Part shown: positions 1 to 64,000 of the stretch, piece by piece
Layout: every line of letters begins with the position of its first letter
Position numbering within the stretch: the first letter of the stretch is position 1
Assembly (NCBI RefSeq): GCF_037081835.1
Contig: NZ_CP146516.1
Span: 2,109,577 to 2,173,576 of the forward strand
DNA: 64,000 nt
Source: Spirobacillus cienkowskii
Lineage (GTDB): Bacteria > Bdellovibrionota_B > Oligoflexia > Silvanigrellales > Silvanigrellaceae
Direction: 5' to 3'
Translations under genes and position numbers: made by a program
The notes under the pieces: model-generated
Database searches by the model: none
What the model was told of the DNA's origin: nothing
What the model saw: the letters and a program-made list of their open reading frames with translations, nothing else

Positions 1-95
1 CGTTATATTGGATCATTCTGCTAATGATACCGGCTATTTTTTTTTAATTATAGCGTAGTTTCTTTAATTTATAATAATTATGGAGAAAATTCAAA

Positions 96-1631
96 ATGTG
101 GCCACTTTCTGGAAAAGAAATTTATCGAGCCATTACTCATGATGAAAATAGTTTAAATGTGTTTGACAATTGTATAATACTTGGAGTTTCTAGCGACAGT
201 CGAAAAATTACACCAAATAATCTATTTGTTGCAATTCAAGGTGAACAATATGATGGACACGCTTATTTAGCAGAATGTTTTGAAAAGGGTGTGCAAATTG
301 CTTTAGTTCACAAAGATTCCGAATTTATTAAAAAGCTATCACCAGAAAATCAAAAAAAATGTATCCAAGTAGAAAATGTCATAGATAAATTTAGAAATTT
401 TGCAAAATTTATGCGCAGTAGATTTGATTTTCCTGTCATTGCCGTTGCTGGAAGTAATGGCAAAACAACTACAAAAGAAATGATTTTTAGTTTGTTAAAT
501 AGCGAAACAGAAAAAGTCACTAAAACCGAAAAAAGCGAAAATGGCTTTTTAGGAATGGCATTAACTCTTTGTCAAGAAGCTCACAATATCAGCTCTCCTC
601 CGCATGCCCTAATTCTAGAAATTGGAATTGATGAAGTTGGCGCTATGGCACAACATGTGTCACTCAGCACACCTCATATTTCTTTAATTACTGCATTAGG
701 ACCAGAGCATCTTGAACGATTGATTGATTGGGACACAGCAGCCTCAGAAGAACTTATTTTATTTCAAAACCTGAATTCTAAAAAAATTTGGCAACTTAGT
801 GACCAAAAATTGCTTACAGAATTTAATCACCAAATTGAAAAAAATTCTTGTAATGACAAAAATGCAATTTCTACAATTAATGATTATATTATTATCGAAA
901 AAAATAATTTTGAAAAAATTGAGAATAAAGACAAATTATTAAATTTTGTAAAAAAAATTATTATTTGGGAATTAACTCAATCATCTAGTTTTGATAACAC
1001 AGTTAAATTTGAAATTCTACCAAAAGAAAATCATTACAAAAATTGTGAATTTAAAATATTGATGCCCAGCATTCATAACGTGACAAATTTTGCATTAGCA
1101 TTTTCTGTCGCTATAATGCTTAATAAATCGATAAATTATATACAAGAGTGCTGGAAAAACTTTACAATACCGCCAATGCGCTCAAATATTAAAAAATTAA
1201 AAAATGGCAATATCTTATTTGATGATACATATAACTCAAGCCCTATGAGCCTTGAAGCCGCTCTGCACTTTTTTGATAATAAAGATTTTTACAATAAAGA
1301 AAAACTTATTATTCTTGGCGATATGCTAGAGCTTGGAACTGAGTCAAAATACTGGCATGAAAAAATTTTTTATTCGCTTAAAAATTTACAGAACTCCTAC
1401 TTGTGCCTATACGGCTCTGGAATGTATGATTGTTATAAGCTTCTTAAAAATATAGAAGATGAGCTAATTTCTCTTAATAATACTAAGATTTATTGGCTTG
1501 CAAAATCTGAAGATCCCAATAAGTTTTTAAGTGAAATTAAAGTAAATCTTTTAGATTTTTTAATCCTTGTTAAAGGAAGCCGGGGCATGAAACTTGATAG
1601 GATAGTAAAAACAATAGAAAAAAATTTTTGA
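96..1631 (+). CDS. murF: UDP-N-acetylmuramoyl-tripeptide--D-alanyl-D-alanine ligase (MurF), with a lineage-specific N/K-rich insertion
   Basis: Mur ligase P-loop GSNGKTTTKEM. C-terminal MurF-type motif ILGDMLELG...H. 511 aa ORF. GGAG RBS upstream of the ATG at 96. Confidence 0.8.
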   Translation: MWPLSGKEIYRAITHDENSLNVFDNCIILGVSSDSRKITPNNLFVAIQGEQYDGHAYLAECFEKGVQIALVHKDSEFIKKLSPENQKKCIQVENVIDKFRNFAKFMRSRFDFPVIAVAGSNGKTTTKEMIFSLLNSETEKVTKTEKSENGFLGMALTLCQEAHNISSPPHALILEIGIDEVGAMAQHVSLSTPHISLITALGPEHLERLIDWDTAASEELILFQNLNSKKIWQLSDQKLLTEFNHQIEKNSCNDKNAISTINDYIIIEKNNFEKIENKDKLLNFVKKIIIWELTQSSSFDNTVKFEILPKENHYKNCEFKILMPSIHNVTNFALAFSVAIMLNKSINYIQECWKNFTIPPMRSNIKKLKNGNILFDDTYNSSPMSLEAALHFFDNKDFYNKEKLIILGDMLELGTESKYWHEKIFYSLKNLQNSYLCLYGSGMYDCYKLLKNIEDELISLNNTKIYWLAKSEDPNKFLSEIKVNLLDFLILVKGSRGMKLDRIVKTIEKNF

Positions 1632-1684
1632 TTATACTGCACTCTATCTAACATACGCAGTTTTGAATTTCGGGAGGTGTATTT

Positions 1685-1969
1685 ATGCGACCTGAAGTAC
1701 TTCAAAATGAACTATTAAAAATTCTTGAAGGCTCTTTTACCGAAAGATCATCTCATAACAAAGATGATTTTGTTCTTTCTCTCAACGAAGATCAAATGTT
1801 TAAGCTATGGAATATACTAGGAGAAGAACTTGGGATTGATCTTTCTCTCGCAACAGCAGATCAAAGAAAACTTTTGTTTGAATCGTGCGAAAATGGCAAA
1901 CACATTGCTGCAAGAGATTTTAGTTCATTGCTGTGGTTAGTTTATTACAGTGATGCGGCGTATCAATAG
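1685..1969 (+). CDS. hypothetical small protein (94 aa) between murF and the PBP gene
   Basis: ORF with a strong GGAGG RBS 7 nt upstream of the ATG. No recognisable motif and no TM segment, so it is not FtsL-like. Confidence 0.4.
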   Translation: MRPEVLQNELLKILEGSFTERSSHNKDDFVLSLNEDQMFKLWNILGEELGIDLSLATADQRKLLFESCENGKHIAARDFSSLLWLVYYSDAAYQ

Positions 1970-2261
1970 CTCATTTTAATATTTTCCTTTACATTTTTTA
2001 AATTTTTAGAATATTATGTATTTTTAAATATTTTTAATTTGATCTATTAAAATTAAACAGTTAAAAATATTTTTTAACTTTAAAATTGAAAAAAAGATTT
2101 TAATCGGTTACAGCTATCTTTTGTTATTAAGCACTTAGTTTTCTAAGATAAATTTATATTTTAGAAAAAAGAATTGCATTTTTTAAAAACCATCCGGTTT
2201 TATATAAAATTAAAAATTATAAATTAAATGAGCTGCTTAAATAATAAACGAAAGTATAAAA

Positions 2262-4076
2262 ATGAAGAATTATCGTCACAACACATCTCTACTTAAAAAA
2301 ATTAAAAATTATTTTGACCCTCGTAATATCAAATCAACTGCAAATTTTCAAAAAAGAGCATATGTTATGAGTGCTATTTTTTTTGTCGCACTCATTTGCA
2401 TTTTAATTAGGTATGCATGGCTGACTTTTTTTCCAACTTCAATTAGAACAAAACTCATTGCAACAGGTTCAAAACAATTTGAAACTAGTATAAATTTATC
2501 AAATCCTAGAGCAACAATCACCGACCGCAACGGAAAAGTTCTTGCCGTAAGCGTGCCGAGCACAAGCATTTTTTTGTTAACTAAAAAAATGCCGAAAGAT
2601 AAAGAAACACTTGAAAAAGTTTCTAAACAACTAAAAATTCCTCTGCAAGAATTATTAAGTTACCGTAATGAAAAAAAAAGTTTTATTTGGATTAAACGTC
2701 AAATGACGCAGAGTGAGTTTCAAAAAATTGGATCGTTAAAAAAATGGAAACACTTTATAGATACTGTTGATGAGCCCAAACGCGTTTACCCAGAAAAAGA
2801 CCTTGCTGCACATCTTATTGGTTTTGTAGGATCAGACGGACAAGGACTAGAAGGTATAGAAAAAGTTTACAACTCAAGACTGAGCGCAAAAGCAATTAAA
2901 GTTGATGTTGCACGAGACGCCATGGGCAGAACCTTTGTTTTAGCTCCCAATGATGCTTCAAAACCTGCACAACATATTCCGCAACTAAACTTGTCAATTG
3001 ATATTTCAATTCAACAATTTGCACAACATTCATTACGCGAAGGTGTCATACGCTCCAAAGCAAAAGGCGGAAGCGTAATTGTTGTCGATGTCACCACCGG
3101 AGAACTCCTTGCAGTGGCAAGTTACCCAACCTACAACCTAAATACTCCTCCACAAAACGATCCCGAAGCAAGACGCTTTCGTCCTGTGATGGACGCAATC
3201 GAATTAGGCTCTGTGGCAAAACCGATGTGGATTGCCAAAGCTCTTGATCTTGGGCTGATTTCTCCGAGCACACGCTTTGATGTGACAGGAGGAAAAATGG
3301 CAGTACCGGGTGGTTTTATTCGCGACGATCACCCCATGAAAATATTAGATACTCAAGGAGTTTTAAGATATAGTAGCAACATTGGTATGTATAAAATCTC
3401 TCAAAAAGCAGGACGAGAAAAATTTTATGATTCACTTATGAAAGTGGGGTTTGGTCGCTCGCCTGGCACAGGGTTTCCTGGCGAATGGAAGGGACGAATT
3501 CATAGGCCAGAAACCTGGAGCGAAATGCGTTTTGCAAATATGTCTTTTGGCCAAGGTTTTGCCATATCACCATTACAGCTTGCGCATGCTTTATCAATTA
3601 TTACTGGAGGGGGCGTGGATAGAGGAATCAATCTACTAAAGCGCGAAAATTACTCTTCAGAAGAAACAGAAGTTGGTCCTCCACTTCAATTTATCTCCCC
3701 AAAAACGAGTAAAGTTATTGCCAGAATGATGGGTAACGTTACAGAAGAAAGTAACGCAGGAAGAATTCCTGGAGTATTTGTTGGTGGCAAAACGGGAACG
3801 GCACAAATTTGGTCAAAAAAAGATAAAGCCTATTCAGAGCGCACAGCCGTTTTTGAAGGAATTATTCCTGCAAACAATCCAAAGCTCGCAATCATTGTTG
3901 TTCTTGACGAAGTGAAAGTACGCCCCGCATATGGCGCACTACTGGCAGGACCCGTGTTTTCTGATATTGGCAAAAAAACAGTTCACTACTTAAACTCGCA
4001 AGGAATATTTAATGTTGAACCATTCACCAATGCCTATCTAGATAAAAATATAGACAAAAATACACCTATTCAATAG
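2262..4076 (+). CDS. ftsI: class B penicillin-binding protein transpeptidase (FtsI/PBP3-like; PBP2 not excluded)
   Basis: N-terminal TM anchor. Transpeptidase motifs SxxK (SVAK), SxN (SSN) and KTG (GKTGTA). Adjacent to murF. Confidence 0.75.
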   Translation: MKNYRHNTSLLKKIKNYFDPRNIKSTANFQKRAYVMSAIFFVALICILIRYAWLTFFPTSIRTKLIATGSKQFETSINLSNPRATITDRNGKVLAVSVPSTSIFLLTKKMPKDKETLEKVSKQLKIPLQELLSYRNEKKSFIWIKRQMTQSEFQKIGSLKKWKHFIDTVDEPKRVYPEKDLAAHLIGFVGSDGQGLEGIEKVYNSRLSAKAIKVDVARDAMGRTFVLAPNDASKPAQHIPQLNLSIDISIQQFAQHSLREGVIRSKAKGGSVIVVDVTTGELLAVASYPTYNLNTPPQNDPEARRFRPVMDAIELGSVAKPMWIAKALDLGLISPSTRFDVTGGKMAVPGGFIRDDHPMKILDTQGVLRYSSNIGMYKISQKAGREKFYDSLMKVGFGRSPGTGFPGEWKGRIHRPETWSEMRFANMSFGQGFAISPLQLAHALSIITGGGVDRGINLLKRENYSSEETEVGPPLQFISPKTSKVIARMMGNVTEESNAGRIPGVFVGGKTGTAQIWSKKDKAYSERTAVFEGIIPANNPKLAIIVVLDEVKVRPAYGALLAGPVFSDIGKKTVHYLNSQGIFNVEPFTNAYLDKNIDKNTPIQ

Positions 4077-4157
4077 CTTGACTTTGATATATCAATTATG
4101 CATAGATACCTAGCCACAGTCAACTTTTAAGGCTGATTAAGCTTTAAGTTTAAATAA

Positions 4158-4232
4158 GGACTCATAGTGAAGTGGATATCACGCAGGCCTCCGAAGCCTG
4201 AAGCGCAAGTTCGATTCTTGCTGGGTCTGCCA
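4158..4232 (+). tRNA. tRNA-Arg (anticodon CCG), 75 nt with encoded CCA
   Basis: Manual cloverleaf. Acceptor GGACTCA/TGGGTCT, which has two G-U pairs including 1:72. D-stem GTGA/TCAC. Anticodon stem CAGGC/GCCTG with loop CTCCGAA (U33 and A37 present). T-stem GCAAG/CTTGC with T-loop TTCGATT. Discriminator G, then CCA. Confidence 0.6.
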
Positions 4233-4242
4233 TTTAGATGTA
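4208..4242. repeat. left copy of an imperfect direct repeat (tRNA 3' half plus 10 nt downstream); att-like
   Basis: agttcgattcttgc[tgggtc]tgccatttagatgta here, against agttcgattcttgc[ccagcc]tgccatttagatgta at 6702-6735. 14 + 15 identical nt around a 6-nt divergent core. Confidence 0.7.
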
Positions 4243-4402
4243 TTTTTACTTTCTCTGTTTTTTGTTAAATAATTAATCTTTTTACCTAATATAGAGTTTC
4301 TGTTAAGATATAACTATTTTAAATCTCTGAATCAATAAATTCACTTCAAAAACTATTATAGTTTTTCATTCAATATTTCATTTGCAAAGTAATCACTCAA
4401 AA

Positions 4403-5692
4403 TTAGTCAAAGGAAATAGATTTTTTATAGATTTTTTTTTCTTCAATACTATTCATTAACGCAATTAAGCTTCTTCCAACTGCATGGGATAAATTCACTG
4501 GTACAGCATTACCAATTTGTTTATATTGACTATTTATAAATCCAACAAAACTCCAAGCATCAGGAAAAGTTTGAATTCTAGCATATTCTCTGACTGTTAA
4601 TGGTCTAGTTTCTTCAGGATGACAACGTTCAGTCTGATTCTGAGCAGGAGCACAGGTAAGAGTTAAACTCGGCTCATCCCAAGAAAGCCTACGAGCCATA
4701 CCAGTTTTACCTCCTCCAAGAAAATAACTTTTTTTCATGTACTCTCGTTGTATTTTATCTGGTAAATCTTTCCAATATCCTCCTTGAGGAACTAAAGACA
4801 TTATTTCTTTTTTTCTTTTCACATAAACTTGTCCTTCTGAGTTGGGCACATCAGAATCAAATAATTCACCTGCTTTTAGCGCATCTTTTAATGTAAAAAT
4901 TTTTTTATAAGGTGCTGGCCAAGAAAATTTTGAATATTTAAAAAGATCATTCCTAATTCCAACTAAAAATAAACGTTCCCTTTTTTGAGGAACTTGATAA
5001 AAGATAGCTTTCAACACGTGTGGTTCAATTAATGTATAACCCAATTCGTGTATTATTGATTTCATAGAGGCAAGGGTTCTACCTTCATCATGCTCTAACA
5101 AGCCTCTAACATTTTCCCCCAAAAAAACCTTTGGTTTTATTTCTTTAATTGCTCTTGCAAATTCAAAAAATAATGTTCCTCTTGCATCTTCAAAACCAAG
5201 TTTATTTCCGGCATAAGAAAAAGCTTGGCAGGGAAATCCACCAGATACAAAGTCAATATTATTAAATTTAGTAAAATCTACATTTTTAATATCACCTTCT
5301 ATAACATTCCAACTAGGTCTATTAAACCGAAGAGTTTTACAGGAGTCTTTGTCTACTTCATTTACAGCAATTGTGGTAAATCCAGCTTTTTCCAATCCAA
5401 TCGCTAAACCTCCCGCACCAGCAAATAGTTCAATAGATTGATAAGGTCTTAATGGCTTTATTTTTAATTCCTTATCCCAATTTGAATATGCCATTTCTTT
5501 AAATATTTTAAATTCATCAAGCTCTGATAAATTTGATATACTATATTCTTTTCTGCCAGTTATAGGGTTTTTAACTGGTTTGATTTTTTCGTTTTTTTCC
5601 CACTTTGATATTGTAGATTTAGATACAGAAATAATATCCGCAAATAATTCTGCTGAAATTGTGTTATCGTTATTGCTGAATATTGAGACCAT
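4403..5692 (-). CDS. DNA (cytosine-5)-methyltransferase with an N-terminal HTH domain
   Basis: Motif I FAGAGG; motif IV GFPCQAFSYAG; motif VI GENVRGL; motif VIII QKRERLF; motif X GNAVPV. N-terminal ~60 aa is HTH-like (ISVSKSTISKWEK). The probable true start is the ATG at 5692 (MVSIF), which has an AAGGA RBS. The ORF track extends to 5716. Confidence 0.85.
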   Translation of the reverse strand: MVSIFSNNDNTISAELFADIISVSKSTISKWEKNEKIKPVKNPITGRKEYSISNLSELDEFKIFKEMAYSNWDKELKIKPLRPYQSIELFAGAGGLAIGLEKAGFTTIAVNEVDKDSCKTLRFNRPSWNVIEGDIKNVDFTKFNNIDFVSGGFPCQAFSYAGNKLGFEDARGTLFFEFARAIKEIKPKVFLGENVRGLLEHDEGRTLASMKSIIHELGYTLIEPHVLKAIFYQVPQKRERLFLVGIRNDLFKYSKFSWPAPYKKIFTLKDALKAGELFDSDVPNSEGQVYVKRKKEIMSLVPQGGYWKDLPDKIQREYMKKSYFLGGGKTGMARRLSWDEPSLTLTCAPAQNQTERCHPEETRPLTVREYARIQTFPDAWSFVGFINSQYKQIGNAVPVNLSHAVGRSLIALMNSIEEKKIYKKSISFD

Positions 5693-6431
5693 TTTTAAAT
5701 CCTTCATACTTTTCAAAAGTCAGTAAATATATACTTTTTAATAAGTGCTTATCAAGTTTATTTAAATTATCAAATATTTCATTTGAAGCTTTTACAGGAT
5801 TTTCATTATTTACGACATCATCTATAATTATAGGTATTTTTTCACATAATTTTTTAAAGGCAAATTTGTCTCCAGTAACAATTTCATAAAATCTATCCAT
5901 AGATACTTTCCTTATGCGAGGATCGCATACCTTGACTTCGTCAATGGTAGTCTCCCAAGGTATATTTTGACTTTTTTTGGCAATAACTTCAACCAAAAAA
6001 CTGGTAGCATTAGGATTTTTCAAAATTGCGCTTTGTAATTTGATATATACGCTTTTAGCTCCTCCAGAGTTCATTGTATTATGCTTATTTTTTATTTCTA
6101 CATAATAATGTTTATCTTTATTAATTACATCAAAACCTGCTTTTGGAACTTCCCAACCACTAAAAAATTTAAAGATATTTTGATGAAAATATCCTATTTG
6201 ATTGCTATTAGATTTATCAATCTGCCTTATTACTTCTTGCTCAATTAAGTCTTTTATCGGCATTCTATAAATTTTAGCATCGAAGGTCAATTTTATTGGA
6301 TCTACTAAATTACTATTAAATTTATAAAAATCTATTGTGAGTCTATAATCCAAAACTGTTTTTTTTACATGATTGTAAATATCCTCATCGCTAATAAAAC
6401 CCAGATTATACTCTTTTTTTTGTATTTTCAT
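5670..6431 (-). CDS. putative restriction endonuclease (PD-(D/E)XK-like), partner of the C5-MTase
   Basis: 253-aa ORF immediately upstream and co-directional with the MTase, overlapping it. Candidate catalytic motif FDV...(x11)...VEIKNK, which reads as D...ExK. Unknown family. Confidence 0.45.
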   Translation of the reverse strand: MKIQKKEYNLGFISDEDIYNHVKKTVLDYRLTIDFYKFNSNLVDPIKLTFDAKIYRMPIKDLIEQEVIRQIDKSNSNQIGYFHQNIFKFFSGWEVPKAGFDVINKDKHYYVEIKNKHNTMNSGGAKSVYIKLQSAILKNPNATSFLVEVIAKKSQNIPWETTIDEVKVCDPRIRKVSMDRFYEIVTGDKFAFKKLCEKIPIIIDDVVNNENPVKASNEIFDNLNKLDKHLLKSIYLLTFEKYEGFKNGLNIQQ

Positions 6432-6701
6432 TTTTTACCTTTTTCAATCCTTTGAAAAGTTAAATATCACTTCATGGTGGGCTATATACTAGAAGTGTCT
6501 ATTTATTGCAAAAAATAATAAATTTTAAATTCAATAAACTCTACCAACCATACCGTACTAGCTCCACAAAAAATTTTGTAATCCCAAATTCATTGCTTAA
6601 CAGATTGGCAGGTTTTTTACTCGTTTGAGGTGTCTAAATTGATATTATAAAATATTAAAATCAAATAAATTTTAAGCAAAAAGAAAAAATGAGACAAAGT
6701 C

Positions 6702-6735
6702 AGTTCGATTCTTGCCCAGCCTGCCATTTAGATGT
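6702..6735. repeat. right copy of the direct repeat (partial tRNA 3' end; cannot fold as a T-arm); attR-like remnant
   Basis: See the left copy. The upstream sequence does not complete a tRNA. Confidence 0.7.
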
Positions 6736-6843
6736 ACTTTTATTCCTTTTCATTTTAAAGAAAGATACAAAATTATGCAAATTTATAATCCACTCTATTT
6801 ATAACTAAATATAAATAATATTTTTTATATAAAGAAAATTTAA

Positions 6844-7343
6844 ATGGATGATTTTATAATAAAAGAGCTAAAAATATTTCAACTAAATGAATTTAAAAAA
6901 TTATTATCAACAGTTTTTTATTATGAAAAAACTAATACTTATAAATATTATTTAAGTTTATTTCCTATTTTCTTGCAAAAAATAATTAGAATGTTTGGAC
7001 ATGTTAGATATTCTAAATATTGGGTCGCCTTAAATAACAAAAAAGAGATAGTGGGTATTATTGGGATTTATTTTAGAAATTGCGACACAAAAGATGTCCT
7101 ATGGGTTAGTTGGTTTTGTGTCGAAAAAAATATAGAAGAAAAGGAATTGGAGGAATACTTTTAAATCATGTAATTTTATTTGCTAAAGAAAATAATAAAA
7201 CAAAATTTAAGATATATACTTCAAATCATGATAACGAAAAAAATGCACAGTATTTATATGAAAAATTTGGATTCTTGGTAATAGAAAAAAAAGAATTTGA
7301 ATCTGGATATGTTAAAATATATAGAGAAAAAAAAATTAACTAA
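6844..7343 (+). pseudogene. GNAT family N-acetyltransferase disrupted by a frameshift in an A7 homopolymer
   Basis: Two overlapping ORFs (6844-7164 and 7110-7343). The second contains GNAT motif A (RRKGIGGILL). The frames meet at gtcgaaaaaaatatag. Confidence 0.55.
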
Positions 7344-7403
7344 TTTTTTTCATCCTCAAAAATTTGAGTACCAATGAATTTTAAAAATTCAGGAAAAATT
7401 CGT

Positions 7404-7736
7404 TTAAATTCCTTTAATTATTTTTTTTCTTTTTTTAAAACTAATCTCTAAATCACATTCCATCAACTCTGCTATTTGCGACATGGTCATAAGTGAAATG
7501 TTCTCTGTCTCATCCATCAGTCTATTGTATTGTCTGTTTGAAATATCAATTTCTCTACAAAATTGGTTCACTTCGATTTTATTTTTATTTCTAAATTTTG
7601 TAACATTTTTAATAATTTCAAGTTTATTTTTAGTAAATAAATCTTTTATTATCTTCCATTTTTCATCATATATTTTGTCTGTCTTGTGCTCAATTAAAGA
7701 AAACGATTTAGTTTTATTTTTTTTAGTATTACTCAT
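7404..7736 (-). CDS. small XRE-family HTH protein (110 aa)
   Basis: C-terminal HTH-like segment FCREIDISNRQYNRLMDETENISLMTMSQIAELMECDL. A 42-aa ORF (about 7960-7835, minus strand) lies upstream on the same strand. Confidence 0.4.
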   Translation of the reverse strand: MSNTKKNKTKSFSLIEHKTDKIYDEKWKIIKDLFTKNKLEIIKNVTKFRNKNKIEVNQFCREIDISNRQYNRLMDETENISLMTMSQIAELMECDLEISFKKRKKIIKGI

Positions 7737-8236
7737 AAAAAATTCTGCTTTTTTTATATTGACACTCTGAATTAAAATACCTATTTTAAATTAATTTTTC
7801 ATGATATATTTCTGTTATCACATTTAAAACCCTACGTAGTATTTTTTCATTTTTCCATTTTATTTCTTACTTTCTCAGAAATTGATAAAATAATTTTTGC
7901 TCTTAATTTAGCTTTTTTCTTAGCATTACTTAATTCTTCTTCTGTGTAAAACTTTTCCATTAATTTATCGAATTTTATTGTTTTTTTTGTCTTCACTTTT
8001 TATCTCATTAAGTCTATTAATTTATCTCCACTATTTAATAATAAAAGAGGGAGAAAATTCAAGTTTCTTAGTTTATGATTATAACTATACCCCTTATAAT
8101 CAAAATTGTACAATTTTGATTATAAGGGGTCAAGGGAAAATCAACAAACAGAATAATGACTGTAGCCAAAACCTAATCTTACAAAAAATATCTCATTTTC
8201 CACAAACTCTAACAAAAATATCATGATTAATGATAC

Positions 8237-9577
8237 TTATTTAAGAGTCTCAACATTTAAATTTGTATTCAATGAAACAGAAATAACATATTCGTTGTTT
8301 AAATATTTTTTATTCACCCAATTTTCAAAATCTTTAATATCAAAGTCTTTTGCTAATTGATTTATTTTACCTTGATCATAAATATTATTTTCACCAAGCA
8401 TTACATTATAATATAGATAATCAAGTTTCTTATCATTATCAAATAAATAATACTCTTCATCAATTTTTTGTTCTGCATTTAATACATTGCTAACTGATTG
8501 CTTAACAATTTCATTAAAATTTTCATTGTTATCTTTTAAATTCATAATACTAAACGAATCTAAAAAATAATTGTTACTAGGAAAATCCATGTTTTCAATC
8601 ATAATAATTTTATGCTTATCATTTTTTGCATATATAGAATAATTATTTGAAATAGCTTTACTTAAAACTGATCTGTAGATAATATCTTTTGCAGTGTAAT
8701 TAAAATTTGGAAATAATTTTATATCTAAATTCATTTTACTAATTTTTTTATCTTTTACCTCACAAGAAATATCTTGATTTACCAAATTTAGCCCAGCTAA
8801 TACAAGTTTTTTTACATCGACATAAGGAACAGGAGAACCATTGGGCAAAACATCGACAAACTTTGACAGCTTGTTAGCGATAAATTCTGGTTTTAGTTTA
8901 CTTTCAACAATAATAATAATATTATTAGAAGTAAAAAATTTAGAATAATATTCTTTTACTTTTTTATTATTAACACGCAAAATCTCTTCATTTGGGTCTC
9001 TTTCTATTAGTTTTTTATCTTTTAAACATTTAAAAAAACTTAAAAAAAAGCTATTATTAAACTTTAAATCCATATAATTTCGTACATCATTTTTTGCTTT
9101 TTCAATACCAGAATTTGACAAATCTGGGTTTTTAATTGCCTGAAATGCATTGCTAATTACAAAATCAAATTTTTCTGGATCAAACTCATACGAAAATTTT
9201 ATGTAATTGAACGTTTGAAAAAGTTCATCATTTGCTACATAAAAATCATTTAATTTAGAAGATGACTTACTATTTAAAAAGATTTTCTCTGACAAATATG
9301 GATTTAAGGGAATAGCATACACTTTTTCTAATTCTCTACTATTTCCAGCATTGACTAAAATATTTAAAATAACCTCATCAGTCTCTCCTTCAAGGACAAC
9401 CAATTTTAAACCATTTTTAAATTTATATTTGTAAAACGACTGATTTTCATCATTATAAAAACTATCTTTACCAATAAATTCGAAAAGATTATTTTTTTTT
9501 CCCTGATTTGCTTTAACAGAAAGGTTAAAGAACATAAATAATAAAGTTATTAAAATAATACGCACAAAAATCTCCAT
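8237..9577 (-). CDS. secreted M16 (pitrilysin)-like protein lacking the HxxEH zinc motif; probable non-catalytic homologue
   Basis: Signal-peptide-like N-terminus. The segment FKNGLKLVVLEGETDEVILNILVNAGNSRE resembles the M16 N-terminal domain, but there is no HxxEH. The first ATG is at 9577. Confidence 0.3.
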   Translation of the reverse strand: MEIFVRIILITLLFMFFNLSVKANQGKKNNLFEFIGKDSFYNDENQSFYKYKFKNGLKLVVLEGETDEVILNILVNAGNSRELEKVYAIPLNPYLSEKIFLNSKSSSKLNDFYVANDELFQTFNYIKFSYEFDPEKFDFVISNAFQAIKNPDLSNSGIEKAKNDVRNYMDLKFNNSFFLSFFKCLKDKKLIERDPNEEILRVNNKKVKEYYSKFFTSNNIIIIVESKLKPEFIANKLSKFVDVLPNGSPVPYVDVKKLVLAGLNLVNQDISCEVKDKKISKMNLDIKLFPNFNYTAKDIIYRSVLSKAISNNYSIYAKNDKHKIIMIENMDFPSNNYFLDSFSIMNLKDNNENFNEIVKQSVSNVLNAEQKIDEEYYLFDNDKKLDYLYYNVMLGENNIYDQGKINQLAKDFDIKDFENWVNKKYLNNEYVISVSLNTNLNVETLK

Positions 9578-9803
9578 GTAAAAATAGTTAAAATACAACC
9601 TTGATATAAATACAGAAGTTTTTATATATTTTCAATTTTTATAATTTAAATATTTTTTTAGATTATAAAATATTTTTTACCATAACCATCATTTATGTGT
9701 TTTAACTTTGACATTAAATTAAAAAAAAATTATATTAAAAATTAAGCAAAAAATAAAATAAATTTTCTTGCTTAATTTTTAACAAATAAATAAAGAGAAT
9801 GTC

Positions 9804-10358
9804 ATGAAAAATAAAATAAATTTTCTTACTTTATGTCTTACTTTATATGCAGGTCAATCAGCTTACTCTTACGGATCTTATATATTTTGCACAAATAGCG
9901 CAGTCTCTGGATCAGATTACACGTTTAAAGGTATCGGCTGGAATTGGGCAAAAGGAACTAACGGTAGCAACTTACAAAATGCAGCTATCAATAATTATCA
10001 AAACCTTGTAAAAGTTTATCCTAAGGGGACTTGGATTAACGGTTCAACAGATCTCAATACATCATATAACTACTATCTACTCCTCGATAGTATCTTTGAT
10101 AATAAAAATGCCGCAATTAATTTTTGCGAAGCATTAAAACAAAAATGCCAAAGTGATTGGGGTCCAACATTTACTGGAATTGGAGTTTCAACATGGGATA
10201 TCCCTCATGCAGCATGGGGTTCTGTTTCTGTAAAATACAAAGTGCAATCTAATCGTAGTGAACGGCTTGCTTGCAAAAATTGGAAACACACAGAATACGA
10301 ACCAATTTATTACACACCAGAGGATTATATGTATACTTTTACACCATTAATGCATTAA
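9804..10358 (+). CDS. secreted Cys-containing hypothetical protein (184 aa)
   Basis: Cleavable signal peptide MKNKINFLTLCLTLYAGQSAYS. Several Cys residues. Convergent with the DUF2235-like gene. Confidence 0.45.
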   Translation: MKNKINFLTLCLTLYAGQSAYSYGSYIFCTNSAVSGSDYTFKGIGWNWAKGTNGSNLQNAAINNYQNLVKVYPKGTWINGSTDLNTSYNYYLLLDSIFDNKNAAINFCEALKQKCQSDWGPTFTGIGVSTWDIPHAAWGSVSVKYKVQSNRSERLACKNWKHTEYEPIYYTPEDYMYTFTPLMH

Positions 10359-10545
10359 GTTAATACCATAAAAAAAATTACATATGTTTTTATCACTAAC
10401 ATATGTAAAATTTTTATTACTTATACTATTTAGACAACACAATCCCAATATTAAAAAATACTGATAATATTATAGTAAAAATTCGCAGCACTACCGTTGA
10501 TGTAACTAGCAATAGAGCATATTTTGCTGCAAATTCATTAAAAAT

Positions 10546-12300
10546 TCATAATCTCCATTCAGAAGAATGAATGCCAAATTTCTTTAAAGTAAAATTTAAT
10601 TTTTTTATTTCATTTGAAGTTAATAAAAATTTAACTTTTTTAAGAAAATAAATACTTTTACTTCTTTGTGAAAAGTTTGCCATGAGTTGAAAATCACTTT
10701 CTATATCACAAATTTTATTATTAAAATTGGAAAGTTCAATAGAACATCTATGCATCATAAATTCAAACATATAGCTATAAATAATTGATATCAAATTTAA
10801 TCTGTAATCTCTAACGCTTTTTTGCAAAACACGACTTAATAAATTTGTATGTCCAGGAAAAAAGAATTGATATAACTCTTTATAGTAATAAATATTTGTG
10901 CTTTTAAATGGAACATTATTAATATTGCTAAAATCGTCAATTATAAATCCCTTTTTGGTTTCAATAAATTTTTTAAAATCATATTCAATAATATGTTGTT
11001 TTGTTCTTGGATAGTTTATTAATATATCATATTCTTTGCTTAATTTAAAAGTCTCGTATTCATCTCCACTCATAAACATAAAAATTTCAGGATAAGAAAG
11101 AAAAAAACAAAGTTCATGATGCTTATTAATGAATAATTTAGATTTTGTATAACTCGAAAATTGATTTTTTACATGTCTGCTATTATTTAATCCTAAAAAA
11201 GCCTGCAAAAATTTATTTTTTTTATTAACACTCTGAATTGACAAACAAGTATTCCTACTAATATTATAAAGAAAATCTGAACTATAATAAACTTCGCAAA
11301 TATCTCTAAAAGACCTAATTGTAAAAAATTCGGTATAAATATTTATCTTATATTTTTGCATTTTTAAAAATATATATAACATTTTTATTCCATCTTTATT
11401 GGCTCCAGCGATATTTAAATAATTAATAAATTCATTATATTGTTTTAGTTTTTGATACTCAGAAATACTTTTTGAATACATGGGTGAATTTGGAAAAAAG
11501 TTTTTTAAAACACCAGATAACCATATGCAATTTTGCAAGTGATCATCCGGAAACGGTAAAAAAACAAATTTTGTTTTACTTGACAAAAAGTTTAATGATC
11601 CAGAATCTAATGGCTCAAAAAAACGGGTCTTTTCTTCTACCGCAAGAGAAATTAGACATCTCCGAACACAGTCTGGAATTGTTGTGGTAGAATCAATTAA
11701 TTCTGTTGTTTGTGAAGATCTTGCGGAAATAAAATTGCCTGGACCAGGAACAGGATCTATTAAAAACAGATCCATACAAAATTTATTTAAATATTTTTGT
11801 GCAATGTAATTTGCGGCTATAATACATGTTGTTCCTCCCCGACTAAATCCAATTAGATTAATTTTAGAAATTAAAATTTTTCTTTCTAAATGTAAATAAT
11901 CTATAATTTTTAATGCTAATGTTGCATTTTGTGTCATTCCATTTCCAGTAACCTTATCCTTAAATTTCATTATCCCGCTATATTTATTATCTTTGTCTCG
12001 TGTTGTTAACCGAGACTTTGTGGGATCAAACACAATATTTGTAACTTCTTTATGAGTATGAGAGATTGGTGATATAGAAACACCATCAAAACAATAGTAA
12101 TATTTATCAATACTGGTATTTATACTCTCTTGTCTTAAAGGAACATTGTGAGGCTTAGATATTGTAAAATCAAGGTAAATAGATGTTTGCTCCCAATACA
12201 AATCTGTGCCAGAAAAAATAAAGTAAATCTCAATATTTTTATTGCCAATAAATCCTAAATTTTCATTATTTAAACAATATTGATTATTTTCTAAATCCAT
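10546..12300 (-). CDS. DUF2235-like alpha/beta hydrolase (GFSRG nucleophile elbow); possible lipase/phospholipase of the Tle1-like superfamily
   Basis: GxSxG motif in the DUF2235-type context: INLIGFSRGGTTCIIAANYIA. 588-aa ORF. The ATG at 12300 has a GAGAG RBS. Confidence 0.45.
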   Translation of the reverse strand: MDLENNQYCLNNENLGFIGNKNIEIYFIFSGTDLYWEQTSIYLDFTISKPHNVPLRQESINTSIDKYYYCFDGVSISPISHTHKEVTNIVFDPTKSRLTTRDKDNKYSGIMKFKDKVTGNGMTQNATLALKIIDYLHLERKILISKINLIGFSRGGTTCIIAANYIAQKYLNKFCMDLFLIDPVPGPGNFISARSSQTTELIDSTTTIPDCVRRCLISLAVEEKTRFFEPLDSGSLNFLSSKTKFVFLPFPDDHLQNCIWLSGVLKNFFPNSPMYSKSISEYQKLKQYNEFINYLNIAGANKDGIKMLYIFLKMQKYKINIYTEFFTIRSFRDICEVYYSSDFLYNISRNTCLSIQSVNKKNKFLQAFLGLNNSRHVKNQFSSYTKSKLFINKHHELCFFLSYPEIFMFMSGDEYETFKLSKEYDILINYPRTKQHIIEYDFKKFIETKKGFIIDDFSNINNVPFKSTNIYYYKELYQFFFPGHTNLLSRVLQKSVRDYRLNLISIIYSYMFEFMMHRCSIELSNFNNKICDIESDFQLMANFSQRSKSIYFLKKVKFLLTSNEIKKLNFTLKKFGIHSSEWRL

Positions 12301-12701
12301 AGTAACTCTCAATATTTAACCTAGTTTGTAAAATTTTTAAATTTACCTTTAAATAAAAAAAAGTAAACTTATTTAGATCTTTTATTAGCATAAAAATTAA
12401 ACTTATACATTTAAAAAAAATATAATTGATTTTATAAAAACAAATAATTATTAAAAATTAAACTAAAAAATTTAGTAATAACATATTAATTTATAAAAAT
12501 TTTTACGAAATTTAAATTTAAAAATTGTAAAGTTCTAAAAAATTACAAAATTCTGTTTTTAAAAAGTTTTCTAACAAATTTAAGATTTTTTTATTTATAT
12601 GCTAGAATTAATGCATAAACTTAAAATACAGTGAGACTTAATGACATTTATTGCTATAAAGAATCGTTGTTATAATAAAAGTCGCGACTTTGAGGATTAA
12701 A

Positions 12702-14585
12702 ATGTTTCGTTCAAAAAGCCCTATTGTCAGAAAAACAGATAAAATGACTTCATTTGTGACAGTACTATGGAGATATCTTATCTTATCTAGTGGATTTTGG
12801 GTTACGTTTTCCATAATTTGTTTTATATTTTTATATAATCCAGATTATGGTACCAATTCTAAAATAGACTTTTTTTCCTCATGGTTAGTCACTTTTCAAT
12901 TTTTATTAGTCATAATTGGAGTTATCATTTTTTCTGGAATAATTGGAGCTATGATTTCTATACCTTCAATTATTCTTAAAATCATGATGAAAATTAGAGT
13001 TGATAAGAAAATTAACAAAGGTAGACAACCAATAATACTGATATATTTATCAACGTATTTTCCAATATTATTTTGTGTTTTTTCTCATATTATTGTATTG
13101 CTTATTAGTACAAGCACTGCTCCCCAATATATGCGAAATTGGTTTGATGATGATTATAAGATATACAAAACTCAACAAAAAATTTATTCAAAGTTATTTG
13201 AAACAAAATCATCTGAAATTAATAAAAAGTGGGAAGTAATTGCAAAAAAAATTTCTAATGATTCAAATATTGTTTTTCTATTACCTCATCATATCGTTAA
13301 TAAAAAAAATTTATTAAAAGAAACAAGAAGTTTACTAGATTTTGAAAATAAGTGGATTATAAATTCGGCAACTAAGGAATCTATGATTTCATCAATATTA
13401 AGCGAAACGGAATTTCCTAGGGAAGATTTGTTTTCTCCAATTAAGTTTGATGAAATACCAAAAAAAAATAATAAAAGCCAACCTAATAGCTTAACATTTA
13501 TTGGTATAAATGGAAAATCTGCTTTTAATTTTAATAATTTATTTAACAATTCTTATGTAAATTTAAATATACAAAATTCTTGGTTTAATGTTTTTTTAAA
13601 TAGACTAGCATTATCGCAACCGCATCTGCTATTTTTCTTTAAAACTGGTTTTATCACGTCTTCATTTCAAGCTTGGAAATGGGAATATCTAATTAATAAC
13701 AATGCAGATTTGCTAAGCTCATACTTAAATCATATAAATAGTAAAGATTCAAAAATAGTACATAACAATTTTTTACTATATTTAACTGAATTTGAGGCAA
13801 ATAGCGAAAAAAATTTATTATCTTCAATTGATTGGCCTAATAATATTAAAAACTATGAAGTTGACTACAATATTAAAAAAATTGATTTTTATTTATCTAA
13901 TTCTATTAAAACATTAACTAAATTTAATCATAAAAATATTTGGATAGTTCCTTATAATAGCAAAGACAACTCTATTCAATTAGGTGTTGGATTTTCAAAT
14001 TATAACTCAAACGACAATTTAATGACATCAGAAATATTAGGACAAATCATATTTCAAGAAGAAAATTCTCAAAACTGTCATTCATTCACAACCAACTACG
14101 ATCCTATAAAAGTAGATAAAGAATTATTGCAAAAAAACAACTATCTTCTTGACACACTTAATCAAAAAAAATTAGGTAAACCATCTATTTCTAATAAATA
14201 CTATTTAATAATTAAAGATAGCATTAAATATGGAGTATTTTGTCAATCTTCTAAAACACCTCCTTATTTAGCAATTAAAAATGAGGAATTTTTTAGTAAA
14301 CTAATTAATTATCAAGTTTTTAAAAATTTAAACTATCAAATTTTTATTGCTAATGAGAAAAAATTGAAATCAAACGATAAAGATCAATCAATTCAAAATA
14401 AAAATCCAAAAATTGAGTTAAATTTAAATAATTTTTACAGGCAATTTTTTATATATAAAATTCAATCAGATAATGCTATTACATTTTCTGAAGTATCTGA
14501 AACAGAATATGCCGAATTTATTAAAAACTATGGCACTGAGGTTAAAAATATTTTTCATTCTTCAATTAATTATTTAATTAAATAG
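12702..14585 (+). CDS. polytopic membrane protein (about 4 N-terminal TM helices) with a large C-terminal soluble domain; hypothetical
   Basis: Hydrophobic segments in residues about 20-140. GAGGA RBS before the ATG at 12702. Only 10 nt separate it from the next gene, so an operon is likely. Confidence 0.5.
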   Translation: MFRSKSPIVRKTDKMTSFVTVLWRYLILSSGFWVTFSIICFIFLYNPDYGTNSKIDFFSSWLVTFQFLLVIIGVIIFSGIIGAMISIPSIILKIMMKIRVDKKINKGRQPIILIYLSTYFPILFCVFSHIIVLLISTSTAPQYMRNWFDDDYKIYKTQQKIYSKLFETKSSEINKKWEVIAKKISNDSNIVFLLPHHIVNKKNLLKETRSLLDFENKWIINSATKESMISSILSETEFPREDLFSPIKFDEIPKKNNKSQPNSLTFIGINGKSAFNFNNLFNNSYVNLNIQNSWFNVFLNRLALSQPHLLFFFKTGFITSSFQAWKWEYLINNNADLLSSYLNHINSKDSKIVHNNFLLYLTEFEANSEKNLLSSIDWPNNIKNYEVDYNIKKIDFYLSNSIKTLTKFNHKNIWIVPYNSKDNSIQLGVGFSNYNSNDNLMTSEILGQIIFQEENSQNCHSFTTNYDPIKVDKELLQKNNYLLDTLNQKKLGKPSISNKYYLIIKDSIKYGVFCQSSKTPPYLAIKNEEFFSKLINYQVFKNLNYQIFIANEKKLKSNDKDQSIQNKNPKIELNLNNFYRQFFIYKIQSDNAITFSEVSETEYAEFIKNYGTEVKNIFHSSINYLIK

Positions 14586-14594
14586 GTTTAAACT

Positions 14595-17327
14595 ATGCCT
14601 CTTAAAAGATCAAGATTATCTAAACTTTCATTTTATATCATTATTATATCAATAAGTATATTTTTAATTCTTGTCCTATTTTTATTTATTATCTACTTTT
14701 ATCCTATTTCAACAATAAGTAACAATTTTAATTCTGCTCATTATTCAAGATTAGTTTCTCCATGGCCTATGTCATCACTTGATCAAGAATTGCTTGAACG
14801 AAGACGACTTAGAAGATATGCAAAATCAGAACAAGTTCGTAGAATGGAAAAGCAATTGCAGCGAATGGAAAATTTAAATATCCCAATTTATGATTTATTT
14901 TTAGATAACAATGCAGAAATCTATTCACAAAGATATGTTACTTCACCTGATGACACTTCATTTTTATGGCCAATAATTCCAGGTAGAAAAATATTTAATA
15001 ATCTAAATAAACAAGAATTTAATAGAAAATCTGTATCTGTTATATTTCCTCATAACCAATGGACCCAAATTAATGAAGGTGTTTTGTTACTTGGTGGCGA
15101 AGAAATAAAAGCAACAATACCTCTTATAAAAGGCACTCGTTCATTTAGTTTTAATTTATTTTTATTAACACCAGGAAGTATTAGAATCAACGTTGGTCAA
15201 TATGTTTGGGCTAAAACTTTTACAGATGATGATGTTCAAAAAAATATTAGACTTTCTATTCCTATTAATGATTCTACAGCTACAAGTATTAAAATTGTAA
15301 GTATTTCTTCAAGCTTTTATTTATTAAACGCAAATGTTGAACAACTCGAACATACTGGTAGATCTCCAATAAGAATTTCAAATTCTAGTAATTTTTGGTT
15401 ACCAAACAATACTTTTGTTTTTACAAATCAAAAAAGCAGTAATGCTAAAACTGATGATGAAGACAACATGGTTGATGAAGAAGAAACTGATGAAAAACTA
15501 CCGGATGAATTAAAAATTTATGATTCAAAAGAACCCAACCCACAAAACACAACCGATAATTCTAAAAATACTCAAAAAAATAATCTTGAAAATTCTCCAG
15601 ATCCTTTAAAACAAGTTGCAAACCCTCAAATTTTTAGCAATGAACCTTATACTATAGCTTTTGGTTACAATATTTTATACATTCAAACACCAAAAATATC
15701 AGATTTAATTATAAAAAACAAAAAATTATTTTCTAAAATTGCTCCTAACTTATCTTCTTTAATAGAACAATCAGTAGTTTTTGAAAAAAATATTGCTGTT
15801 TCAGAAAGTAGAAGCGAGAACTTTAGAAAATTTATTTTTTCTGATCACAATTTTTTAACCTCAAGCAATACACCAATTACTAAAGAAGAAATTAATGGAA
15901 ATATTTCTAAAAATGTTTATCAAGAACTTAGAAAATATGGCTATAAAATTGTAGGAATTTCTTATCCTGAAGCATTTTATTATAATGATAAAATATCAGA
16001 ATCCACCGAATTTTCTAAAATATATGGAAGATGGCTCGAGAAAAATGACTGGAATTTTGCATATAAAAACGTAAAAATTGATGATAGAAATTTACCTGTT
16101 TCTGGGTTGGATGCCATATTTAAAACAAATGAAAAATCAATTGCCACTCCATTATCTAGCAGTGACTTTCCAATCATCTCGCAATTTTTAACAAACGTTG
16201 CAGAAAACATTGATAATGTTCCAGATTGGGGAGCAAACGAACTGCTTCTAATAAATAAAAAAGATTTATACATACCGAGAGCCGTTGAGGCTTTTCAACA
16301 ATGGAGTAAAACAAAACAACAGTCTCGATTTCTTGCGCATATTTTACTTGATACCGATTCTGCATTAATCAGACCCACCATTAAAGATCTTGGCAAATCC
16401 TTAACCACAATTGGTGTTTCATCATTTTTAAATCCTAGTAAGATTAAAGAATTTGCTAACATTTCGTATATTGACAAAGCGATTGGACAATTGATTGATA
16501 CCACAACAGCCAGAAAGTTTGAGCATCGAACCATTGTTTTTATATTAATACCAAATGATAATAATGATTCCAAAAAAAATTATGCAACCGGAGTCTTTAA
16601 AATTCCAGGATTATTGCCAAAAAAAGATACTAAATACAAAGATGTTACAATTAATGATATTTCTGCAACATTATTAACAAATGTAGGAATTCCAGTAGGG
16701 AAAAATATTTCACATTCTTCCTCAAATATTTCAGGAAATATGTTAGAAAAAATCAATTATAATGATTTTAACTCATCACAAAATAATATTTCTAATAATA
16801 AATCTAACTTTACAAAATATACAATGGTTATAAAACCAGATGAAAACAATTGCAATTCGTTTTATTGGAATTCTAAATCAGAACCAATCTTAAAAATCCA
16901 ATCAAGTGCTCCGGTTTATCAAATAATTTCAAATGAAATTATTGAGTTTTTTCCCTGCTCTATAAAAAACAAATTTGTTAGTGTGACTTGGTATCAAAAA
17001 AGCTATAAAAAGCCTAGTCCGTTAAACAATATTGATGATCATCTTGGTGGTTACTTTTCTTATAAAAGACCAGATATTAGCAATAATTTACCAAATTTTT
17101 ATTTTGGAAATAATTTAGTTTCTTCAAATGATTTAGTATTTTACTTTGATACAATGACAGAGAATCAGTTTAATAGTATTTTTATTGTAGAAGAAAAAAA
17201 CAACAAAAAATGTATTAATTATATAAAAGATAATTTTTTTACTATAGAAAAATATGAAAAAACAATTAAAGATCCTGAGATTTTAGCTAATAAAACAAAA
17301 ATTGGTTTTTTTATTACCCCGTTGTAA
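14595..17327 (+). CDS. membrane-anchored 910-aa protein; the C-terminal half possibly contains a diverged alkaline-phosphatase-superfamily (sulfatase/LtaS-like) domain
   Basis: N-terminal TM (LSFYIIIISISIFLILVLFLFII). Acidic linker DDEDNMVDEEETDE. The segments HRTIVFILIPNDNN and TINDISATLLTNVGIPV resemble the sulfatase/LtaS motifs (T-x-V-I-F-T-S-DHG and D-I-x-PT-L-L) but with non-canonical residues. Confidence 0.4.
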   Translation: MPLKRSRLSKLSFYIIIISISIFLILVLFLFIIYFYPISTISNNFNSAHYSRLVSPWPMSSLDQELLERRRLRRYAKSEQVRRMEKQLQRMENLNIPIYDLFLDNNAEIYSQRYVTSPDDTSFLWPIIPGRKIFNNLNKQEFNRKSVSVIFPHNQWTQINEGVLLLGGEEIKATIPLIKGTRSFSFNLFLLTPGSIRINVGQYVWAKTFTDDDVQKNIRLSIPINDSTATSIKIVSISSSFYLLNANVEQLEHTGRSPIRISNSSNFWLPNNTFVFTNQKSSNAKTDDEDNMVDEEETDEKLPDELKIYDSKEPNPQNTTDNSKNTQKNNLENSPDPLKQVANPQIFSNEPYTIAFGYNILYIQTPKISDLIIKNKKLFSKIAPNLSSLIEQSVVFEKNIAVSESRSENFRKFIFSDHNFLTSSNTPITKEEINGNISKNVYQELRKYGYKIVGISYPEAFYYNDKISESTEFSKIYGRWLEKNDWNFAYKNVKIDDRNLPVSGLDAIFKTNEKSIATPLSSSDFPIISQFLTNVAENIDNVPDWGANELLLINKKDLYIPRAVEAFQQWSKTKQQSRFLAHILLDTDSALIRPTIKDLGKSLTTIGVSSFLNPSKIKEFANISYIDKAIGQLIDTTTARKFEHRTIVFILIPNDNNDSKKNYATGVFKIPGLLPKKDTKYKDVTINDISATLLTNVGIPVGKNISHSSSNISGNMLEKINYNDFNSSQNNISNNKSNFTKYTMVIKPDENNCNSFYWNSKSEPILKIQSSAPVYQIISNEIIEFFPCSIKNKFVSVTWYQKSYKKPSPLNNIDDHLGGYFSYKRPDISNNLPNFYFGNNLVSSNDLVFYFDTMTENQFNSIFIVEEKNNKKCINYIKDNFFTIEKYEKTIKDPEILANKTKIGFFITPL

Positions 17328-17407
17328 TTTAGATAGGCAAAATTTTCCACGTATAAATAAAATAAATGACGAAATTATATATATAAAATATTAAATGCAG
17401 AGATTTT

Positions 17408-18670
17408 ATGCAAAAAAAAGTTTATTTTAATTTCTTACATATTAGCTTTTTTATTATATTAATAATTATAAATAGCAGCTTTAAATGTTTAGCTCAAGTT
17501 ATCCCTACAGATTGGTCTGCCCCACGGGTCAACGGTATGGGAGGCTCATTTACAGCATCATCAAATGACGAAACCAGTGTATTCAGTAACCCTGCAGGAG
17601 TCAGTTCAATAGTAAATTCAAAAAAGAATTCACAAATTCAAAATTTGTTAATCCCAAACTTTGAAGTGGGCGCAAATACACAAATGTTTTCAACCATGGG
17701 AGCAAACCCTAATAATTGGTATACAAACTTTATCAATTCTGCGAAAGATAATCCTGGCAAACAATCTTATTTCTTAATGCAAAGTTATAATAGCTTCTCT
17801 TATGGAGGCAAAAAAAGCTTAAATTATCTTTTTGGGATCCCTTTTCGTAGCGAAAACAAAATTGCTTTTATCGATCCATCAAAACCCTCGCAGGCATCCG
17901 TTTCATCATCCTCAACTTTAACTGCAGCCTTGGCCATTGCAGGAAATACACTTGACGGCCTGTTTCGATTTGGAATCAGCATTCGACCAAACTTAAGAGT
18001 TGATCATCAATCCAATACTTTTGATAAAATGTTAAATAACAAATTCAAAAATTATACTGATGAAATTAATAATGGAGGCTATAGCACCTCTGCAGTTGGC
18101 ATTGATACAGGTTTTATCCTGTCTGTTGCGGATTTTTGGTTTCCTTCGCTTGCTGTCAGCATCAGAAATATCCCTACAGGATGTACCAATTCTTATACAA
18201 ATCCTACAGATCAAAGCAAAACCACCGTTTGTGGTTCCATGCGAAAAGGCGCAACCGATCTCGCTCCAAACACTTCAAAAGTTGATCCCACCGAACTCAG
18301 AGTTGGTATTGCGGTAACCCCACGAGGACGGATAAGCAAAGCAAAAGTAAACTTTAGAATGTCTGTTGATGTGTATCCCATTCCAATTGAAATGGGAGGA
18401 AAAACATACGGCATCCCCAATATCGATTTTGATAGAATGCTTCACGCAGGCAGTGAAATTTTTTTTGGCAGTAGTTTACAACAAAATAGCGCTGCCTTTC
18501 GTATTGGTTATATGGAAAGAGGGATGACTTTTGGAACCACTTTAAGAGTCTTGAATTGCAAATTAGATTATTCTTCATATTTAGCTGTTGACACAGTCCC
18601 ACAATTAACAGGTAATAGCACAGAGATTGTTGAACGCAGGCACTTGATTGGCATCTCCTTTAACTGGTAA
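17408..18670 (+). CDS. predicted outer-membrane beta-barrel protein
   Basis: Signal peptide. Alternating amphipathic strands. C-terminal aromatic residue (…GISFNW). Confidence 0.45.
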   Translation: MQKKVYFNFLHISFFIILIIINSSFKCLAQVIPTDWSAPRVNGMGGSFTASSNDETSVFSNPAGVSSIVNSKKNSQIQNLLIPNFEVGANTQMFSTMGANPNNWYTNFINSAKDNPGKQSYFLMQSYNSFSYGGKKSLNYLFGIPFRSENKIAFIDPSKPSQASVSSSSTLTAALAIAGNTLDGLFRFGISIRPNLRVDHQSNTFDKMLNNKFKNYTDEINNGGYSTSAVGIDTGFILSVADFWFPSLAVSIRNIPTGCTNSYTNPTDQSKTTVCGSMRKGATDLAPNTSKVDPTELRVGIAVTPRGRISKAKVNFRMSVDVYPIPIEMGGKTYGIPNIDFDRMLHAGSEIFFGSSLQQNSAAFRIGYMERGMTFGTTLRVLNCKLDYSSYLAVDTVPQLTGNSTEIVERRHLIGISFNW

Positions 18671-18744
18671 CATTAAACCGCATATGTAACGCAAATTTCA
18701 AAAAGAATTTGCATTTTAAATTTTACATTAAAAGGAATTGTCTG

Positions 18745-19740
18745 TTGAAAAAAAACACATCATCGAAAATTTTAAATCTAAGTTTAAGTTTTGGATTTAC
18801 GCTATTTTTTATAAGCTGTGCTTCTACTAAACCAAATCTTGAAAATATAAGTATTGTTAATAGCAAAAATATTGCACAAACTCCTTCTGTTATTTCTAAC
18901 CAACCACCAAAACCAATAAATATTGAAGAAACTTACAAAGAAAAAGATTTTAAAAACTTTTATGCAACAGTCAAAGGGATTGAAGATAGTTTTATTGCAC
19001 AAAACTGTACCGAAGTATTGAGTAAAGCAAAAAGCTTAGAAGAGTTAGCAATAAAAATAAATTACACAGAACTCCCCTCGCTTGCGCAAGTGGGAATTTT
19101 TACTTGTGACGCAAAGGCAGGAATTGACAATCCCGAAAGACTATTAAAAGCAATTTCAGTGTTAACCACTACAAACCTTCGTCTTCCCGTTATTAATAAA
19201 GCGTGGCTACACAATACATTGTCAGATTTTTATCTCGCTTTAGGCGACAAATTAAATGCTCTAAACGAAAAAAAATCCGCTCGAGAATTGATTACAGCGC
19301 AGCAACAAGACATTATTGCTCTTAATGCCCAAATTCAACAACTCAATCCAACAGAAATCAACCCTAATTCTTTAGCCCCTCAACCTGATTATAGCAACTT
19401 AAGTTCAGACCAAATTGCGGCAACTGCAACTCAACTTATTAATGACGATGCACCAGAGCAAGCCATTGCACTTATTGACTCTGTTCCAAATGACAAAGTT
19501 AATGCAAATTTAAAACGCATTCGTGCTGATGCTGTAAATACTCTTGTGCGAAATTTACGTTTTAAAGTGAGAGCATTATTTGAACGCGCTGCAATGCAAA
19601 CAGGCCCTACAAAAAAAGAAACTCTATTGCAATGCGAACAAATTTTAGAAGGTATTATTAGAAACTATCCCGATTACTCAGACATGAATTCAGTAAAAAA
19701 CAATTTAAAGCAAGTTAAACGAGAACTTGCCAAACCATAA
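18745..19740 (+). CDS. lipoprotein (hypothetical)
   Basis: A TTG start at 18745 preceded by an AAGGA RBS gives M-KKNTSSKILNLSLSFGFTLFFISCAS with a lipobox (FISC). The ORF track starts at the upstream TTG at 18709. Confidence 0.5.
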   Translation: MKKNTSSKILNLSLSFGFTLFFISCASTKPNLENISIVNSKNIAQTPSVISNQPPKPINIEETYKEKDFKNFYATVKGIEDSFIAQNCTEVLSKAKSLEELAIKINYTELPSLAQVGIFTCDAKAGIDNPERLLKAISVLTTTNLRLPVINKAWLHNTLSDFYLALGDKLNALNEKKSARELITAQQQDIIALNAQIQQLNPTEINPNSLAPQPDYSNLSSDQIAATATQLINDDAPEQAIALIDSVPNDKVNANLKRIRADAVNTLVRNLRFKVRALFERAAMQTGPTKKETLLQCEQILEGIIRNYPDYSDMNSVKNNLKQVKRELAKP

Positions 19741-19755
19741 GGGCTTAATTTTTTT

Positions 19756-21579
19756 ATGAACTCAATATCACTCCCCGAGTTGAATGACTCCGTTTTTTTT
19801 TCTTTAAAAGATTGTTTGCCACAAATTAACAACTGGTTAAATGATTCTTGTATTCTTAGAGAAGATAAAGAAGAAATTTTAAACTTAATTAAAAACAAAA
19901 ACATCGAAGAACTTCGAGATCGTTTTTATCGGGACATAGAATTTGGCACTGGTGGCTTACGGGGCATCATGGGAATGGGCACAAATCGCATGAACCGTTA
20001 TGTTTTGCGTCGCGCTGTTCAAGGTGTTGCAAATTATATTTTAAAATTAGGAGATAAAGAAAAAAATAAAGGAGTTGCCATAGCGTACGACTCAAGAAAT
20101 AACTCTCATTTTTTTGGTTTAGAAGCTGCCTGTGTGTTGGCCGCCAATAACATTCCTTGTTTTATTTTTAATACCCTACAACCAACTCCCTTACTCTCTT
20201 ATACAATAAGAAAGTTAGGATGTATCAGTGGGTTTTGTTTTACAGCAAGTCACAATCCACCAGAATACAATGGGATAAAAATTTATTGGGATGATGGGGC
20301 ACAAGTTATTTCTCCACACGATACAGAAATTTTAAAAGAAGTTTATGCAATTTCTAGTTTTTCAGCTGCAAAATTTTTAAACTACGACGATGCGATCCAA
20401 AAACAACTCATTCGATTTATACCGCAAGAAACAATTGATAGTTACTTTCAAGAAATCAAAAATCTAAGTAACAGAAATGAATCTGAACTCGACAAAACAA
20501 TACAAATTGTCTACACTCCTCTACATGGCACAGGAAAAATTCCAACTCTTATTGCGTTAAATTCTTTAGGCTACAAAAATGTTTTTGTCGTGCCCGAACA
20601 AGCCGAACCAAATGGTAATTTTCCAACTGTTTCTAAGCCAAATCCAGAAGAAAAAGAAGCTCTTCTTTTAGCAATTCAATATGCTCAAAAAATGAATGCC
20701 GAATGCGTTTTGGCAACCGACCCCGATTCTGACAGACTTGCCTTAGTGTGCAAAGAGCCTGTACTTGCGCATTCGCTGATGAAACATCAAGCTGTTGGTG
20801 ACTATGTCCTGTTAAATGGCAATCAAACTGGTGCATTAATAATAGAGTATCTCTTAAAATCTATGCACAGCAATAAAACGTTAACCCCTCAGCACAAAAT
20901 TGTGAAAACAATAGTAACCTCAGAACTTCATGAACAAATTTGTAAAAACTACAATGTCGAAGTTTTTAACACGTTAACAGGATTTAAATGGATTGCGGGT
21001 CTAGTGCGAAGTTGGGAAAAAGAGAATAATGGCTATCAGTATCTTTTTGGCACAGAAGAAAGTTTTGGATACATGCCCAATAACAGCGTTCGCGACAAAG
21101 ATGCAATTGCCGCATTATGCCAGGTTATTGAAATGATTTCTTATTATAAAAAACAGGGGCTTTCATTGTGTGAGCAACTGTTTAAAATTTTTGAAAAATA
21201 TGGCGCTTGGCAAGAAGATTTGATTAACCTCGAACTGTATGGAGAAAAGGGCGCGCAACAAATTGAGAGCATCATGAAAACAATGCGTGCAAAACCCATT
21301 TCGACTTGGAATGGTGTTTCCTTAAAAAAAGTGTATGATTTTAATGACATAAACACACAAAACGCGTTTCATGTCCCAAAATCTAATGTGTTGCAATTTC
21401 TTCTCGAAGACGGCAGCAAAATCTCTATGCGACCTAGTGGAACCGAGCCAAAACTCAAGATCTATGTCTCTGTGTGTACAAAAAGAGCAGAGGTTCATCG
21501 AGCCTACCAAGAAACTCTTAATAAAATTCAAAACTTAAGAAAAGAAATCTCTAATTTTATTCATGAAGTCACCCAATAA
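19756..21579 (+). CDS. alpha-D-phosphohexomutase (PgcA-like phosphoglucomutase/phosphomannomutase)
   Basis: Active-site phosphoserine motif TASHNPPEYNGIK. 607 aa. Metal-binding D-x-D-x-D-R region (DPDSDR). Confidence 0.85.
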   Translation: MNSISLPELNDSVFFSLKDCLPQINNWLNDSCILREDKEEILNLIKNKNIEELRDRFYRDIEFGTGGLRGIMGMGTNRMNRYVLRRAVQGVANYILKLGDKEKNKGVAIAYDSRNNSHFFGLEAACVLAANNIPCFIFNTLQPTPLLSYTIRKLGCISGFCFTASHNPPEYNGIKIYWDDGAQVISPHDTEILKEVYAISSFSAAKFLNYDDAIQKQLIRFIPQETIDSYFQEIKNLSNRNESELDKTIQIVYTPLHGTGKIPTLIALNSLGYKNVFVVPEQAEPNGNFPTVSKPNPEEKEALLLAIQYAQKMNAECVLATDPDSDRLALVCKEPVLAHSLMKHQAVGDYVLLNGNQTGALIIEYLLKSMHSNKTLTPQHKIVKTIVTSELHEQICKNYNVEVFNTLTGFKWIAGLVRSWEKENNGYQYLFGTEESFGYMPNNSVRDKDAIAALCQVIEMISYYKKQGLSLCEQLFKIFEKYGAWQEDLINLELYGEKGAQQIESIMKTMRAKPISTWNGVSLKKVYDFNDINTQNAFHVPKSNVLQFLLEDGSKISMRPSGTEPKLKIYVSVCTKRAEVHRAYQETLNKIQNLRKEISNFIHEVTQ

Positions 21580-21630
21580 ATAAAAAAATACTATTAAAAA
21601 TAAGACCCTATCTATCCGAAAAACTATAAG

Positions 21631-22422
21631 ATGGGGGCGTTTCAAATGGGGTCTTTTGAGCAAGAAGCATTTTTAAGAGATATATTATTGGGCTTTGCCG
21701 CTCTCATTGGCCTATTGTATATTTTAGCGATCAATTTAAAAGATTATTGGGTAAGACCCGGAGTTTTTTCCAAAAAAAAGAAAGACAAATCTCAATTTGA
21801 CCCTTCTAAAACAGATTGGAAAGGAGATAATTTAACCACATTTAAACTTCATTTTGACGAACCCCACACAATTTGGGAAATTAATCTTTTTTCAATGCGC
21901 ATGATTCATAAAGAAAAACTATTTTCAACCTTTAAAGGTTTTCCGTGGTTTGAATTTTCAAAATCACAAGTTACTACAGAAAAAATAATGTCACCCATAC
22001 TCCGAAAAATATTTATGAAATATCGCTCAAAATTTGAAAAAGTTCATCCTATTCATGTAACTCGAGTTTCTAGAGAAAGCATTCATTTGTATACATGGCT
22101 ACAAAACGAAACCCATACAAATACAGCTATCTTTAACTTTTTAGATGAAGCCCTGCTGATTGCTTCCGAAGCAAAAATCTATCCAAGTCTTTCGATTATA
22201 TGGGATGATGTGATTTTTATAGAAGTTTTATTTCCAAGTCATCCATTATTAATTAATCTCGAAAAAGAATTTGAAAACACCCAAGGCATAGATTATCATG
22301 TTACGTATTCGCAAGTTAGTTTAAAATTGTGGTTAGCATTTTCTATAGAAAAAATACCTTCTTCTTTAAAAGAAAAAGAAAATAAAATGCCCAAAAAATC
22401 TAAAAACATAAAAGTATCTTAA
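21631..22422 (+). CDS. hypothetical membrane protein (263 aa)
   Basis: N-terminal TM (ILLGFAALIGLLYILAI). No recognisable motif. Confidence 0.4.
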   Translation: MGAFQMGSFEQEAFLRDILLGFAALIGLLYILAINLKDYWVRPGVFSKKKKDKSQFDPSKTDWKGDNLTTFKLHFDEPHTIWEINLFSMRMIHKEKLFSTFKGFPWFEFSKSQVTTEKIMSPILRKIFMKYRSKFEKVHPIHVTRVSRESIHLYTWLQNETHTNTAIFNFLDEALLIASEAKIYPSLSIIWDDVIFIEVLFPSHPLLINLEKEFENTQGIDYHVTYSQVSLKLWLAFSIEKIPSSLKEKENKMPKKSKNIKVS

Positions 22423-22910
22423 CTTATCAATTTTAAAATTTCTTCTCTAATAACTTCTTTTGCATAATACGGCGCCTGTTCCTTTAACCATTTTTCAACC
22501 GTTACTTTAGTGAGTTCTTGCACTACTTTTTCTGATTCAAAACTCATGATAATATTTTCTTCATGACTGTTTTCAATGCCTAAAATTGAATCAACCATTT
22601 TTTTAAAATCTTTACTTAAAAATGGTTTTTCAATAAAATTAACATTTTTCATGCCTTTAAATTCGTCTAAAGAATCAGATTTTTCGTGCATTAATAAAAT
22701 ATTTTTAATTTCATTTTTGTTTTTAAACTTAGTTAATATAAACAAATCAATATGAGAAATTATCATATCAAATTCTTTAGATCTTAATAGTTTTTCAAAA
22801 TCTGTTAAATTTTCTACTATAGTAAAATTATAAATACTCGCATTAGAAAAAACTAATTTTACAACCTTATGTAACAAGACACTATTTTCAAAAAAAAGAA
22901 TTTTTTTCAT
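22419..22910 (-). CDS. receiver-like (CheY-like) domain protein lacking the canonical acidic pocket; possible pseudo-receiver
   Basis: The KILFFENS... (DD to EN), ...IISHIDL..., ...KPF pattern matches the receiver fold, with a conserved K in KPF. The ATG is at 22910. Confidence 0.3.
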   Translation of the reverse strand: MKKILFFENSVLLHKVVKLVFSNASIYNFTIVENLTDFEKLLRSKEFDMIISHIDLFILTKFKNKNEIKNILLMHEKSDSLDEFKGMKNVNFIEKPFLSKDFKKMVDSILGIENSHEENIIMSFESEKVVQELTKVTVEKWLKEQAPYYAKEVIREEILKLIS

Positions 22911-23015
22911 TAACCTCAACCTCGCATAATTTGTAAATTTGGACAAATACCTATATCTTATAATATTTTATTTTAGATCCTTGCTCAATTTATTGGAACT
23001 AAGGTAAATTTCGTT

Positions 23016-23035
23016 TGTGGCAAACTGTTGCCACA
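23016..23035. promoter_or_regulatory. perfect inverted repeat TGTGGCAA-actg-TTGCCACA upstream of the coaD-like gene (operator-like)
   Basis: 8-bp arms with a 4-nt spacer, about 60 nt upstream of the start at 23095. Confidence 0.35.
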
Positions 23036-23094
23036 TCTTTGGCAGGCCAAGTAAAATCATGACAAATTCCTTGGCAAAAGGTTAAGGAAAAAAT

Positions 23095-24036
23095 ATGCAA
23101 TCTTCCGTTTACGCAGGTTCTTTTGACCCATGGACATTTGGTCATCAGTTTGTTTTAGATTCCGCTTTAGAAGTGTTTGATAAAGTGCATGTTGTTTCTG
23201 CTATCAACCCAGCAAAACAAAGCCTTCTTAAACCCGAAGTCAGGGCGAGGGTTATTGCGCATTCAATCGATCCCTTTATTGATTGGTGGTCGCTCGATCC
23301 TCCATTTCGAGTTGGCGAAAAAGTGATTGTGACATCACAAGAAGGCTTGGTTGCCGACTATGCTAAAGAAAATAATATTAGCCATTTGATTCGAGGGCTA
23401 CGTTCTACCTCCGATTTTGAAGCAGAATTTAATCTTTATTTCTCAAACCAAGCTATTAATCCTAGTTTGCAAACCTGGGCTGTTTTATGTCCACACCATT
23501 TGTTACATTGTTCATCAACATATGTAAAAACTGTTGTCGGCAAACCGCATGTTAAAGATGTTGGTGCAAAATTTGTTGCGCAATCATTAATGTTAAACTG
23601 GGTTCGAGTTATTGGACAAATTTTTGATTTGATCCAAGTTTGTTCTGAGCATCGTTTTGATGTCGATGCCACAAATTTATCAGATGACGATTTATCAGAA
23701 AGTCTACAACTTTTATATTCTAATTTAGCTTGTCGTATTTTACGTATTTCACGTTCAATTCTTGTAAAAACTTCTAAATATGTTGATAACTTTTTAAGAC
23801 AAAATGGTTCTAGACTTCGAGAAGAAGTCAAAGTAAAAAAAACTTATCCTAAAAATGAAATCAATACGCTTTGGGCAATTTTAGCGTATTGCATCGAAGA
23901 AGACGCCATTTTTCCCGATGGCATAGACTCTGGAGTTTCTTATTTACTCTCGTTATCAAAAAAACTTGGCAAAACGTCTACAAAAATTTTCAATCAAGAA
24001 GAAGTAGAAAGTGCATACAAAAATTTAAAAAAATAA
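23095..24036 (+). CDS. coaD: phosphopantetheine adenylyltransferase (CoaD) domain with a ~150-aa C-terminal extension of unknown function
   Basis: N-terminal GSFDPWTFGH (nucleotidyltransferase HxGH) and CoaD-like ...LIRGLRSTSDFEAEFNLYFSN.... 313 aa against about 160 for a typical CoaD. Confidence 0.65.
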   Translation: MQSSVYAGSFDPWTFGHQFVLDSALEVFDKVHVVSAINPAKQSLLKPEVRARVIAHSIDPFIDWWSLDPPFRVGEKVIVTSQEGLVADYAKENNISHLIRGLRSTSDFEAEFNLYFSNQAINPSLQTWAVLCPHHLLHCSSTYVKTVVGKPHVKDVGAKFVAQSLMLNWVRVIGQIFDLIQVCSEHRFDVDATNLSDDDLSESLQLLYSNLACRILRISRSILVKTSKYVDNFLRQNGSRLREEVKVKKTYPKNEINTLWAILAYCIEEDAIFPDGIDSGVSYLLSLSKKLGKTSTKIFNQEEVESAYKNLKK

Positions 24037-24054
24037 AAGAAAAGGATCGTGAAT

Positions 24055-25218
24055 ATGCAACTCAATGCCTATGATTTTCTCAATGCATTTTCTGAAATTG
24101 ACGACTCTCAAAAACTCATTCAAGACACCGTTAAAAAATTTATTAGTGAAAAACTCAAACCTCACATCCATGATTACTATGAACAAGGAGTTTTTCCTTA
24201 TGAGCTCGTTAAAGAAATGGGCGCTCTTGGACTTTTAGGAAGTAACTTAACAGGATATGGCTGCGCTGGGCTTGATGAAGTGTCCTATGGCATTATTATG
24301 AAAGAACTCGAACGGGGAGATAGTGGCCTAAGAAGCTTTGCAAGCGTACAAAGTAGTCTTGCCATGTATGCAATTCATACTTTTGGTTCCGAAGAACAAA
24401 AAAAATATTTTCTTCCTCGCATGGCTCAAGGAGAATGGATTGGTTGCTTTGGTTTAACAGAGCCCGATTTTGGCTCAAACCCTTCTGGCATGAAAACCTT
24501 TGCAAAACAACATGGCGACCATTGGATACTCAATGGTTCAAAAACATGGATCACCAATGCTCCCATTGCACATGTTGCTGTGGTGTGGGCACAAACCGAA
24601 CAGGGTGTTCGCGGTTTTTTGGTAGAAAAAGACAGCAAGGGCTTTAGCGCTCCCAAAATTCATCACAAACTGAGTTTGCGCGCCTCTGTTACAGGCTCAT
24701 TGTTTTTTGATAATTGCGTGGTACCAAATAGCCATGTTTTACAAAAATCTGAAGGCATAAAAAGTGCATTAATGTGCTTAAATCAAGCACGATTTGGCAT
24801 TATTTTTGGCGTACTCGGAGCCGCCGAAGATTGTTTGGATGAAGCTTTGTCTTATACAAGTCAAAGAATTGTATTTCATAAACCGCTTTCCGGGCATCAG
24901 CTTATTCAAAGAAAACTCGCATTAATGAGCAGCGAAATTGCAAAAGGGAATCTTCTTGCAATGCAACTCGCAAAACTCAAACATAGTAAAAAAGTACATC
25001 CCGCACAAGTTAGTATGGGCAAACAAAGTAACGTGCAAATGGCTCTCGATTGCGCCAGAACCACTCGAGACATTCTTGGCGCCAACGGCATTAGCGGCGA
25101 ATACCGTTGCATGCGACATATGTGCAATCTAGAATCTGTCTATACTTACGAAGGAACAAATGATATTCATTTGTTAATTGTAGGCGAAAAGCTTACTGGT
25201 ATTTCTGCTTTTGGCTAA
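24055..25218 (+). CDS. gcdH: acyl-CoA dehydrogenase, glutaryl-CoA dehydrogenase-like
   Basis: ACAD fold. The GCDH-like segment MAQGEWIGCFGLTEPDFGSNPSGMKT. C-terminal catalytic YEGTNDIH. The ATG at 24055 has an AAGGA RBS. Confidence 0.75.
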   Translation: MQLNAYDFLNAFSEIDDSQKLIQDTVKKFISEKLKPHIHDYYEQGVFPYELVKEMGALGLLGSNLTGYGCAGLDEVSYGIIMKELERGDSGLRSFASVQSSLAMYAIHTFGSEEQKKYFLPRMAQGEWIGCFGLTEPDFGSNPSGMKTFAKQHGDHWILNGSKTWITNAPIAHVAVVWAQTEQGVRGFLVEKDSKGFSAPKIHHKLSLRASVTGSLFFDNCVVPNSHVLQKSEGIKSALMCLNQARFGIIFGVLGAAEDCLDEALSYTSQRIVFHKPLSGHQLIQRKLALMSSEIAKGNLLAMQLAKLKHSKKVHPAQVSMGKQSNVQMALDCARTTRDILGANGISGEYRCMRHMCNLESVYTYEGTNDIHLLIVGEKLTGISAFG

Positions 25219-25233
25219 AGGAATTTAATTTTA

Positions 25234-26010
25234 ATGCATTTGATTGATACCCATTGTCACCTTGTCTCTGATAAACTCAAAAGCTCTCTTCCAGAAATTA
25301 TTCAGCGCGCAGAACAAGCGGGGGTGAAAAAAATTATAAATATTGCCTACGACCCTAATACCATTCAACTTGCGCAAGAACAACTGCATTTTTCTAACAT
25401 CATTTTTACAACTTTAGGAATTCAACCGCACGATGCTGCCACATTTTCAATTGCCGAAGCAGAAAAAGTGCGCAACATCGCCAAACAAAACAATAGAGTT
25501 GTTGGCATTGGAGAAATTGGGCTTGATGGCCATTATAAATTGTCACCTATGGACAAACAAATTGAATGCTTTGAGTATTTTCTTGAAATTGCTCTTGATC
25601 TCAAACTACCCGTTGTGGTTCATGTTCGAGAAACATTTGAAGACGTGTATAGTCGACTCAAGCACTACACAGCAAAAGGATTAACGGGAGTGATTCATTG
25701 CTTTACAGGTACGTTAAGTGAAGCAAAAAAATTTTTAGACTGCAATTTGTATCTTTCTTTTTCTGGAATTGTGACGTTTAAAAACGCCGTAGAACTACAA
25801 AATGTTGCAAAAATAGTGCCAAATGATCGAATTTTAATAGAAACTGATAGTCCTTATTTAGCCCCTGTGCCATTGCGTGGCAAAATAAACGAACCAGCCA
25901 ATATTGCACATACCTGTGAATTTATCGCTAACCTAAGAAACATGGATGCTGTACAATTTTCTAAATTAACAGCCAATAATGCAGAAAGTTTGTTTTTTAG
26001 GATGCGGTGA
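25234..26010 (+). CDS. tatD: TatD family metal-dependent hydrolase (DNase)
   Basis: N-terminal MHLIDTHCHL and the TatD signature pattern; 258 aa. Confidence 0.8.
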   Translation: MHLIDTHCHLVSDKLKSSLPEIIQRAEQAGVKKIINIAYDPNTIQLAQEQLHFSNIIFTTLGIQPHDAATFSIAEAEKVRNIAKQNNRVVGIGEIGLDGHYKLSPMDKQIECFEYFLEIALDLKLPVVVHVRETFEDVYSRLKHYTAKGLTGVIHCFTGTLSEAKKFLDCNLYLSFSGIVTFKNAVELQNVAKIVPNDRILIETDSPYLAPVPLRGKINEPANIAHTCEFIANLRNMDAVQFSKLTANNAESLFFRMR

Positions 26011-26219
26011 GTTTGGGGGCTATGGTTTTAAACGAAAAATACTGATCTTTTTTAAACACTCTAAAGTCAAGCTAGAATGTGTTGTAAACCACTCACAAGA
26101 ATGCGGCCTTGTTTTGTTCAAAAACTAAAAATCCTTAAAATTTTAATATATTATTCATTTCTAACTCATTTTTTTATTCTCATACAATTGACCGGAAAAA
26201 ACATTGCAATTAGAAGGTG

Positions 26220-26254
26220 GCGAGCTTCAAGTGTGAATTGCACATGAAGCTCGC
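26220..26254. promoter_or_regulatory. 10-bp-stem inverted repeat GCGAGCTTCA...TGAAGCTCGC
   Basis: Seen directly, about 80-115 nt upstream of the Rpn-like gene. No T-run follows, so it is unlikely to be a terminator. Confidence 0.4.
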
Positions 26255-26269
26255 AGCAAGTTGTATTTG

Positions 26270-26283
26270 CAGTTTGCAAACTG
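26270..26283. promoter_or_regulatory. perfect 14-bp palindrome CAGTTTGCAAACTG (operator-like)
   Basis: Seen directly, 50 nt upstream of the ATG at 26334. Confidence 0.4.
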
Positions 26284-26333
26284 TAATTACGCAGTGAAAT
26301 TAAAAATAACGTATTTATTGTTAAAGGATTTTT

Positions 26334-27233
26334 ATGTTCCAAACCGAATCTGTCGATATTTTTGACCCCAAAGTGGATTCCATCTTCAAAAAGATTTTTG
26401 GCGAAAAACAAGAACTTTTTATTGACCTTGTTAATAGTGTATTTGCCAACAAAAACGAAAAATTGGTAAAATCTGTTACCTTTGTAAATTCTTCTCTGCC
26501 AAAAAATATGGCCAACGGTAAAGAATGCTTTTTGGATGTTCTTGCTGAACTCGATGACGGCAGCAAAATCAATATTGAAATGCAGGTTGCACCAGAAAAA
26601 CATTATGTCAAAAGAAGTTTGTATTATTGGAGCAGTTTGTATTCCAACCAATTAGAAAATGGAAATCATTACAAAGGCTTAAATCGCTGCGTGTGTATTA
26701 ATATTATAAACTTTAACCTCTTCCCCGAAAACAACAGCTATCATAGAATGTTGTCTGTTTTAGATGTCGATAACCACGAAATTGTTGCCCCAGACCTCGA
26801 AATCCATTATTTAATTATACCCAAAATGCCTAAAGGCATGTATAATGGCAGTATGACAAGGCTTGAAAAATGGTTACTTTTCTTTCAAGCTAAAAACAAA
26901 AAAGTGTTCGAGGAACTCGCTATGCAAGATAGATTATTTGAACAAGCAAAAGAAACTTTGTACTTTTTGAGTCATCATCCCGAAGAAAGAGCCGCATACA
27001 CCCAACGCTTAAAATATTTGCTAGACACCGCTTCTCGAATTGATGAAGCTGAAGCTAGGGGAGAAGCTAGGGGCGAAGCTAGAGGTGAAGCTAGGGGCGA
27101 AGCTAGAGGTGAAGCTAGAGGTGAGCATAAAAAAGCACTTGAGTTTGCAAAAATGTTAAAGGCCAGAGACTTCTCAATGACAGATATTATTAATATGACT
27201 AAACTCACCCCAGAAGAAGTGGAAAATCTTTAA
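26334..27233 (+). CDS. Rpn/YhgA-like PD-(D/E)XK nuclease family protein (the putative-transposase family TIGR01784) with a C-terminal (EARG)x6 repeat
   Basis: N-terminal DxxFKKIF. D...E-x-Q core (ECFLDVLAELDDGSKINIEMQV), typical of Rpn-family proteins. The repeat is in-frame. Confidence 0.55.
   Translation: MFQTESVDIFDPKVDSIFKKIFGEKQELFIDLVNSVFANKNEKLVKSVTFVNSSLPKNMANGKECFLDVLAELDDGSKINIEMQVAPEKHYVKRSLYYWSSLYSNQLENGNHYKGLNRCVCINIINFNLFPENNSYHRMLSVLDVDNHEIVAPDLEIHYLIIPKMPKGMYNGSMTRLEKWLLFFQAKNKKVFEELAMQDRLFEQAKETLYFLSHHPEERAAYTQRLKYLLDTASRIDEAEARGEARGEARGEARGEARGEARGEHKKALEFAKMLKARDFSMTDIINMTKLTPEEVENL
27045..27126 (+). repeat. tandem 12-nt coding repeat gctagRggNgaa x6, encoding EARG EARG ...
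   Basis: Seen directly inside the Rpn-like CDS. Confidence 0.9.
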
Positions 27234-27315
27234 ATTCAATAAATCTTGACTTCCACATCTATTTACCCCGATATTATAATTATAAGTGGATTGGGGTAGC
27301 CCAGTCGGCGTAATA

Positions 27316-27347
27316 GCCTCGGTTCAACCGGGGCTTTAAGCTTTTTT
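27316..27347 (+). terminator. putative rho-independent terminator
   Basis: GCCTCGG-ttcaa-CCGGGGC stem-loop (7 bp, one G-U) followed by tttaagctttttt. Confidence 0.35.
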
Positions 27348-27448
27348 GAGGGAGGGGTATAGCTAAAAAATATTTTTAATTCAAACCACTTACTCCAGTG
27401 TGCGTGAGAAGAAAGCATACAATTAAAAACTCTCCTAGGATTTTTGTA

Positions 27449-30055
27449 ATGATTACCACTAAAAATCAGCTTCCCATTGATTCTCTTTTAGATAAAATTG
27501 TAAATTTAATTCAAAATTCAAATTCTCTTATTATTCAGGCTGCACCAGGAGCTGGTAAAACAACCCGTGTGCCACAAGCACTGCTCAATATTTTCAAACA
27601 ACAAATTATTGTGTTAGAGCCACGCCGCATTGCTGCAAGGCTTTCTGCAATGCGCGTGAGTGAAGAACTTGGTGAGCCATGTGGCAATACCGTAGGGTAT
27701 CAAATTCGTTTTACAAAATTAGAAAACGAACACACTAAAATTAAATATATTACCGAAGGGTTATTTACCCGCCTGGTGTTTGCAGACCTTTATTTAAAAA
27801 ATATTTCATGCGTTGTTATTGATGAATTTCATGAAAGACATTTGCACACAGACATTGCCTTAATGCTTGTTAAGTTATTGCAAAAAACGTTACGACCAGA
27901 TTTAAAACTAATTATCATGTCTGCTACTCTTGACGTTACCGAATTAAAAAAATATCTCCCCGAAGCCAGTACAATTGTTTCCGAAGGCAAAAACTATCCT
28001 GTTACAATAAATTTTTCTACGGCAGAAGAATGCAATAAACCCCTGCCTTTTCAAGTTTTAAATGCAGTGAATAAGTTACTCAATCACCAAGAATGCCCTG
28101 GAGATATTCTTGTTTTTTTACCAGGTTTGTTTGAAATCAAACGCTGCGCAGAAACTTTAAAAGAGCACGTATCAAACTCTCAGATTGAAATTTTTACTTT
28201 AAACGCCGATACCCCAATTTCTGAACAAGAAAAAATTTTTTCTAAATTAAATAAAAAGAAAATTATTTTAGCAACCAACGTTGCCGAAACTTCCGTTACC
28301 ATTGATGGGATAACAGGTGTTATTGACTCTGGTTTAGCAAGAATTGCTGGGCATGCAAATTGGAGCGGACTCCCAACACTCGATGTGCAAAAAATCAGTC
28401 AAGCTTCGTGCATTCAACGTGCTGGGCGCGCAGGCAGAACCCAAGCAGGTATCGCGATTCGACTGTTTTCCGAATACGATTACACCATGCGGCCGCAGTT
28501 TCATAAACCCGAAATTCAGCGCACAGACATTGCACAACAAATTCTTGAATTAAAAATATTAGAACTTAAATTTAAAGAACATTACAATTTTTCATCTTAT
28601 GAAAAAGATAATTTTTTTCCATGGTTTGACCCTCCTCCGCCAAATAATATTCAATCCAGCGTTTTATTATTAAAAAGACTCAAAGCACTTGATGACGAAG
28701 AAAACATCACAGAAATAGGAAAAAAAATTGCACAATATCCTTTGCACACACGATTAGGTTGTTTACTTGTAACAGGTAAACAAAAAAATTTACTACCACA
28801 AACAATTGCAGTAGTTTCTTTAATTAATGAACGGATGATTCTTAAAAAAGGCGCTGAGGCTCCAGATATTGGACACTCTGATATTGAATTTCAGCTTAAT
28901 TTATTAAATAAAATTTATAATAAAGAAAAGCTTTCAGAAAATATTAAAAATAAAATTGATTTTTCTGCAGTTAAAAGAGTAGAAGCAATAATAAATTATC
29001 TTTGTTCTATGTTTAAAGTTTCGTTTCATTTATGTTATCAAAAAATTGATCATGAGTCATTAAGCCTTATTTTACTTTCTGGATATTGCGATCGCGTTGC
29101 GCAATTTCGCAAACAAAGTAGCAAAAATACTTTAAATAAAAAAGAATTAAATCTTTGCTTAGGTGGCGGCGCATTGCTAAGCTCATCGAGCGTAACACAC
29201 AACACCGAATTTTTACTTGCCATTGATGCAGAAGAGTCGTCACTTGCGCTGTCTCAAGCGGAAGCGAGTCAAATAAGAATATGTCATGGAATCGAACCAG
29301 AAATATTGATTGCAGCACCCGATGAATTTTTATCACAAACCGAAGAGTATTCTTGGGATTCTGCAAACCAAAGAGTACGCGGTTATAATAAAACCCTTTA
29401 TGGCAAACTCGTGTTAGAAGAACAGCCAATTAAAAAATACAATAGTCATTTTGAGGATCTTCTGAAAAAGCAACTCACCACGCAGTGGCCCAAACCTTTT
29501 GACAACGATGATGATTTGCAGTTTTTAAAAAATCGTATTCATTTAGCAGAGCAATTAGGGTATAATCTTACAATTAAACAATTTACTGATGACGATTTTA
29601 AAACATTAATTGAGTTTATTTGTGAAAATAAAAAAAGTTTTGCCGAAATTTTAGAAAAAGACTTGCAACAGTATTTAGACGATTTTTTAAATGAAGACGA
29701 TAAAAAAATACTTTCAGAACTTTTTCCAAGCTATATTAAAATTGGCAAAGGCCGAAAAGTAAAAGTACATTACGAAACCAACAAAACCCCGTGGATAGCC
29801 TCTCGGCTGCAAGATTTTTTTGGCACAGTTGAAACCCCTAAAATTGGCAAAGGCACCATTCCTGTGGTTGTGCATTTACTTGCTCCCAACATGCAAGCGA
29901 TTCAAGTGACTCAAGACTTAAAAGGATTTTGGGAGAGGGCGTATTTTGATGTTAAAAAAGAACTTTCGCGCAAATACCCCCGTCATTTGTGGCCAGATAA
30001 TCCCAAAACTGCAGAACCACCAGAATTGCATCATAAAAAACAGAAAAAAATTTAA
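27449..30055 (+). CDS. hrpB: ATP-dependent RNA helicase HrpB (DEAH-box)
   Basis: Walker A AAPGAGKTTRVPQ. DEFHERH. HA2 and C-terminal HrpB-specific domain. Likely start at the ATG at 27449 (MITTKN). Confidence 0.85.
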   Translation: MITTKNQLPIDSLLDKIVNLIQNSNSLIIQAAPGAGKTTRVPQALLNIFKQQIIVLEPRRIAARLSAMRVSEELGEPCGNTVGYQIRFTKLENEHTKIKYITEGLFTRLVFADLYLKNISCVVIDEFHERHLHTDIALMLVKLLQKTLRPDLKLIIMSATLDVTELKKYLPEASTIVSEGKNYPVTINFSTAEECNKPLPFQVLNAVNKLLNHQECPGDILVFLPGLFEIKRCAETLKEHVSNSQIEIFTLNADTPISEQEKIFSKLNKKKIILATNVAETSVTIDGITGVIDSGLARIAGHANWSGLPTLDVQKISQASCIQRAGRAGRTQAGIAIRLFSEYDYTMRPQFHKPEIQRTDIAQQILELKILELKFKEHYNFSSYEKDNFFPWFDPPPPNNIQSSVLLLKRLKALDDEENITEIGKKIAQYPLHTRLGCLLVTGKQKNLLPQTIAVVSLINERMILKKGAEAPDIGHSDIEFQLNLLNKIYNKEKLSENIKNKIDFSAVKRVEAIINYLCSMFKVSFHLCYQKIDHESLSLILLSGYCDRVAQFRKQSSKNTLNKKELNLCLGGGALLSSSSVTHNTEFLLAIDAEESSLALSQAEASQIRICHGIEPEILIAAPDEFLSQTEEYSWDSANQRVRGYNKTLYGKLVLEEQPIKKYNSHFEDLLKKQLTTQWPKPFDNDDDLQFLKNRIHLAEQLGYNLTIKQFTDDDFKTLIEFICENKKSFAEILEKDLQQYLDDFLNEDDKKILSELFPSYIKIGKGRKVKVHYETNKTPWIASRLQDFFGTVETPKIGKGTIPVVVHLLAPNMQAIQVTQDLKGFWERAYFDVKKELSRKYPRHLWPDNPKTAEPPELHHKKQKKI

Positions 30056-30449
30056 CTTTACAACAAAAAAAACTAATGATTACAAAAGAATTTAAGACAA
30101 TTTTAAATAATAATGACAAGATTTAAAAGTTTATTATTACAATATTTAAAAATATAATAAAATAATTTTTCTTTATAATTATAAATGTATTAATAAATTG
30201 ATATTAAAAATAATACATAAATATATTTTCAAAATTTAAAAAACATGATTTTTCCAATTATTTTCAATTCATTACAAACTTATTCAATAATAATAATCAA
30301 TTTTATTGATTTATTTAAATTTTAATATACATTACAGCCTGTGGTTTTAGTGGGGTTTTACTTATGCTATTTAAATTAGTTTATAAAAATTAGTTAAATT
30401 TTTAATCAGTGCGTTTTTTAAACAAAACTCGTATTAGAAATCTTTATGA

Positions 30450-31376
30450 TTGGAAACTAAGATGATAACTTCTACAGATTTTCTTTACAAACTAAAAAGT
30501 AGTATTGAGAATGAAAACTTTAAAGTAGGTTTTATGGGTTTTGGTGGAAATAAAATAATTTGTTATAATAACAAGAGAAAATACACACCAAAAACAATTT
30601 CAGAAATATATAATAAATATTTAAAAATAATTAATAATAATCTTGATGTAAACAAAAAAATTATTCATGAAATACATTTAATAATTTCTAATACACTAAA
30701 ATCATATAGTTTTTCAAGATCTCGTAGCACAATAGAGTACTATAAATACTTATTATATATAATCGAATTTTTTATTTTCCATGACTTAAATAAAAAAATA
30801 TCTATTAATTGCAGCTCATATTTAGCCTTAAATTTAATCTTAAATTTAGATTATGAAACTTTACTAAATAAAGCAGAAAACGAGATTAAATTTAAAAATA
30901 ATTTAAATCATAATACAATTATTTCTTTACTTCATAAAGCTAAAAAATGGGAAACTCGTGAGACAATTTTACAAGACGCTCAATCAGGCGCATTTAATTT
31001 TGCGATTCCTGAAAAACTATCTATAACACAAATAGAAAATTTTAATCGATCATTAAATTATAGATTTGTAATTGATGATTTTGGCATAATAATCTTTGGG
31101 CATGGCAATAATATTTTTAAAGAAACAGGCGAGATTATGTCTTATAATGGTATTAAAGTCGCTTCTCACGCAGCTCTTAATAACTACGAAAATGTCATTT
31201 CTGCAGGAAAAGTTTATTTTGATTCACATATAAATCAATTTACAATAATTAACAATTATTCTGGACATTATAAACCTAATGCAAATTCTATTAGATTAGC
31301 AAGAATTTTATTTTTCTATCATTTTCCTAAACATAGTAAAGGTTTAATTATGAAAGTGATTAGTTTTGCTAAATAA
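30450..31376 (+). CDS. hypothetical protein (308 aa) in an extremely AT-rich islet
   Basis: An ORF only. It is preceded by about 390 nt of very AT-rich non-coding DNA. No recognisable motif. Confidence 0.4.
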   Translation: METKMITSTDFLYKLKSSIENENFKVGFMGFGGNKIICYNNKRKYTPKTISEIYNKYLKIINNNLDVNKKIIHEIHLIISNTLKSYSFSRSRSTIEYYKYLLYIIEFFIFHDLNKKISINCSSYLALNLILNLDYETLLNKAENEIKFKNNLNHNTIISLLHKAKKWETRETILQDAQSGAFNFAIPEKLSITQIENFNRSLNYRFVIDDFGIIIFGHGNNIFKETGEIMSYNGIKVASHAALNNYENVISAGKVYFDSHINQFTIINNYSGHYKPNANSIRLARILFFYHFPKHSKGLIMKVISFAK

Positions 31377-31552
31377 ACTAGGTCAGCCACAAGGAGTGAG
31401 ATCAACTTTAGTGCACACATCAATAAACCACTGTAAAAAAATCTTCTTTACGAGAAAGACTTATTCCTTTTTCATTAATTTTTAGTGATCCAAAACCCCT
31501 ACACGATATTTTTTCTTTCACTAAAAATTTTTTTAAAAAATTAAAAAATTTA

Positions 31553-32449
31553 TTAAAATCCCTCACCAATCAAACAAGATAATGGTTCAAAAACAACGAC
31601 ACCAGCAACTCTTAATCGTGTAAAAATAACATACTCAAGCCTATGAGCTTGAATAGGTAAAAATTCTGTTTCATGCGGAATTTTCAGCACAATTTTTTGA
31701 GGATCCTTTTTAAAAAACATAATTACATCCGAACCATTCTCGCCAGCTTTATTAAAATAAGGAACCTTGTAGATATTTTTAATTTCTGGTTTTGATTGTT
31801 TAAATATTTCAATAATCGGTATCGCATCTGTATCAGAATAAGGCGTATCGTGTAATGTATTATAAAGATCAGAAGCCAAAGCGACAGAATCAGGTGTTTC
31901 CATTTCATTCGTTGTTTTAGTAATAGTATTAAACATCTCGTTTAAATCGTTTAATTTTTCTTGAGATGTTTTTTCTTTCCAAGAAGTTTTACCCAATGAA
32001 TTCTGCAGTGGAGCAAACCGTGGAATAGTTGAATGATTTAAAATTCCTTGAGTTCCAAGCTGTTCATCACCTTTAAAAGCTAATTTTTCAATAATTTTTG
32101 CGTTTTCTTTTAAAGCAAGGACTACTTTTTTTGCATCTAAAGAAACGCCAGTACGTTGTGCTTTTTTTATCTCATCAATGCTATAAGAAAAAGAGCTCCG
32201 AACAGAAAAAACTTCAATAAAATTTTTTTTGCTGACATCCACGCGAGGAGTATCTTTCGCAGCATATCTTTCCAATATTTTTGAAATATTTCTTTCTTTA
32301 AAAGAACACCACTCAATAATATCTACACCGTCTCCATCAGAATAATCAATCGGAAAAACCTCTTTAGCAGTTAATCCTGGAAATTTTGTTTTGCATGCTT
32401 GTGGGATAATAACCTTTAATTGTTCTTCTAAAAAAATTGAATCTTGCAT
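31553..32449 (-). CDS. hypothetical protein (about 298 aa), convergent with the previous ORF
   Basis: An ORF with a GGAGGA RBS before the ATG at 32449. No recognisable motif. Confidence 0.45.
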   Translation of the reverse strand: MQDSIFLEEQLKVIIPQACKTKFPGLTAKEVFPIDYSDGDGVDIIEWCSFKERNISKILERYAAKDTPRVDVSKKNFIEVFSVRSSFSYSIDEIKKAQRTGVSLDAKKVVLALKENAKIIEKLAFKGDEQLGTQGILNHSTIPRFAPLQNSLGKTSWKEKTSQEKLNDLNEMFNTITKTTNEMETPDSVALASDLYNTLHDTPYSDTDAIPIIEIFKQSKPEIKNIYKVPYFNKAGENGSDVIMFFKKDPQKIVLKIPHETEFLPIQAHRLEYVIFTRLRVAGVVVFEPLSCLIGEGF

Positions 32450-32799
32450 TATTTTTTTCCTCCGCATTTACAAATTTACTATTAAGAATATTTTAATACT
32501 ATTATTTCTGTTTCTAGTAAAACTTTATTTAGTTTTGAAAAACTATAACTTATTGACATAATTCTAACCCTTCTTCAAAGTTAATAGTAAAAAAATTTTT
32601 AAAGAGTGTCTAAATTAATTTCAGCAATGAAGTGTTAGTCTTTTTTGAATCAGCAAGTTTTGATCAGTTTATTTGAAGATCATATTGAAAAAAAGCGTTA
32701 AGAAAAAAATAGTATTATTTGCGGAGTTTTTACCGTCTACATATTAGTATAAAAAAAGATTCTTGTAATTTTATGATAAATAAACCAAAGCACCCCTCC

Positions 32800-34971
32800 C
32801 TACGCATCCCAATAATGCGCCGGCTCAAAACGCTTGCCATATTTTTTGCTCAGTTCTTTTAGCTTTTCTTTTACATTTTTCTTACCCAAAACTTTGGCGT
32901 AATGAAACGGTTCACCAAGAAATGGCGGAAAACCCAAGCCAAATATCGCACCCAAATCACCATCGTCTTCGGAACGAATTATTTTTTCATCAAAACAACG
33001 CGCGGCTTCATTTAAAAATACATACACGCAACGATCAACAATGTCTTGCAAATCAAAATTTACACGTTCTGTGGCAAAGTTATTATAAATCGAAGAATCA
33101 GGTTTATCTTTTTTACCATTTTCATAAACATAAAAACCTTTATTATTTTTGCGCCCCTTACGTCCTTCTGTAGAAATAGAATCAATTTCATTTGGAACCT
33201 TAAGTCGATCAGAAAATGCATTATTTAGCACTTTAATAATATGCTCTCCTACATCAATCCCCACTTCATCGAGTAAAGTAATAGGACCAACAGGCATACC
33301 AAATTTTTCGAGTGCGTTATCAACATCTTCAATTCTTGCACCTTCTGCAACAATATTTAACGCTTCTGCAATTTGAAAAGCAAGAATGCGTGTCGTGTAA
33401 AAACCTGGACCATCGCCCACAACAATAATCTGTTTGCCCATTATAGATGCCAAATCAAACACAGCCGACGCCGCCACGGGCGAGGTTTTTTCACTAGTAA
33501 TAATTTCGACAAGAGGCATTTTAGGTACAGGCGAAAAAAAGTGCATACCCACAACATTTTCTGGCTTTTTTGCCTTTGCTGCAATACTCGCAATTGGCAA
33601 ACTACTGGTATTGGTTGCAAAAATAAAATTTGAATTGGGAATAATTTCTTCACATTTTTTTAAAACATCATGCTTTATTTTTAAATCTTCAAAAACTGCT
33701 TCAATCACAATTGCCGAAGTTTTTAGTGCAGAATAATTTAACGATGGGCTTACACGATAAATTTTTGAATCTCGCTCAAACCACTTTAAACGTTTTTTCT
33801 TAAAACGATCTTCAAAGTAACTACTGACTGATTTTAACCCGCGTTGCAGTCCGCCAGATTCTCTGTCAATCATCACCGCCCGAATACTTTTGTCAGCAAG
33901 AACAGTAGCAATTCCACTTCCCATTAAACCAGCACCCAAAACACCCACCGACGCACTACCAAGCTCAAGCGGTGCAGTGTAATCGCGCATTGCAGTTTCT
34001 TGCACTTGTTTTGAATATGGATTTTTCTTGGCAGCAGTCATAATTCTAAATACATGCACCAAAGAGCGACTTTCTTCGCTCACCACTAGCTCACCAAACA
34101 GTTTTGCTTCAAGCTTTAATCCTTTTTCAATCGGCATTTCAACGCCACACATCACACTTTCTAGCGCTTTTAGAGGTGCGGGATACTTACCCTTAGTGCT
34201 TTTCATGATCATGCTACGACTTTGTTTTGAAATCACAAAGCGACCTAGAGGATTGCCCTCTAATGCAATCTTTTGCATATCAAACTGACCTTGCATTGAA
34301 GAAACAATGCCTAAAGAAGAAGGTAACAGTCTTTTTTTATTTTTATTTTGCTTGCACATGGCAATCGCTTTTTCTAATAGCTGATTGTCTGGCACAAGAT
34401 CATCCACTAAGCCAAGCTTTAATGCTTTTTTTCCATCAACTTTTTTACCGGTTAAAATTAAATCTAAGGCAGGAGCAATACCGATTAATCGCGGCAACCT
34501 TTGTGTTCCGCCGCCGCCTGGTAATATTCCCAATTGCACCTCAGGCAAACCCAGTTGCGTGCTACGATGCGTGGTACAAATTCTGTAATGACATGCTAAA
34601 GATAATTCTAAACCACCACCCAAACATGTCCCATGAATTGCGGCAATTGTTGGAACTTTAGAATTTGCAAAGTAACCAACAATGCGATGAAGTTCTTGAC
34701 TTGCCGTTTCGCCAGCTTGTTGGCTTGTAAACGTATCAAAAATAGAAATGTCAGCTCCAGCAGCAAAACAATTTTTCTTTGATGATGTAACAACAACGCC
34801 TTGTAATTTTTCATAAGAAAAAATTTTTGGCAGATTTTCATCCAAATCTTCTAATAAAGGAACAGTAAAACTATTAACAGCTTTGCTTTCATCATTCATA
34901 TCTATAATACAAATATCATCACGCATCGAAAAATGCAGAATTTTAGACTTAGAAGTTAAATTTAGCACCAT
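32800..34971 (-). CDS. fadJ: fatty-acid oxidation complex alpha subunit (enoyl-CoA hydratase / 3-hydroxyacyl-CoA dehydrogenase), FadJ/FadB-like
   Basis: Crotonase fold at the N-terminus. NAD-binding GAGLMGSGIA. 3HCDH C-terminal domain. The true start is the ATG at 34971 (MVLNLTSK), which has a GAGGA RBS. The N-terminal extension in the ORF track is spurious. Confidence 0.85.
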   Translation of the reverse strand: MVLNLTSKSKILHFSMRDDICIIDMNDESKAVNSFTVPLLEDLDENLPKIFSYEKLQGVVVTSSKKNCFAAGADISIFDTFTSQQAGETASQELHRIVGYFANSKVPTIAAIHGTCLGGGLELSLACHYRICTTHRSTQLGLPEVQLGILPGGGGTQRLPRLIGIAPALDLILTGKKVDGKKALKLGLVDDLVPDNQLLEKAIAMCKQNKNKKRLLPSSLGIVSSMQGQFDMQKIALEGNPLGRFVISKQSRSMIMKSTKGKYPAPLKALESVMCGVEMPIEKGLKLEAKLFGELVVSEESRSLVHVFRIMTAAKKNPYSKQVQETAMRDYTAPLELGSASVGVLGAGLMGSGIATVLADKSIRAVMIDRESGGLQRGLKSVSSYFEDRFKKKRLKWFERDSKIYRVSPSLNYSALKTSAIVIEAVFEDLKIKHDVLKKCEEIIPNSNFIFATNTSSLPIASIAAKAKKPENVVGMHFFSPVPKMPLVEIITSEKTSPVAASAVFDLASIMGKQIIVVGDGPGFYTTRILAFQIAEALNIVAEGARIEDVDNALEKFGMPVGPITLLDEVGIDVGEHIIKVLNNAFSDRLKVPNEIDSISTEGRKGRKNNKGFYVYENGKKDKPDSSIYNNFATERVNFDLQDIVDRCVYVFLNEAARCFDEKIIRSEDDGDLGAIFGLGFPPFLGEPFHYAKVLGKKNVKEKLKELSKKYGKRFEPAHYWDA

Positions 34972-34997
34972 TTTGTCGTCCTCGTTTATTAAAAAAT

Positions 34998-36332
34998 TTA
35001 TAACTTTGACTCTAGCAAAACAGCCATACCCATACCACCGGCGGCACAAACAGCGACAACTGCGTATTTGGCATTTTTTCTTTTTGCTATGCGTAATGCA
35101 TTGCCAATAAGTCGCGCTCCTGTTGCACCAAACGGATGCCCAATTGCAATTGCACCACCTTGAATATTTAATTTTTCTGGAGGAATGACACCAAACACGG
35201 GCATGCCTAATTTTTCTTTGCAAAATGTTTCATTATTCATGCAATCCAAACAACTTAACACCTGTCCGGCAAAGGCTTCATGAATTTCATAAACACCAAC
35301 GTCATCTTTTTTAAGATTATTTCGTTTTAACAATTGCGGAATTGCATAAGCAGGACCTATTAAAAGCTGATCATTAGGATCAACTGCCACAGTGACAAAA
35401 TCTAACACGTAGCCTAAAGTTGGAAGTTTTTTTTCTGCAACATAAGACTCGCTTGCAAGCAACACAGCAGCTGCACCATCAGTCAATGGGCTTGCATTGC
35501 CCGCGGTGATTGTTCCATTTTTTCTATCAAACACAGGTTTTAATTTTGCCAATGATTCTAATGAAGAATCTGCTCTCACCATATTATCTTTATCAACAAA
35601 AATACTTTTATCTTTACCAGACCAAACAGGAATAATTTCATCGTTAAAATAGCTTGATTCTGCTGCTTTTGCAGCATTATTATGACTTTTAAATGCAAGA
35701 TCGTCTTGTCTTGCACGAGAAATATTATTTTTTACAGCCATAATTTCTGCATGTTCACCCATTGTTAAACCTGTAAAAGGCTCTGCAAGCGCTGGGGCTT
35801 TCGGCAAAAACCATTTTGGGCTTACAGATGCAATGAGAGAAAGTCTTTCTTTTAAAGAACGCGCGCGTGACATTTTGGTTAAAAATCGTCTTGCTTCATC
35901 AGAAAAAGGAATTGGAACATCCGATAAAACCTCAACTCCTCCAGCTAAAACAAGAGCATTTTTACCAAGTAAAATTCGATCACACGCAATTTCTACAGTT
36001 TGTAACGACGACGTGCAGGCTTTATTTAAAGTAAACCCTGCAATATTTGTTGGCAGCCCAGAAAACAACACAATTTCTCTTGCCAAGTTTGCGTTTTTTG
36101 TTTGAGGAATCACCACACCCCAAATGCATTCGTCAATATCACTTGCCTCTACTCCTGTTCGAGCAATAATCTCGCTTGCCACGCGCAAACTTAATGATAG
36201 TGCGGTTTCTTGTTCAAATACTCCAAAAGATTTTACAAACGGAGTTCTTAGAGTACTAATAACAGCAACTCGTGCTCCTTTTGCGCTATTGCTTTTTTTA
36301 AAATTTTGCTCTTGGCTCTCGTTAATGACCAT
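34998..36332 (-). CDS. fadI: 3-ketoacyl-CoA thiolase (FadI/FadA-like)
   Basis: Thiolase active-site regions (…NKACTSSLQ…, C-terminal …CAAGGMGMA…). Lies upstream of fadJ in the same operon. Confidence 0.85.
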   Translation of the reverse strand: MVINESQEQNFKKSNSAKGARVAVISTLRTPFVKSFGVFEQETALSLSLRVASEIIARTGVEASDIDECIWGVVIPQTKNANLAREIVLFSGLPTNIAGFTLNKACTSSLQTVEIACDRILLGKNALVLAGGVEVLSDVPIPFSDEARRFLTKMSRARSLKERLSLIASVSPKWFLPKAPALAEPFTGLTMGEHAEIMAVKNNISRARQDDLAFKSHNNAAKAAESSYFNDEIIPVWSGKDKSIFVDKDNMVRADSSLESLAKLKPVFDRKNGTITAGNASPLTDGAAAVLLASESYVAEKKLPTLGYVLDFVTVAVDPNDQLLIGPAYAIPQLLKRNNLKKDDVGVYEIHEAFAGQVLSCLDCMNNETFCKEKLGMPVFGVIPPEKLNIQGGAIAIGHPFGATGARLIGNALRIAKRKNAKYAVVAVCAAGGMGMAVLLESKL

Positions 36333-36526
36333 TCTGCACCTCGCTTTTGATTAATTCAAAATCTACTAAAATAATGTTTCATAGAGTAACAGAATATTTA
36401 AAAAAAAGCATACTCTTTCCATTCACAGTACAAAATGGTAAATCACAAGCAGCTTTAACGCATATGAATGTATGTGAAAGCAAAAAGCTTAGTGATAAAA
36501 AATTTGTATAGATCAAGGAATCATTT

Positions 36527-37240
36527 ATGGGACGTCACAATACAATTGCTGGTCGCATGGCATCAAGTGCTGCGGCAAAGGCAAGACTTTTTACAAAACT
36601 CGCGCGGGAAATTATGGTTGCTGCTCGATCTGGAAGCGACATCAATACAAACTCAGCCTTACGAACTGCGGTAAACAAAGCAAAAGATAACAGCATGCCT
36701 AAAGACAACATCGAACGAGCCATTAAAAAAGGGTCGGGCGAAATGACAGGAATGAGTTTTGAGGAGATCACATACGAAGGCTATGGACCTAATGGCTCTG
36801 CAATTATGGTTGAAGTTTTAACAGACAACAGAAATCGCACTCATCCAGAACTGAGAAGAATTTTTCAAAAGCATGGTGGCAATTTGGGAGAAATGGGTGT
36901 CGTTGCTTGGATTTTTAAAAAACGTGGTGTTTTTGTTGTTGATGTTAATAAAGTATCTGAAGATAAAATAATGGAAATTGCACTCGATGCAGGAGCAGAA
37001 GACATCGAAACCAACGACGGTTTTTCAACTATTTATAGTGAAGTGCCTTATTTTAATCAACTTCGCGAAGCACTTATTACGGCAGAAATTCCATTTGAAA
37101 AAGCGGGACTTGAGCTTATTCCCGATAATTTTGTAAATTTAAAAGACGAACAAGCTAGACAAGCATTAGAACTTATAGATAAACTTGAAGAACATGATGA
37201 TGTTCAAAATGTTTATCATAATTTTGAGATTGAAGAATAA
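36527..37240 (+). CDS. yebC: YebC/PmpR family DNA-binding transcriptional regulator
   Basis: Conserved YebC pattern (…RTAVNKAKDNSMPKDNIERAIKKGSGE…). Confidence 0.8.
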   Translation: MGRHNTIAGRMASSAAAKARLFTKLAREIMVAARSGSDINTNSALRTAVNKAKDNSMPKDNIERAIKKGSGEMTGMSFEEITYEGYGPNGSAIMVEVLTDNRNRTHPELRRIFQKHGGNLGEMGVVAWIFKKRGVFVVDVNKVSEDKIMEIALDAGAEDIETNDGFSTIYSEVPYFNQLREALITAEIPFEKAGLELIPDNFVNLKDEQARQALELIDKLEEHDDVQNVYHNFEIEE

Positions 37241-37264
37241 TTATTGTTAACTTGCGGAGATTTT

Positions 37265-39001
37265 ATGGATGATTTTCTTTTTTCAAAGCAGTATTTAAAC
37301 TACAACGAAATGTTATCTGAAATAGAAAATCTCTGCAAAAAATTTCCTAAAAATATATTTTTTGAAAAAATAATTATTGGAAAAACAATAGAACAAAGAG
37401 ATATTTTAGCAATTAGAGTTTACCCACAAGGGCAAAATTGCATTCAACCAACTGTATGGATTGATGCAAATATGCATGCCACAGAGTTCATAGGAACGAA
37501 TGTTGTTCTTGCTCATATTTATAATTTAATTGAGAAGCTTCATCAAAAAGTAAAAAAATTTTTTACAGTCAATTACATATTTGTTCCTAGAATTTGTCCA
37601 GATGGTGTCGAACAGTATTTTACAGAAGGCAAACGCAATCGAAGCAATGCACGCGACAAAAGACATTCAAGCGAAATAGGCTCTCATTGGAATCGATGTT
37701 GTTTAGTTAAAAAACCTGTGCGCGATAACAATGTCCAATTTCTTAAAAATCCAAATAGAGTTGGTTTAATGCGCAAAAAAAATGATGCTGGTATTTGGAC
37801 TTACGATAAAAAATATCCTCAATTATTGCGTCGTAAAGAACTTGGTGATACAGGGCCATTTTATGATATTTATCCCGAAGGCATGATAGAAAATTATGAT
37901 GGATTTAATATTCCTGCTGCAAACATTGTTGCAGAGAATGAGGTTGATCTCAATCGTAACTTTCCTGTAGAATGGAGCCCCTGTTACATAGAAAATATGA
38001 GTGGAAAATACCCTCTTTCCGAAACAGAAAGTCACTCTATTGTTACGTTTGCTGCAAAAATTCCACAAATTTATTTTTGGCTTAATTATCATACTTTTGG
38101 TGGCGTGTATATTCGACCACCAGAATCTCAAGATGACAGTTGTTTATCTATTGGTGATCGAAGCGTTTATTTAACCATAGACAAAAAGCTCGAAGAGATT
38201 ACGGGTTATCCTGCTGTTTCCGGACATAAAGAATTTACATATTTACCAGGAAAACCACTACCAGGATGTTTAACATCCTACTCATACCATGCGCATGGTG
38301 CTTTTAGTTACGTTTGCGAACTATGGGATTTACCAGCAAGAATTGATCGCACAGAACGTCCTTTTATGATGAGGTACAATAATTGGAATACCAAAGAATG
38401 GCGATCAATTTTTGAATACGACCAAAAATTTAATAATAGTATTTTGTTTGGTAGCGAATATTTATCGTATGAACACAGTCAAATAGGAGCAGTGGAAATA
38501 TTTGATTTTCCTTCGGCATTTGGAATCAATAATCCGCCAAAACAATTAATTAAAGATGTTATTGAAAAACAACTTCCGGTATTAGAGTTGATTGTTGACT
38601 TATCCCCACAAATCAAAATTGATGCCGAAATTATAAATAAATCTTCTGAACACATTAATTTTTTACATCTCACTATTGCAAATACTGGATTTTTACCAAC
38701 TTGGATTAGTGATGCCAAAACAAATGCACAAGGTTCAAAAAAAATAATTATTCAAATTACAGATACAAAAAACGCTGAAATAATAGGAGAAAACGTTTTT
38801 TTATTAACAGAATTATCTGGCTATCTCCAACTTGTTAACGGCTGGATTCACAGCCCAGATAACGGAACAGTTCATTGTACAAGCAAAACTATAAAAATTC
38901 CATTTTTAGCTTTAAATAAAGAATCAGATGTTGAAATAAATATTAAAGTAACGTTTCCAAATCTTGGAGAGTATTTAAAAACCGTAAATTTTAAGTTATA
39001 A
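37265..39001 (+). CDS. M14 family zinc carboxypeptidase-like protein
   Basis: Zn-binding HxxE in WIDANMHATEFIG. Size and layout fit M14. The ATG at 37265 has a GGAG RBS. Confidence 0.55.
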   Translation: MDDFLFSKQYLNYNEMLSEIENLCKKFPKNIFFEKIIIGKTIEQRDILAIRVYPQGQNCIQPTVWIDANMHATEFIGTNVVLAHIYNLIEKLHQKVKKFFTVNYIFVPRICPDGVEQYFTEGKRNRSNARDKRHSSEIGSHWNRCCLVKKPVRDNNVQFLKNPNRVGLMRKKNDAGIWTYDKKYPQLLRRKELGDTGPFYDIYPEGMIENYDGFNIPAANIVAENEVDLNRNFPVEWSPCYIENMSGKYPLSETESHSIVTFAAKIPQIYFWLNYHTFGGVYIRPPESQDDSCLSIGDRSVYLTIDKKLEEITGYPAVSGHKEFTYLPGKPLPGCLTSYSYHAHGAFSYVCELWDLPARIDRTERPFMMRYNNWNTKEWRSIFEYDQKFNNSILFGSEYLSYEHSQIGAVEIFDFPSAFGINNPPKQLIKDVIEKQLPVLELIVDLSPQIKIDAEIINKSSEHINFLHLTIANTGFLPTWISDAKTNAQGSKKIIIQITDTKNAEIIGENVFLLTELSGYLQLVNGWIHSPDNGTVHCTSKTIKIPFLALNKESDVEINIKVTFPNLGEYLKTVNFKL

Positions 39002-39013
39002 ATTTTAAAAATA

Positions 39014-39472
39014 TTATTTATTTATAATATCTTCTTCATCAATCCATTCATTAAATCCCTGTTTTCTTAGGGCTTCAATAATAGACGAACGTTCTGTGAC
39101 AATCATTTCTCTTTCACAAAATTTATTATCCAAATATCCACGATGATCATCATAGGGATTACAAATTGCTAGTCGATACTCTTCTAATGGAGCGGCTCCT
39201 ACACTCATCAAATCATCAAAATTTTCTAAACTTACTTCAGAAAAATCAAATCTTAATTGCGAAGCAGGAATATAGGGTAAATTATGCGAGCGAGCAAGAC
39301 ATCTTGCAAGAGTCGATTCATCAACATAATACAAATCAAGTAAGGCATCTGCTACAGATAATTTCCAGTTTTCAGCAAACTTCGTTACAATTATCCAGTC
39401 TACTTTATCGATTTTAACTTCGTAAGAAAGGACTTCAAATAATTTAGGCAATATAAAAGAACTTTTATTCAT
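39014..39472 (-). CDS. hypothetical protein
   Basis: An ORF only. The start is uncertain: TTG at 39514 or ATG at 39472. Confidence 0.3.
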   Translation of the reverse strand: MNKSSFILPKLFEVLSYEVKIDKVDWIIVTKFAENWKLSVADALLDLYYVDESTLARCLARSHNLPYIPASQLRFDFSEVSLENFDDLMSVGAAPLEEYRLAICNPYDDHRGYLDNKFCEREMIVTERSSIIEALRKQGFNEWIDEEDIINK

Positions 39473-39482
39473 ATAAATTCCA

Positions 39483-41330
39483 CTATGAGTTGGTTTGATA
39501 TTTTTGTTTTTCAATAATTTTTTTAACTTCTAAAATTTTAACATTAATTGATTTTGATATTTTAACAATTTCTTGATCTGATTCAATTTGGTATGGAAGC
39601 AAATTTTCTAAAAGTCTATTTGCTTCATAAAAATTATTTAATGACTCATTGTACATTTCATCTTTAAATTGAGCCATTGCCAAATGATACATAATAACTG
39701 GTTCTTCTGGTTCATACTTTAATGCTTCATTTAAATACCGTAATGAGTTAGAAATATCATTTTTTTGGTAATACAACCATCCTAATGAATCCAAGTAAAA
39801 TCCATTTTGAGGATCTATAGATATTGCTTTAAGTAGAACTTTTTTTGCATAATCTAGCTTTTCATTTTTTTCAATTAATGAATACCCTAAAAAATTTAAA
39901 CCATCTGCATAATTTGGCCATTTTGATGCAATTTTTTCTGCTAAAGTAATAGCAGCATCTTTAGACTCTGTGTACTTAATATATTCTGCTTTCTTTAAAT
40001 ATAACTCCCGTGCATTAGGTTTTTTATTAATTGCGTAATTTAAAATACCTAATGCTTCATCATATTTAGAAAAATATGCTAATATATTCGCTTTAAAAAT
40101 ACTATCTTCTACCAAATTATTTTTTGAAATTTCAAATTTTTTAATACTATCTAGCGCATCCATTTTATTTTTAGAATTAATTTGAATAAGAATAATCCCT
40201 TTTCTTGACTCTTGATATAATGAACTATTTTCTGGAACTTCGCTTAAATATTTTAGAGCCTCTTGAAAGCTTCTTAATCCTTGACTACAAAGAGCCAAAT
40301 AATATTTAATGTGAGGATCTGCATAATTCATAGAATCAAGAGTTAATAATCTCTTTTTTGCACCTTCATAATCTTTATTTACTAGTAAAATACGTGCAAT
40401 TTGAAATGAAAATTCCGGAGGAAATGGAACATGCTCATCAGAACTCGATTCTAATTTCAATAAAATTGATAAAGCTTCTTGAATTTTTTTCTGATACAGT
40501 AAAATATTAACATAATTTTGAGCGTTTAAATTATTATCAAGTTCTTTCTCAAATGCTAGTTTAAAATATTTTTCTGCTTCTTTATAATTTTTTTGTTGCT
40601 GTTCAATTTTTGCAATAATTGATATTATTTCTACATTATCAGAATCTATTAAATAAGCGCTCTTAGCATAATTTAAAGATTTTTTATAATTTTTCTCATT
40701 AAAATAAAGCTCAGAAAGACTTAATATTACACTCGTTGATTTAGGATGCTTTAATAAAAATTTTTCTAATATTTTTTTTGATCCTTTATTAATATTTAAT
40801 GCATACTTTACAACAATGGTTTCATTAGAAGGAAATTTTTTATACGCACTTTCTAAGGTTTTAACTAAAGATTTTTGATCATTTTTGAGAAAGTAAATAT
40901 TAGCTAAAGATAGCTCAACATCTGGATTTTTTTGAAACAAAACTGTAAGTTTTAAAGCAATATCAAGAGCCTCATCATATTCTTTTAAGTTAACTAGACA
41001 ATTTACTAAACTAAGTCCACCTGTTAAATTTTTAGAGGAAAAAAAGTTAATTAAATAAAGCTTTTTTGCTATTTCAAATTCTTTTTTTTCTTCAAAAATT
41101 TTACCTAAAAGAAAAGCTTCATCAGATTCCGCTTCAGTTATGCGACTTGCCTCAAAGTCATGCAAAATACGAGTAATACGCATATTTACATAAGATGAAC
41201 TATTTTTATCAATATTTTCTCGAGTGCTACCTATATTTTTAGCAACTTCAAATTTATTTGTTTGACATGCCGATACAAGATATACCAAAATAAAAATATA
41301 AAAATACAACTCAGATCTTAAGGACGACAT
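39483..41330 (-). CDS. TPR-repeat lipoprotein
   Basis: Lipobox LVSAC. Multiple 34-aa TPR-like repeats (AxxYxxA pattern) across the protein. Confidence 0.6.
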   Translation of the reverse strand: MSSLRSELYFYIFILVYLVSACQTNKFEVAKNIGSTRENIDKNSSSYVNMRITRILHDFEASRITEAESDEAFLLGKIFEEKKEFEIAKKLYLINFFSSKNLTGGLSLVNCLVNLKEYDEALDIALKLTVLFQKNPDVELSLANIYFLKNDQKSLVKTLESAYKKFPSNETIVVKYALNINKGSKKILEKFLLKHPKSTSVILSLSELYFNEKNYKKSLNYAKSAYLIDSDNVEIISIIAKIEQQQKNYKEAEKYFKLAFEKELDNNLNAQNYVNILLYQKKIQEALSILLKLESSSDEHVPFPPEFSFQIARILLVNKDYEGAKKRLLTLDSMNYADPHIKYYLALCSQGLRSFQEALKYLSEVPENSSLYQESRKGIILIQINSKNKMDALDSIKKFEISKNNLVEDSIFKANILAYFSKYDEALGILNYAINKKPNARELYLKKAEYIKYTESKDAAITLAEKIASKWPNYADGLNFLGYSLIEKNEKLDYAKKVLLKAISIDPQNGFYLDSLGWLYYQKNDISNSLRYLNEALKYEPEEPVIMYHLAMAQFKDEMYNESLNNFYEANRLLENLLPYQIESDQEIVKISKSINVKILEVKKIIEKQKYQTNS

Positions 41331-41355
41331 AATCTTTTCCCTACTCAATTACATT

Positions 41356-43833
41356 TTACAGTTCTCTTGCAAAACGAAGCGGAATACCATCAAACGAACC
41401 GCTTGACATAAATACTATCGTATCACCAGGAGTAACTCTAAGTTTAAGTGCTTCAAGCAATTTTTCATTGTCGTCAAAATACCGCGCATTTTTACCACAC
41501 GCTTTTGCAACAGCGGCGCCATCTAACACATCGTCTTGTTTCATACGCATATCTTGCGGTACCTTACCAAGAAAAATTTCATCTGCATGAAAAAAGCTTT
41601 TACTCAATTGTTCTTGAAGCACTCTTCTTCGCATTGTAGCATTTCTTGGATCAAAACAAGCAATTAGTTTTCCTTTTTTTCCAACACTCTCCATATAACT
41701 ACGAAAAGCAGCAAGAGTCGTTACAATTGCTGTGGGATGGTGCGCAAAATCATCAAATACTGTAATATTATTCTTTTCTCTCAATAGCTCAAACCTTCTC
41801 TTGACCCCTTTAAATGTTTTCATAGCCTTGCAAATTTTTAAATAAAATGAAGTGTTATCTTTAAATTTTGGAATACTCATATTTAAATTATCATCAATAG
41901 AGTCAAGTAAATTATCGGCATGCAAAATAGCTAAGGCAGCAATAGAGTTTAATGCATTATGGTGACCAAAAACTTGTGTTTTAAATTTTAAATTTTTTCC
42001 GTTTGGCTTAATACAATGAACTTCAATTCCGTCTGCCAACGTTTTATAAGTTTTGAGTTGCCAAAAAGATATTCCTTTCTTTTTTACCTTTTTTGAACCA
42101 AAACCAATTACTTGTGCCCCAGATTTTATTGCAATACGATAGGCGCGTTCATCATCAAAATTTGCAATGACAATGCCGTCTCTTTCTTTTGTTAGTTTTG
42201 CAAGTCTTAAAAACTCATCTTCAATAGCTTCTACATTTGGGTAAATGTCGGCATGATCAAATTCGATATTATTAATTAAACAAATCTTGGGCTCGTAATG
42301 TAAAAATTTTAGGTTGTCAAAAAAAGCGGAATCGTATTCATCACCTTCTAGCACAAATAGATCTTTAGATTTTAAAGCAAATCCTGCTTTAAAGTTTGCG
42401 GGTCTCCCTCCAATTAAAAATGAAGGTTTTTTTTCTATGCTTGTTAACAGATGAGTCACTAAACTGCTTGTCGTCGTTTTACCATGCGTTCCACTAATAA
42501 TAATATTTCTACTTTTTGATAAAAAATATTTTCTTAGTGCACTTGGAAAACTTAACATTGGTATTGTTTTAGAAAGTATTTCTTCTAGCTCATCGTTCTT
42601 TTTTAAAGACGCACTCAATCGACTTACCACATTGGCTAAAATAATTGCCTCGGGTTGATGTTTAGTTATATTTTCTGCAGAAAAACCAACATCTGGCTTA
42701 ATTCCCAAATCCGCTATGACTTTATCCATTGGCGGGTAAATTGGATTATCACTTCCAGTAACTTTATAACCAGCAGCTTTAAACAAACCTGATACTTGCG
42801 CCATTCCGGTACCACCAATTCCTGTCATATGAATTTTAATATTTAATTTATTTTCATCAAAAATTTTACGGCAAAATAGTTCAGAATGAAAACTAGAAGA
42901 AATCATATTTGTATGAATTGGCTTATTTGTAATGGTCACTTCAATTTTATTATTGTTTAGAATAATACTAACTTTACCCTTAGAAACAAGGGGAAAACAA
43001 AATTGATCATGACCAAATATCGGTAAGTCAACAATTGGTATATTGATTTTTTTTGTAAATATTTCGAGCAAAAGTTTTTTATCTAACGGTTTTTCATTGG
43101 AATCTAAGCAACCAGAAAATGTTCCAAGAACAACTGCTATTGTATTTTTTAAAAATCCCGAATTAATGAGTGAATCAATTTTTCTAATTATTTTATATAA
43201 GTGCTCATTACATTCTTCTATAAATAAAATATTTTTTTCTGGTAAATTAAGGTATCGAATTGATGCAAAACTTTCAGCCAAGCTTAAATTTAAAGGTATA
43301 CATATTCCCTCAATTTTTTTAGGCATATTAGCAAATAGCTGTGTTCCAAAAACATAATCATTAAACTGAGAATTCAACAGTTCAAATAAACATTTTCTAT
43401 CTATACTTTGACCATTAAATAAATTATTAGAATATGCATTTAGAGCATGAATATATGTGAAGTTAGGATAACGTAAAGTTAAATAATTGCCTAAAAAAGA
43501 GTTATCAGAAAAACCCACCATTATTTTATCTGAAATTACCGGAGGTAACATATTTTCTAAAAACGGAACTAATTCTGTGCACCCCATACCGCCTCGGGCT
43601 GCAAATAATATTGGAAATTTTCTCATAGTTAACGCATAACTTAATAAAGCAGATCTCTCTAATACTGGAGAAGCAGTAACACCATCTAATGCGGCTTGAT
43701 TTGGTAAAATTTCTGTAACTTCAAACCCCATTTCTTGAAATTTTTTTATTCTATCTTGTTTCTCTGATTCAGAAATTTTTAACTTCCCAGAAGGATGAAT
43801 TATAGCAATATGATTTTTTTTACTTCCATCCAT
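41356..43833 (-). CDS. mpl: fusion protein: N-terminal LD-carboxypeptidase (LdcA, peptidase S66-like) plus C-terminal UDP-N-acetylmuramate:L-Ala-gamma-D-Glu-meso-DAP ligase (Mpl)
   Basis: C-terminal half aligns to E. coli Mpl (GIGGTGM…GSD…YPPM; GTHGKTTT; EGDEYDSAFFD; NNIEFDHADI; FDDFAHHPTAI). N-terminal about 300 aa is LdcA-like (HIAIIHPSGK…). Confidence 0.7.
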   Translation of the reverse strand: MDGSKKNHIAIIHPSGKLKISESEKQDRIKKFQEMGFEVTEILPNQAALDGVTASPVLERSALLSYALTMRKFPILFAARGGMGCTELVPFLENMLPPVISDKIMVGFSDNSFLGNYLTLRYPNFTYIHALNAYSNNLFNGQSIDRKCLFELLNSQFNDYVFGTQLFANMPKKIEGICIPLNLSLAESFASIRYLNLPEKNILFIEECNEHLYKIIRKIDSLINSGFLKNTIAVVLGTFSGCLDSNEKPLDKKLLLEIFTKKINIPIVDLPIFGHDQFCFPLVSKGKVSIILNNNKIEVTITNKPIHTNMISSSFHSELFCRKIFDENKLNIKIHMTGIGGTGMAQVSGLFKAAGYKVTGSDNPIYPPMDKVIADLGIKPDVGFSAENITKHQPEAIILANVVSRLSASLKKNDELEEILSKTIPMLSFPSALRKYFLSKSRNIIISGTHGKTTTSSLVTHLLTSIEKKPSFLIGGRPANFKAGFALKSKDLFVLEGDEYDSAFFDNLKFLHYEPKICLINNIEFDHADIYPNVEAIEDEFLRLAKLTKERDGIVIANFDDERAYRIAIKSGAQVIGFGSKKVKKKGISFWQLKTYKTLADGIEVHCIKPNGKNLKFKTQVFGHHNALNSIAALAILHADNLLDSIDDNLNMSIPKFKDNTSFYLKICKAMKTFKGVKRRFELLREKNNITVFDDFAHHPTAIVTTLAAFRSYMESVGKKGKLIACFDPRNATMRRRVLQEQLSKSFFHADEIFLGKVPQDMRMKQDDVLDGAAVAKACGKNARYFDDNEKLLEALKLRVTPGDTIVFMSSGSFDGIPLRFAREL

Positions 43834-43851
43834 TTCATTCCCCTATTTAAC

Positions 43852-46785
43852 TTATTCTTTAATATTGTTTATTTTAAAGGTTAAGCTTTTTTTATTTTTT
43901 TGAGACTGTGACCACAATACAATCCGAGCATAAGAAATTGAATCTAAAGTATCAAATTGAGACCGCAGTTCATTTTCAATTTTTGGTTTTATCAAATCCA
44001 AAGATACAGATTCTAAATTATCACAAGAAAAAATAAAAATAGATTTATTTTTATCTAAACCATAACAAAACGCCGTATTTTTTGTAGAATCCTTTATTGT
44101 TAATGAAGAAGTTTCTATTTTATTTCCAACTTCTACCTGACAAGTAACTGTATCTGTAGGACTAACACCATTAATATTAAAAATAAATTCGCTTTTTTCT
44201 GACAGTTTATTAATTACACTAACACCATTTAAAAAAACCTTATACTTAAACAAATCATTTTTTAATTCTGTAAAAGCCTTACATAAATAATCATTACTGT
44301 TTTTATTTTTTAAACTTACAGACAGAAATGAACCTATTGTATTTATTTTATTATCATTAATAAAAGTAGATGCAATATTTTTTGGCTGATTTAAAAATAG
44401 ATCGAAAATATTTTTTGAATTATAATTCACTTCCACAAATTTTTCATTATTTTTATAGTAAAAATTTAACATAAAATTTAAATTTTTACTAATTTCCAAA
44501 TTTCTTTTAATTAAAATATTAACTTTTCTATCGCTATCAATTTTAACTTTAGAAAAGGTGATAGTTTTTTTAAATTTACTGTCTATAATATTATTTGCAT
44601 CATTACTAAAACTCTTAGCTAACGTTTTAACTAAATTTTTTTCTAATTTTTTTAGCCCCTTGGTGTATGAAATATTTGTTCCATTATTAACTCTAATAAT
44701 ACAATAATCTTCTTTTTTATTAAGATCAAAATTAAATTCATAATATGAATATTTTTCACCACTTAATTTCTCAATTAAATTCTTAGAAACAATTTGTGGA
44801 TTATCTTTTTTAAAATCAAAATACATTTCTGATGTATTGTTATTTTCAAGTATAAAATTTGTGGATAAATAAAAATTTTGAGGGTCTTTAGCTATTACAT
44901 AACATTTTTGACTACCATCAGCTAAATCAACCAACCCAGAATCATAAATAATAGGTCTTACATTAGGAAGATAAAACTTTATTTTAGATTTATAAAAACT
45001 ATCAGTACTATTTTCAAAAACTTTAATGTTTAAATAAAATTCTGGAATATCAAGATAATCTACAGGCTTATTATTTTCTAGATAAGCTTTAACTTTATAT
45101 AATTCATTATAGCTTATATTTAAAAAAATGTTTTCATGAGCATCAATAAAACATATATTTTTAGTTATTTCAAAATTATCTTCACTAGAAATAGAGCAAT
45201 TTATATCTTTTAATGATTGTAATTTCTTTTTTGAAATTACAAATTCATGCGTACCTTTATTTAAATCTACTAAAAACTCTTTTTTAATCCAATTTGGAGC
45301 ATTATCTTCACTATCTCTAATAAAAAGAGATGATGCACCTATAAAATTTTTATCCAAAACAGAACCAGCAACAATACATGTAATATATTTTGCTTTACCA
45401 GCTAACTTAAAAAAATTACTATTTCTAAAAATCGGCTCTTCTTTATTATCTGTATACCAATATACATTATACATTGCATAATTATTAATTTCTTTTGGGT
45501 ATACACATTCAAGAACTTTATCGTCTCCAACCATACGGAGACTAATTTTTGAGGATACTATTTCAAATTCAGCTTCATTATTATCATTATTATAAACTAT
45601 TAATTCTTTCTTAAAAACCTCACTACCAACTTCTAAAGATAATATTATCTTATCTGAAACAAATAATTTTTTAAATTCATCTGTAATAGTTATATTAATT
45701 TTTACATTTTCATTTTTTACTTGATCTGAATTTTTTATAATTGAACAAGAAATATTGTCATTTCCTAAACAGCTCCAATTAACTTCATTTTCTGGTAAAT
45801 TTAAGTTAGTTTTAAAATCAAGAACCTTTTGACTTTCATTTTTTTTAAAACCAATTTGTGATAAGCCATAAATTTCTAAAAACTCACTATTAATATAAAA
45901 TTTATCAGATTTTCCATTATTATTTTCACATCTATACTCTTGATGCAGTTCAATATATTTTTTTGGCAATATTTTCTCTTTAAAATCAAAAATTTTGTTA
46001 TTATTTTTGTACCATGTTGTTTTATTGTTTGGATTAAAAATAAAATCATTACTTTCACAAATAAAGTATTTATCAAAAAAATTGTTACTAAAAACTAATT
46101 TTGGTGGGATATTTTTTAAGTCTAAATCTTCTTCAAAATTTTTAACGACAAACTGTACACCTGTACTTTTGATAATTTTTTTTTCTTCTTTGATTCCTAT
46201 AGTTAAATTAAAAATTTTATATTTTTCATTACCTATAATATTTTTAATCTTTTTTAAATCAAAATTATTTTCATTCAAATTCCTCAAAGTTCCTGTTTCT
46301 TTATCAATAATTTTACAAAATTCTATTTCAAAATCTGTATTTGCGCTGCTTTCACAAAAATAATAACTGTTCTGAGATTTTTTGCCAAGATAATCAGATA
46401 TAGAAAAATCAAATACAGAAGATGTTGTATAAATTTCTATGCCAGGTGCGCTATTTGGTGTATTACTAAAATTAGAAAAATTTTGATAGGTTTGAACTTT
46501 TTTAAAAAAAAGGCCATCATATAATATTGTTTCGCAAGTAATATAAGGAAATTTTTGTGCCAAAGAAAAATCAATTTCTTTAGTACCTACAAGCATTTCT
46601 CTTTTTTTGTCAATATCTCTAATAATCCATTTTTTTTGAAAAATGGATACGTTATCTTTTTTATCTTTAATTTCGCAACTTAATTTTTTATTCTCATAAT
46701 TTGCTGATATCTCAATATATGAATGATTAGGATAACTGTTATTATCAAAATAATATATATTTGGATTGACAAATGCCATTCTCAA
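43852..46785 (-). CDS. large (977 aa) N/K-rich hypothetical protein
   Basis: Long uninterrupted ORF. No recognisable motif. Several Cys pairs. Confidence 0.45.
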   Translation of the reverse strand: MRMAFVNPNIYYFDNNSYPNHSYIEISANYENKKLSCEIKDKKDNVSIFQKKWIIRDIDKKREMLVGTKEIDFSLAQKFPYITCETILYDGLFFKKVQTYQNFSNFSNTPNSAPGIEIYTTSSVFDFSISDYLGKKSQNSYYFCESSANTDFEIEFCKIIDKETGTLRNLNENNFDLKKIKNIIGNEKYKIFNLTIGIKEEKKIIKSTGVQFVVKNFEEDLDLKNIPPKLVFSNNFFDKYFICESNDFIFNPNNKTTWYKNNNKIFDFKEKILPKKYIELHQEYRCENNNGKSDKFYINSEFLEIYGLSQIGFKKNESQKVLDFKTNLNLPENEVNWSCLGNDNISCSIIKNSDQVKNENVKINITITDEFKKLFVSDKIILSLEVGSEVFKKELIVYNNDNNEAEFEIVSSKISLRMVGDDKVLECVYPKEINNYAMYNVYWYTDNKEEPIFRNSNFFKLAGKAKYITCIVAGSVLDKNFIGASSLFIRDSEDNAPNWIKKEFLVDLNKGTHEFVISKKKLQSLKDINCSISSEDNFEITKNICFIDAHENIFLNISYNELYKVKAYLENNKPVDYLDIPEFYLNIKVFENSTDSFYKSKIKFYLPNVRPIIYDSGLVDLADGSQKCYVIAKDPQNFYLSTNFILENNNTSEMYFDFKKDNPQIVSKNLIEKLSGEKYSYYEFNFDLNKKEDYCIIRVNNGTNISYTKGLKKLEKNLVKTLAKSFSNDANNIIDSKFKKTITFSKVKIDSDRKVNILIKRNLEISKNLNFMLNFYYKNNEKFVEVNYNSKNIFDLFLNQPKNIASTFINDNKINTIGSFLSVSLKNKNSNDYLCKAFTELKNDLFKYKVFLNGVSVINKLSEKSEFIFNINGVSPTDTVTCQVEVGNKIETSSLTIKDSTKNTAFCYGLDKNKSIFIFSCDNLESVSLDLIKPKIENELRSQFDTLDSISYARIVLWSQSQKNKKSLTFKINNIKE

Positions 46786-46865
46786 AGTTCTTTCACAAAG
46801 AGATTACTAGCTTTAACAAACAAATTTAAAACTCAGTCAATTCATATTTTTAAATTTTTTAAAGT

Positions 46866-47396
46866 TTAGTACCTTGGCACAGACGTGTCCACAAACAAAC
46901 TATAAGCATCAATACCGCCTTGTAAACTTCTCGCATTGACAACTCCATTTTCTCTTAAATACAGCACTGCATTCATTGAACGTAAACCATGATGGCATAC
47001 TACAACAACACATTCCATATTTTTAGACCATTGCACCATTTCCTCAAAGTTTTGTTCGGTCAATAACAACGAATTGGGAATTTTCGCAACATCAAACTCC
47101 CACTCTTCCCGCACATCAATAATCAAAATTTTTGCATTTCTTTTTTTCATGATAGCAAGTTCACTAACAGTGATTTCAGATTTGTGCATGTCCTCTAAAC
47201 CCTCATTTAGCGCTTCCATCATAGCTTGAGGATCTTTTGCATGTTTAATTGCCACTTGCTCAATTGTTTCATGAGGTTCATAACCACATTGCGCACAGCC
47301 GCCAACATGAAATTTGCTGTGCAAAAGCGACCTTGCAAAAGGAAAAAATGTTTCAACATCTTTCATTGTGGCCATGAGGCTAAATTTGTTTTCCAT
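46866..47396 (-). CDS. rhodanese-domain sulfurtransferase-like protein
   Basis: Active-site loop CHHGLRS (CxxGxR). The ATG at 47396 (MENKF) has a GGGAG RBS. Confidence 0.6.
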   Translation of the reverse strand: MENKFSLMATMKDVETFFPFARSLLHSKFHVGGCAQCGYEPHETIEQVAIKHAKDPQAMMEALNEGLEDMHKSEITVSELAIMKKRNAKILIIDVREEWEFDVAKIPNSLLLTEQNFEEMVQWSKNMECVVVVCHHGLRSMNAVLYLRENGVVNARSLQGGIDAYSLFVDTSVPRY

Positions 47397-47523
47397 AGAA
47401 TTTTTCTCCCTATAAAAAAAGATAACAGTGAAACATGGTGCCCCCATTTGTTTCAGTAACATGAATGGATATAATCTAAACCAAGTCATGTTAATACTGT
47501 TTTTTAACTTGGAGAGACATTAC

Positions 47524-48528
47524 ATGTATGCAATTGAAACATGGGTCGCAGCCCGTCTCAATAAAATTCAATGGGCAAAGTTTGAAGGCAGTGGTCGCAG
47601 GTATTTTACAACAAATAAACTGCATGATGTTTCAGTTACCTTTTATGAAATTCCACTTTCAACAGGGCCTAGCACAGCTTTTTTATCTGTACCAAGGGGT
47701 ATTGCCAGTGCGCAAAACTCTTTAGTTATTTTAATGCACGGGTTTGGAGACGATTGCTCCTATCCCCTGCTTCACTGGACCAAACTCCTAAATGCCAACG
47801 GTTTATCGGTGCTTTCGTTTGATTGGGACGGCCATGGGGTTAGCAGTTCTTCAATCTTAGACTTTCAGCAAGCAACACGAAGTCTGCCTCTTTTGATATA
47901 TAGGCTATTTGGTGAAGAAGGCGGTTCTGGATTGAGCGCAAAGCGCGCCGGGCCATCCTGTTTTTTAATGGGATTTTCAATGGGCGCGTCCTATGCACTC
48001 ATCGCGTCCACTCGCCACGATGTAGCAAAAAATATAGATGGCGTTATTGCCGTTTCACCAGCCCTAAATATTAGTTCTTCTACTAAATCAACTGGTGAAC
48101 TTATTAATAACTTGTACCCTTCTGCTTGGTTTAAAGACTTTGTCAACAAATTTGCATATTATGGGCTTGATGGAATTTTTCCAGCTACAGGTTCTTTAGC
48201 ACGCAAATCATTTCCATTAAGAATGAGAACCGCAATTGATTATGTTGACCAAGTCAAACGTTTTGTAAATGAAACGTTTGTAAAAAGGCGTATTTTAAGA
48301 GAAGTTAAGGTACCTGTTCTTTGGATGCATGGAATGCGCGATCGCATTGCCCCTTACTCTTCTGCAGCATCACTAATGATGGAAATACCCTCTGCTTTTT
48401 TTGCGCATAACGACGAAAAAAGAGGACACGTAAGAATGGCTTTTTCCGATCAAATTCCTAAATATTGTTCAACTTTTATCAGACAATGCTACGAATCAAA
48501 AGAAAATATTACAAATTTTAATAGGTAG
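47524..48528 (+). CDS. alpha/beta-fold hydrolase
   Basis: Nucleophile elbow GFSMGASYAL. HGxxD near the N-terminus. The ATG at 47524 has a GGAGAG RBS. Confidence 0.55.
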   Translation: MYAIETWVAARLNKIQWAKFEGSGRRYFTTNKLHDVSVTFYEIPLSTGPSTAFLSVPRGIASAQNSLVILMHGFGDDCSYPLLHWTKLLNANGLSVLSFDWDGHGVSSSSILDFQQATRSLPLLIYRLFGEEGGSGLSAKRAGPSCFLMGFSMGASYALIASTRHDVAKNIDGVIAVSPALNISSSTKSTGELINNLYPSAWFKDFVNKFAYYGLDGIFPATGSLARKSFPLRMRTAIDYVDQVKRFVNETFVKRRILREVKVPVLWMHGMRDRIAPYSSAASLMMEIPSAFFAHNDEKRGHVRMAFSDQIPKYCSTFIRQCYESKENITNFNR

Positions 48529-48536
48529 GATTATTA

Positions 48537-50837
48537 GTGAGTACTCAAAACAAGTGGATTATTGGTATATTTGCATTTGTAATTTCTATAATATTAATTC
48601 TTATTGCATTACCTTTTTTAATAAATTTTAATAAATTTAAGCCGCAAATTCAAAATTTAGTCTCCGAAAAAATCAATGCCAAAATTGATTTTACTTCGGC
48701 AGAACTTACTATTTTTTCTGGATTAGGAATTGAACTAAAAAACGTAACAGTTACAAATAATGATGAAGTATTTTTAGGCACAGAACTTTTTAAGGTAAAA
48801 AATTTAAAATTTAAAACTGATTTTTTTGCTTTAATACAAAGACGATTAGTTGGAAAAATAGAAATTAATAATCCAGAAATTAATTTCATGAGATATACAA
48901 ACAATAACAATATAACGAGTTTAATAAAAAAACAAACTAAAAAAGAAAATGATTTTTATAAAAAAGAAAAAAATATTGATGAAAATATCTCAACCAAAGA
49001 TTTTAAAAAAAGCTTTATAGGAGTAGCGATTGTAAAATCTTTTATAGTTCGTAATGCAAATATTCATGCATATAACATATCTGGCGTAAATGAAAGAGAA
49101 GTATTTAATATTAAAAATCTTAACTTAAACATTTCAAATATTGGTATATCTAAAAACACCAATGTTGAATTGTCTACAAATATTGACGCTAAAAGTGAAG
49201 ACTTTTTTGCCAAAGGATTAGTAACATTAAAACTTGTTATCAACACCGAACTTGATGGTTTTAGTTGGAAAAATTCTTTATTTAACGGTAATTTAAATTT
49301 TGATAACTTAGACTTAAATTTTCGCGATGCATTTGTTAAAAAGAAATCCGTTCCTTTTCAATTGGCGTTTTCTGGTATTGGAGGACCTTTTGGCATTTCT
49401 CTTGATAATTTTAAATTAAATTTAAAATCATTAAATACTAACGCTAAAATCAATATTAATGGATTTGAAAAACTTGATTCTGATATTTTTGTATCAGTAA
49501 CATCTAATAATCTTTCTGATTTGGGAGATATTCTTCCACAACATAAAAAACTTTTAATCAATGCGACATTAGACTTTAAAGCAAGAATGATTGGTTTGCT
49601 AACACAACCTGAGTCGGCAATTACAAATATTGATTTAAAATCCAAATTAACAAACTCAGATATTAATCTAAATTTTGCCTCTAATTCAATCAAACCACTT
49701 ATTGGTTCTTTAAAAATTAAAAGCCAAAATTTAAACTTAAATCAAATTATTAAACCTTTTATATCTAAAAATGTGGTTATAGAAAAGAAAGAAGTTTTAA
49801 AAACACCTCCTAATTCAAACATTCCTAAAACAACTTTTAATGAAGAATTTACTATTACAGATAATGATAAAAAATATTTAAATGGCGCGAATTTTAATAC
49901 AAATATATCTATTTCAAAAATGATTTATGATGATTTTGAACTCAATGATTTTGCACTTATTGCTCAAGTTAAAAATTACAATGCGACATTAAATAAGTTA
50001 AGCATGAATATATTTTCCGGAAATTTAAACTCAACTGCAAATGTTCAATTAGACTCTTCTCCTATTACTTTTACGGGAAATTTAAATTTAGTTAATGCAA
50101 AAATTGAAAACATATTTAAAACAATCAAATTAAATACAGACAAAAGCCCTATCGAAGGGCTTGTAGACATAAAAATGGATTTTAATGGCAAAGGAATTAC
50201 ACGCCCTATAATTTCTAAAACATTAAATGCTAAAGGGACGTTCGGATTTCAAGACGGCGTCTTAAACACTAAAAGTTTAACATCTCTTGCTGGGCAGCAA
50301 TTTAATCAATTTATTGCAAGCTCCTCGGCAAGCGCTTTAAATCTCGATACAGAAGCCCTAAAACGGCTCACGTTTAGAGAAGACAACAATACAAAACGCA
50401 ACTTAAAAAATCTAAAAGGCAATTTTGAAGTTAAAGAAGGCAAACTTCTCATTCGCAATCATATCAATAGCGATGATGGCATGCTTCATCTGCGTGCTGA
50501 CGTCGGGTTAGATGAAAGTTTGCATGGTACGGCAGACTACATTGCTAGCAACAAGGTTAAAGAACAGCTTATTGCTCAAAGCAGGTATGCAAAATTCTTT
50601 TTTAATGAAAAAGGCGAATTTGAACTCAACATTATTTTGAGTGGTACCATTTCCGATCCACAAGTTCGAATCAATACCGCTACACTACAGGCACGACTTG
50701 CAAGCAATGCCTCCCGAGAATTTAAAACGAAGATTAACGAAGAACTCAAAAAAAATGCAGAAATTCAAAAACTTAAAGAGGACGCAAAAAAACTACTCCA
50801 GCAAAATGGCATCAATCTTAAAAAGCTAGGGTTTTAG
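48537..50837 (+). CDS. asmA: AsmA family outer-membrane-biogenesis protein
   Basis: N-terminal TM anchor and an AsmA-like N-domain (…IDFTSAELTIFSGLGIELKNVTV…). GTG start with an AGGTAGGA RBS. Confidence 0.55.
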   Translation: MSTQNKWIIGIFAFVISIILILIALPFLINFNKFKPQIQNLVSEKINAKIDFTSAELTIFSGLGIELKNVTVTNNDEVFLGTELFKVKNLKFKTDFFALIQRRLVGKIEINNPEINFMRYTNNNNITSLIKKQTKKENDFYKKEKNIDENISTKDFKKSFIGVAIVKSFIVRNANIHAYNISGVNEREVFNIKNLNLNISNIGISKNTNVELSTNIDAKSEDFFAKGLVTLKLVINTELDGFSWKNSLFNGNLNFDNLDLNFRDAFVKKKSVPFQLAFSGIGGPFGISLDNFKLNLKSLNTNAKININGFEKLDSDIFVSVTSNNLSDLGDILPQHKKLLINATLDFKARMIGLLTQPESAITNIDLKSKLTNSDINLNFASNSIKPLIGSLKIKSQNLNLNQIIKPFISKNVVIEKKEVLKTPPNSNIPKTTFNEEFTITDNDKKYLNGANFNTNISISKMIYDDFELNDFALIAQVKNYNATLNKLSMNIFSGNLNSTANVQLDSSPITFTGNLNLVNAKIENIFKTIKLNTDKSPIEGLVDIKMDFNGKGITRPIISKTLNAKGTFGFQDGVLNTKSLTSLAGQQFNQFIASSSASALNLDTEALKRLTFREDNNTKRNLKNLKGNFEVKEGKLLIRNHINSDDGMLHLRADVGLDESLHGTADYIASNKVKEQLIAQSRYAKFFFNEKGEFELNIILSGTISDPQVRINTATLQARLASNASREFKTKINEELKKNAEIQKLKEDAKKLLQQNGINLKKLGF

Positions 50838-50946
50838 CCATTAATTTGCACTTCCCACTTGTCTTCATACCCGTTTTAAGTTACGACCTTGATTCCGATT
50901 GCAATGACAATCGGATAATATTTATAAGAAGGGGGGTGATTACTTT

Positions 50947-51144
50947 ATGCCAGTCGTTAAAATTAAAGAAGGAGAAACCTTTGAAAGCGCTATGCGTCGT
51001 TTCAAGAAGCAATGCGAAAAAGCAGGTATCTTATCTGAAATCCGTAAACGCGAGCATTACGAAAAACCCTCTGTTAAAATCAAGAGAAAGCGTATGGCTG
51101 CCCGGAAGCGTGCACTCAAGAAGCAAAAGAAGCTACTATCGTAA
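50947..51144 (+). CDS. rpsU: 30S ribosomal protein S21
   Basis: [42 protein letters not shown]… is diagnostic. Strong AGGGGGG RBS. Confidence 0.9.
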
Positions 51145-51178
51145 TTTTGCATAGTTGAGAGTTCGAATCACTTGTTAA

Positions 51179-51215
51179 AGGAGAGCTTCGTTTCTATCGC
51201 GGACTCTCCTTTTTC
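51179..51215 (+). terminator. rho-independent terminator/attenuator between rpsU and dnaG
   Basis: AGGAGAG…CTCTCCT stem followed by TTTTTC. Confidence 0.5.
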
Positions 51216-51303
51216 AGTCATCACCATTTGCGTCAATATATCAATTTTATTAGAATTTTTGGAGCCAATGTAGACTCCATATTATATTTATGAGGGTTTA
51301 TTT

Positions 51304-54300
51304 TTGAGACTTCGTAAGAACTCAATTCAAAATCTCATACAGTCTATATCACTGCATGAACACCTCAAGCGTTACATGGAAATAAAACGCACAGGAAATC
51401 ATGCTGTCGCAAAATGCCCTTTTCATCCCGATTCCAATCCAAGTCTCTACATTTACGAAGACAACTATCATTGTTTTGCATGTAAGGCGCACGGCACTAT
51501 TATTGACTACGAAATGCACAGAACTGGATATGGATTTCGAGAAGTGGTTTTACAACTGTCAGAGCAATACAATATTCACCTTGAATTTGAAGAGGCTCAG
51601 CCAAATGAGCAAAAATCAAACTCAAATATTGAATTTTTCGAGAAATCAAACAAATTATTAGATTATATGTTAGAAATTTTTAATAAAAATTTTAAAAATT
51701 TTCACGCAAACATTAAAAATTTTAATAATATTCAATTAGAAAAATTAATTCATTTTTTTTTAGACAGCGGTATAGAAATTGGTTTTACAGGTATACATTC
51801 TGAAAGCGAGCCATTAAAAGAAAATGAACATATTAAATCTTTAATTCCAGAAGATTTATCAGAACGCTTTGCTTTTCCAATGTATAAAGAAAATGGAAAA
51901 ATTAGTGGATTTGCATATTCTTCTAAATTCACTAAAATTATTTCAGATAGCAATCCCAATTCAATAGAATTGTTAATTCACAATATCTCAAATACCCTAC
52001 AAGTTATAACTCCTTTTTCAAAATCAACATTAAGCTGCTTACATTGGCAAAAAGCACGTACAAGCGCTTCGCAAACAAGAGAGCTCTTTATAACCACAAA
52101 TTTTTGTGACTTTAACACACTTAAAAATTTACAAATTGATAATGTTATTTTTTGTTTACACAATAAACTTGACGCATTTTTATTAAAAATCTTGCAAAAG
52201 AGAGTGACAACAATTTATATTGTCATGACACAAAATAATTACAACTTTAAATTTTTATGGCAAATTTTTAATGAAATAACTCCTTTTTTTGATATTATAA
52301 TTAATTTTGGTTTTTTTCCTGAAAATCCAGGAGATATAAATTCTAATAATATAAAAAATTGGTTAAATAGTAAATTTTCACCTGTATACTTAGAAGTTAC
52401 AGAATACTTTCTAAAAAAGTCACCGGCGCCCGATAAACTTTCTATTTTTAAAAAACATTTACTACCAATTGTATTACGCAATAAAAATTCTTCCAGAAGC
52501 GATTTTATTCTTAACAATATTGCAAATAAACAATTTCAATCGTCAAAAAATATATTTTTTAGTTATCAAAACAATTTAATTAAAAAACACCAAGAATTTT
52601 CATATACAATTAATAGTGAAATTTCTCAAAAAAATGATGATTTAAAACCAAAAAATGAAGCACCAGAGTTAGAAAAAAACAATAAATTATACAAAAATAT
52701 TATGCAAAAAACTACAGTTTTTTACCATAATGCTTTGCTTTCAGAAATTCCTTATGCAATTGAGGCAAGAGAATATCTGTTTGATCGTGGTTTTAACTTA
52801 GATGATATAAAAAAATGGTTAATTGGAGTTTGCCCAATTAATAATCTTTTATCATTAAAAGCAGAAAATAAAGCAGCTCCAGCTAACACTTTACTTGAAC
52901 TCGGTTTAATAAAAAATAGTAAATTAAACAATAGATATTATGATTTCTTTTACAACAGAATCATTATTCCTATTTTTAATCACGATAACCAGGTAGTTGC
53001 TTTATCAGGTAGAGTTTTTTCTAAAAAAGAAACTTCTATAAAAGATATACCCAAATACATTAATTCACCTGAAACACAAATTTTTTCAAAGTCAAATATT
53101 TTATTTAATTTCAACAAAGCGTTACAAGCAATCGTAAGTCTCGGTTACGTTATAGTGGTTGAAGGTTACATGGACTGTATAACCCTAGTGAATCACGGCA
53201 TTACAAATACTGTTGCTGTCATGGGAACAAGTTTAACTCACGCTCATATCGATTGCCTTGCTAAAATTACAAAAAGAATAATTTTATGCTTTGACTCTGA
53301 TAAAGCAGGACAAAACGCCGCCAAGCGAAGTTTTGTAATAGGATATCCCTATCTTGATATTGATTTAGAATATCTTTCTATTCCTGGGGAAAAAGATCCA
53401 GATGCCTTTATCAAAAAGTATGGTCATGAGGAGTTTTTATCCCTTATCCCACAATCTATTCCACTACTTCATCAATTTTGTTCATGGTTGTTTGAAGAAG
53501 CGCAAAGTAACTTAGAAGTATTTTTTAAACTTATTAAAGAACAAATATTACCAGTTATCCTACAAAATAAAAATTTCAATTGCCAAGAAGATTCGCTCAC
53601 TTTTTTATGTGACAAATATTTTCAAAACCTTTATCCTCATGATCTTAGAAAAGAGATGGCTGCAGTGAGCACAACGCATCCCAAAAGCTATTTTCCTGAG
53701 ACGCAAAGTAAAATAAGTGCTCAAACATGTGAAAACTGGCCTGTACATTCTGTATTAGAAGTTAAAATTCTTTTATCGCTTGTTTTTGCTAGGTTTAATG
53801 AGCTACCAATCCGCTTGCAAAATGTGGCTCAAGGGCTTACTAGCCAAGAAGAGGCTAACGAAAGAATTTGCGCTATAGCACTCAATAAACAAATGAGTGA
53901 AGCAAGTTTTTCGATTTTGTTAGAATTACTATCTACAATGATAGAAAACCCATGTCTTTCTATCATTGAACTCGAAACCAATATGCGGCCTCAGATGTCG
54001 CATCACGCGAATATTTTAATAGGCTATGCAAATGCTGAGGCTAAACTTTTATTTCAATATAACCTACAGGAATTATTAAAAGAAAGCTTGCCTGCAGCCG
54101 TTTCCATGGTATCATTTAAGAACATTTGGGACTTAAAAAATTCTGGCTTTCTGAGGTTTCAGTTGCGAAACATTAAGTTAACCTCGCAAAGAGGAATTCT
54201 TTCTGCATTTATTGCTGAGACTTTACTTCACTTAGAACTCGAATATATTGATAACGCTCTTAAGGCGCGTTCGAGTGTCCACTTTGATCATGAAATAGAT

Positions 54301-54381
54301 AAACAATTTCATGATCTTGCAAAAGAAAGGGAGAGGCGTCGTAAAGAATTTGGTTCTTTTGAATCTTTTAATTTGCAATAA
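51304..54381 (+). CDS. dnaG: DNA primase DnaG with a ~370-aa low-complexity insertion between the zinc-binding domain and the RNA-polymerase domain
   Basis: CHC2 zinc finger CPFHPDSNPSLYIY…CFAC. TOPRIM (VVEGYMDCITL, CFDSDKAGQNAA). TTG start with a GAGGG RBS. 1025 aa. Confidence 0.85.
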   Translation: MRLRKNSIQNLIQSISLHEHLKRYMEIKRTGNHAVAKCPFHPDSNPSLYIYEDNYHCFACKAHGTIIDYEMHRTGYGFREVVLQLSEQYNIHLEFEEAQPNEQKSNSNIEFFEKSNKLLDYMLEIFNKNFKNFHANIKNFNNIQLEKLIHFFLDSGIEIGFTGIHSESEPLKENEHIKSLIPEDLSERFAFPMYKENGKISGFAYSSKFTKIISDSNPNSIELLIHNISNTLQVITPFSKSTLSCLHWQKARTSASQTRELFITTNFCDFNTLKNLQIDNVIFCLHNKLDAFLLKILQKRVTTIYIVMTQNNYNFKFLWQIFNEITPFFDIIINFGFFPENPGDINSNNIKNWLNSKFSPVYLEVTEYFLKKSPAPDKLSIFKKHLLPIVLRNKNSSRSDFILNNIANKQFQSSKNIFFSYQNNLIKKHQEFSYTINSEISQKNDDLKPKNEAPELEKNNKLYKNIMQKTTVFYHNALLSEIPYAIEAREYLFDRGFNLDDIKKWLIGVCPINNLLSLKAENKAAPANTLLELGLIKNSKLNNRYYDFFYNRIIIPIFNHDNQVVALSGRVFSKKETSIKDIPKYINSPETQIFSKSNILFNFNKALQAIVSLGYVIVVEGYMDCITLVNHGITNTVAVMGTSLTHAHIDCLAKITKRIILCFDSDKAGQNAAKRSFVIGYPYLDIDLEYLSIPGEKDPDAFIKKYGHEEFLSLIPQSIPLLHQFCSWLFEEAQSNLEVFFKLIKEQILPVILQNKNFNCQEDSLTFLCDKYFQNLYPHDLRKEMAAVSTTHPKSYFPETQSKISAQTCENWPVHSVLEVKILLSLVFARFNELPIRLQNVAQGLTSQEEANERICAIALNKQMSEASFSILLELLSTMIENPCLSIIELETNMRPQMSHHANILIGYANAEAKLLFQYNLQELLKESLPAAVSMVSFKNIWDLKNSGFLRFQLRNIKLTSQRGILSAFIAETLLHLELEYIDNALKARSSVHFDHEIDKQFHDLAKERERRRKEFGSFESFNLQ

Positions 54382-54469
54382 ACGTAAAAATATTTAAGAG
54401 TAATAAGTTTACACTATTCAAATGTTATGAATAGGTTTTTGTTTTGTGATTCTTGGGGGTTTTTAAAAT

Positions 54470-56971
54470 ATGACGAATTCCAAGTCAAAGTCTGCAACAG
54501 TTGGTGGCCAGAAACGTGCCTCTGAATCCACTTATAAAGAAAAATCCACAAGTTCAAAACCAGTGAAAAAAGTGGAAAAAAGCTCCCCAAAAACACAGAA
54601 TGTAACAAAAACTGGGGGAGTAAAAGCGTCAAAAAAAGATAGCTCTCAAAGTATAAAAAAGCAACCTCAAGAAAAGCTTTCAGAGGCTGTATCAAAAAAC
54701 GATACTCAACCAGAAAAGACAACAAAAAAAGTTACTCCCATAAAGGCAGAAAAAGAGAAAAAAGCCGCTGCGCCTAAAACCGTGAACCGTAACGCCAACG
54801 AAAAATCAATCAAACCTAAACCAGATGTTACTAAAAAAGGTGGCAAACAAAATGCACCTTTAGTTCAATCAGATACAACAATTGCCTCAATTGCCACTGC
54901 TGCTAGCAAAACAACTCCTGTCAAAGCAGCAAGCGCTAAAGCAACCAACAATACCGCTACAAAAAAGAAAACAAGCAAAGAAGAAAATGTTAAAAATACG
55001 CCGCATGATACACTGGCAAAAGGTATAAAAAATTCTAAAGCGCCAGAAACAAATTCTGCTTTAGCTGAAAAAGCAATTTTAACAAGTGTAAAGTCAAAAG
55101 ATAAAAAATCAAAATCAAGTAGCAGCGCAAGCGGAAATGCAACAGCTTCAGCACATAAAGAAAAAGATTCCAAACTCAATACTTCGCAAGAAACAAAAGA
55201 AAAAGATGTTCTTGCTGCAGTGGCTTCTAAAAAGAAAGAGGCACCAGCAACTAAACAAGATCTTGGTAAAAAAGCTGCAAAACAAACAAAACAAGTTAAA
55301 GCAGCAGACGAAGAAGAAGACTCATTTGAAGAGGCTTCTATCGATGAAGATATTGATGATTTTAACCTCGATGAAGAAGAAGATATTATTGGCGACGTTG
55401 ATATTGAAGCTGATGATGTCACAACTTTACCAGAAGATGATTTTCTTGCTGCAGAAGAATTTGGGGCAGATCTTGGCGGCGAAGAAGAAGAGCTTGATGC
55501 CTCTGCTCGCAGTAACGATCCTGTCCGTGTTTATTTAAGAAAAATGGGTCAAGTTGCTCTGCTATCTCGTGATGGCGAAGTTGAAATTGCCAAAAAAATT
55601 GAAAACGAAGAAAACAAATTGCTTGAACACCTTGTATCACTGCGCATTGGTATCAACCACATGTGTGATATTGGTCAAAAGTTTATTGATGGAATCATAA
55701 AAGCCAAAAACCTTGTTAAGGGCTTTGACGACGAACAAGATCAAGCCAATGACGAAGGACAATCTCAACGCGTCCGAGTTCTTGTTGAAAGCTTTATGAA
55801 ACTAGCTAAAACAGTCGTTGAAATTGAAGACAAATATGGTTTGCAAGGGCTCGATAAACTTTCTGCACATGAACGTGAAATTTTATTAGAAGCGCGTCAA
55901 CAAATGTTTGAAATAGTTAAAGAAATAAATATCAATCGCCGTATCATTCAGCAAATTGTGACAGAACTAGACACCCATGCTAAAAGTGTTTCAGACTGCA
56001 TGAAAGAAGTTAACAAAGTTAAAGTAAGAACTCGCTTAGATGAAGCAAGACTTGCTGCATACTGCCACAACAATGCAACAAGACCAATTGAAGTTAATTT
56101 TCTAACAGAAAGAGACTGGGAAAACTTTAAAAACACATACCTCTCTGCGCAAAATACCATCATTGCTAGCGAGCAAATGTGTTTTTTGAGCCGTAGTGAA
56201 ATTGCAATCAAATACCAAGTGATTAACAATGCAAACCGCTTTGCAGAAGAAGCAAAACGAGAATTGATTGAAGCAAATTTGAGGCTTGTGGTTTCTATTG
56301 CTAAAAAATACATGAACCGTGGCTTACAGTTTCTTGATCTAATTCAAGAAGGCAACATCGGTCTTATGAAGGCTGTCGAAAAATTTGAATACCGCCGCGG
56401 TTATAAGTTTAGCACTTATGCAACATGGTGGATCCGCCAAGCCATTACCCGTGCTATTGCCGACCAAGCACGTACAATTCGTATTCCAGTGCATATGATT
56501 GAAACTATTAATAAAATGGTACGTACAAGCCGTCAGCTTGTGCAAGAAATGGGAAGAGAGCCAACCCCTGAAGAAATTGCACAACGCATGGATATGAGCA
56601 TTGAAAAAGTGCGCAAGGTCATGAAAATCGCTCGAGAACCGATTTCTCTCGAAGCGCCAATTGGAGAAGAAGAAGACAACCATTACGGAGACTTTTTAGA
56701 AGACAAAGCACACGGTGCACCAATTGATATTGTTGCAAACCAAAGCTTGTCAGAACAAACAAAAAAAGTTCTTGCAACACTGACATCTCGAGAAGAGAAA
56801 GTTTTGCGTATGCGTTTTGGTATTGGCGAAAAAACCGACCACACCTTGGAAGAAGTGGGACAAAGCTTCGATGTCACTCGCGAACGCATTCGCCAAATTG
56901 AAGCAAAAGCGCTGCGTAAATTGCGTCACCCAAGTCGTTCCAAAAAGCTCAAAGCATTTATTGAAAGCTAA
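54470..56971 (+). CDS. rpoD: RNA polymerase sigma factor RpoD (sigma-70) with a ~340-aa K/A/S/T-rich basic N-terminal extension
   Basis: Region 1.2 ([16 protein letters not shown]). Regions 2-4 nearly canonical (…[19 protein letters not shown]…; C-terminal region 4.2 HTH). 833 aa. Confidence 0.9.
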
Positions 56972-57379
56972 TCAAGCTTCATAGTCTCTTTGAGCTTCAA
57001 TTTTAATTTTGCCAGTAAAATCTTTTAAAGGGACATATCCTTTTTCAATAATAAGTTTAGCAGCAGCAATTTTAGGAAATTTTTCTCCAAGATCATTAAG
57101 AATTTGCTCTGCTAAATATTCAACCAATCCGACCCGATTTAGTGATTTAATTTTGTGTATTAAATGCTCAATAACATCGCCATAATCTACAGTTTGATTC
57201 AAATCATCAAACGTGTGCAAAAACTTAATTTTTATTGATAAATGTATTGTGACATTTTGCCCAATTCTTTTTTCAAGCTCATTTGCCCCAATATAAAGAA
57301 ATGTTTTAATATCATTTATATGAATCCAACAGTATTCCTGTTTGTCTAATATATAATTTTCATTAAACTTATTTTCCAT
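56972..57379 (-). CDS. folB: 7,8-dihydroneopterin aldolase (FolB)-like
   Basis: Size and pattern (…YIGANELEKRIGQNVTIHLSI…DYGDV…LVEYLAEQI…) fit FolB. Confidence 0.55.
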   Translation of the reverse strand: MENKFNENYILDKQEYCWIHINDIKTFLYIGANELEKRIGQNVTIHLSIKIKFLHTFDDLNQTVDYGDVIEHLIHKIKSLNRVGLVEYLAEQILNDLGEKFPKIAAAKLIIEKGYVPLKDFTGKIKIEAQRDYEA

Positions 57380-57479
57380 TTTTTGTTTCCTAATAGTTGG
57401 CTATCATAAAAAACGCAGATATAAATAAAACAGCGTCTTAATTTTCCCTTTTGCAAACTCATAAAACAAAGGCAAACAT

Positions 57480-58724
57480 ATGACAAATGCAAATGCTTCT
57501 GAAATCTCAAAAAAATTCATTGATATGGCTAACAAATTTGGTGCGCATAATTATCACCCTTTAAATGTTGTCATAACAAGAGGGGCTGGAGAATGGGTTT
57601 GGGACATTGATGGAAAACGATATTTAGACATGTTGAGCGCATACAGTGCCGTCAGTCAAGGCCATTGTCATCCAAAAATGATCAAAACTCTTATGGAGCA
57701 AGCGCAAAAAATCACATTAGCCTCCAGAGCATTTCATAACGATCAATTGGGACCATGGCTAGAACTCGTCACATCTTTATGCAAAAAAGACAAAGCATTA
57801 CCAATGAATACTGGAGCAGAAGCGGTTGAAACAGCAATTAAAATTGCAAGAAAATGGGGCTATCTCACCAAAAAAATAAAGCGCCATAAAGCTGAGATTA
57901 TTGTCTGCGATCATAATTTTCATGGCCGCACAACAATGATTGTGAGTTTTTCGAGTGAGCCACAATACAAAGACGATTTTGGCCCATTTTGCGGGGGCTT
58001 TAAATCTATCCCCTATGGCAATGAAAAAGCATTAGAAAAAGCGATCACCCCAAACACAGTTGGTTTTTTGTTTGAGCCAATTCAGGGAGAAGCTGGTATA
58101 ATTGTTCCTCCAAAAGGATACCTAGAAGCTGTCAGTCATATTTGTAAAAAACACAATATATTATGCATTGCAGATGAAATTCAAACTGGCCTTGGAAGAA
58201 CAGGAAAGCTTTTTGCCCATCACTATGAAAACTGTACACCTGATATCATTATTTTAGGAAAAGCCTTAGGTGGTGCTTATTATCCTATTTCAGCTGTGGT
58301 TGGTAATGATGATGTGTTGGGTCTTTTTAAACCAGGAGATCACGGCTCAACATTTGGTGGCAACTCCTTAGCATGTGCTTTATCGCAAACTGCTTTAAAC
58401 ATTATTTTAGAAGAAAAGCTTTCAGAGCGCGCTTATGAGATGGGATTAAAGTTTCGAGAATCTTTAGCAAATTTACCCTCCAAAGTTGTCAAAGATGTGC
58501 GCGGTAAAGGGCTGCTTAATGCAATCGAAATTCAACAAAATGCTGGCAAAGGTCGTTTTTTTAGTGAACTTTTACAAGAAAGAGGGATTCTTGCAAAAGA
58601 AACTCACGATTTTACCGTCCGTTTTGCGCCTCCTTTAGTGATACAAGAATCGAGCATTGATTATGCAATCAACATCATTTGTGAGGTTTTTTCAAAGACT
58701 CAAGCAGAATGGGAGAAAACATAG
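57480..58724 (+). CDS. rocD: ornithine--oxo-acid aminotransferase (RocD/OAT)
   Basis: HNYHPLNVV…YSAVSQGHCHPK closely matches OAT. PLP lysine region present. Confidence 0.85.
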   Translation: MTNANASEISKKFIDMANKFGAHNYHPLNVVITRGAGEWVWDIDGKRYLDMLSAYSAVSQGHCHPKMIKTLMEQAQKITLASRAFHNDQLGPWLELVTSLCKKDKALPMNTGAEAVETAIKIARKWGYLTKKIKRHKAEIIVCDHNFHGRTTMIVSFSSEPQYKDDFGPFCGGFKSIPYGNEKALEKAITPNTVGFLFEPIQGEAGIIVPPKGYLEAVSHICKKHNILCIADEIQTGLGRTGKLFAHHYENCTPDIIILGKALGGAYYPISAVVGNDDVLGLFKPGDHGSTFGGNSLACALSQTALNIILEEKLSERAYEMGLKFRESLANLPSKVVKDVRGKGLLNAIEIQQNAGKGRFFSELLQERGILAKETHDFTVRFAPPLVIQESSIDYAINIICEVFSKTQAEWEKT

Positions 58725-58867
58725 TTTTTATCCCCAGGCAGAGTTGACTTAGACACATTTTCTTGATATGCTTTCTTGTGCTTACATTCGCGTCACATAT
58801 GACGCAGCCAGCCAACAATCCCTTCTTTTATTTTATTCCTTCAACTTTTTCTTTGGAATCATTTAGC

Positions 58868-60697
58868 ATGGTAGATGACAAAAATAACGATGACTTTGAT
58901 AATGAGTCCCCTTCGGCTCGTAAACGTTCAACCAATAATTCAACAACCCGACGCTATATTCGTAGGCCACCTGAAGAAAACACGCTTTTTAACGAAAATT
59001 CTTCAGCAGCACCTTCTTCACAAGGAGATAATGATAGCGAGAACATTTCTACGTACACACCCTCACGGCGTGTATTTACGAGATCAAAAGACCCTTCCAA
59101 TACGGGAACATCTCAAAATCATAGCTCATCTTCCAATATGCCATTCACACGTTCGTCTCCTTATGGTATGAGTAATCCACCCCCTAACAGAATGGGGTCT
59201 CCACAAGCTTCAATGAACGCAGGAGGAGGTTCAACAGTGCATCCCGCATCACCAGCTATGCAACAACAATCTTCGCAACAGGGTCAGTCGTCAAACAATC
59301 AATCGTACCGTTCTTTTCAGGGACACAACCACCCAGCAAATCAACAGTCACGAGGACATCATTCCGCATCAAGACGCTCTGATTTGCCTCGCCCTTCTCA
59401 AGGAGGAGCAGAAGAAAAAGAACCAGAATTCAATTCAGAAGTTCCTGTTATGAATCTAAAAGAGCTGAAAGAAAAACACATCAGTGATTTGGTTCATATG
59501 GCAAAAGAGATGGGAATTGATGGCGCAGCAAATTTAAGAAAACAAGATCTCGTTTTCTCACTTCTTGAAGCACAAGCAGTGCGCAATGGAGTTGTATACT
59601 CTGAAGGTGTTCTGGAAACATTACCTGATGGTTTTGGCTTTTTAAGAGCTCCTGACTACAATTATTTGCCTGGGCCTGATGACATTTATGTCTCACCTTC
59701 ACAAATTCGTCGCTTTAATTTACGTACCGGCGATACAGTATCAGGACAAATTCGTCCACCAAAAGATAACGAACGTTACTTTGCACTATTAAAAGTAGAA
59801 TCTGTAAATGGAGAAACTCCTGATTTTACAGGAGAGAAAATACTATTTGATAACTTAACAACCATTCACCCAGATTTTAGATTTAAACTCGAAAACGATC
59901 CGCAAATTTATAGCACACGTTTAATTGACTTATTTGCGCCAATCGGAAAAGGGCAAAGAGCTCTTATTGTGGCACCTCCTAAAACAGGTAAAACAATTTT
60001 ATTGCAAAACATTGCAAACTCTATTGCACAAAATCACCCAGAAGCTGTGCTTATTGTTTTACTTATTGATGAACGCCCCGAAGAAGTGACAGACATGGAA
60101 CGCTCAGTGCGTGGCGAAGTTGTGAGCAGTACATTTGATGAGCCTGCGCAACGCCATGTTCAAGTTGCAGAAATGGTCATCGAAAAAGCAAAACGTCTTG
60201 TCGAACACAAAAAAGATGTGGTTATTCTGCTTGACTCCATTACACGTCTGGCGCGCGCATACAACAGCGTTGTTCCGCCAAGTGGTAAAATTTTAACTGG
60301 TGGTGTGGATGCCAACGCGCTTCACAAACCAAAAAGATTTTTTGGTGCAGCACGTAACGTCGAAGAAGGCGGTAGCTTAACAATCATTGCAACCGCATTG
60401 ATTGATACAGGCAGCCGTATGGATGAAGTGATTTTTGAAGAGTTCAAAGGTACAGGTAATATGGAACTTGTGCTCGATCGCCGCTTAGCAGAACGCAGAG
60501 TCTTTCCAGCAATTGATATTAATAAGAGTGCAACACGCAGAGAAGATCTCTTACTCGGCAGAGAAACTCTCAATCGTTTGTGGGTACTGCGTAAGGTGCT
60601 TCACCCTATGTCGCCTATTGAATCGATGGAGTTCTTACTACAACGTTTTGAGCGCTCAGAAACCAATGATGAGTTTTTAAGCAGCATGAACGGTTAA
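58868..60697 (+). CDS. rho: transcription termination factor Rho with a ~190-aa S/N/Q/P/G-rich N-terminal extension
   Basis: The canonical Rho N-terminus [22 protein letters not shown] begins about 195 residues in. Walker A/B and Q/R loops present (…[17 protein letters not shown]…). The start is uncertain: ATG at 58868, or the ATG at 58799 (MTQPA); the ORF track begins at 58763. Confidence 0.85.
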
Positions 60698-60728
60698 AAC
60701 GCCATTGTTGTCATTTGCAACAAAAAAA

Positions 60729-60762
60729 GGAGTTTGCTCTTTTGTAGCAGACTCCTTTTTTT
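60729..60762 (+). terminator. rho-independent terminator after rho
   Basis: GGAGTTTGC…GCAGACTCC stem (9 bp, one G-U) followed by TTTTTTT. Confidence 0.6.
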
Positions 60763-60813
60763 GTTTAAAATTTGTATTTTTTAAAATGAAAAACTTCGAC
60801 ACTAAAAAAGATC

Positions 60814-61350
60814 TCAAACGTAAGAATTCATTGTAAGAGAATTCCCAAGCAACGGATCCCTTACGTAAATAATTGGCAAGCTATTTACTTGAGAAGCTCT
60901 TTTTGCAAGATCATAGACAAACTGTTTCTTTCCATCTACATAATGCCCATCCATTACATAAATTCCTTTAGCTTTTATTTCTCTAGTTGGAGGAAGATTT
61001 GGATATATTGAAATCCCAGCTTTACCAACAATAATAACTTCGTTAAAGCTCATAGTTTTTTCTATCAACAGTCTTGGTGGAATAATTTTTCTATCAATAT
61101 TTTTGTTAATATAATCAACTAAAGCAAATCGATTAATAACTTTTCTTTGAAAATTTCCATTGCTTGATGTCGTACCTATATGGTTTTTAAAGCTGATATC
61201 TGAGGAGTTTGTAGAAATAATATTCTGAGGTGGAACATCAAGAATATAACCAATACTTCCATAAGCCTCAAGTAAAACATTTGAAATTAGTGAAGTGCTT
61301 ATCGCATCCCAATTAGAAACTATGTTGTCAAAATTTGAAGTTAATAACTT
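60814..61350 (-). pseudogene. 3' remainder of the IS-interrupted gene
   Basis: Coding potential on the minus strand directly abutting the other terminal inverted repeat (ORF 60814..61068 plus upstream frames). Product unknown. Confidence 0.3.
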
Positions 61351-61370
61351 ATACGCCGTCCACTAAGTTT

Positions 61371-61952
61371 TTAACATAAGCTTGCCTTAGGTTTTGAATT
61401 CATAATTGACTTGACAATTTTTTGTGTTAATTGATTCCAACCACTAGAGCATTTTTGAACGAGATCTTCATAATCTTTATAAATTTTAAATGATAAGTGA
61501 TTCCTTTTAAAATAACTCCATAACCTTTCAATTGGATTTAACTCTGGAGAAAATGAAGGTAAAAAAATAAATGATATATTTTGGGGTAAAATTAATTTTT
61601 TGCTTTTATGTGCACTAGCTCCATCTAGTATAATAATAATATGCTCATTCTTAGGTACGGTCTTGGAGTACTCATTGATAAAAATTTGCATGTTTTCAAC
61701 ATTTAAATTTGGTAATATCATTCCAAAATATTTGCCCGTATCTTTGTTAGCAGTAGCATACATCCATGAGTTTAAATAACCCATTTGAGTTTTAAATTCT
61801 GGTCTGATTGGGAAAGGACTCCAAATACCAGCTTTTATTGTCATTTGTCCAAATCGTGATTCATCTTGAAAATCTATGTTTATTTTTTTTCCTGGATTTT
61901 TTACTTTAATTTCATTAATTTTATTTGGTAAATCTTTAATCCATTCGGCCAT
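61371..61952 (-). CDS. IS630-family transposase, DDE_3 catalytic part (orfB), in the +1 frame relative to orfA
   Basis: DDE region (…IIILDGASAHKS…). The orfB frame is open upstream across the orfA stop. A frameshift mutation or a required recoding event is implied. Confidence 0.55.
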   Translation of the reverse strand: MAEWIKDLPNKINEIKVKNPGKKINIDFQDESRFGQMTIKAGIWSPFPIRPEFKTQMGYLNSWMYATANKDTGKYFGMILPNLNVENMQIFINEYSKTVPKNEHIIIILDGASAHKSKKLILPQNISFIFLPSFSPELNPIERLWSYFKRNHLSFKIYKDYEDLVQKCSSGWNQLTQKIVKSIMNSKPKASLC

Positions 61953-62002
61953 TTTTTCTGGATCATTTTTTATATGCTTTGTTCTTGGAACAACTCTTCT
62001 TA

Positions 62003-62464
62003 TTAATGTTCTTTGAAGGAACTTGTATAACCCACTTTTACTAAATTTTTTTTTAATTTCGTTTTGGATTCTATAATACTATTTATTATTTGAGCATGAA
62101 CAACTTTTTCCTCATTAAATTCAGAATTTAATTGAATGATTTCAGTTTTTAAAATTTCAACTTCTTCTTTATTTACAAAGGATGGACGACCAGAACGTGG
62201 TTTATCAAGTAAAAAATAAATACCATTATTCTTATAGTTTGAAACCCAATAATTTGCCCGTCCTCTTGAAAGGCATAATAAAGTTTCAATCTTTTTTTCA
62301 GAAAATCCTACGGAATATAAAAAAATTATAAATAATCGACGTAAAAGATTAAAACTTAATTTATTTTGAGGTATTCTCTTTAAATCATCCATAAGTTGTT
62401 GTACATTATTCATTGTGCTGCAGTGTCCTTTTATAAAAGAAAGTACGAATGTTAACTGCAGCAT
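62003..62464 (-). CDS. IS630-family transposase, N-terminal HTH part (orfA)
   Basis: HTH/winged-helix part with the RSGRP motif. Confidence 0.6.
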   Translation of the reverse strand: MLQLTFVLSFIKGHCSTMNNVQQLMDDLKRIPQNKLSFNLLRRLFIIFLYSVGFSEKKIETLLCLSRGRANYWVSNYKNNGIYFLLDKPRSGRPSFVNKEEVEILKTEIIQLNSEFNEEKVVHAQIINSIIESKTKLKKNLVKVGYTSSFKEH

Positions 62465-62549
62465 ATCCTGTTTTCAATATTCATCAATTTCCGTATAAAT
62501 ATTTATTTTTGGTTATCTATGTTGCCAACAAACTTAGTGGACGGCGTAT

Positions 62550-62748
62550 TATTACGCTCAGGTTCCATTGGTTTATTAATCATATAAACAAGATGCATCC
62601 ATTTTCTACCATTTCTAGAATCTACTCCATTATTTGGTCTATGAAATTCAATTTGGTATTTTGGATTATAATTATGTAAATATCTCCACTCATATAAATC
62701 GGTATAGTTAGTTTGATTAATAAAAGGTAAATTAATTTTTTTTTCCAT
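62550..62748 (-). pseudogene. 5' fragment of a gene interrupted by the IS630-family element
   Basis: The ORF 62503..62748 runs straight into the IS terminal inverted repeat. The remainder of the reading frame resumes below 61350. Confidence 0.4.
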
Positions 62749-63028
62749 AGATTATCCAATACATTATTTAATGAAAAAATATGATATCTAATCCAATTAA
62801 TATTTATCATACATAAAATCATTAATAATAATTAAAAAATTTTAATATTAAATATATTATAACAAAAATCTAATATTATAGTTTTACTATAATATTAAAA
62901 TCAATATTTATCATATTTAATTTTTTTTTAAAGATATTTAAAATATTAAATATTTTACTTGTAAAAAATTAAACAAATAAAGCGAAAATTATTATATAAT
63001 ACTTTATAAAAAAATATTATATGATTTA

Positions 63029-63690
63029 ATGAAAAGATTTATCCCATTATGTAATATTTTTGTAAGTTTTTCCTCTTTTGCAAATGACAGCCACCCGTAA
63101 CTCATGAAAAACTTGCTTTCGCTGCAGAAGAATTTAATAAAGAAATTTCTCAAAATCTTTCGTTAAATTTAACCCAAACAGTTTGTGGAACCATCGGCTG
63201 CAAATCTGAAATTACAAAAAACAATGCAATCTTAAGCGATGTTGTTTTTTCGGGTGAAATCAATAATTCTACAAATGTATCCAAAATAAATATTGATGTT
63301 ACAAATAGATTTGATTATACATCAAATACTTTGAGCTATGTTTGTTTATCTAATAATGAATGTAAGTTTTATGGGCCAGAAGAAATTCAAAAAGCAAATT
63401 TTGCATTTGAAAACGGATCATTTTTAAAAGAACGCTCAAAAAGAAGTCCACAGTGCTGGACTGATCCAAAGCTGTGAGGAGCAGCAGGTACTTTTCTGGG
63501 TATGGGAATGGCTGGAGAGTATTTAGGCCAAGGGTTTGCCACAATAAATAGAGCTGTTGAAAGAGGTATCGCAAACACATGGAATGCCTATACAAATTAC
63601 CATATAAACCGCGCGCAAGGTCATGGTATTATGAGAGGCAATGGTGGATGGATAACAGAAAACACAGAATTAAATAATCACAACCAATAA
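63029..63690 (+). pseudogene. decaying gene for a small secreted protein (signal peptide, then frameshift, then in-frame TGA)
   Basis: ATG at 63029 gives MKRFIPLCNIFVSFSSFANDSHP, then a stop. The body continues in another frame (…VCGTIGCKSEI…PQCWTDPKL). An in-frame TGA follows at ~63475, then …GAAGTFLGMGMAGEYLGQGF… to 63690. Confidence 0.4.
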
Positions 63691-63875
63691 AAAAATTTAG
63701 GTTAAATTATGCAAAAATTTTTTGTAAACTTAGATAAATCCCTTATCTATTGGAGTATCAGTTGGTTTATGATCGGCCATTTGATTAGTGAAACATACAA
63801 ACACTTTTTTAATATTCATCCGCTTACTGATCTTTTTATAGGAGTTTATAATTTATTTTTGCATATTTTTAACTA

Positions 63876-64000
63876 AGTCTGCTGATCTTTTTCAAGCGCC
63901 ACTTCCACTTCAATTTTTGTGCGCTTAGGTTTGAGAGAGCGACTTTCAATCACAATAATACCAGCTAAAACAATTGCACCACCCAAATACTGAGTTGGTG
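63876..64000 (-). CDS. partial CDS (C-terminus only) of a membrane protein, possibly a DMT/EamA-type transporter; continues beyond the window
   Basis: Reverse-strand translation …GGAIVLAGIIVIESRSLKPKRTKIEVEVALEKDQQT-stop. Hydrophobic helix followed by a charged tail. Confidence 0.3.

Follow-up and report, generated by a model that had tools for sequence, protein, structure and literature searches.

Positions 4243-6736 of the 64-kb DNA segment analysed (hereafter the window) are probably a decayed and integrase-less remnant of a small integrative element, similar in nature to a CIME, in which only a restriction-modification (R-M) gene pair is carried between two att sites. Integration was directed to the gene for tRNA-Arg(CCG), the 3' part of which has been regenerated by the element-derived sequence that forms attL. 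The positions of the relevant features are listed in Table 1.

The tRNA-Arg(CCG) is the sole tRNA found by ARAGORN in the window, and both ARAGORN and Rfam agreed with the gene assignment made in the initial annotation. Between positions 3500 and 8000, the Rfam tRNA model gave nothing besides this gene at E<=1, indicating that the second copy of the repeat is not a tRNA; no tRNA was called at 6702-6736 by ARAGORN either. The pattern AGTTCGATTCTTGCNNNNNNTGCCATTTAGATGTA is present exactly twice in the window, at 4208-4242 and 6702-6736, in the same orientation and with 31 of the 35 positions identical. The repeat starts 2 nt ahead of the T-loop and consists of the last 25 nt of the tRNA (including the T-loop, the 3' T-stem, the 3' strand of the acceptor, the discriminator and CCA) plus 10 nt past CCA. 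The recurrence of the tRNA 3' half 2.5 kb downstream, as first read from the sequence, is thus real, with the correction that it ends at 6736 instead of 6735. No match to the pattern was obtained in any of 100 dinucleotide shuffles, and zero such pairs are expected by chance. Neither the repeat nor the right arm has any further occurrence in the 64-kb window, and within this range the repeat is not a widespread intergenic motif. Fuzzy matching and an nhmmer profile detected no additional remnants of att or arm on the downstream side, by which an older island would be marked out. Two independent Logan assemblies confirm the junction from the tRNA to the methyltransferase gene (M), and one of them (L004) covers both copies of the repeat.

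Table 1. Positions of the tRNA gene, att copies, arms and R-M genes in the window.
Feature	Position	Strand	Basis or remark
tRNA-Arg(CCG), intact	4158-4232	+	ARAGORN; Rfam tRNA, 64.2 bits
att repeat copy 1 (attL core)	4208-4245	+	4208-4242 matches copy 2
T-loop TTCGATT, with T-stem GCAAG/CTTGC on either side	4210-4216	+	Putative strand-exchange (overlap) region
Residual left (P') arm, ~24 nt	4243-4266	+	Alignment with left ends of element X and the L009 island
Spacer	4267-4402		No homologue in related elements compared
C5 cytosine DNA methyltransferase (M)	4403-5716	-	PF00145, E 4.9e-86; PADLOC MTase_II, 1.3e-117
Eco47II-family type II restriction endonuclease (R)	5670-6431	-	PF09553 RE_Eco47II, E 6.2e-83
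Region upstream of R	6432-6567		6432-6513 homologous to L011
Right (P) arm, proximal module, ~135 nt	6568-6701	+	Conserved block TCCCAAATTCATTGCTT.ACAG...GAGGTGT
att repeat copy 2 (attR)	6702-6736	+	Displaced tRNA 3' fragment, from T-loop to CCA plus 10 nt
Variant block CCAGCC for TGGGTC (acceptor-stem 3' strand)	6716-6721	+	4 substitutions
Right flank, species-specific	6737-6830		L015 3525-4415 matches window 7752-6830

In a near-identical strain, the same 35-38 nt were duplicated as the target of a related, integrase-bearing and polymorphic element. Contig 168 of the metagenome-assembled genome (MAG) GCA_965189885.1 (L001) corresponds to window 1-4245 at 99.5% and then enters different DNA, which aligns with the P' arm of the Pigmentibacter island to within 6 nt of the stop codon of the integrase. 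Contig 36 of the same MAG (L005) corresponds to window 10400-4201 at 99.6%. On the left side of the islet it continues into an arm, followed by an ORF for an 86-aa HTH protein and a truncated ORF (87% identity to L011, a contig from activated sludge). In the MAG strain an element, designated X, is inserted exactly at the tRNA copy of the repeat with a perfect 38-nt duplication of 4208-4245, leading to a tandem array in the order of tRNA, X, 38-nt att, R-M islet, and attR. The insertion of X is absent from the Logan contigs L002 and L004; the islet is present in all four strains at 99.5% or higher, and it is the presence or absence of X that varies. An empty site, in which the tRNA would be followed directly by the flank from 6737, was not found, and look-ups with the right flank gave occupied loci only; the integration of the R-M islet itself is accordingly proposed by analogy with element X. 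A search with FtsI for relatives among the contigs of GTDB representative genomes gave none, the species apparently not being among the representatives.

A complete element of the same family is carried by L011, in which the same R-M pair, 80% identical, lies beside the same arm. The order of L011 is arm, R (80% amino acid identity), M, the 86-aa HTH protein, Toprim_3 (6.6e-07), a VapE-like protein (1.4e-16), and Phage_integrase (2.8e-20; PHROG integrase match, 6e-42), with an Abi_C/HEPN gene beside the integrase. L011 251-2326 matches window 6513-4437 at 81%, and L011 14-92 matches 6646-6568 at 91%; the R-M genes and the arm are collinear between the two, including about 80 nt upstream of R. 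R-M genes standing without the repeat were not found in the relatives, and the sole close relative of the R-M pair that could be read is situated inside this cognate element. Homologues of the integrase were found in Silvanigrellaceae only, and the element family is, as far as seen here, confined to this family of Bdellovibrionota. In Pigmentibacter sp. JX0631 (L013) and Fluviispira multicolorata (L014), the genes for MM-CoA mutase, MurF, FtsI and tRNA-Arg(CCG) are followed by an island with attR and an integrase of this family, and the Pigmentibacter island includes two integrase genes but a single att pair. In a relative with 95% identity (L009 and L015, overlapping at 99.6%), a DpnII-type R-M system is located between the same flanks, together with fragments of integrase pseudogenes (E 8e-32 and 2e-30). 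The tRNA-Arg of this relative is identical to that of the window; the tRNAs of Pigmentibacter and Fluviispira differ at four positions. The target of the related element, the arm and the R-M module altogether support the proposal of the initial annotation that copy 2 is the attR of an integration into tRNA-Arg.

Only M and R are present in the 2.5-kb interval between the repeat copies. The lack of an integrase noted for the islet holds for the whole 64 kb, in which tblastn identified no homologue of the integrase (three family integrases as queries), VapE, Toprim or the 86-aa HTH protein. On the left side, the similarity of L001 and L009 to the window by BLAST ends at 4264-4266. The following spacer, to which no match was obtained in BLAST of L011, L013, L005 and L009 against the window, presumably lies just past the junction of the deletion in which the remainder of the P' arm and the integrase, VapE, Toprim and HTH genes were lost. 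On the right side, the proximal module of the P arm shares about 88% identity with the right end of element X, 91% with L011 and 83% with Pigmentibacter, and its conserved block is also kept in Fluviispira. Complete elements carry in addition a GC-rich distal arm module of about 158 nt, in whose place the window islet has positions 6514-6567; the distal module (about 130 nt) recurs as inverted copies in the two arms of these elements, and the islet is without that of its P arm. Given this truncation on both sides of the islet, loss of the integrase by deletion is the most likely course; of the two explanations initially offered for its absence, this one is favoured over delivery of the R-M pair in trans. 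Homology with the 95% relative restarts at 6830, just ahead of a GNAT gene. The ORFs of the right flank (453, 184, 588, 631, 910, 420 and 343 aa) gave no match to Pfam or PADLOC, and scans for promoters and terminators across 4050-6950 did not exceed the shuffled expectation. The GC content of the islet (0.289 against 0.312 +/- 0.05 for the window, 33rd percentile), its GC3 and its codon usage are not distinctive, and the compositional skew suggested as a test for an island did not discriminate the islet from the rest of the window. An 18-mer of the arm had two matches in viral contigs, both by chance, and the att pattern had none there. The arm was also considered as a structured RNA, and this was rejected, the RNAalifold consensus energy being about zero.

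The site of strand exchange was estimated from the extent of identity between the att copies. In the att pairs of the window, the MAG strain, Pigmentibacter and Fluviispira, the identity begins at AG plus the T-loop, and the T-loop region is the sole segment common to all the pairs: the Fluviispira pair has only AGTTCGATTCTT in common, and in the Pigmentibacter pair the identity stops at GCCAT. Because the identity starts at the T-loop in all three genera, we infer that the crossover sits in the T-loop, a sublocation class known for tRNA-targeting integrases (PMC4383910; bioRxiv 10.1101/2020.11.02.365908). The flanks are symmetric, with GCAAG|TTCGATT|CTTGC in the tRNA and G(T/C)CAG|TTCGATT|CTTGC in the attR copies, the latter with 4/5 positions complementary. 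The two copies of the window were described at first as differing in a central 6-nt block (tgggtc at 4222-4227, ccagcc at 6716-6721); the block is correctly located, but only four positions (6716, 6717, 6718 and 6720) truly differ. As had been expected from the sequence, copy 2 cannot fold as a tRNA arm, because CCAGCCT has three mismatches against the 5' acceptor strand GGACTCA and pairing is impossible. Apart from L011, whose att core is cut by the contig end, TGGGTC is read in the tRNA and at all the remaining attR sites of the three genera, and it is the ancestral acceptor strand in each of them. Three of the four substitutions correspond to an exact 5-nt inversion, CTGGG to CCCAG. With the crossover in the T-loop, the divergent block lies within the displaced tRNA fragment and would represent a later clustered change; of the alternatives raised for the divergent core, crossover region or decay, the former does not agree with this location. 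In the attR of the sister strains L004, L005 and L012, a T of the T-loop is in addition replaced by C. The two copies still agree over all 15 nt past the variant block, which is somewhat surprising if the fragment decays freely.

The block might instead have been brought in by the attP of the element, with the exchange taking place 3' of it within TGCCATTTAGATGTA (asymmetric 3'-end sublocation), so that the block would mark the boundary of the crossover region and not a later mutation. This agrees with the perfect identity over 14 nt to the left and 15 nt to the right of the block, with the low probability (P = 0.0024) that four random substitutions in 35 nt share a 5-nt span, and with the existence of a 3'-end sublocation class among tRNA-targeting integrases. 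We nevertheless regard it as quite unlikely, for the T-loop alone is universal among the att pairs compared, the identity starts exactly at the position expected for a crossover there, and symmetric flanks are provided by the T-stem, with no inverted symmetry recognizable around the block or the CCA segment. A suitable model of attP is also missing among the GTDB representatives, in which no tRNA ends with ...CTTGCCCAGCCTGCCA. The possibility that the block was copied from the tRNA of another host was not supported, since among the GTDB representatives, searched with exact 24-mers only, GTTCGATTCTTGCCCAGCCTGCCA was found in no genome and a tRNA 3' end with CCAGCC had zero matches.

Taken together, the following history may be proposed for the decayed element. 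The tRNA-Arg(CCG) gene that follows ftsI is the target of the element family, which integrates into its 3' half. In the orientation of the window, a complete member begins with tRNA/attL and a P' arm of about 320 nt; next come the gene for a tyrosine integrase, which is read in the direction of the tRNA, and those for a VapE-like helicase, a Toprim primase and the 86-aa HTH protein, and then variable cargo, a P arm of about 290 nt, and attR. Strand exchange most likely took place in the T-loop, with the halves of the T-stem as symmetric core sites, so that the element would have given the tRNA a new T-stem, acceptor strand and CCA end and displaced the original 3' end as attR. In the element of the window the cargo is the Eco47II-type (GGNCC) R-M pair. 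After integration, a deletion probably removed the DNA from about 24 nt into the P' arm up to the 3' end of the M gene, and the distal P-arm module was lost as well. The displaced tRNA fragment, then functionless, probably gained the clustered 4-nt change, possibly by a 5-nt micro-inversion and one transition, and in the sister strains would also have gained the T-to-C change. The regenerated end of the tRNA is still a live target, into which a related integrase-bearing element has entered in the sister strain to form the tandem array. The direction could also be the opposite, from a mini-element that later fused with an integrase element rather than from a full element that suffered deletion.

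The latter direction is related to the view that the R-M islet never had an integrase and was a minimal cassette bounded by att sites, for which the integrases of neighbouring elements provided movement, either in trans or in cis; the arrangement of L011 would then be secondary, the internal att having disappeared after a tandem accretion (gene capture). The MAG strain displays such an accretion state (tRNA, X, att, R-M, att); the two integrases within one att pair of Pigmentibacter indicate that internal att sites can be lost and that a route by fusion is allowed; and accretion and cis-mobilization of integrase-less elements are documented for ICE/CIME systems (PMC5704250). A cassette dependent on trans-acting integrases is, however, expected to retain its sites, and in the islet the P' arm is cut down to 24 nt and the distal module of about 130 nt is missing. 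Moreover, the R-M genes and the arm are collinear with L011, for which one ancestral arrangement with the cargo inside the element is the simplest explanation, and the locus of the 95% relative contains integrase genes in the middle of decay. A cassette origin of this kind is thus considered unlikely. A slightly better, though still small, chance is given to a cycle of accretion and fusion by which the element family would acquire and exchange its defence cargo: an integrase element lands by the R-M cassette (the state of the MAG) and the internal att is then lost to leave the cargo beside the P arm (the state of L011). Conversely, the addictive R-M system may select for att-disabling changes and become locked in the chromosome. 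The Eco47II and DpnII cassettes would on this view be alleles of one defence slot, kept up by the cycle. Possible candidates for such lock-in changes are the CCAGCC cluster and the T-loop substitution of L004, L005 and L012; a neighbour with an integrase gene has been documented in the case of the MAG (L005) and is presumed for ERR14374452 (L012). That the repeat is unrelated to site-specific recombination, and represents a chance or dispersed motif or a local duplication formed upon insertion of the R-M genes, might be argued from the absence of an integrase from the islet and the window and from the undistinguished composition of the islet. This is extremely unlikely and is effectively refuted by the comparative data: chance matches are not expected, the window has no other occurrence of the motif or the arm, an element of integrase type has duplicated precisely this sequence as its target in a sister strain, and the conserved arm of the element family stands directly before copy 2.

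The decayed element resembles the tRNA-gene islands of the Islander collection (Williams 2002; Hudson et al. 2015, PMC4383910) in the intact tDNA with a displaced 3' fragment in the same orientation, in the regeneration of the tRNA by the island with identity from the T-loop (the 'T-stem region' attP class), and in the tandem arrays at the same tDNA in sister genomes, but differs in its unusually small size and in the clustered 4-nt change of the displaced fragment. The filter of Islander itself would reject the islet because the 2.5-kb interval includes no integrase gene. With the CIMEs and the accretion of ICESt1 type (Pavlovic 2004; Bellanger 2011; reviewed in PMC5704250), it shares the loss of recombination genes with both attL and attR kept, and a cargo that is also found inside a complete relative; the parent of the islet is, however, not conjugative, no relaxase or T4SS being seen, and has the layout of integrase, primase and helicase as in a satellite or a cryptic replicative island. 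The att state of the islet includes an intact T-loop core, a P' arm of 24 nt, loss of the distal P-arm module and an attR with four mismatches, and with its arms truncated, mobilization of the islet in cis appears doubtful and the islet is presumably immobile at present. The parent type (L011 and L013) is also similar to P4-like and PICI-like phage satellites, and to related integrase/primase islands with hotspots of defence genes, in having a tyrosine integrase, a small HTH protein, a Toprim primase, a VapE/D5-like helicase, a variable slot for cargo (R-M or other genes) and integration into a tRNA gene. It differs in that genes for capsid redirection, packaging and helper interaction were not recognized among its few ORFs and in that its integrase family is found in Silvanigrellaceae only.

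R-M genes on decayed tRNA-integrated islands are a familiar pattern, and the locus shows no new mechanism but ordinary genomic-island biology. The tRNA-Arg(CCG) gene downstream of ftsI is a variable hotspot of defence islands in Silvanigrellaceae, a little-studied family of Bdellovibrionota, for which the cognate element family is now defined by the integrase, VapE, Toprim, HTH and two arms with inverted common modules. R-M systems of GGNCC type and GATC type occupy the same slot in close relatives, and the complete element, the tandem array and the decayed remnant form a natural series at one locus, which can be used for analysis of the capture, fixation and erosion of defence cassettes.

As to the cargo, the matches to PF00145 and PF09553 bear out its initial description as a C5 methyltransferase plus a PD-(D/E)XK ORF. 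R is located upstream of M on the same strand with overlapping ORFs, and it aligns to positions 1-201 of the 202 positions of the PF09553 profile; more than 5000 homologues were found, the closest being the 80% identical protein on L011. The likely start of M is the ATG at 5707 or 5692; its translation includes the motifs GFPCQAFS, GENV, QKRER and GNAVP, and an N-terminal HTH gave a weak match (HTH_3, E 0.0016) under the curated cut-off. One sister strain carries a nonsense mutation in R. Based on the specificity of the Eco47II family (PMC10305163), R is predicted to recognize GGNCC. The putative system of the window is similar to the Eco47II/Sau96I-type type II R-M systems (GGNCC, m5C) with respect to the full-length PF09553 endonuclease, the adjacent C5 methyltransferase with all canonical motifs, the overlapping same-strand genes and the depletion of GGNCC in the surrounding DNA. 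GGNCC was observed 21 times in the window against 47 expected (0.45, a 2.2-fold depletion, z -3.8), the strongest depletion among the controls of the same composition, of which CCNGG and GCNGC show no depletion; for GGCC the count again falls short, with 0.63 of the expectation. The depletion of GGNCC fits with long residence of a GGNCC-specific system.

A single tRNA gene, tRNA-Arg(CCG), was identified in the window by ARAGORN; the Rfam tRNA model gave 64.2 bits at this gene and no further match at E<=1 in 3500-8000. The 35-mer AGTTCGATTCTTGC......TGCCATTTAGATGTA was found at two sites and was absent from the rest of the 64 kb, and its pattern gave 0 matches in 100 shuffles. The repetition downstream of the 3' part of this tRNA, as described in the initial annotation, was thus confirmed, the repeat starting 2 nt upstream of the T-loop. 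The 6-nt block said to distinguish the two copies (TGGGTC in the tRNA, CCAGCC in the second copy) is present, but only four of its six positions differ. The second copy is indeed unable to fold as a tRNA arm, since GGACTCA, the 5' strand of the acceptor stem, does not pair with CCAGCCT and no Rfam match was obtained there. The junction between the tRNA and the methyltransferase gene M was seen again in two independent Logan assemblies, one of which covers both repeat copies. The acceptor stem of this tRNA contains two G-U wobble pairs (G1-U72 and U5-G68), and that of the Pigmentibacter and Fluviispira tRNA-Arg(CCG) is wholly Watson-Crick (GGACCCA/TGGGTCC).

Coordinates and contents of the islet, its flanks and the related loci
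Sequence	Feature	Position	Strand	Description
Window	tRNA-Arg(CCG)	4158-4232	+	
Window	First repeat copy	4208-4242		3' T-stem, acceptor 3' strand (4222-4228), discriminator, CCA and 10 bases past CCA
Window	T-loop	4210-4216		TTCGATT
Window	Left end shared with X and L009	4243-4266		~24 nt only, divergent beyond
Window	M, C5 methyltransferase		-	PF00145 4.9e-86; canonical motifs complete, N-terminal HTH weak
Window	R, Eco47II-family endonuclease		-	PF09553 6.2e-83; match over full length
Window	Segment in place of GC-rich module	6514-6567		Module is 158 nt in complete elements
Window	Right arm	6568-6701		~88% identity to X arm over ~135 nt
Window	Second repeat copy	6702-6736		Block differences at 6716, 6717, 6718, 6720
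Window	GNAT acetyltransferase	6844-7343		Frameshifted, frame switch around 7116-7149
Window	Xre/HigA-like HTH protein, 110 aa	7404-7736	-	Considered together with 7737-8230
Window	Short inverted duplication near HTH	8072-8130; about 7956-8161		
Window	Low-GC stretch	~6830-17330		GC 0.21-0.27; 'normal' genes from ~17.4 kb
L005	Beyond window 4201, instead of tRNA body			~140-nt non-coding arm, GC-rich repeat region, 86-aa HTH ORF, truncated ORF
L009	Past tRNA, 1			~80 nt X-type left end, ATCCCAAT motifs
L009	Past tRNA, 2			Integrase fragment, residues 190-272 (tblastn 8e-32; Pfam alone E 0.011)
L009	Past tRNA, 3			D12-class Dam methyltransferase (6e-23)
L015	Continuing from L009			N6_N4 MTase, DpnII endonuclease
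L015	Second integrase fragment			Residues 124-141 and 318-385, in-frame stops, 2e-30
L011	1			Arm, cut by contig end, 91-92% identical to window/X arms
L011	2			R and M, then 1.2 kb non-coding DNA
L011	3			HTH86, then Toprim protein (6.6e-07)
L011	4			VapE-like helicase (1.4e-16)
L011	5			Tyrosine integrase (PF00589 2.8e-20; PHROG integrase 6e-42)
L011	6			Abi_C/HEPN gene, after integrase
L013, L014	Locus order			MM-CoA mutase, MurF, 94-aa ORF, FtsI, tRNA-Arg(CCG)
L013	Two-arm modules	3278-3585; 16625-16760		
L014	Two-arm modules	1716-2008; 11973-12093		

The proposal that the second copy is the attR of a site-specific integration was supported by the MAG GCA_965189885.1, whose identity to the window is 99.5-99.6%. 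Contig 168 of this MAG (L001) tracks the window to 4245 and thereafter enters unrelated DNA, and contig 36 (L005) tracks the window leftwards from 10400 via R and M to 4201. An exact 38-mer, AGTTCG...GATGTATTT, is common to both junctions, and therefore the order in this MAG is tRNA, a related insertion (element X), 38-nt att, M, R, and attR. Judged from these junctions, the repeat functions as an integration target, the same sequence being the target duplication of X; relative to this element, the window shows the unoccupied state. Because the X arm closely matches the sequence directly left of the second copy, the right end of the islet is an element end and not a mere stray tRNA fragment. 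A circular attP of X, or of a composite of X and the R-M genes, would read ...CAAAG(T/C)CAGTTCGATTCTTGC......GTATTTGTGTTTTC; if the R-M islet formed a circle by itself, arm plus core would be joined to TTTTTACTTTCTCTG, and the empty site for the islet would read TGGGTCTGCCATTTAGATGTACTTTTATTCC.

The islet belongs to an integrase/primase element family of Silvanigrellaceae that is previously undescribed but of conventional type. For the endonuclease, the nearest homologue (80% aa identity) is encoded on an activated-sludge contig, L011, whose element, tabulated in the orientation of that locus, matches the L005 ORFs of X at 87%. Only twelve homologues of its integrase were found at E<=1e-30, and all organism-named ones are from Silvanigrellaceae. 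The integrase occupies the same syntenic position in Pigmentibacter sp. JX0631 (L013, CP123622.1) and Fluviispira multicolorata (L014), with attR at a distance of 13.6 kb and 10.5 kb, respectively. The FtsI region of the window shows ~70% DNA identity to each, and therefore the window organism is probably another member of Silvanigrellaceae. The canonical order is tRNA/attL, left (P') arm of ~320 nt, int (directed towards the tRNA), VapE, Toprim, HTH86, cargo, right (P) arm of ~290 nt, and attR. The Pigmentibacter P' arm can be aligned with the L001 tail up to a point within 6 nt of the integrase stop codon. Complete X is predicted to measure about 5 kb, with P' arm, int, VapE, Toprim, HTH86 and arm. 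A ~130-nt module with GCCGATGAAGCCGAGAAG motifs, which forms the distal part of the P arm, occurs a second time in the P' arm in inverted orientation (nhmmer 5e-11, 3e-10), and (A/G)TCCCAA(A)T motifs were observed in both arms. No conserved RNA structure was found in the arms, which may be protein-binding DNA, the motifs being candidate arm-type binding sites. The 13.6-kb island within Pigmentibacter locus L013 (CP123622.1 647626-668783) has two genes for integrases of this family, 67% identical at the nucleotide level, and only one recognisable att pair, suggesting two tandem elements that fused once the internal att was lost.

The observation of a tRNA, repeat and R-M set is real, and its initial interpretation is essentially right, with refinements as to the integrase and the divergent block. 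The cargo was confirmed as a C5-MTase plus an endonuclease by the Pfam matches between the repeat copies, the two ORFs overlapping on the same strand. No homologue of the integrase, VapE, Toprim or HTH86 was detected in the 64-kb window. For this absence, loss of the integrase or delivery of the R-M pair in trans had been proposed; loss by deletion is probable, with the arms truncated (only the proximal 135 nt of the right arm is retained) and with R, M and ~80 nt upstream of R collinear with L011 (81%). As the simplest history, an L011-like element would have lost its left two-thirds by deletion, which would leave attL, 24 nt of the P' arm, M, R, half of the P arm, and attR. The islet fits the definition of a CIME (cis-mobilizable element) quoted in PMC5704250, as a CIME-like remnant, and the arrangement in the MAG is the 'accretion' state described there. 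The locus is a fresh example of a familiar pattern, in which a hotspot holds a decayed island that is integrated at a tRNA gene and carries R-M genes.

The divergent block had been left as either the crossover region or later decay. The identity between att copies begins at AG plus the T-loop in all pairs examined, and its rightward extent differs (38 nt for X, 26 nt for Pigmentibacter, and only AGTTCGATTCTT for Fluviispira). The T-loop with symmetric stem halves is the only segment that all of them share. This matches the T-loop sublocation known among integrases that target tRNA genes (PMC4383910; bioRxiv 10.1101/2020.11.02.365908). Exchange in the T-loop would make all attR sequence to its right the displaced host 3' end. 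In all three genera the acceptor 3' strand of the tRNA reads TGGGTC, as the 5' strand requires, and therefore this would also have been the original sequence of the fragment. If exchange takes place in the T-loop, CCAGCC would then be a later change in a displaced, functionless fragment, and we favour this over a crossover. Alternatively, the block may have arrived with attP and exchange may have taken place to its right; this fits the cross-genus att pattern poorly, and by exact 24-mer matching no tRNA with a CCAGCC-type 3' end was found among GTDB representatives. As to how a later change would have arisen, the probability of four independent substitutions landing within 5 nt is P = 0.0024, so a single complex event is likelier. 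A 5-nt inversion of CTGGG to CCCAG would account exactly for three of the four changes (chance ~1-in-27), which is suggestive only. The displaced fragment is still changing: strains L004, L005 and L012 carry T-to-C at 6704 (T-loop) and another at 6700.

By a metagenome scan with the att pattern, two contigs (L009 and L010) of a relative were recovered that share 95% identity with the window over MurF-FtsI-tRNA, the tRNA itself being identical. A third contig, L015, has a 229-nt overlap with L009 (99.6% identity) and returns to the right flank of the window from 6830, with GNAT, HTH and homologues of the 453-, 184- and 588-aa ORFs (87-93%); no arm or attR is present at its right end. The flanks are the same and the contents different, and therefore the tRNA-to-GNAT interval is a replaceable defence slot, in which one lineage has an Eco47II-type system and the other a DpnII-type. 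The integrase genes at this slot are seen at differing stages of decay.

Eco47II-family enzymes are assigned the site GGNCC (PMC10305163), which was observed 21 times in the whole window against 47 +/- 7 expected (0.45 of the dinucleotide-shuffle expectation, z -3.8). The control sites CCNGG, GCNGC and CGNCG showed no depletion, and GGCC was likewise low (0.63). The shortage is compatible with, but does not prove, long exposure to a GGNCC system. GCGC, CGNCG and GCNGC were over-represented. GC (0.289) and codon usage of the islet, proposed as a check, were within the range of the window; this test is uninformative either way, and the result is unsurprising for an element moving among AT-rich hosts. 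In L004 (Logan ERR12084912), a strain otherwise 99.75% identical, R carries a C-to-A nonsense mutation (E66*, window 6236) and M is intact except for one F-to-S substitution; in this lineage the R-M system is decaying towards an orphan MTase. Between the window and L004, six SNPs were located in 280 nt at 6557-6836 (arm, attR and flank) and seven in ~5000 nt elsewhere, a density about ten times higher.

On the right flank, the frameshift of the GNAT gene lies elsewhere in the MAG strain (L005), and in the 95% relative (L015) the gene is intact (180 aa); the frameshifts in the window and MAG look like independent pseudogenisations. Homologues of the 110-aa HTH protein (80%) sit after a Gp49/HigB-like 120-aa gene on TrwC/TrfA plasmid-like contigs (L018-L023), and a 74% homologue is on a Mu-like phage contig (L024). 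No partner toxin homologue is left in the window, and this protein looks like an orphan antitoxin. Within the low-GC stretch, the large ORFs (453, 184, 588, 631 and 910 aa) gave no Pfam or PADLOC matches, and no att or arm remnant was found at its far end. The low GC, the ORFs without matches and the L015 integrase fragment, which abuts the GNAT gene, together suggest that this stretch is what remains of an older island at the same tRNA locus that has decayed completely.

Follow-up and report, generated by a model that had tools for sequence, protein, structure and literature searches.

The window, which is the whole 64-kb stretch of DNA that was analysed, encodes on its reverse strand a single 825-residue protein in which a peptidase S66 module resembling LdcA is followed by a peptide ligase, Mpl. 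It is probably a cytoplasmic bifunctional enzyme of peptidoglycan-peptide recycling, derived from an ldcA-mpl operon. As a variant of known enzymes the fusion appears to be undescribed, but it represents neither new chemistry nor a new type of system.

Domain architecture of the fused protein

The open reading frame starts with ATG, contains no internal stop codon and follows the stop codon of the preceding (upstream) gene by 18 nt. It encodes two S66 domains, N- and C-terminal (aa 9–288), a linker of about 44 aa and three Mur-ligase domains (aa 333–812). All five domains, those of the S66 family (PF02016 and PF17676) as well as those of the ligase, exceed their Pfam gathering cut-offs, which bears out the proposal of the first-pass annotation that LdcA and Mpl are combined here in one 825-aa protein. 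The N-terminus, MDGSKKNHIAIIHPSGKLK, was inspected by eye and has no hydrophobic signal-like segment. The features of the gene are as follows.

41356..43833, reverse strand: fused ldcA-mpl open reading frame, recognised from the frame, its Pfam domains and homologs with the same architecture
43839..43844, reverse strand: Shine-Dalgarno sequence AGGGGA, read from the sequence, separated from the ATG by 5 nt (last base to A of the start codon, 6 nt)
43471..43809, reverse strand: Peptidase_S66 N-terminal domain, aa 9–121 (Pfam, 47.1 bits, cut-off 25)
43507-43509, reverse strand: codon of the nucleophile Ser109 in the motif G-F-S-D-x-S, invariant in 92/92 fused proteins and also present in standalone S66 partners
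43216-43218, reverse strand: catalytic Glu206, invariant in 92/92, aligned to Glu217 of P. aeruginosa LdcA
43009-43011, reverse strand: catalytic His275, invariant in 92/92 fused proteins
42970..43308, reverse strand: Peptidase_S66C domain, aa 176–288 (Pfam, 53.7 bits, cut-off 23.7)
42838..42969, reverse strand: inter-enzyme linker, aa 289–332 (about 44 aa), the conservation minimum of the protein
42529..42837, reverse strand: Mur_ligase N-terminal, UDP-MurNAc-binding domain, aa 333–435, with GIGGTGM at aa 338–344 (Pfam, 40.9 bits)
41926..42498, reverse strand: Mur_ligase_M, ATP-binding domain, aa 446–636 (Pfam, 90.5 bits)
42475-42492, reverse strand: P-loop GTHGKT, aa 448–453, kept in 92/92 fused proteins
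42304..42336, reverse strand: Mpl-specific Tyr500 and S-A-F-F-D loop, aa 500–510, located by alignment with the motif definition of PMC3060825
41398..41799, reverse strand: Mur_ligase_C, peptide-binding domain, aa 679–812 (Pfam, 67.0 bits)

Assignment of the two enzyme halves

The ligase half is, by its sequence, an Mpl and not a MurC. In BLASTP it matches residues 1–441 of the 457 of E. coli Mpl with 34% identity and 272 bits, as compared with 82–126 bits for E. coli MurC, and among sequences of known structure the Mpl entries 3hn7 (191.7 bits) and 3eag (145.7 bits) precede the top MurC (138.8 bits). The highest-scoring NCBIfam family is mpl with 300.6 bits, a value below the equivalog cut-off of TIGR01081 (388.7), and murC follows with 275.8 bits. 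Each of the 46 ligase regions from the fetched loci has a higher score against Mpl than against MurC, and in the phylogenetic tree the ligase half groups with E. coli Mpl (bootstrap 70).

Signatures specific for Mpl were described by Das et al. in 2011 (PMC3060825) and comprise a Tyr together with a (S/T)AFFDKRSK loop, RR, FAHH, EPRSNT and SNG. Tyr500 is present in 92/92 fused proteins, at a site where MurC has a six-residue gap, and the SAFFD-K-x-K loop, FAHH and RR are likewise kept in about 92/92; the insertion loop of the fused ligases reads S/T-A-F-F-D-K-x-K-F, from which the window allele deviates (FFD-N-L-KF). The C-terminal domain contains K-R-R (678–680), F-A-H-H (696–699, 92/92), D-P-R-N-A-T-M (728–734) and M-S-S-G-S-F (809–814). 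The third of these corresponds to E-P-R-S-N-T-M in Mpl and to Q-P-H-R-F-T-R in MurC, and the L-Ala-binding H-R-x-x-R of MurC is absent, its place being taken by the Mpl-like R-N-A-T-M. The C-terminal portion, for which a motif-by-motif match with E. coli Mpl over about 480 aa had been claimed, aligns end to end over about 490 aa and carries the Mpl signatures. One position, in the UDP loop, departs from them: the Phe of the Mpl-type GI(C/G)GTFM is a MurC-like Gly (Gly343, GIGGTGM) in 90/92 fused proteins. This Gly is evidently a trait of the clade, because the unfused Mpl of Oligoflexales has the same variant. A second Mur ligase encoded in the window (96-1631) was considered as MurC and rejected; it is MurF-like, lies 40 kb away and has no bearing on the distinction between Mpl and MurC.

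The S66 half, comprising the N-terminal ~300 aa, shows the S66 fold and an intact triad, in agreement with its initial description as a peptidase S66 LdcA. Ser109, Glu206 and His275 map on Ser115, Glu217 and His285 of P. aeruginosa LdcA (PA5198), with the Ser and Glu pairs directly aligned. Identity to E. coli LdcA is 24%. The LdcA structures 6uuk (57.9 bits) and 5z01 from E. coli (38.3 bits) score above MccF (~23 bits), and the Foldseek TM-scores to LdcA are 0.84 (6uuk) and 0.80 (2aun), so that from these comparisons the half is judged nearer to LdcA than to MccF.

Two other readings of these halves have to be weighed. The automatic UniRef name suggests that the ligase half is the MurC of the organism, that is, the de novo L-Ala ligase, with an accessory peptidase. 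In favour of this, the NCBIfam murC score trails that of mpl by just 25 bits, Gly343 resembles MurC, a search of the 64-kb window and 0.74 Mb of fetched loci turned up no separate murC, and Foldseek against the PDB ranks closed-form MurC structures over Mpl 3hn7. Fold alone, however, does not distinguish the two ligases, since the Foldseek rank tracks the open or closed conformation. The full-length match to E. coli Mpl, the insertion loop and Tyr found only in Mpl, FAHH instead of the YGHH of MurC, the replacement of H-R-x-x-R, the position in the tree and the fact that the nearest unfused relatives are Mpl-type genes adjoining an ldcA-like gene all speak against MurC, which we regard as very improbable. 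For the S66 half, substrate preference could be shifted. It might edit UDP-MurNAc-tetrapeptide to -tripeptide, act as an MccF-like hydrolase or serve the ligase mainly for peptide binding or regulation. Compared with E. coli LdcA, the S66 halves of the fusions (32–61 bits) are markedly more divergent than the standalone operon partners (78–114 bits), the score of 54.9 bits in NCBIfam is well under the LdcA equivalog cut-off of NF008424 (378 bits), and the predicted rigid packing on the ligase would suit editing. On the other side stand the triad and surrounding motifs, invariant in 92/92, the greater closeness of LdcA structures than of MccF, and descent from operons with a canonical-looking S66 gene before mpl; moreover, editing would still be LD-carboxypeptidase chemistry and overlaps with the LdcA assignment. 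A shifted role is accordingly held to be quite unlikely.

Integrity of the fusion and of the window allele

The linker (aa 289–332) has a mean column conservation of 0.34, while the domains of both enzyme halves appear to be under similar constraint (0.60–0.69). Its length varies, the distance from FGH to GIGG being 51–93 aa with a median of 64 in the fused proteins, and no internal start codon is conserved, a Met being present among the 12 aa before GIGG in just 23/92. The AlphaFold2 model of the whole fusion has a pLDDT of 92.2 and a pTM of 0.91, with a pLDDT of ~90 for aa 301–320 and 71 for aa 321–330 in the linker, and in this model the two halves are packed in a defined way. The junction had originally been placed at about 42900-43000, approximately where the linker (42838-42969) is located.

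The same uninterrupted architecture is found in ~100 independent clusters (90% identity) from different assemblies, in two complete chromosomes, those of Silvanigrella aquatica and Pigmentibacter, and in a contig from another sample that is 92% identical at the nucleotide level. That two genes were joined through a missed stop or frameshift, by assembly or annotation, is conceivable in general, and the fusion does go back to neighbouring genes whose stop and start codons overlapped. Such an artefact is nevertheless practically excluded, because the same architecture recurs across independent assemblies, including the two complete genomes and 18/18 species genomes, and the linker is translated, partly conserved and confidently modelled; we give it a negligible probability. 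A different concern is specific to the window allele, whose loop reads FFD-N-L-KF where relatives have FFD-K-G-P-KF. Relative to loci L090 and L004, positions 42310-42315 show a 3-nt in-frame deletion and one substitution. The window sequence is the only one of 92 without the loop Lys and one of two without the loop Pro, and both a 94%-identical relative and S. aquatica read AAG GGC CCA at this site. The lost Lys corresponds to Lys189 of PaMpl, which is located in the loop flagged as Mpl-specific by Das et al. (PMC3060825), and loss of this near-invariant residue may impair the ligase of this allele. The change from K-G-P to N-L could thus cripple ligation and leave mainly the LdcA activity, or it could be a sequencing or assembly error in the GGGCCC run, in which case the true sequence at 42310-42315 would be AAGGGCCCA. 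On the other side, the reading frame is preserved and the gene shows no other decay, its 46 differences from P0001 being mostly conservative, and a function of this loop in any Mpl is presumptive. A disabled or erroneous allele is therefore considered unlikely.

Distribution and origin

In a genome scan with a single S66 peptide pattern, the taxon counts of which represent a sample and not a census, all 18 Silvanigrellales-type genomes with enough downstream sequence had the fusion (18/18), and 13 loci had adjacent but unfused genes, nine of them labelled Oligoflexus or Oligoflexales and four carrying generic labels. In several of the split Oligoflexales loci the stop of the S66 gene overlaps with the start of mpl (ATGA, GTGA), and in the others the two are a few bases apart. 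Operons that pair a standalone S66 gene with mpl occur in Oligoflexales, in Bdellovibrionales-type genomes and in others. An exhaustive search returned ~15 fused clusters (50% identity), after which the matches fall off abruptly to free Mpl. Phylogenetically, the ligase halves of the fused proteins group together in a single clade (bootstrap 61), whose sister group (62) is the clade of the split genes (100).

The fusion looks like a derived trait of the order Silvanigrellales that arose from an ldcA-mpl operon, because members of this order have it fused while the sister order Oligoflexales keeps two neighbouring genes. The comparative data show an apparent single origin at the base of Silvanigrellales from the operon still seen in Oligoflexales. 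The statement of the first-pass annotation that this is not known as a described standard architecture is correct in one respect only: no description of an LdcA-Mpl fusion was found in the literature searched, but the fusion is the standard form across the whole order and is already present in public databases. There, the names of the orthologs are generic or wrong, such as 'Mur ligase family protein' and 'UDP-N-acetylmuramate--L-alanine ligase'.

Gene neighbourhood

Two genes follow the fusion in the same gene string.

39483..41348, reverse strand: gene for a 621-aa TPR lipoprotein with the lipobox LVSAC, downstream of the fusion and starting 7 nt past its stop
39014..39514, reverse strand: conserved ~160-aa protein (166 aa here) with no Pfam domain, last of the string, 48–90% identical across fused loci

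The downstream position of the TPR lipoprotein gene is conserved across Silvanigrellales. Pfam at E<=1 gave no matches for the 166-aa and 977-aa neighbours. An M14 carboxypeptidase gene (37244-39001, forward strand) was weighed as a recycling partner of the MpaA type but discarded, as it has no NCBIfam match and is encoded on the other strand. In the set of fused loci checked, for most of which the ~2.5 kb downstream flank is too short to reach it, it is found beside the fusion only in S. aquatica, where an extra gene intervenes. The promoter and terminator scan was at background, with 56 promoter-like sites against 53 expected, and is uninformative on operon boundaries. The import and upstream recycling genes ampG, ampD, nagZ and anmK were not recognised within the 64-kb window.

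Comparison with known systems

LdcA of E. coli is a murein tetrapeptide LD-carboxypeptidase of family S66 and its Mpl a UDP-MurNAc:L-Ala-gamma-D-Glu-mDAP ligase. They have the same two folds and catalytic motifs as the fusion and perform consecutive steps of the pathway; identity is 24% for LdcA and 34% for Mpl. In E. coli, however, they are separate proteins encoded by unlinked genes (at 1.24 Mb and 4.46 Mb), whereas here one polypeptide contains both, connected by the ~44-aa linker.

The ldcA-mpl operon of Oligoflexales (Oligoflexus sp. JBGSTF010000013.1, L007/L044), from the same class Oligoflexia, has the same order of S66 followed by Mpl, shares the GIGGTGM variant and falls in the sister clade of the ligase phylogeny. 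It differs in having two reading frames with overlapping or close stop and start codons, in an S66 partner closer to canonical LdcA than is the fused half, and in its downstream genes, OmpA, RNase Y and YmdB, unlike the neighbourhood of the fusion.

Other fusions of a Mur ligase with an enzyme of a neighbouring step have NCBIfam models, namely MurC/Ddl (NF011171), MurE/MurF (NF008896) and MurF/alanine racemase (NF008897), all of which were weak matches in the NCBIfam search; the search returned no dedicated model for an LdcA-Mpl fusion. These link biosynthetic steps, while the present fusion combines a recycling hydrolase with a recycling ligase. A further case are fusions of a PF00144 (beta-lactamase-family) serine hydrolase with Mpl (P0142, P0200; locus L091), which also place a serine hydrolase N-terminal to Mpl and appear to be undescribed as well. 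They go back to an S66-PF00144-Mpl operon, in which the hydrolase gene immediately precedes mpl, and involve another hydrolase family, with S66 remaining a separate upstream gene.

Proposed function and significance

The S66/LdcA module would act as the tetrapeptide-trimming partner, cutting the mDAP-D-Ala bond of the stem peptide, and yield the tripeptide, which the Mpl module would join to UDP-MurNAc using ATP, with the P-loop GTHGKT. The UDP-MurNAc-tripeptide would then be extended by MurF, and a MurF-like gene is present at 96-1631 of the window. In E. coli, recycling through Mpl becomes toxic once LdcA is missing, since Mpl then loads untrimmed tetrapeptide onto UDP-MurNAc (PMC10622912, PMC13046382). 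PaMpl uses the tetrapeptide at ~2% of the rate with tripeptide (PMC3060825). Because Mpl without LdcA is toxic in E. coli, the selective benefit of the fusion would most likely be obligate 1:1 co-expression and co-inheritance, so that Mpl never occurs without LdcA. The initial suggestion that the fusion would keep the toxic tetrapeptide from being released confuses the roles, as the tetrapeptide is the substrate of LdcA and not its product.

Additional benefits may come from proximity channelling of the tripeptide, which the predicted packing makes plausible, or from 'proofreading' by LdcA of UDP-MurNAc-tetrapeptide made by Mpl. A further step would be a rigid machine with two active sites, where LdcA is an obligatory gatekeeper for handover of the tripeptide, editing of UDP-MurNAc-tetrapeptide by removal of its D-Ala, or both; this is possible though doubtful. 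If true, the independent PF00144-Mpl fusions would reflect a general rule that Mpl is physically coupled to a peptide-trimming enzyme.

LdcA and Mpl constitute a textbook recycling pathway that is turned toxic by one missing step. The order-wide fusion, together with a sister lineage in which the genes overlap, provides a 'Rosetta-stone' confirmation of LdcA/Mpl coupling beyond gammaproteobacteria, and a ready-made system for asking whether the pool of precursors is safeguarded by channelling or editing. It also corrects database names, some orthologs being labelled MurC. Finally, the repeated fusion of Mpl with upstream hydrolases points to a possible third player, the PF00144 protein, in cytoplasmic peptide trimming.

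The fused gene and its distribution

The 825-residue protein is encoded by a single reading frame with an ATG start and no interruption, starting 18 nt downstream of the preceding gene's stop codon and ending 7 nt before a TPR-lipoprotein gene. All five of its Pfam domains exceed the gathering cut-offs, and their boundaries place the junction between the enzymes close to the position of about 42900–43000 estimated in the first-pass annotation.

41356–43833, minus strand: fused ldcA-mpl reading frame
43839–43844, minus strand: Shine-Dalgarno sequence AGGGGA, graded good, 5 nt from the ATG
residues 9–121: Peptidase_S66
residues 176–288: Peptidase_S66C
residues 289–332 (42838–42969, minus strand): linker between the enzymes
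residues 333–435: Mur_ligase
residues 446–636: Mur_ligase_M
residues 679–812: Mur_ligase_C

Searched against 5.8 billion protein clusters, the protein matched about 100 clusters (90% identity) with the identical five-domain architecture, at 94% down to 37% identity. Silvanigrella aquatica and Pigmentibacter sp. encode fused proteins on complete chromosomes of 3.34 and 3.65 Mb, respectively, and another comes from Fluviispira multicolorata. Exhaustive HMMER over 1.84 billion representatives recovered about 15 clusters (50% identity) of full-length fused proteins, below which the scores fall sharply from 509 to 342 bits, to standalone Mpl of ~470 residues. The frame is likewise intact on a contig from another sample with 92% nucleotide identity. 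Since the same open frame recurs in many clusters, on complete chromosomes and on this contig, a missed stop or frameshift between two genes is excluded for practical purposes, and the proposal of one S66–Mur ligase gene stands. Several fusion-carrying Silvanigrellales-type MAGs bear the labels Pseudomonadota or Betaproteobacteria.

The peptidase half

The N-terminal ~300 residues had been read as an LdcA-like S66 peptidase, which agrees with the S66 domains and with a putative catalytic triad, Ser109 (G-F-S-D-x-S), Glu206 and His275 (F-G-H), that is invariant in 92 of 92 fused proteins and in standalone S66 relatives and maps to Ser115-Glu217-His285 of Pseudomonas aeruginosa LdcA (PA5198). 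This half scores 57.9 and 38.3 bits against LdcA structures and about 23 against MccF, and its predicted model superimposes on LdcA with a TM-score of 0.80–0.84 (Foldseek). It is nevertheless divergent, with 54.9 bits against the LdcA equivalog model (cut-off 378); against E. coli LdcA, fused S66 halves score 32–61 bits, while standalone S66 genes beside mpl reach 78–114.

The ligase half

The NCBIfam models for mpl (300.6 bits) and murC (275.8 bits) each score under their equivalog cut-offs, and this result by itself is ambiguous, while the remaining evidence for Mpl is not. BLASTP aligns the C-terminal part, which the first-pass annotation had read as Mpl, with residues 1–441 of the 457 of E. 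coli Mpl (34% identity, 272 bits), compared with 25–26% identity and 82–126 bits for E. coli MurC. By sequence, the Mpl entries 3hn7 (191.7 bits) and 3eag (145.7) rank first in the PDB, and the top MurC reaches 138.8. Foldseek does not discriminate, with MurC structures in the closed form and the 3eag fragment of Mpl both at TM 0.89.

The Mpl-specific residue features set out by Das et al. 2011 (PMC3060825) were scored on an alignment of 92 fused proteins. The Mpl-only tyrosine (Tyr500; Ser in MurC) and F-A-H-H (Y-G-H-H in MurC) occur in 92/92. The insertion loop S/T-A-F-F-D-K-x-K-F, where MurC has a 6-residue gap, is found, as are K-R-R and M-S-S-G-x-F, and R-N-A-T-M (R-S-N-T-M in E. coli Mpl) stands at the L-Ala-binding H-R-x-x-R of MurC. 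The sole MurC-like position, Gly343 (GIGGTGM; GTFM in Mpl), is a clade trait, because unfused Oligoflexales Mpl proteins also have it. Neither the 64-kb window nor the fetched loci (0.74 Mb), which cover parts of the genomes concerned, contained a separate murC. UniRef names the orthologous clusters from S. aquatica and Fluviispira (P0007, P0013) 'UDP-N-acetylmuramate--L-alanine ligase' (MurC); because the residue evidence points to Mpl, this name is a propagating misannotation.

The allele in the window, alone among the 92 sequences, carries an in-frame 3-nt deletion and one substitution in the Mpl-specific loop (42310–42315, minus strand, codons 507–508). GAT AAG GGC CCA AAA (FFD-K-G-P-K) becomes GAC AAC CTA AAA (FFD-N-L-K), which removes a near-invariant lysine; this is either a real active-site-loop lesion or an error in the GGGCCC run.

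Predicted structure and linker

The AlphaFold2 model of all 825 residues, built on a 58-sequence alignment, has a mean pLDDT of 92.2 and a pTM of 0.91, with the linker mostly modelled with confidence, and predicts that the two enzymes are packed in a defined way with no floppy tether. Foldseek found no PDB chain covering both halves. Conservation is lowest in the linker (0.34 versus 0.60–0.69), which has no conserved internal start codon among the aligned fused proteins, and the two halves are similarly constrained.

Gene neighbourhood

The order rhodanese, fusion, TPR lipoprotein, ~160-residue protein is kept across fused loci, the last two following the fusion in nearly all of them.

39014–39514, minus strand: ~160-residue protein without a Pfam family
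39483–41348, minus strand: TPR lipoprotein, lipobox LVSAC
43852–46785, minus strand: 977-residue reading frame between rhodanese gene and fusion, GC about 22%

The ~160-residue protein is unusually conserved (48–90% identity across fused loci) and has no family match even at E≤1. The 977-residue frame has no Pfam or NCBIfam match. Full-length homologs (37–40% identity) occur in Silvanigrella/Fluviispira-like loci, an 88%-identical fragment in L090, a locus from a near relative, and weak partial matches in three further loci (L010, L012, L022); it is absent from the remaining fused loci and therefore looks like a lineage-specific insertion into a conserved gene string.

Origin of the fusion

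Within the class Oligoflexia (phylum Bdellovibrionota), Silvanigrellales and Oligoflexales are sister orders. Each of the four closest unfused Mpl proteins is encoded directly behind a co-oriented S66 gene, at distances of -4, +9, +14 and +13 bp. A genome scan with a single S66 peptide pattern and one genome per species, a sample rather than a census, gave 80 script-classified loci. The fusion is present in 18, labelled Silvanigrella, Fluviispira, Silvanigrellaceae, Silvanigrellales, 'Oligoflexia' or generically as MAGs of the same similarity group, whose only two non-fused members are truncated at the edge of a contig. Separate, adjacent S66 and Mpl genes occur in 13 (nine Oligoflexus/Oligoflexales, four generic Pseudomonadota/proteobacterium), and 46 have an S66 gene without a neighbouring ligase.

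Where the genes are separate, the stop codon of S66 and the start codon of mpl often share bases (ATGA, GTGA), and a small indel or the loss of one stop would bring both into one frame. The FGH-to-GIGG distance in fused proteins (median 64 residues) only modestly exceeds the summed tails of split proteins (35–55). In a bootstrapped neighbor-joining tree of ligase halves, the fused clade (bootstrap 61) has the split clade (100) as its sister group (62), and both group with E. coli Mpl away from MurC (70), which moderately supports an origin from neighbouring S66 and mpl genes.

Other Mpl operons and fusions

Elsewhere a ~355–375-residue 'beta-lactamase family' serine hydrolase (PF00144) lies between S66 and Mpl-like ligase genes with overlapping ends (L040:3824–7210, L057:3181–6584, L067:1277–4821, and probably L045 and L061), in MAGs of Bdellovibrionales-type, Binatia and other affiliation; it may act in peptide recycling as a cytoplasmic DD-peptidase. 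The same hydrolase forms the N-terminus of 843–844-residue Mpl proteins (clusters P0142, P0200; L091:4057–7535, immediately preceded by a separate S66 gene), a second, independent joining of an upstream hydrolase to Mpl. Exhaustive HMMER gave further long Mpl proteins among P0158, P0178, P0181, P0210, P0148, P0232 and P0164, candidate fusions or gene-call fusions: Mpl with RNase III and dsRBD (708–775 residues), with GNAT, with NRPS-like AMP-binding/PCP/thioesterase (1388 residues), and one with additional N-terminal Mur_ligase N-domains.

Other features of the window

96–1631, plus strand: MurF-like ligase (TIGR01143, 260.6 bits)
2262–4076, plus strand: class B PBP
4403–6431, minus strand: Eco47II-type restriction-modification pair (C5 methylase and endonuclease)
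31553–32467, minus strand: 304-residue protein
51304–54381, plus strand: DnaG, 1025 residues
54470–56971, plus strand: RpoD, 833 residues
58763–60697, plus strand: Rho, 644 residues

The usual dcw order is broken at 96–6431, where the restriction-modification pair directly follows the class B PBP gene. Positions 6000–16000 (GC 23–26%) hold several long frames, of 453, 588, 631 and 910 residues, that lack a Pfam match. The 304-residue protein has hits to the major capsid protein family PF09950 and to Linocin_M18, which makes it encapsulin-like or a phage-capsid remnant. DnaG, RpoD and Rho are unusually long; ~370 residues separate the zinc ribbon (residues 5–96) and catalytic core (from residue 474) of DnaG, and Rho has an N-terminal extension of ~230 residues.

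Functional implications

A full-text literature search found no description of the LdcA-Mpl architecture, nor is it mentioned in a comparative-genomics paper covering Silvanigrella; the fused proteins are already in databases under generic or incorrect names. Joining a Mur-family ligase to a neighbouring pathway enzyme is a known kind of fusion, as in the NCBIfam models MurC/Ddl, MurE/MurF and MurF/Alr.

By homology, the S66 domain would trim the tetrapeptide to the tripeptide, the Mpl module would ligate this to UDP-MurNAc with ATP, and MurF, for which the MurF-like gene at 96–1631 is a candidate, would complete the pentapeptide. Without LdcA, Mpl puts the tetrapeptide on UDP-MurNAc, and the resulting precursors, unusable as transpeptidation donors, lead to growth defects and lysis (PMC10622912, PMC13046382). 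The discrimination by Mpl itself is only about 44-fold (260 versus 5.9 per min; PMC3060825). The fusion guarantees that Mpl is always made and inherited together with its trimming partner, and channelling or product editing are possible further benefits.
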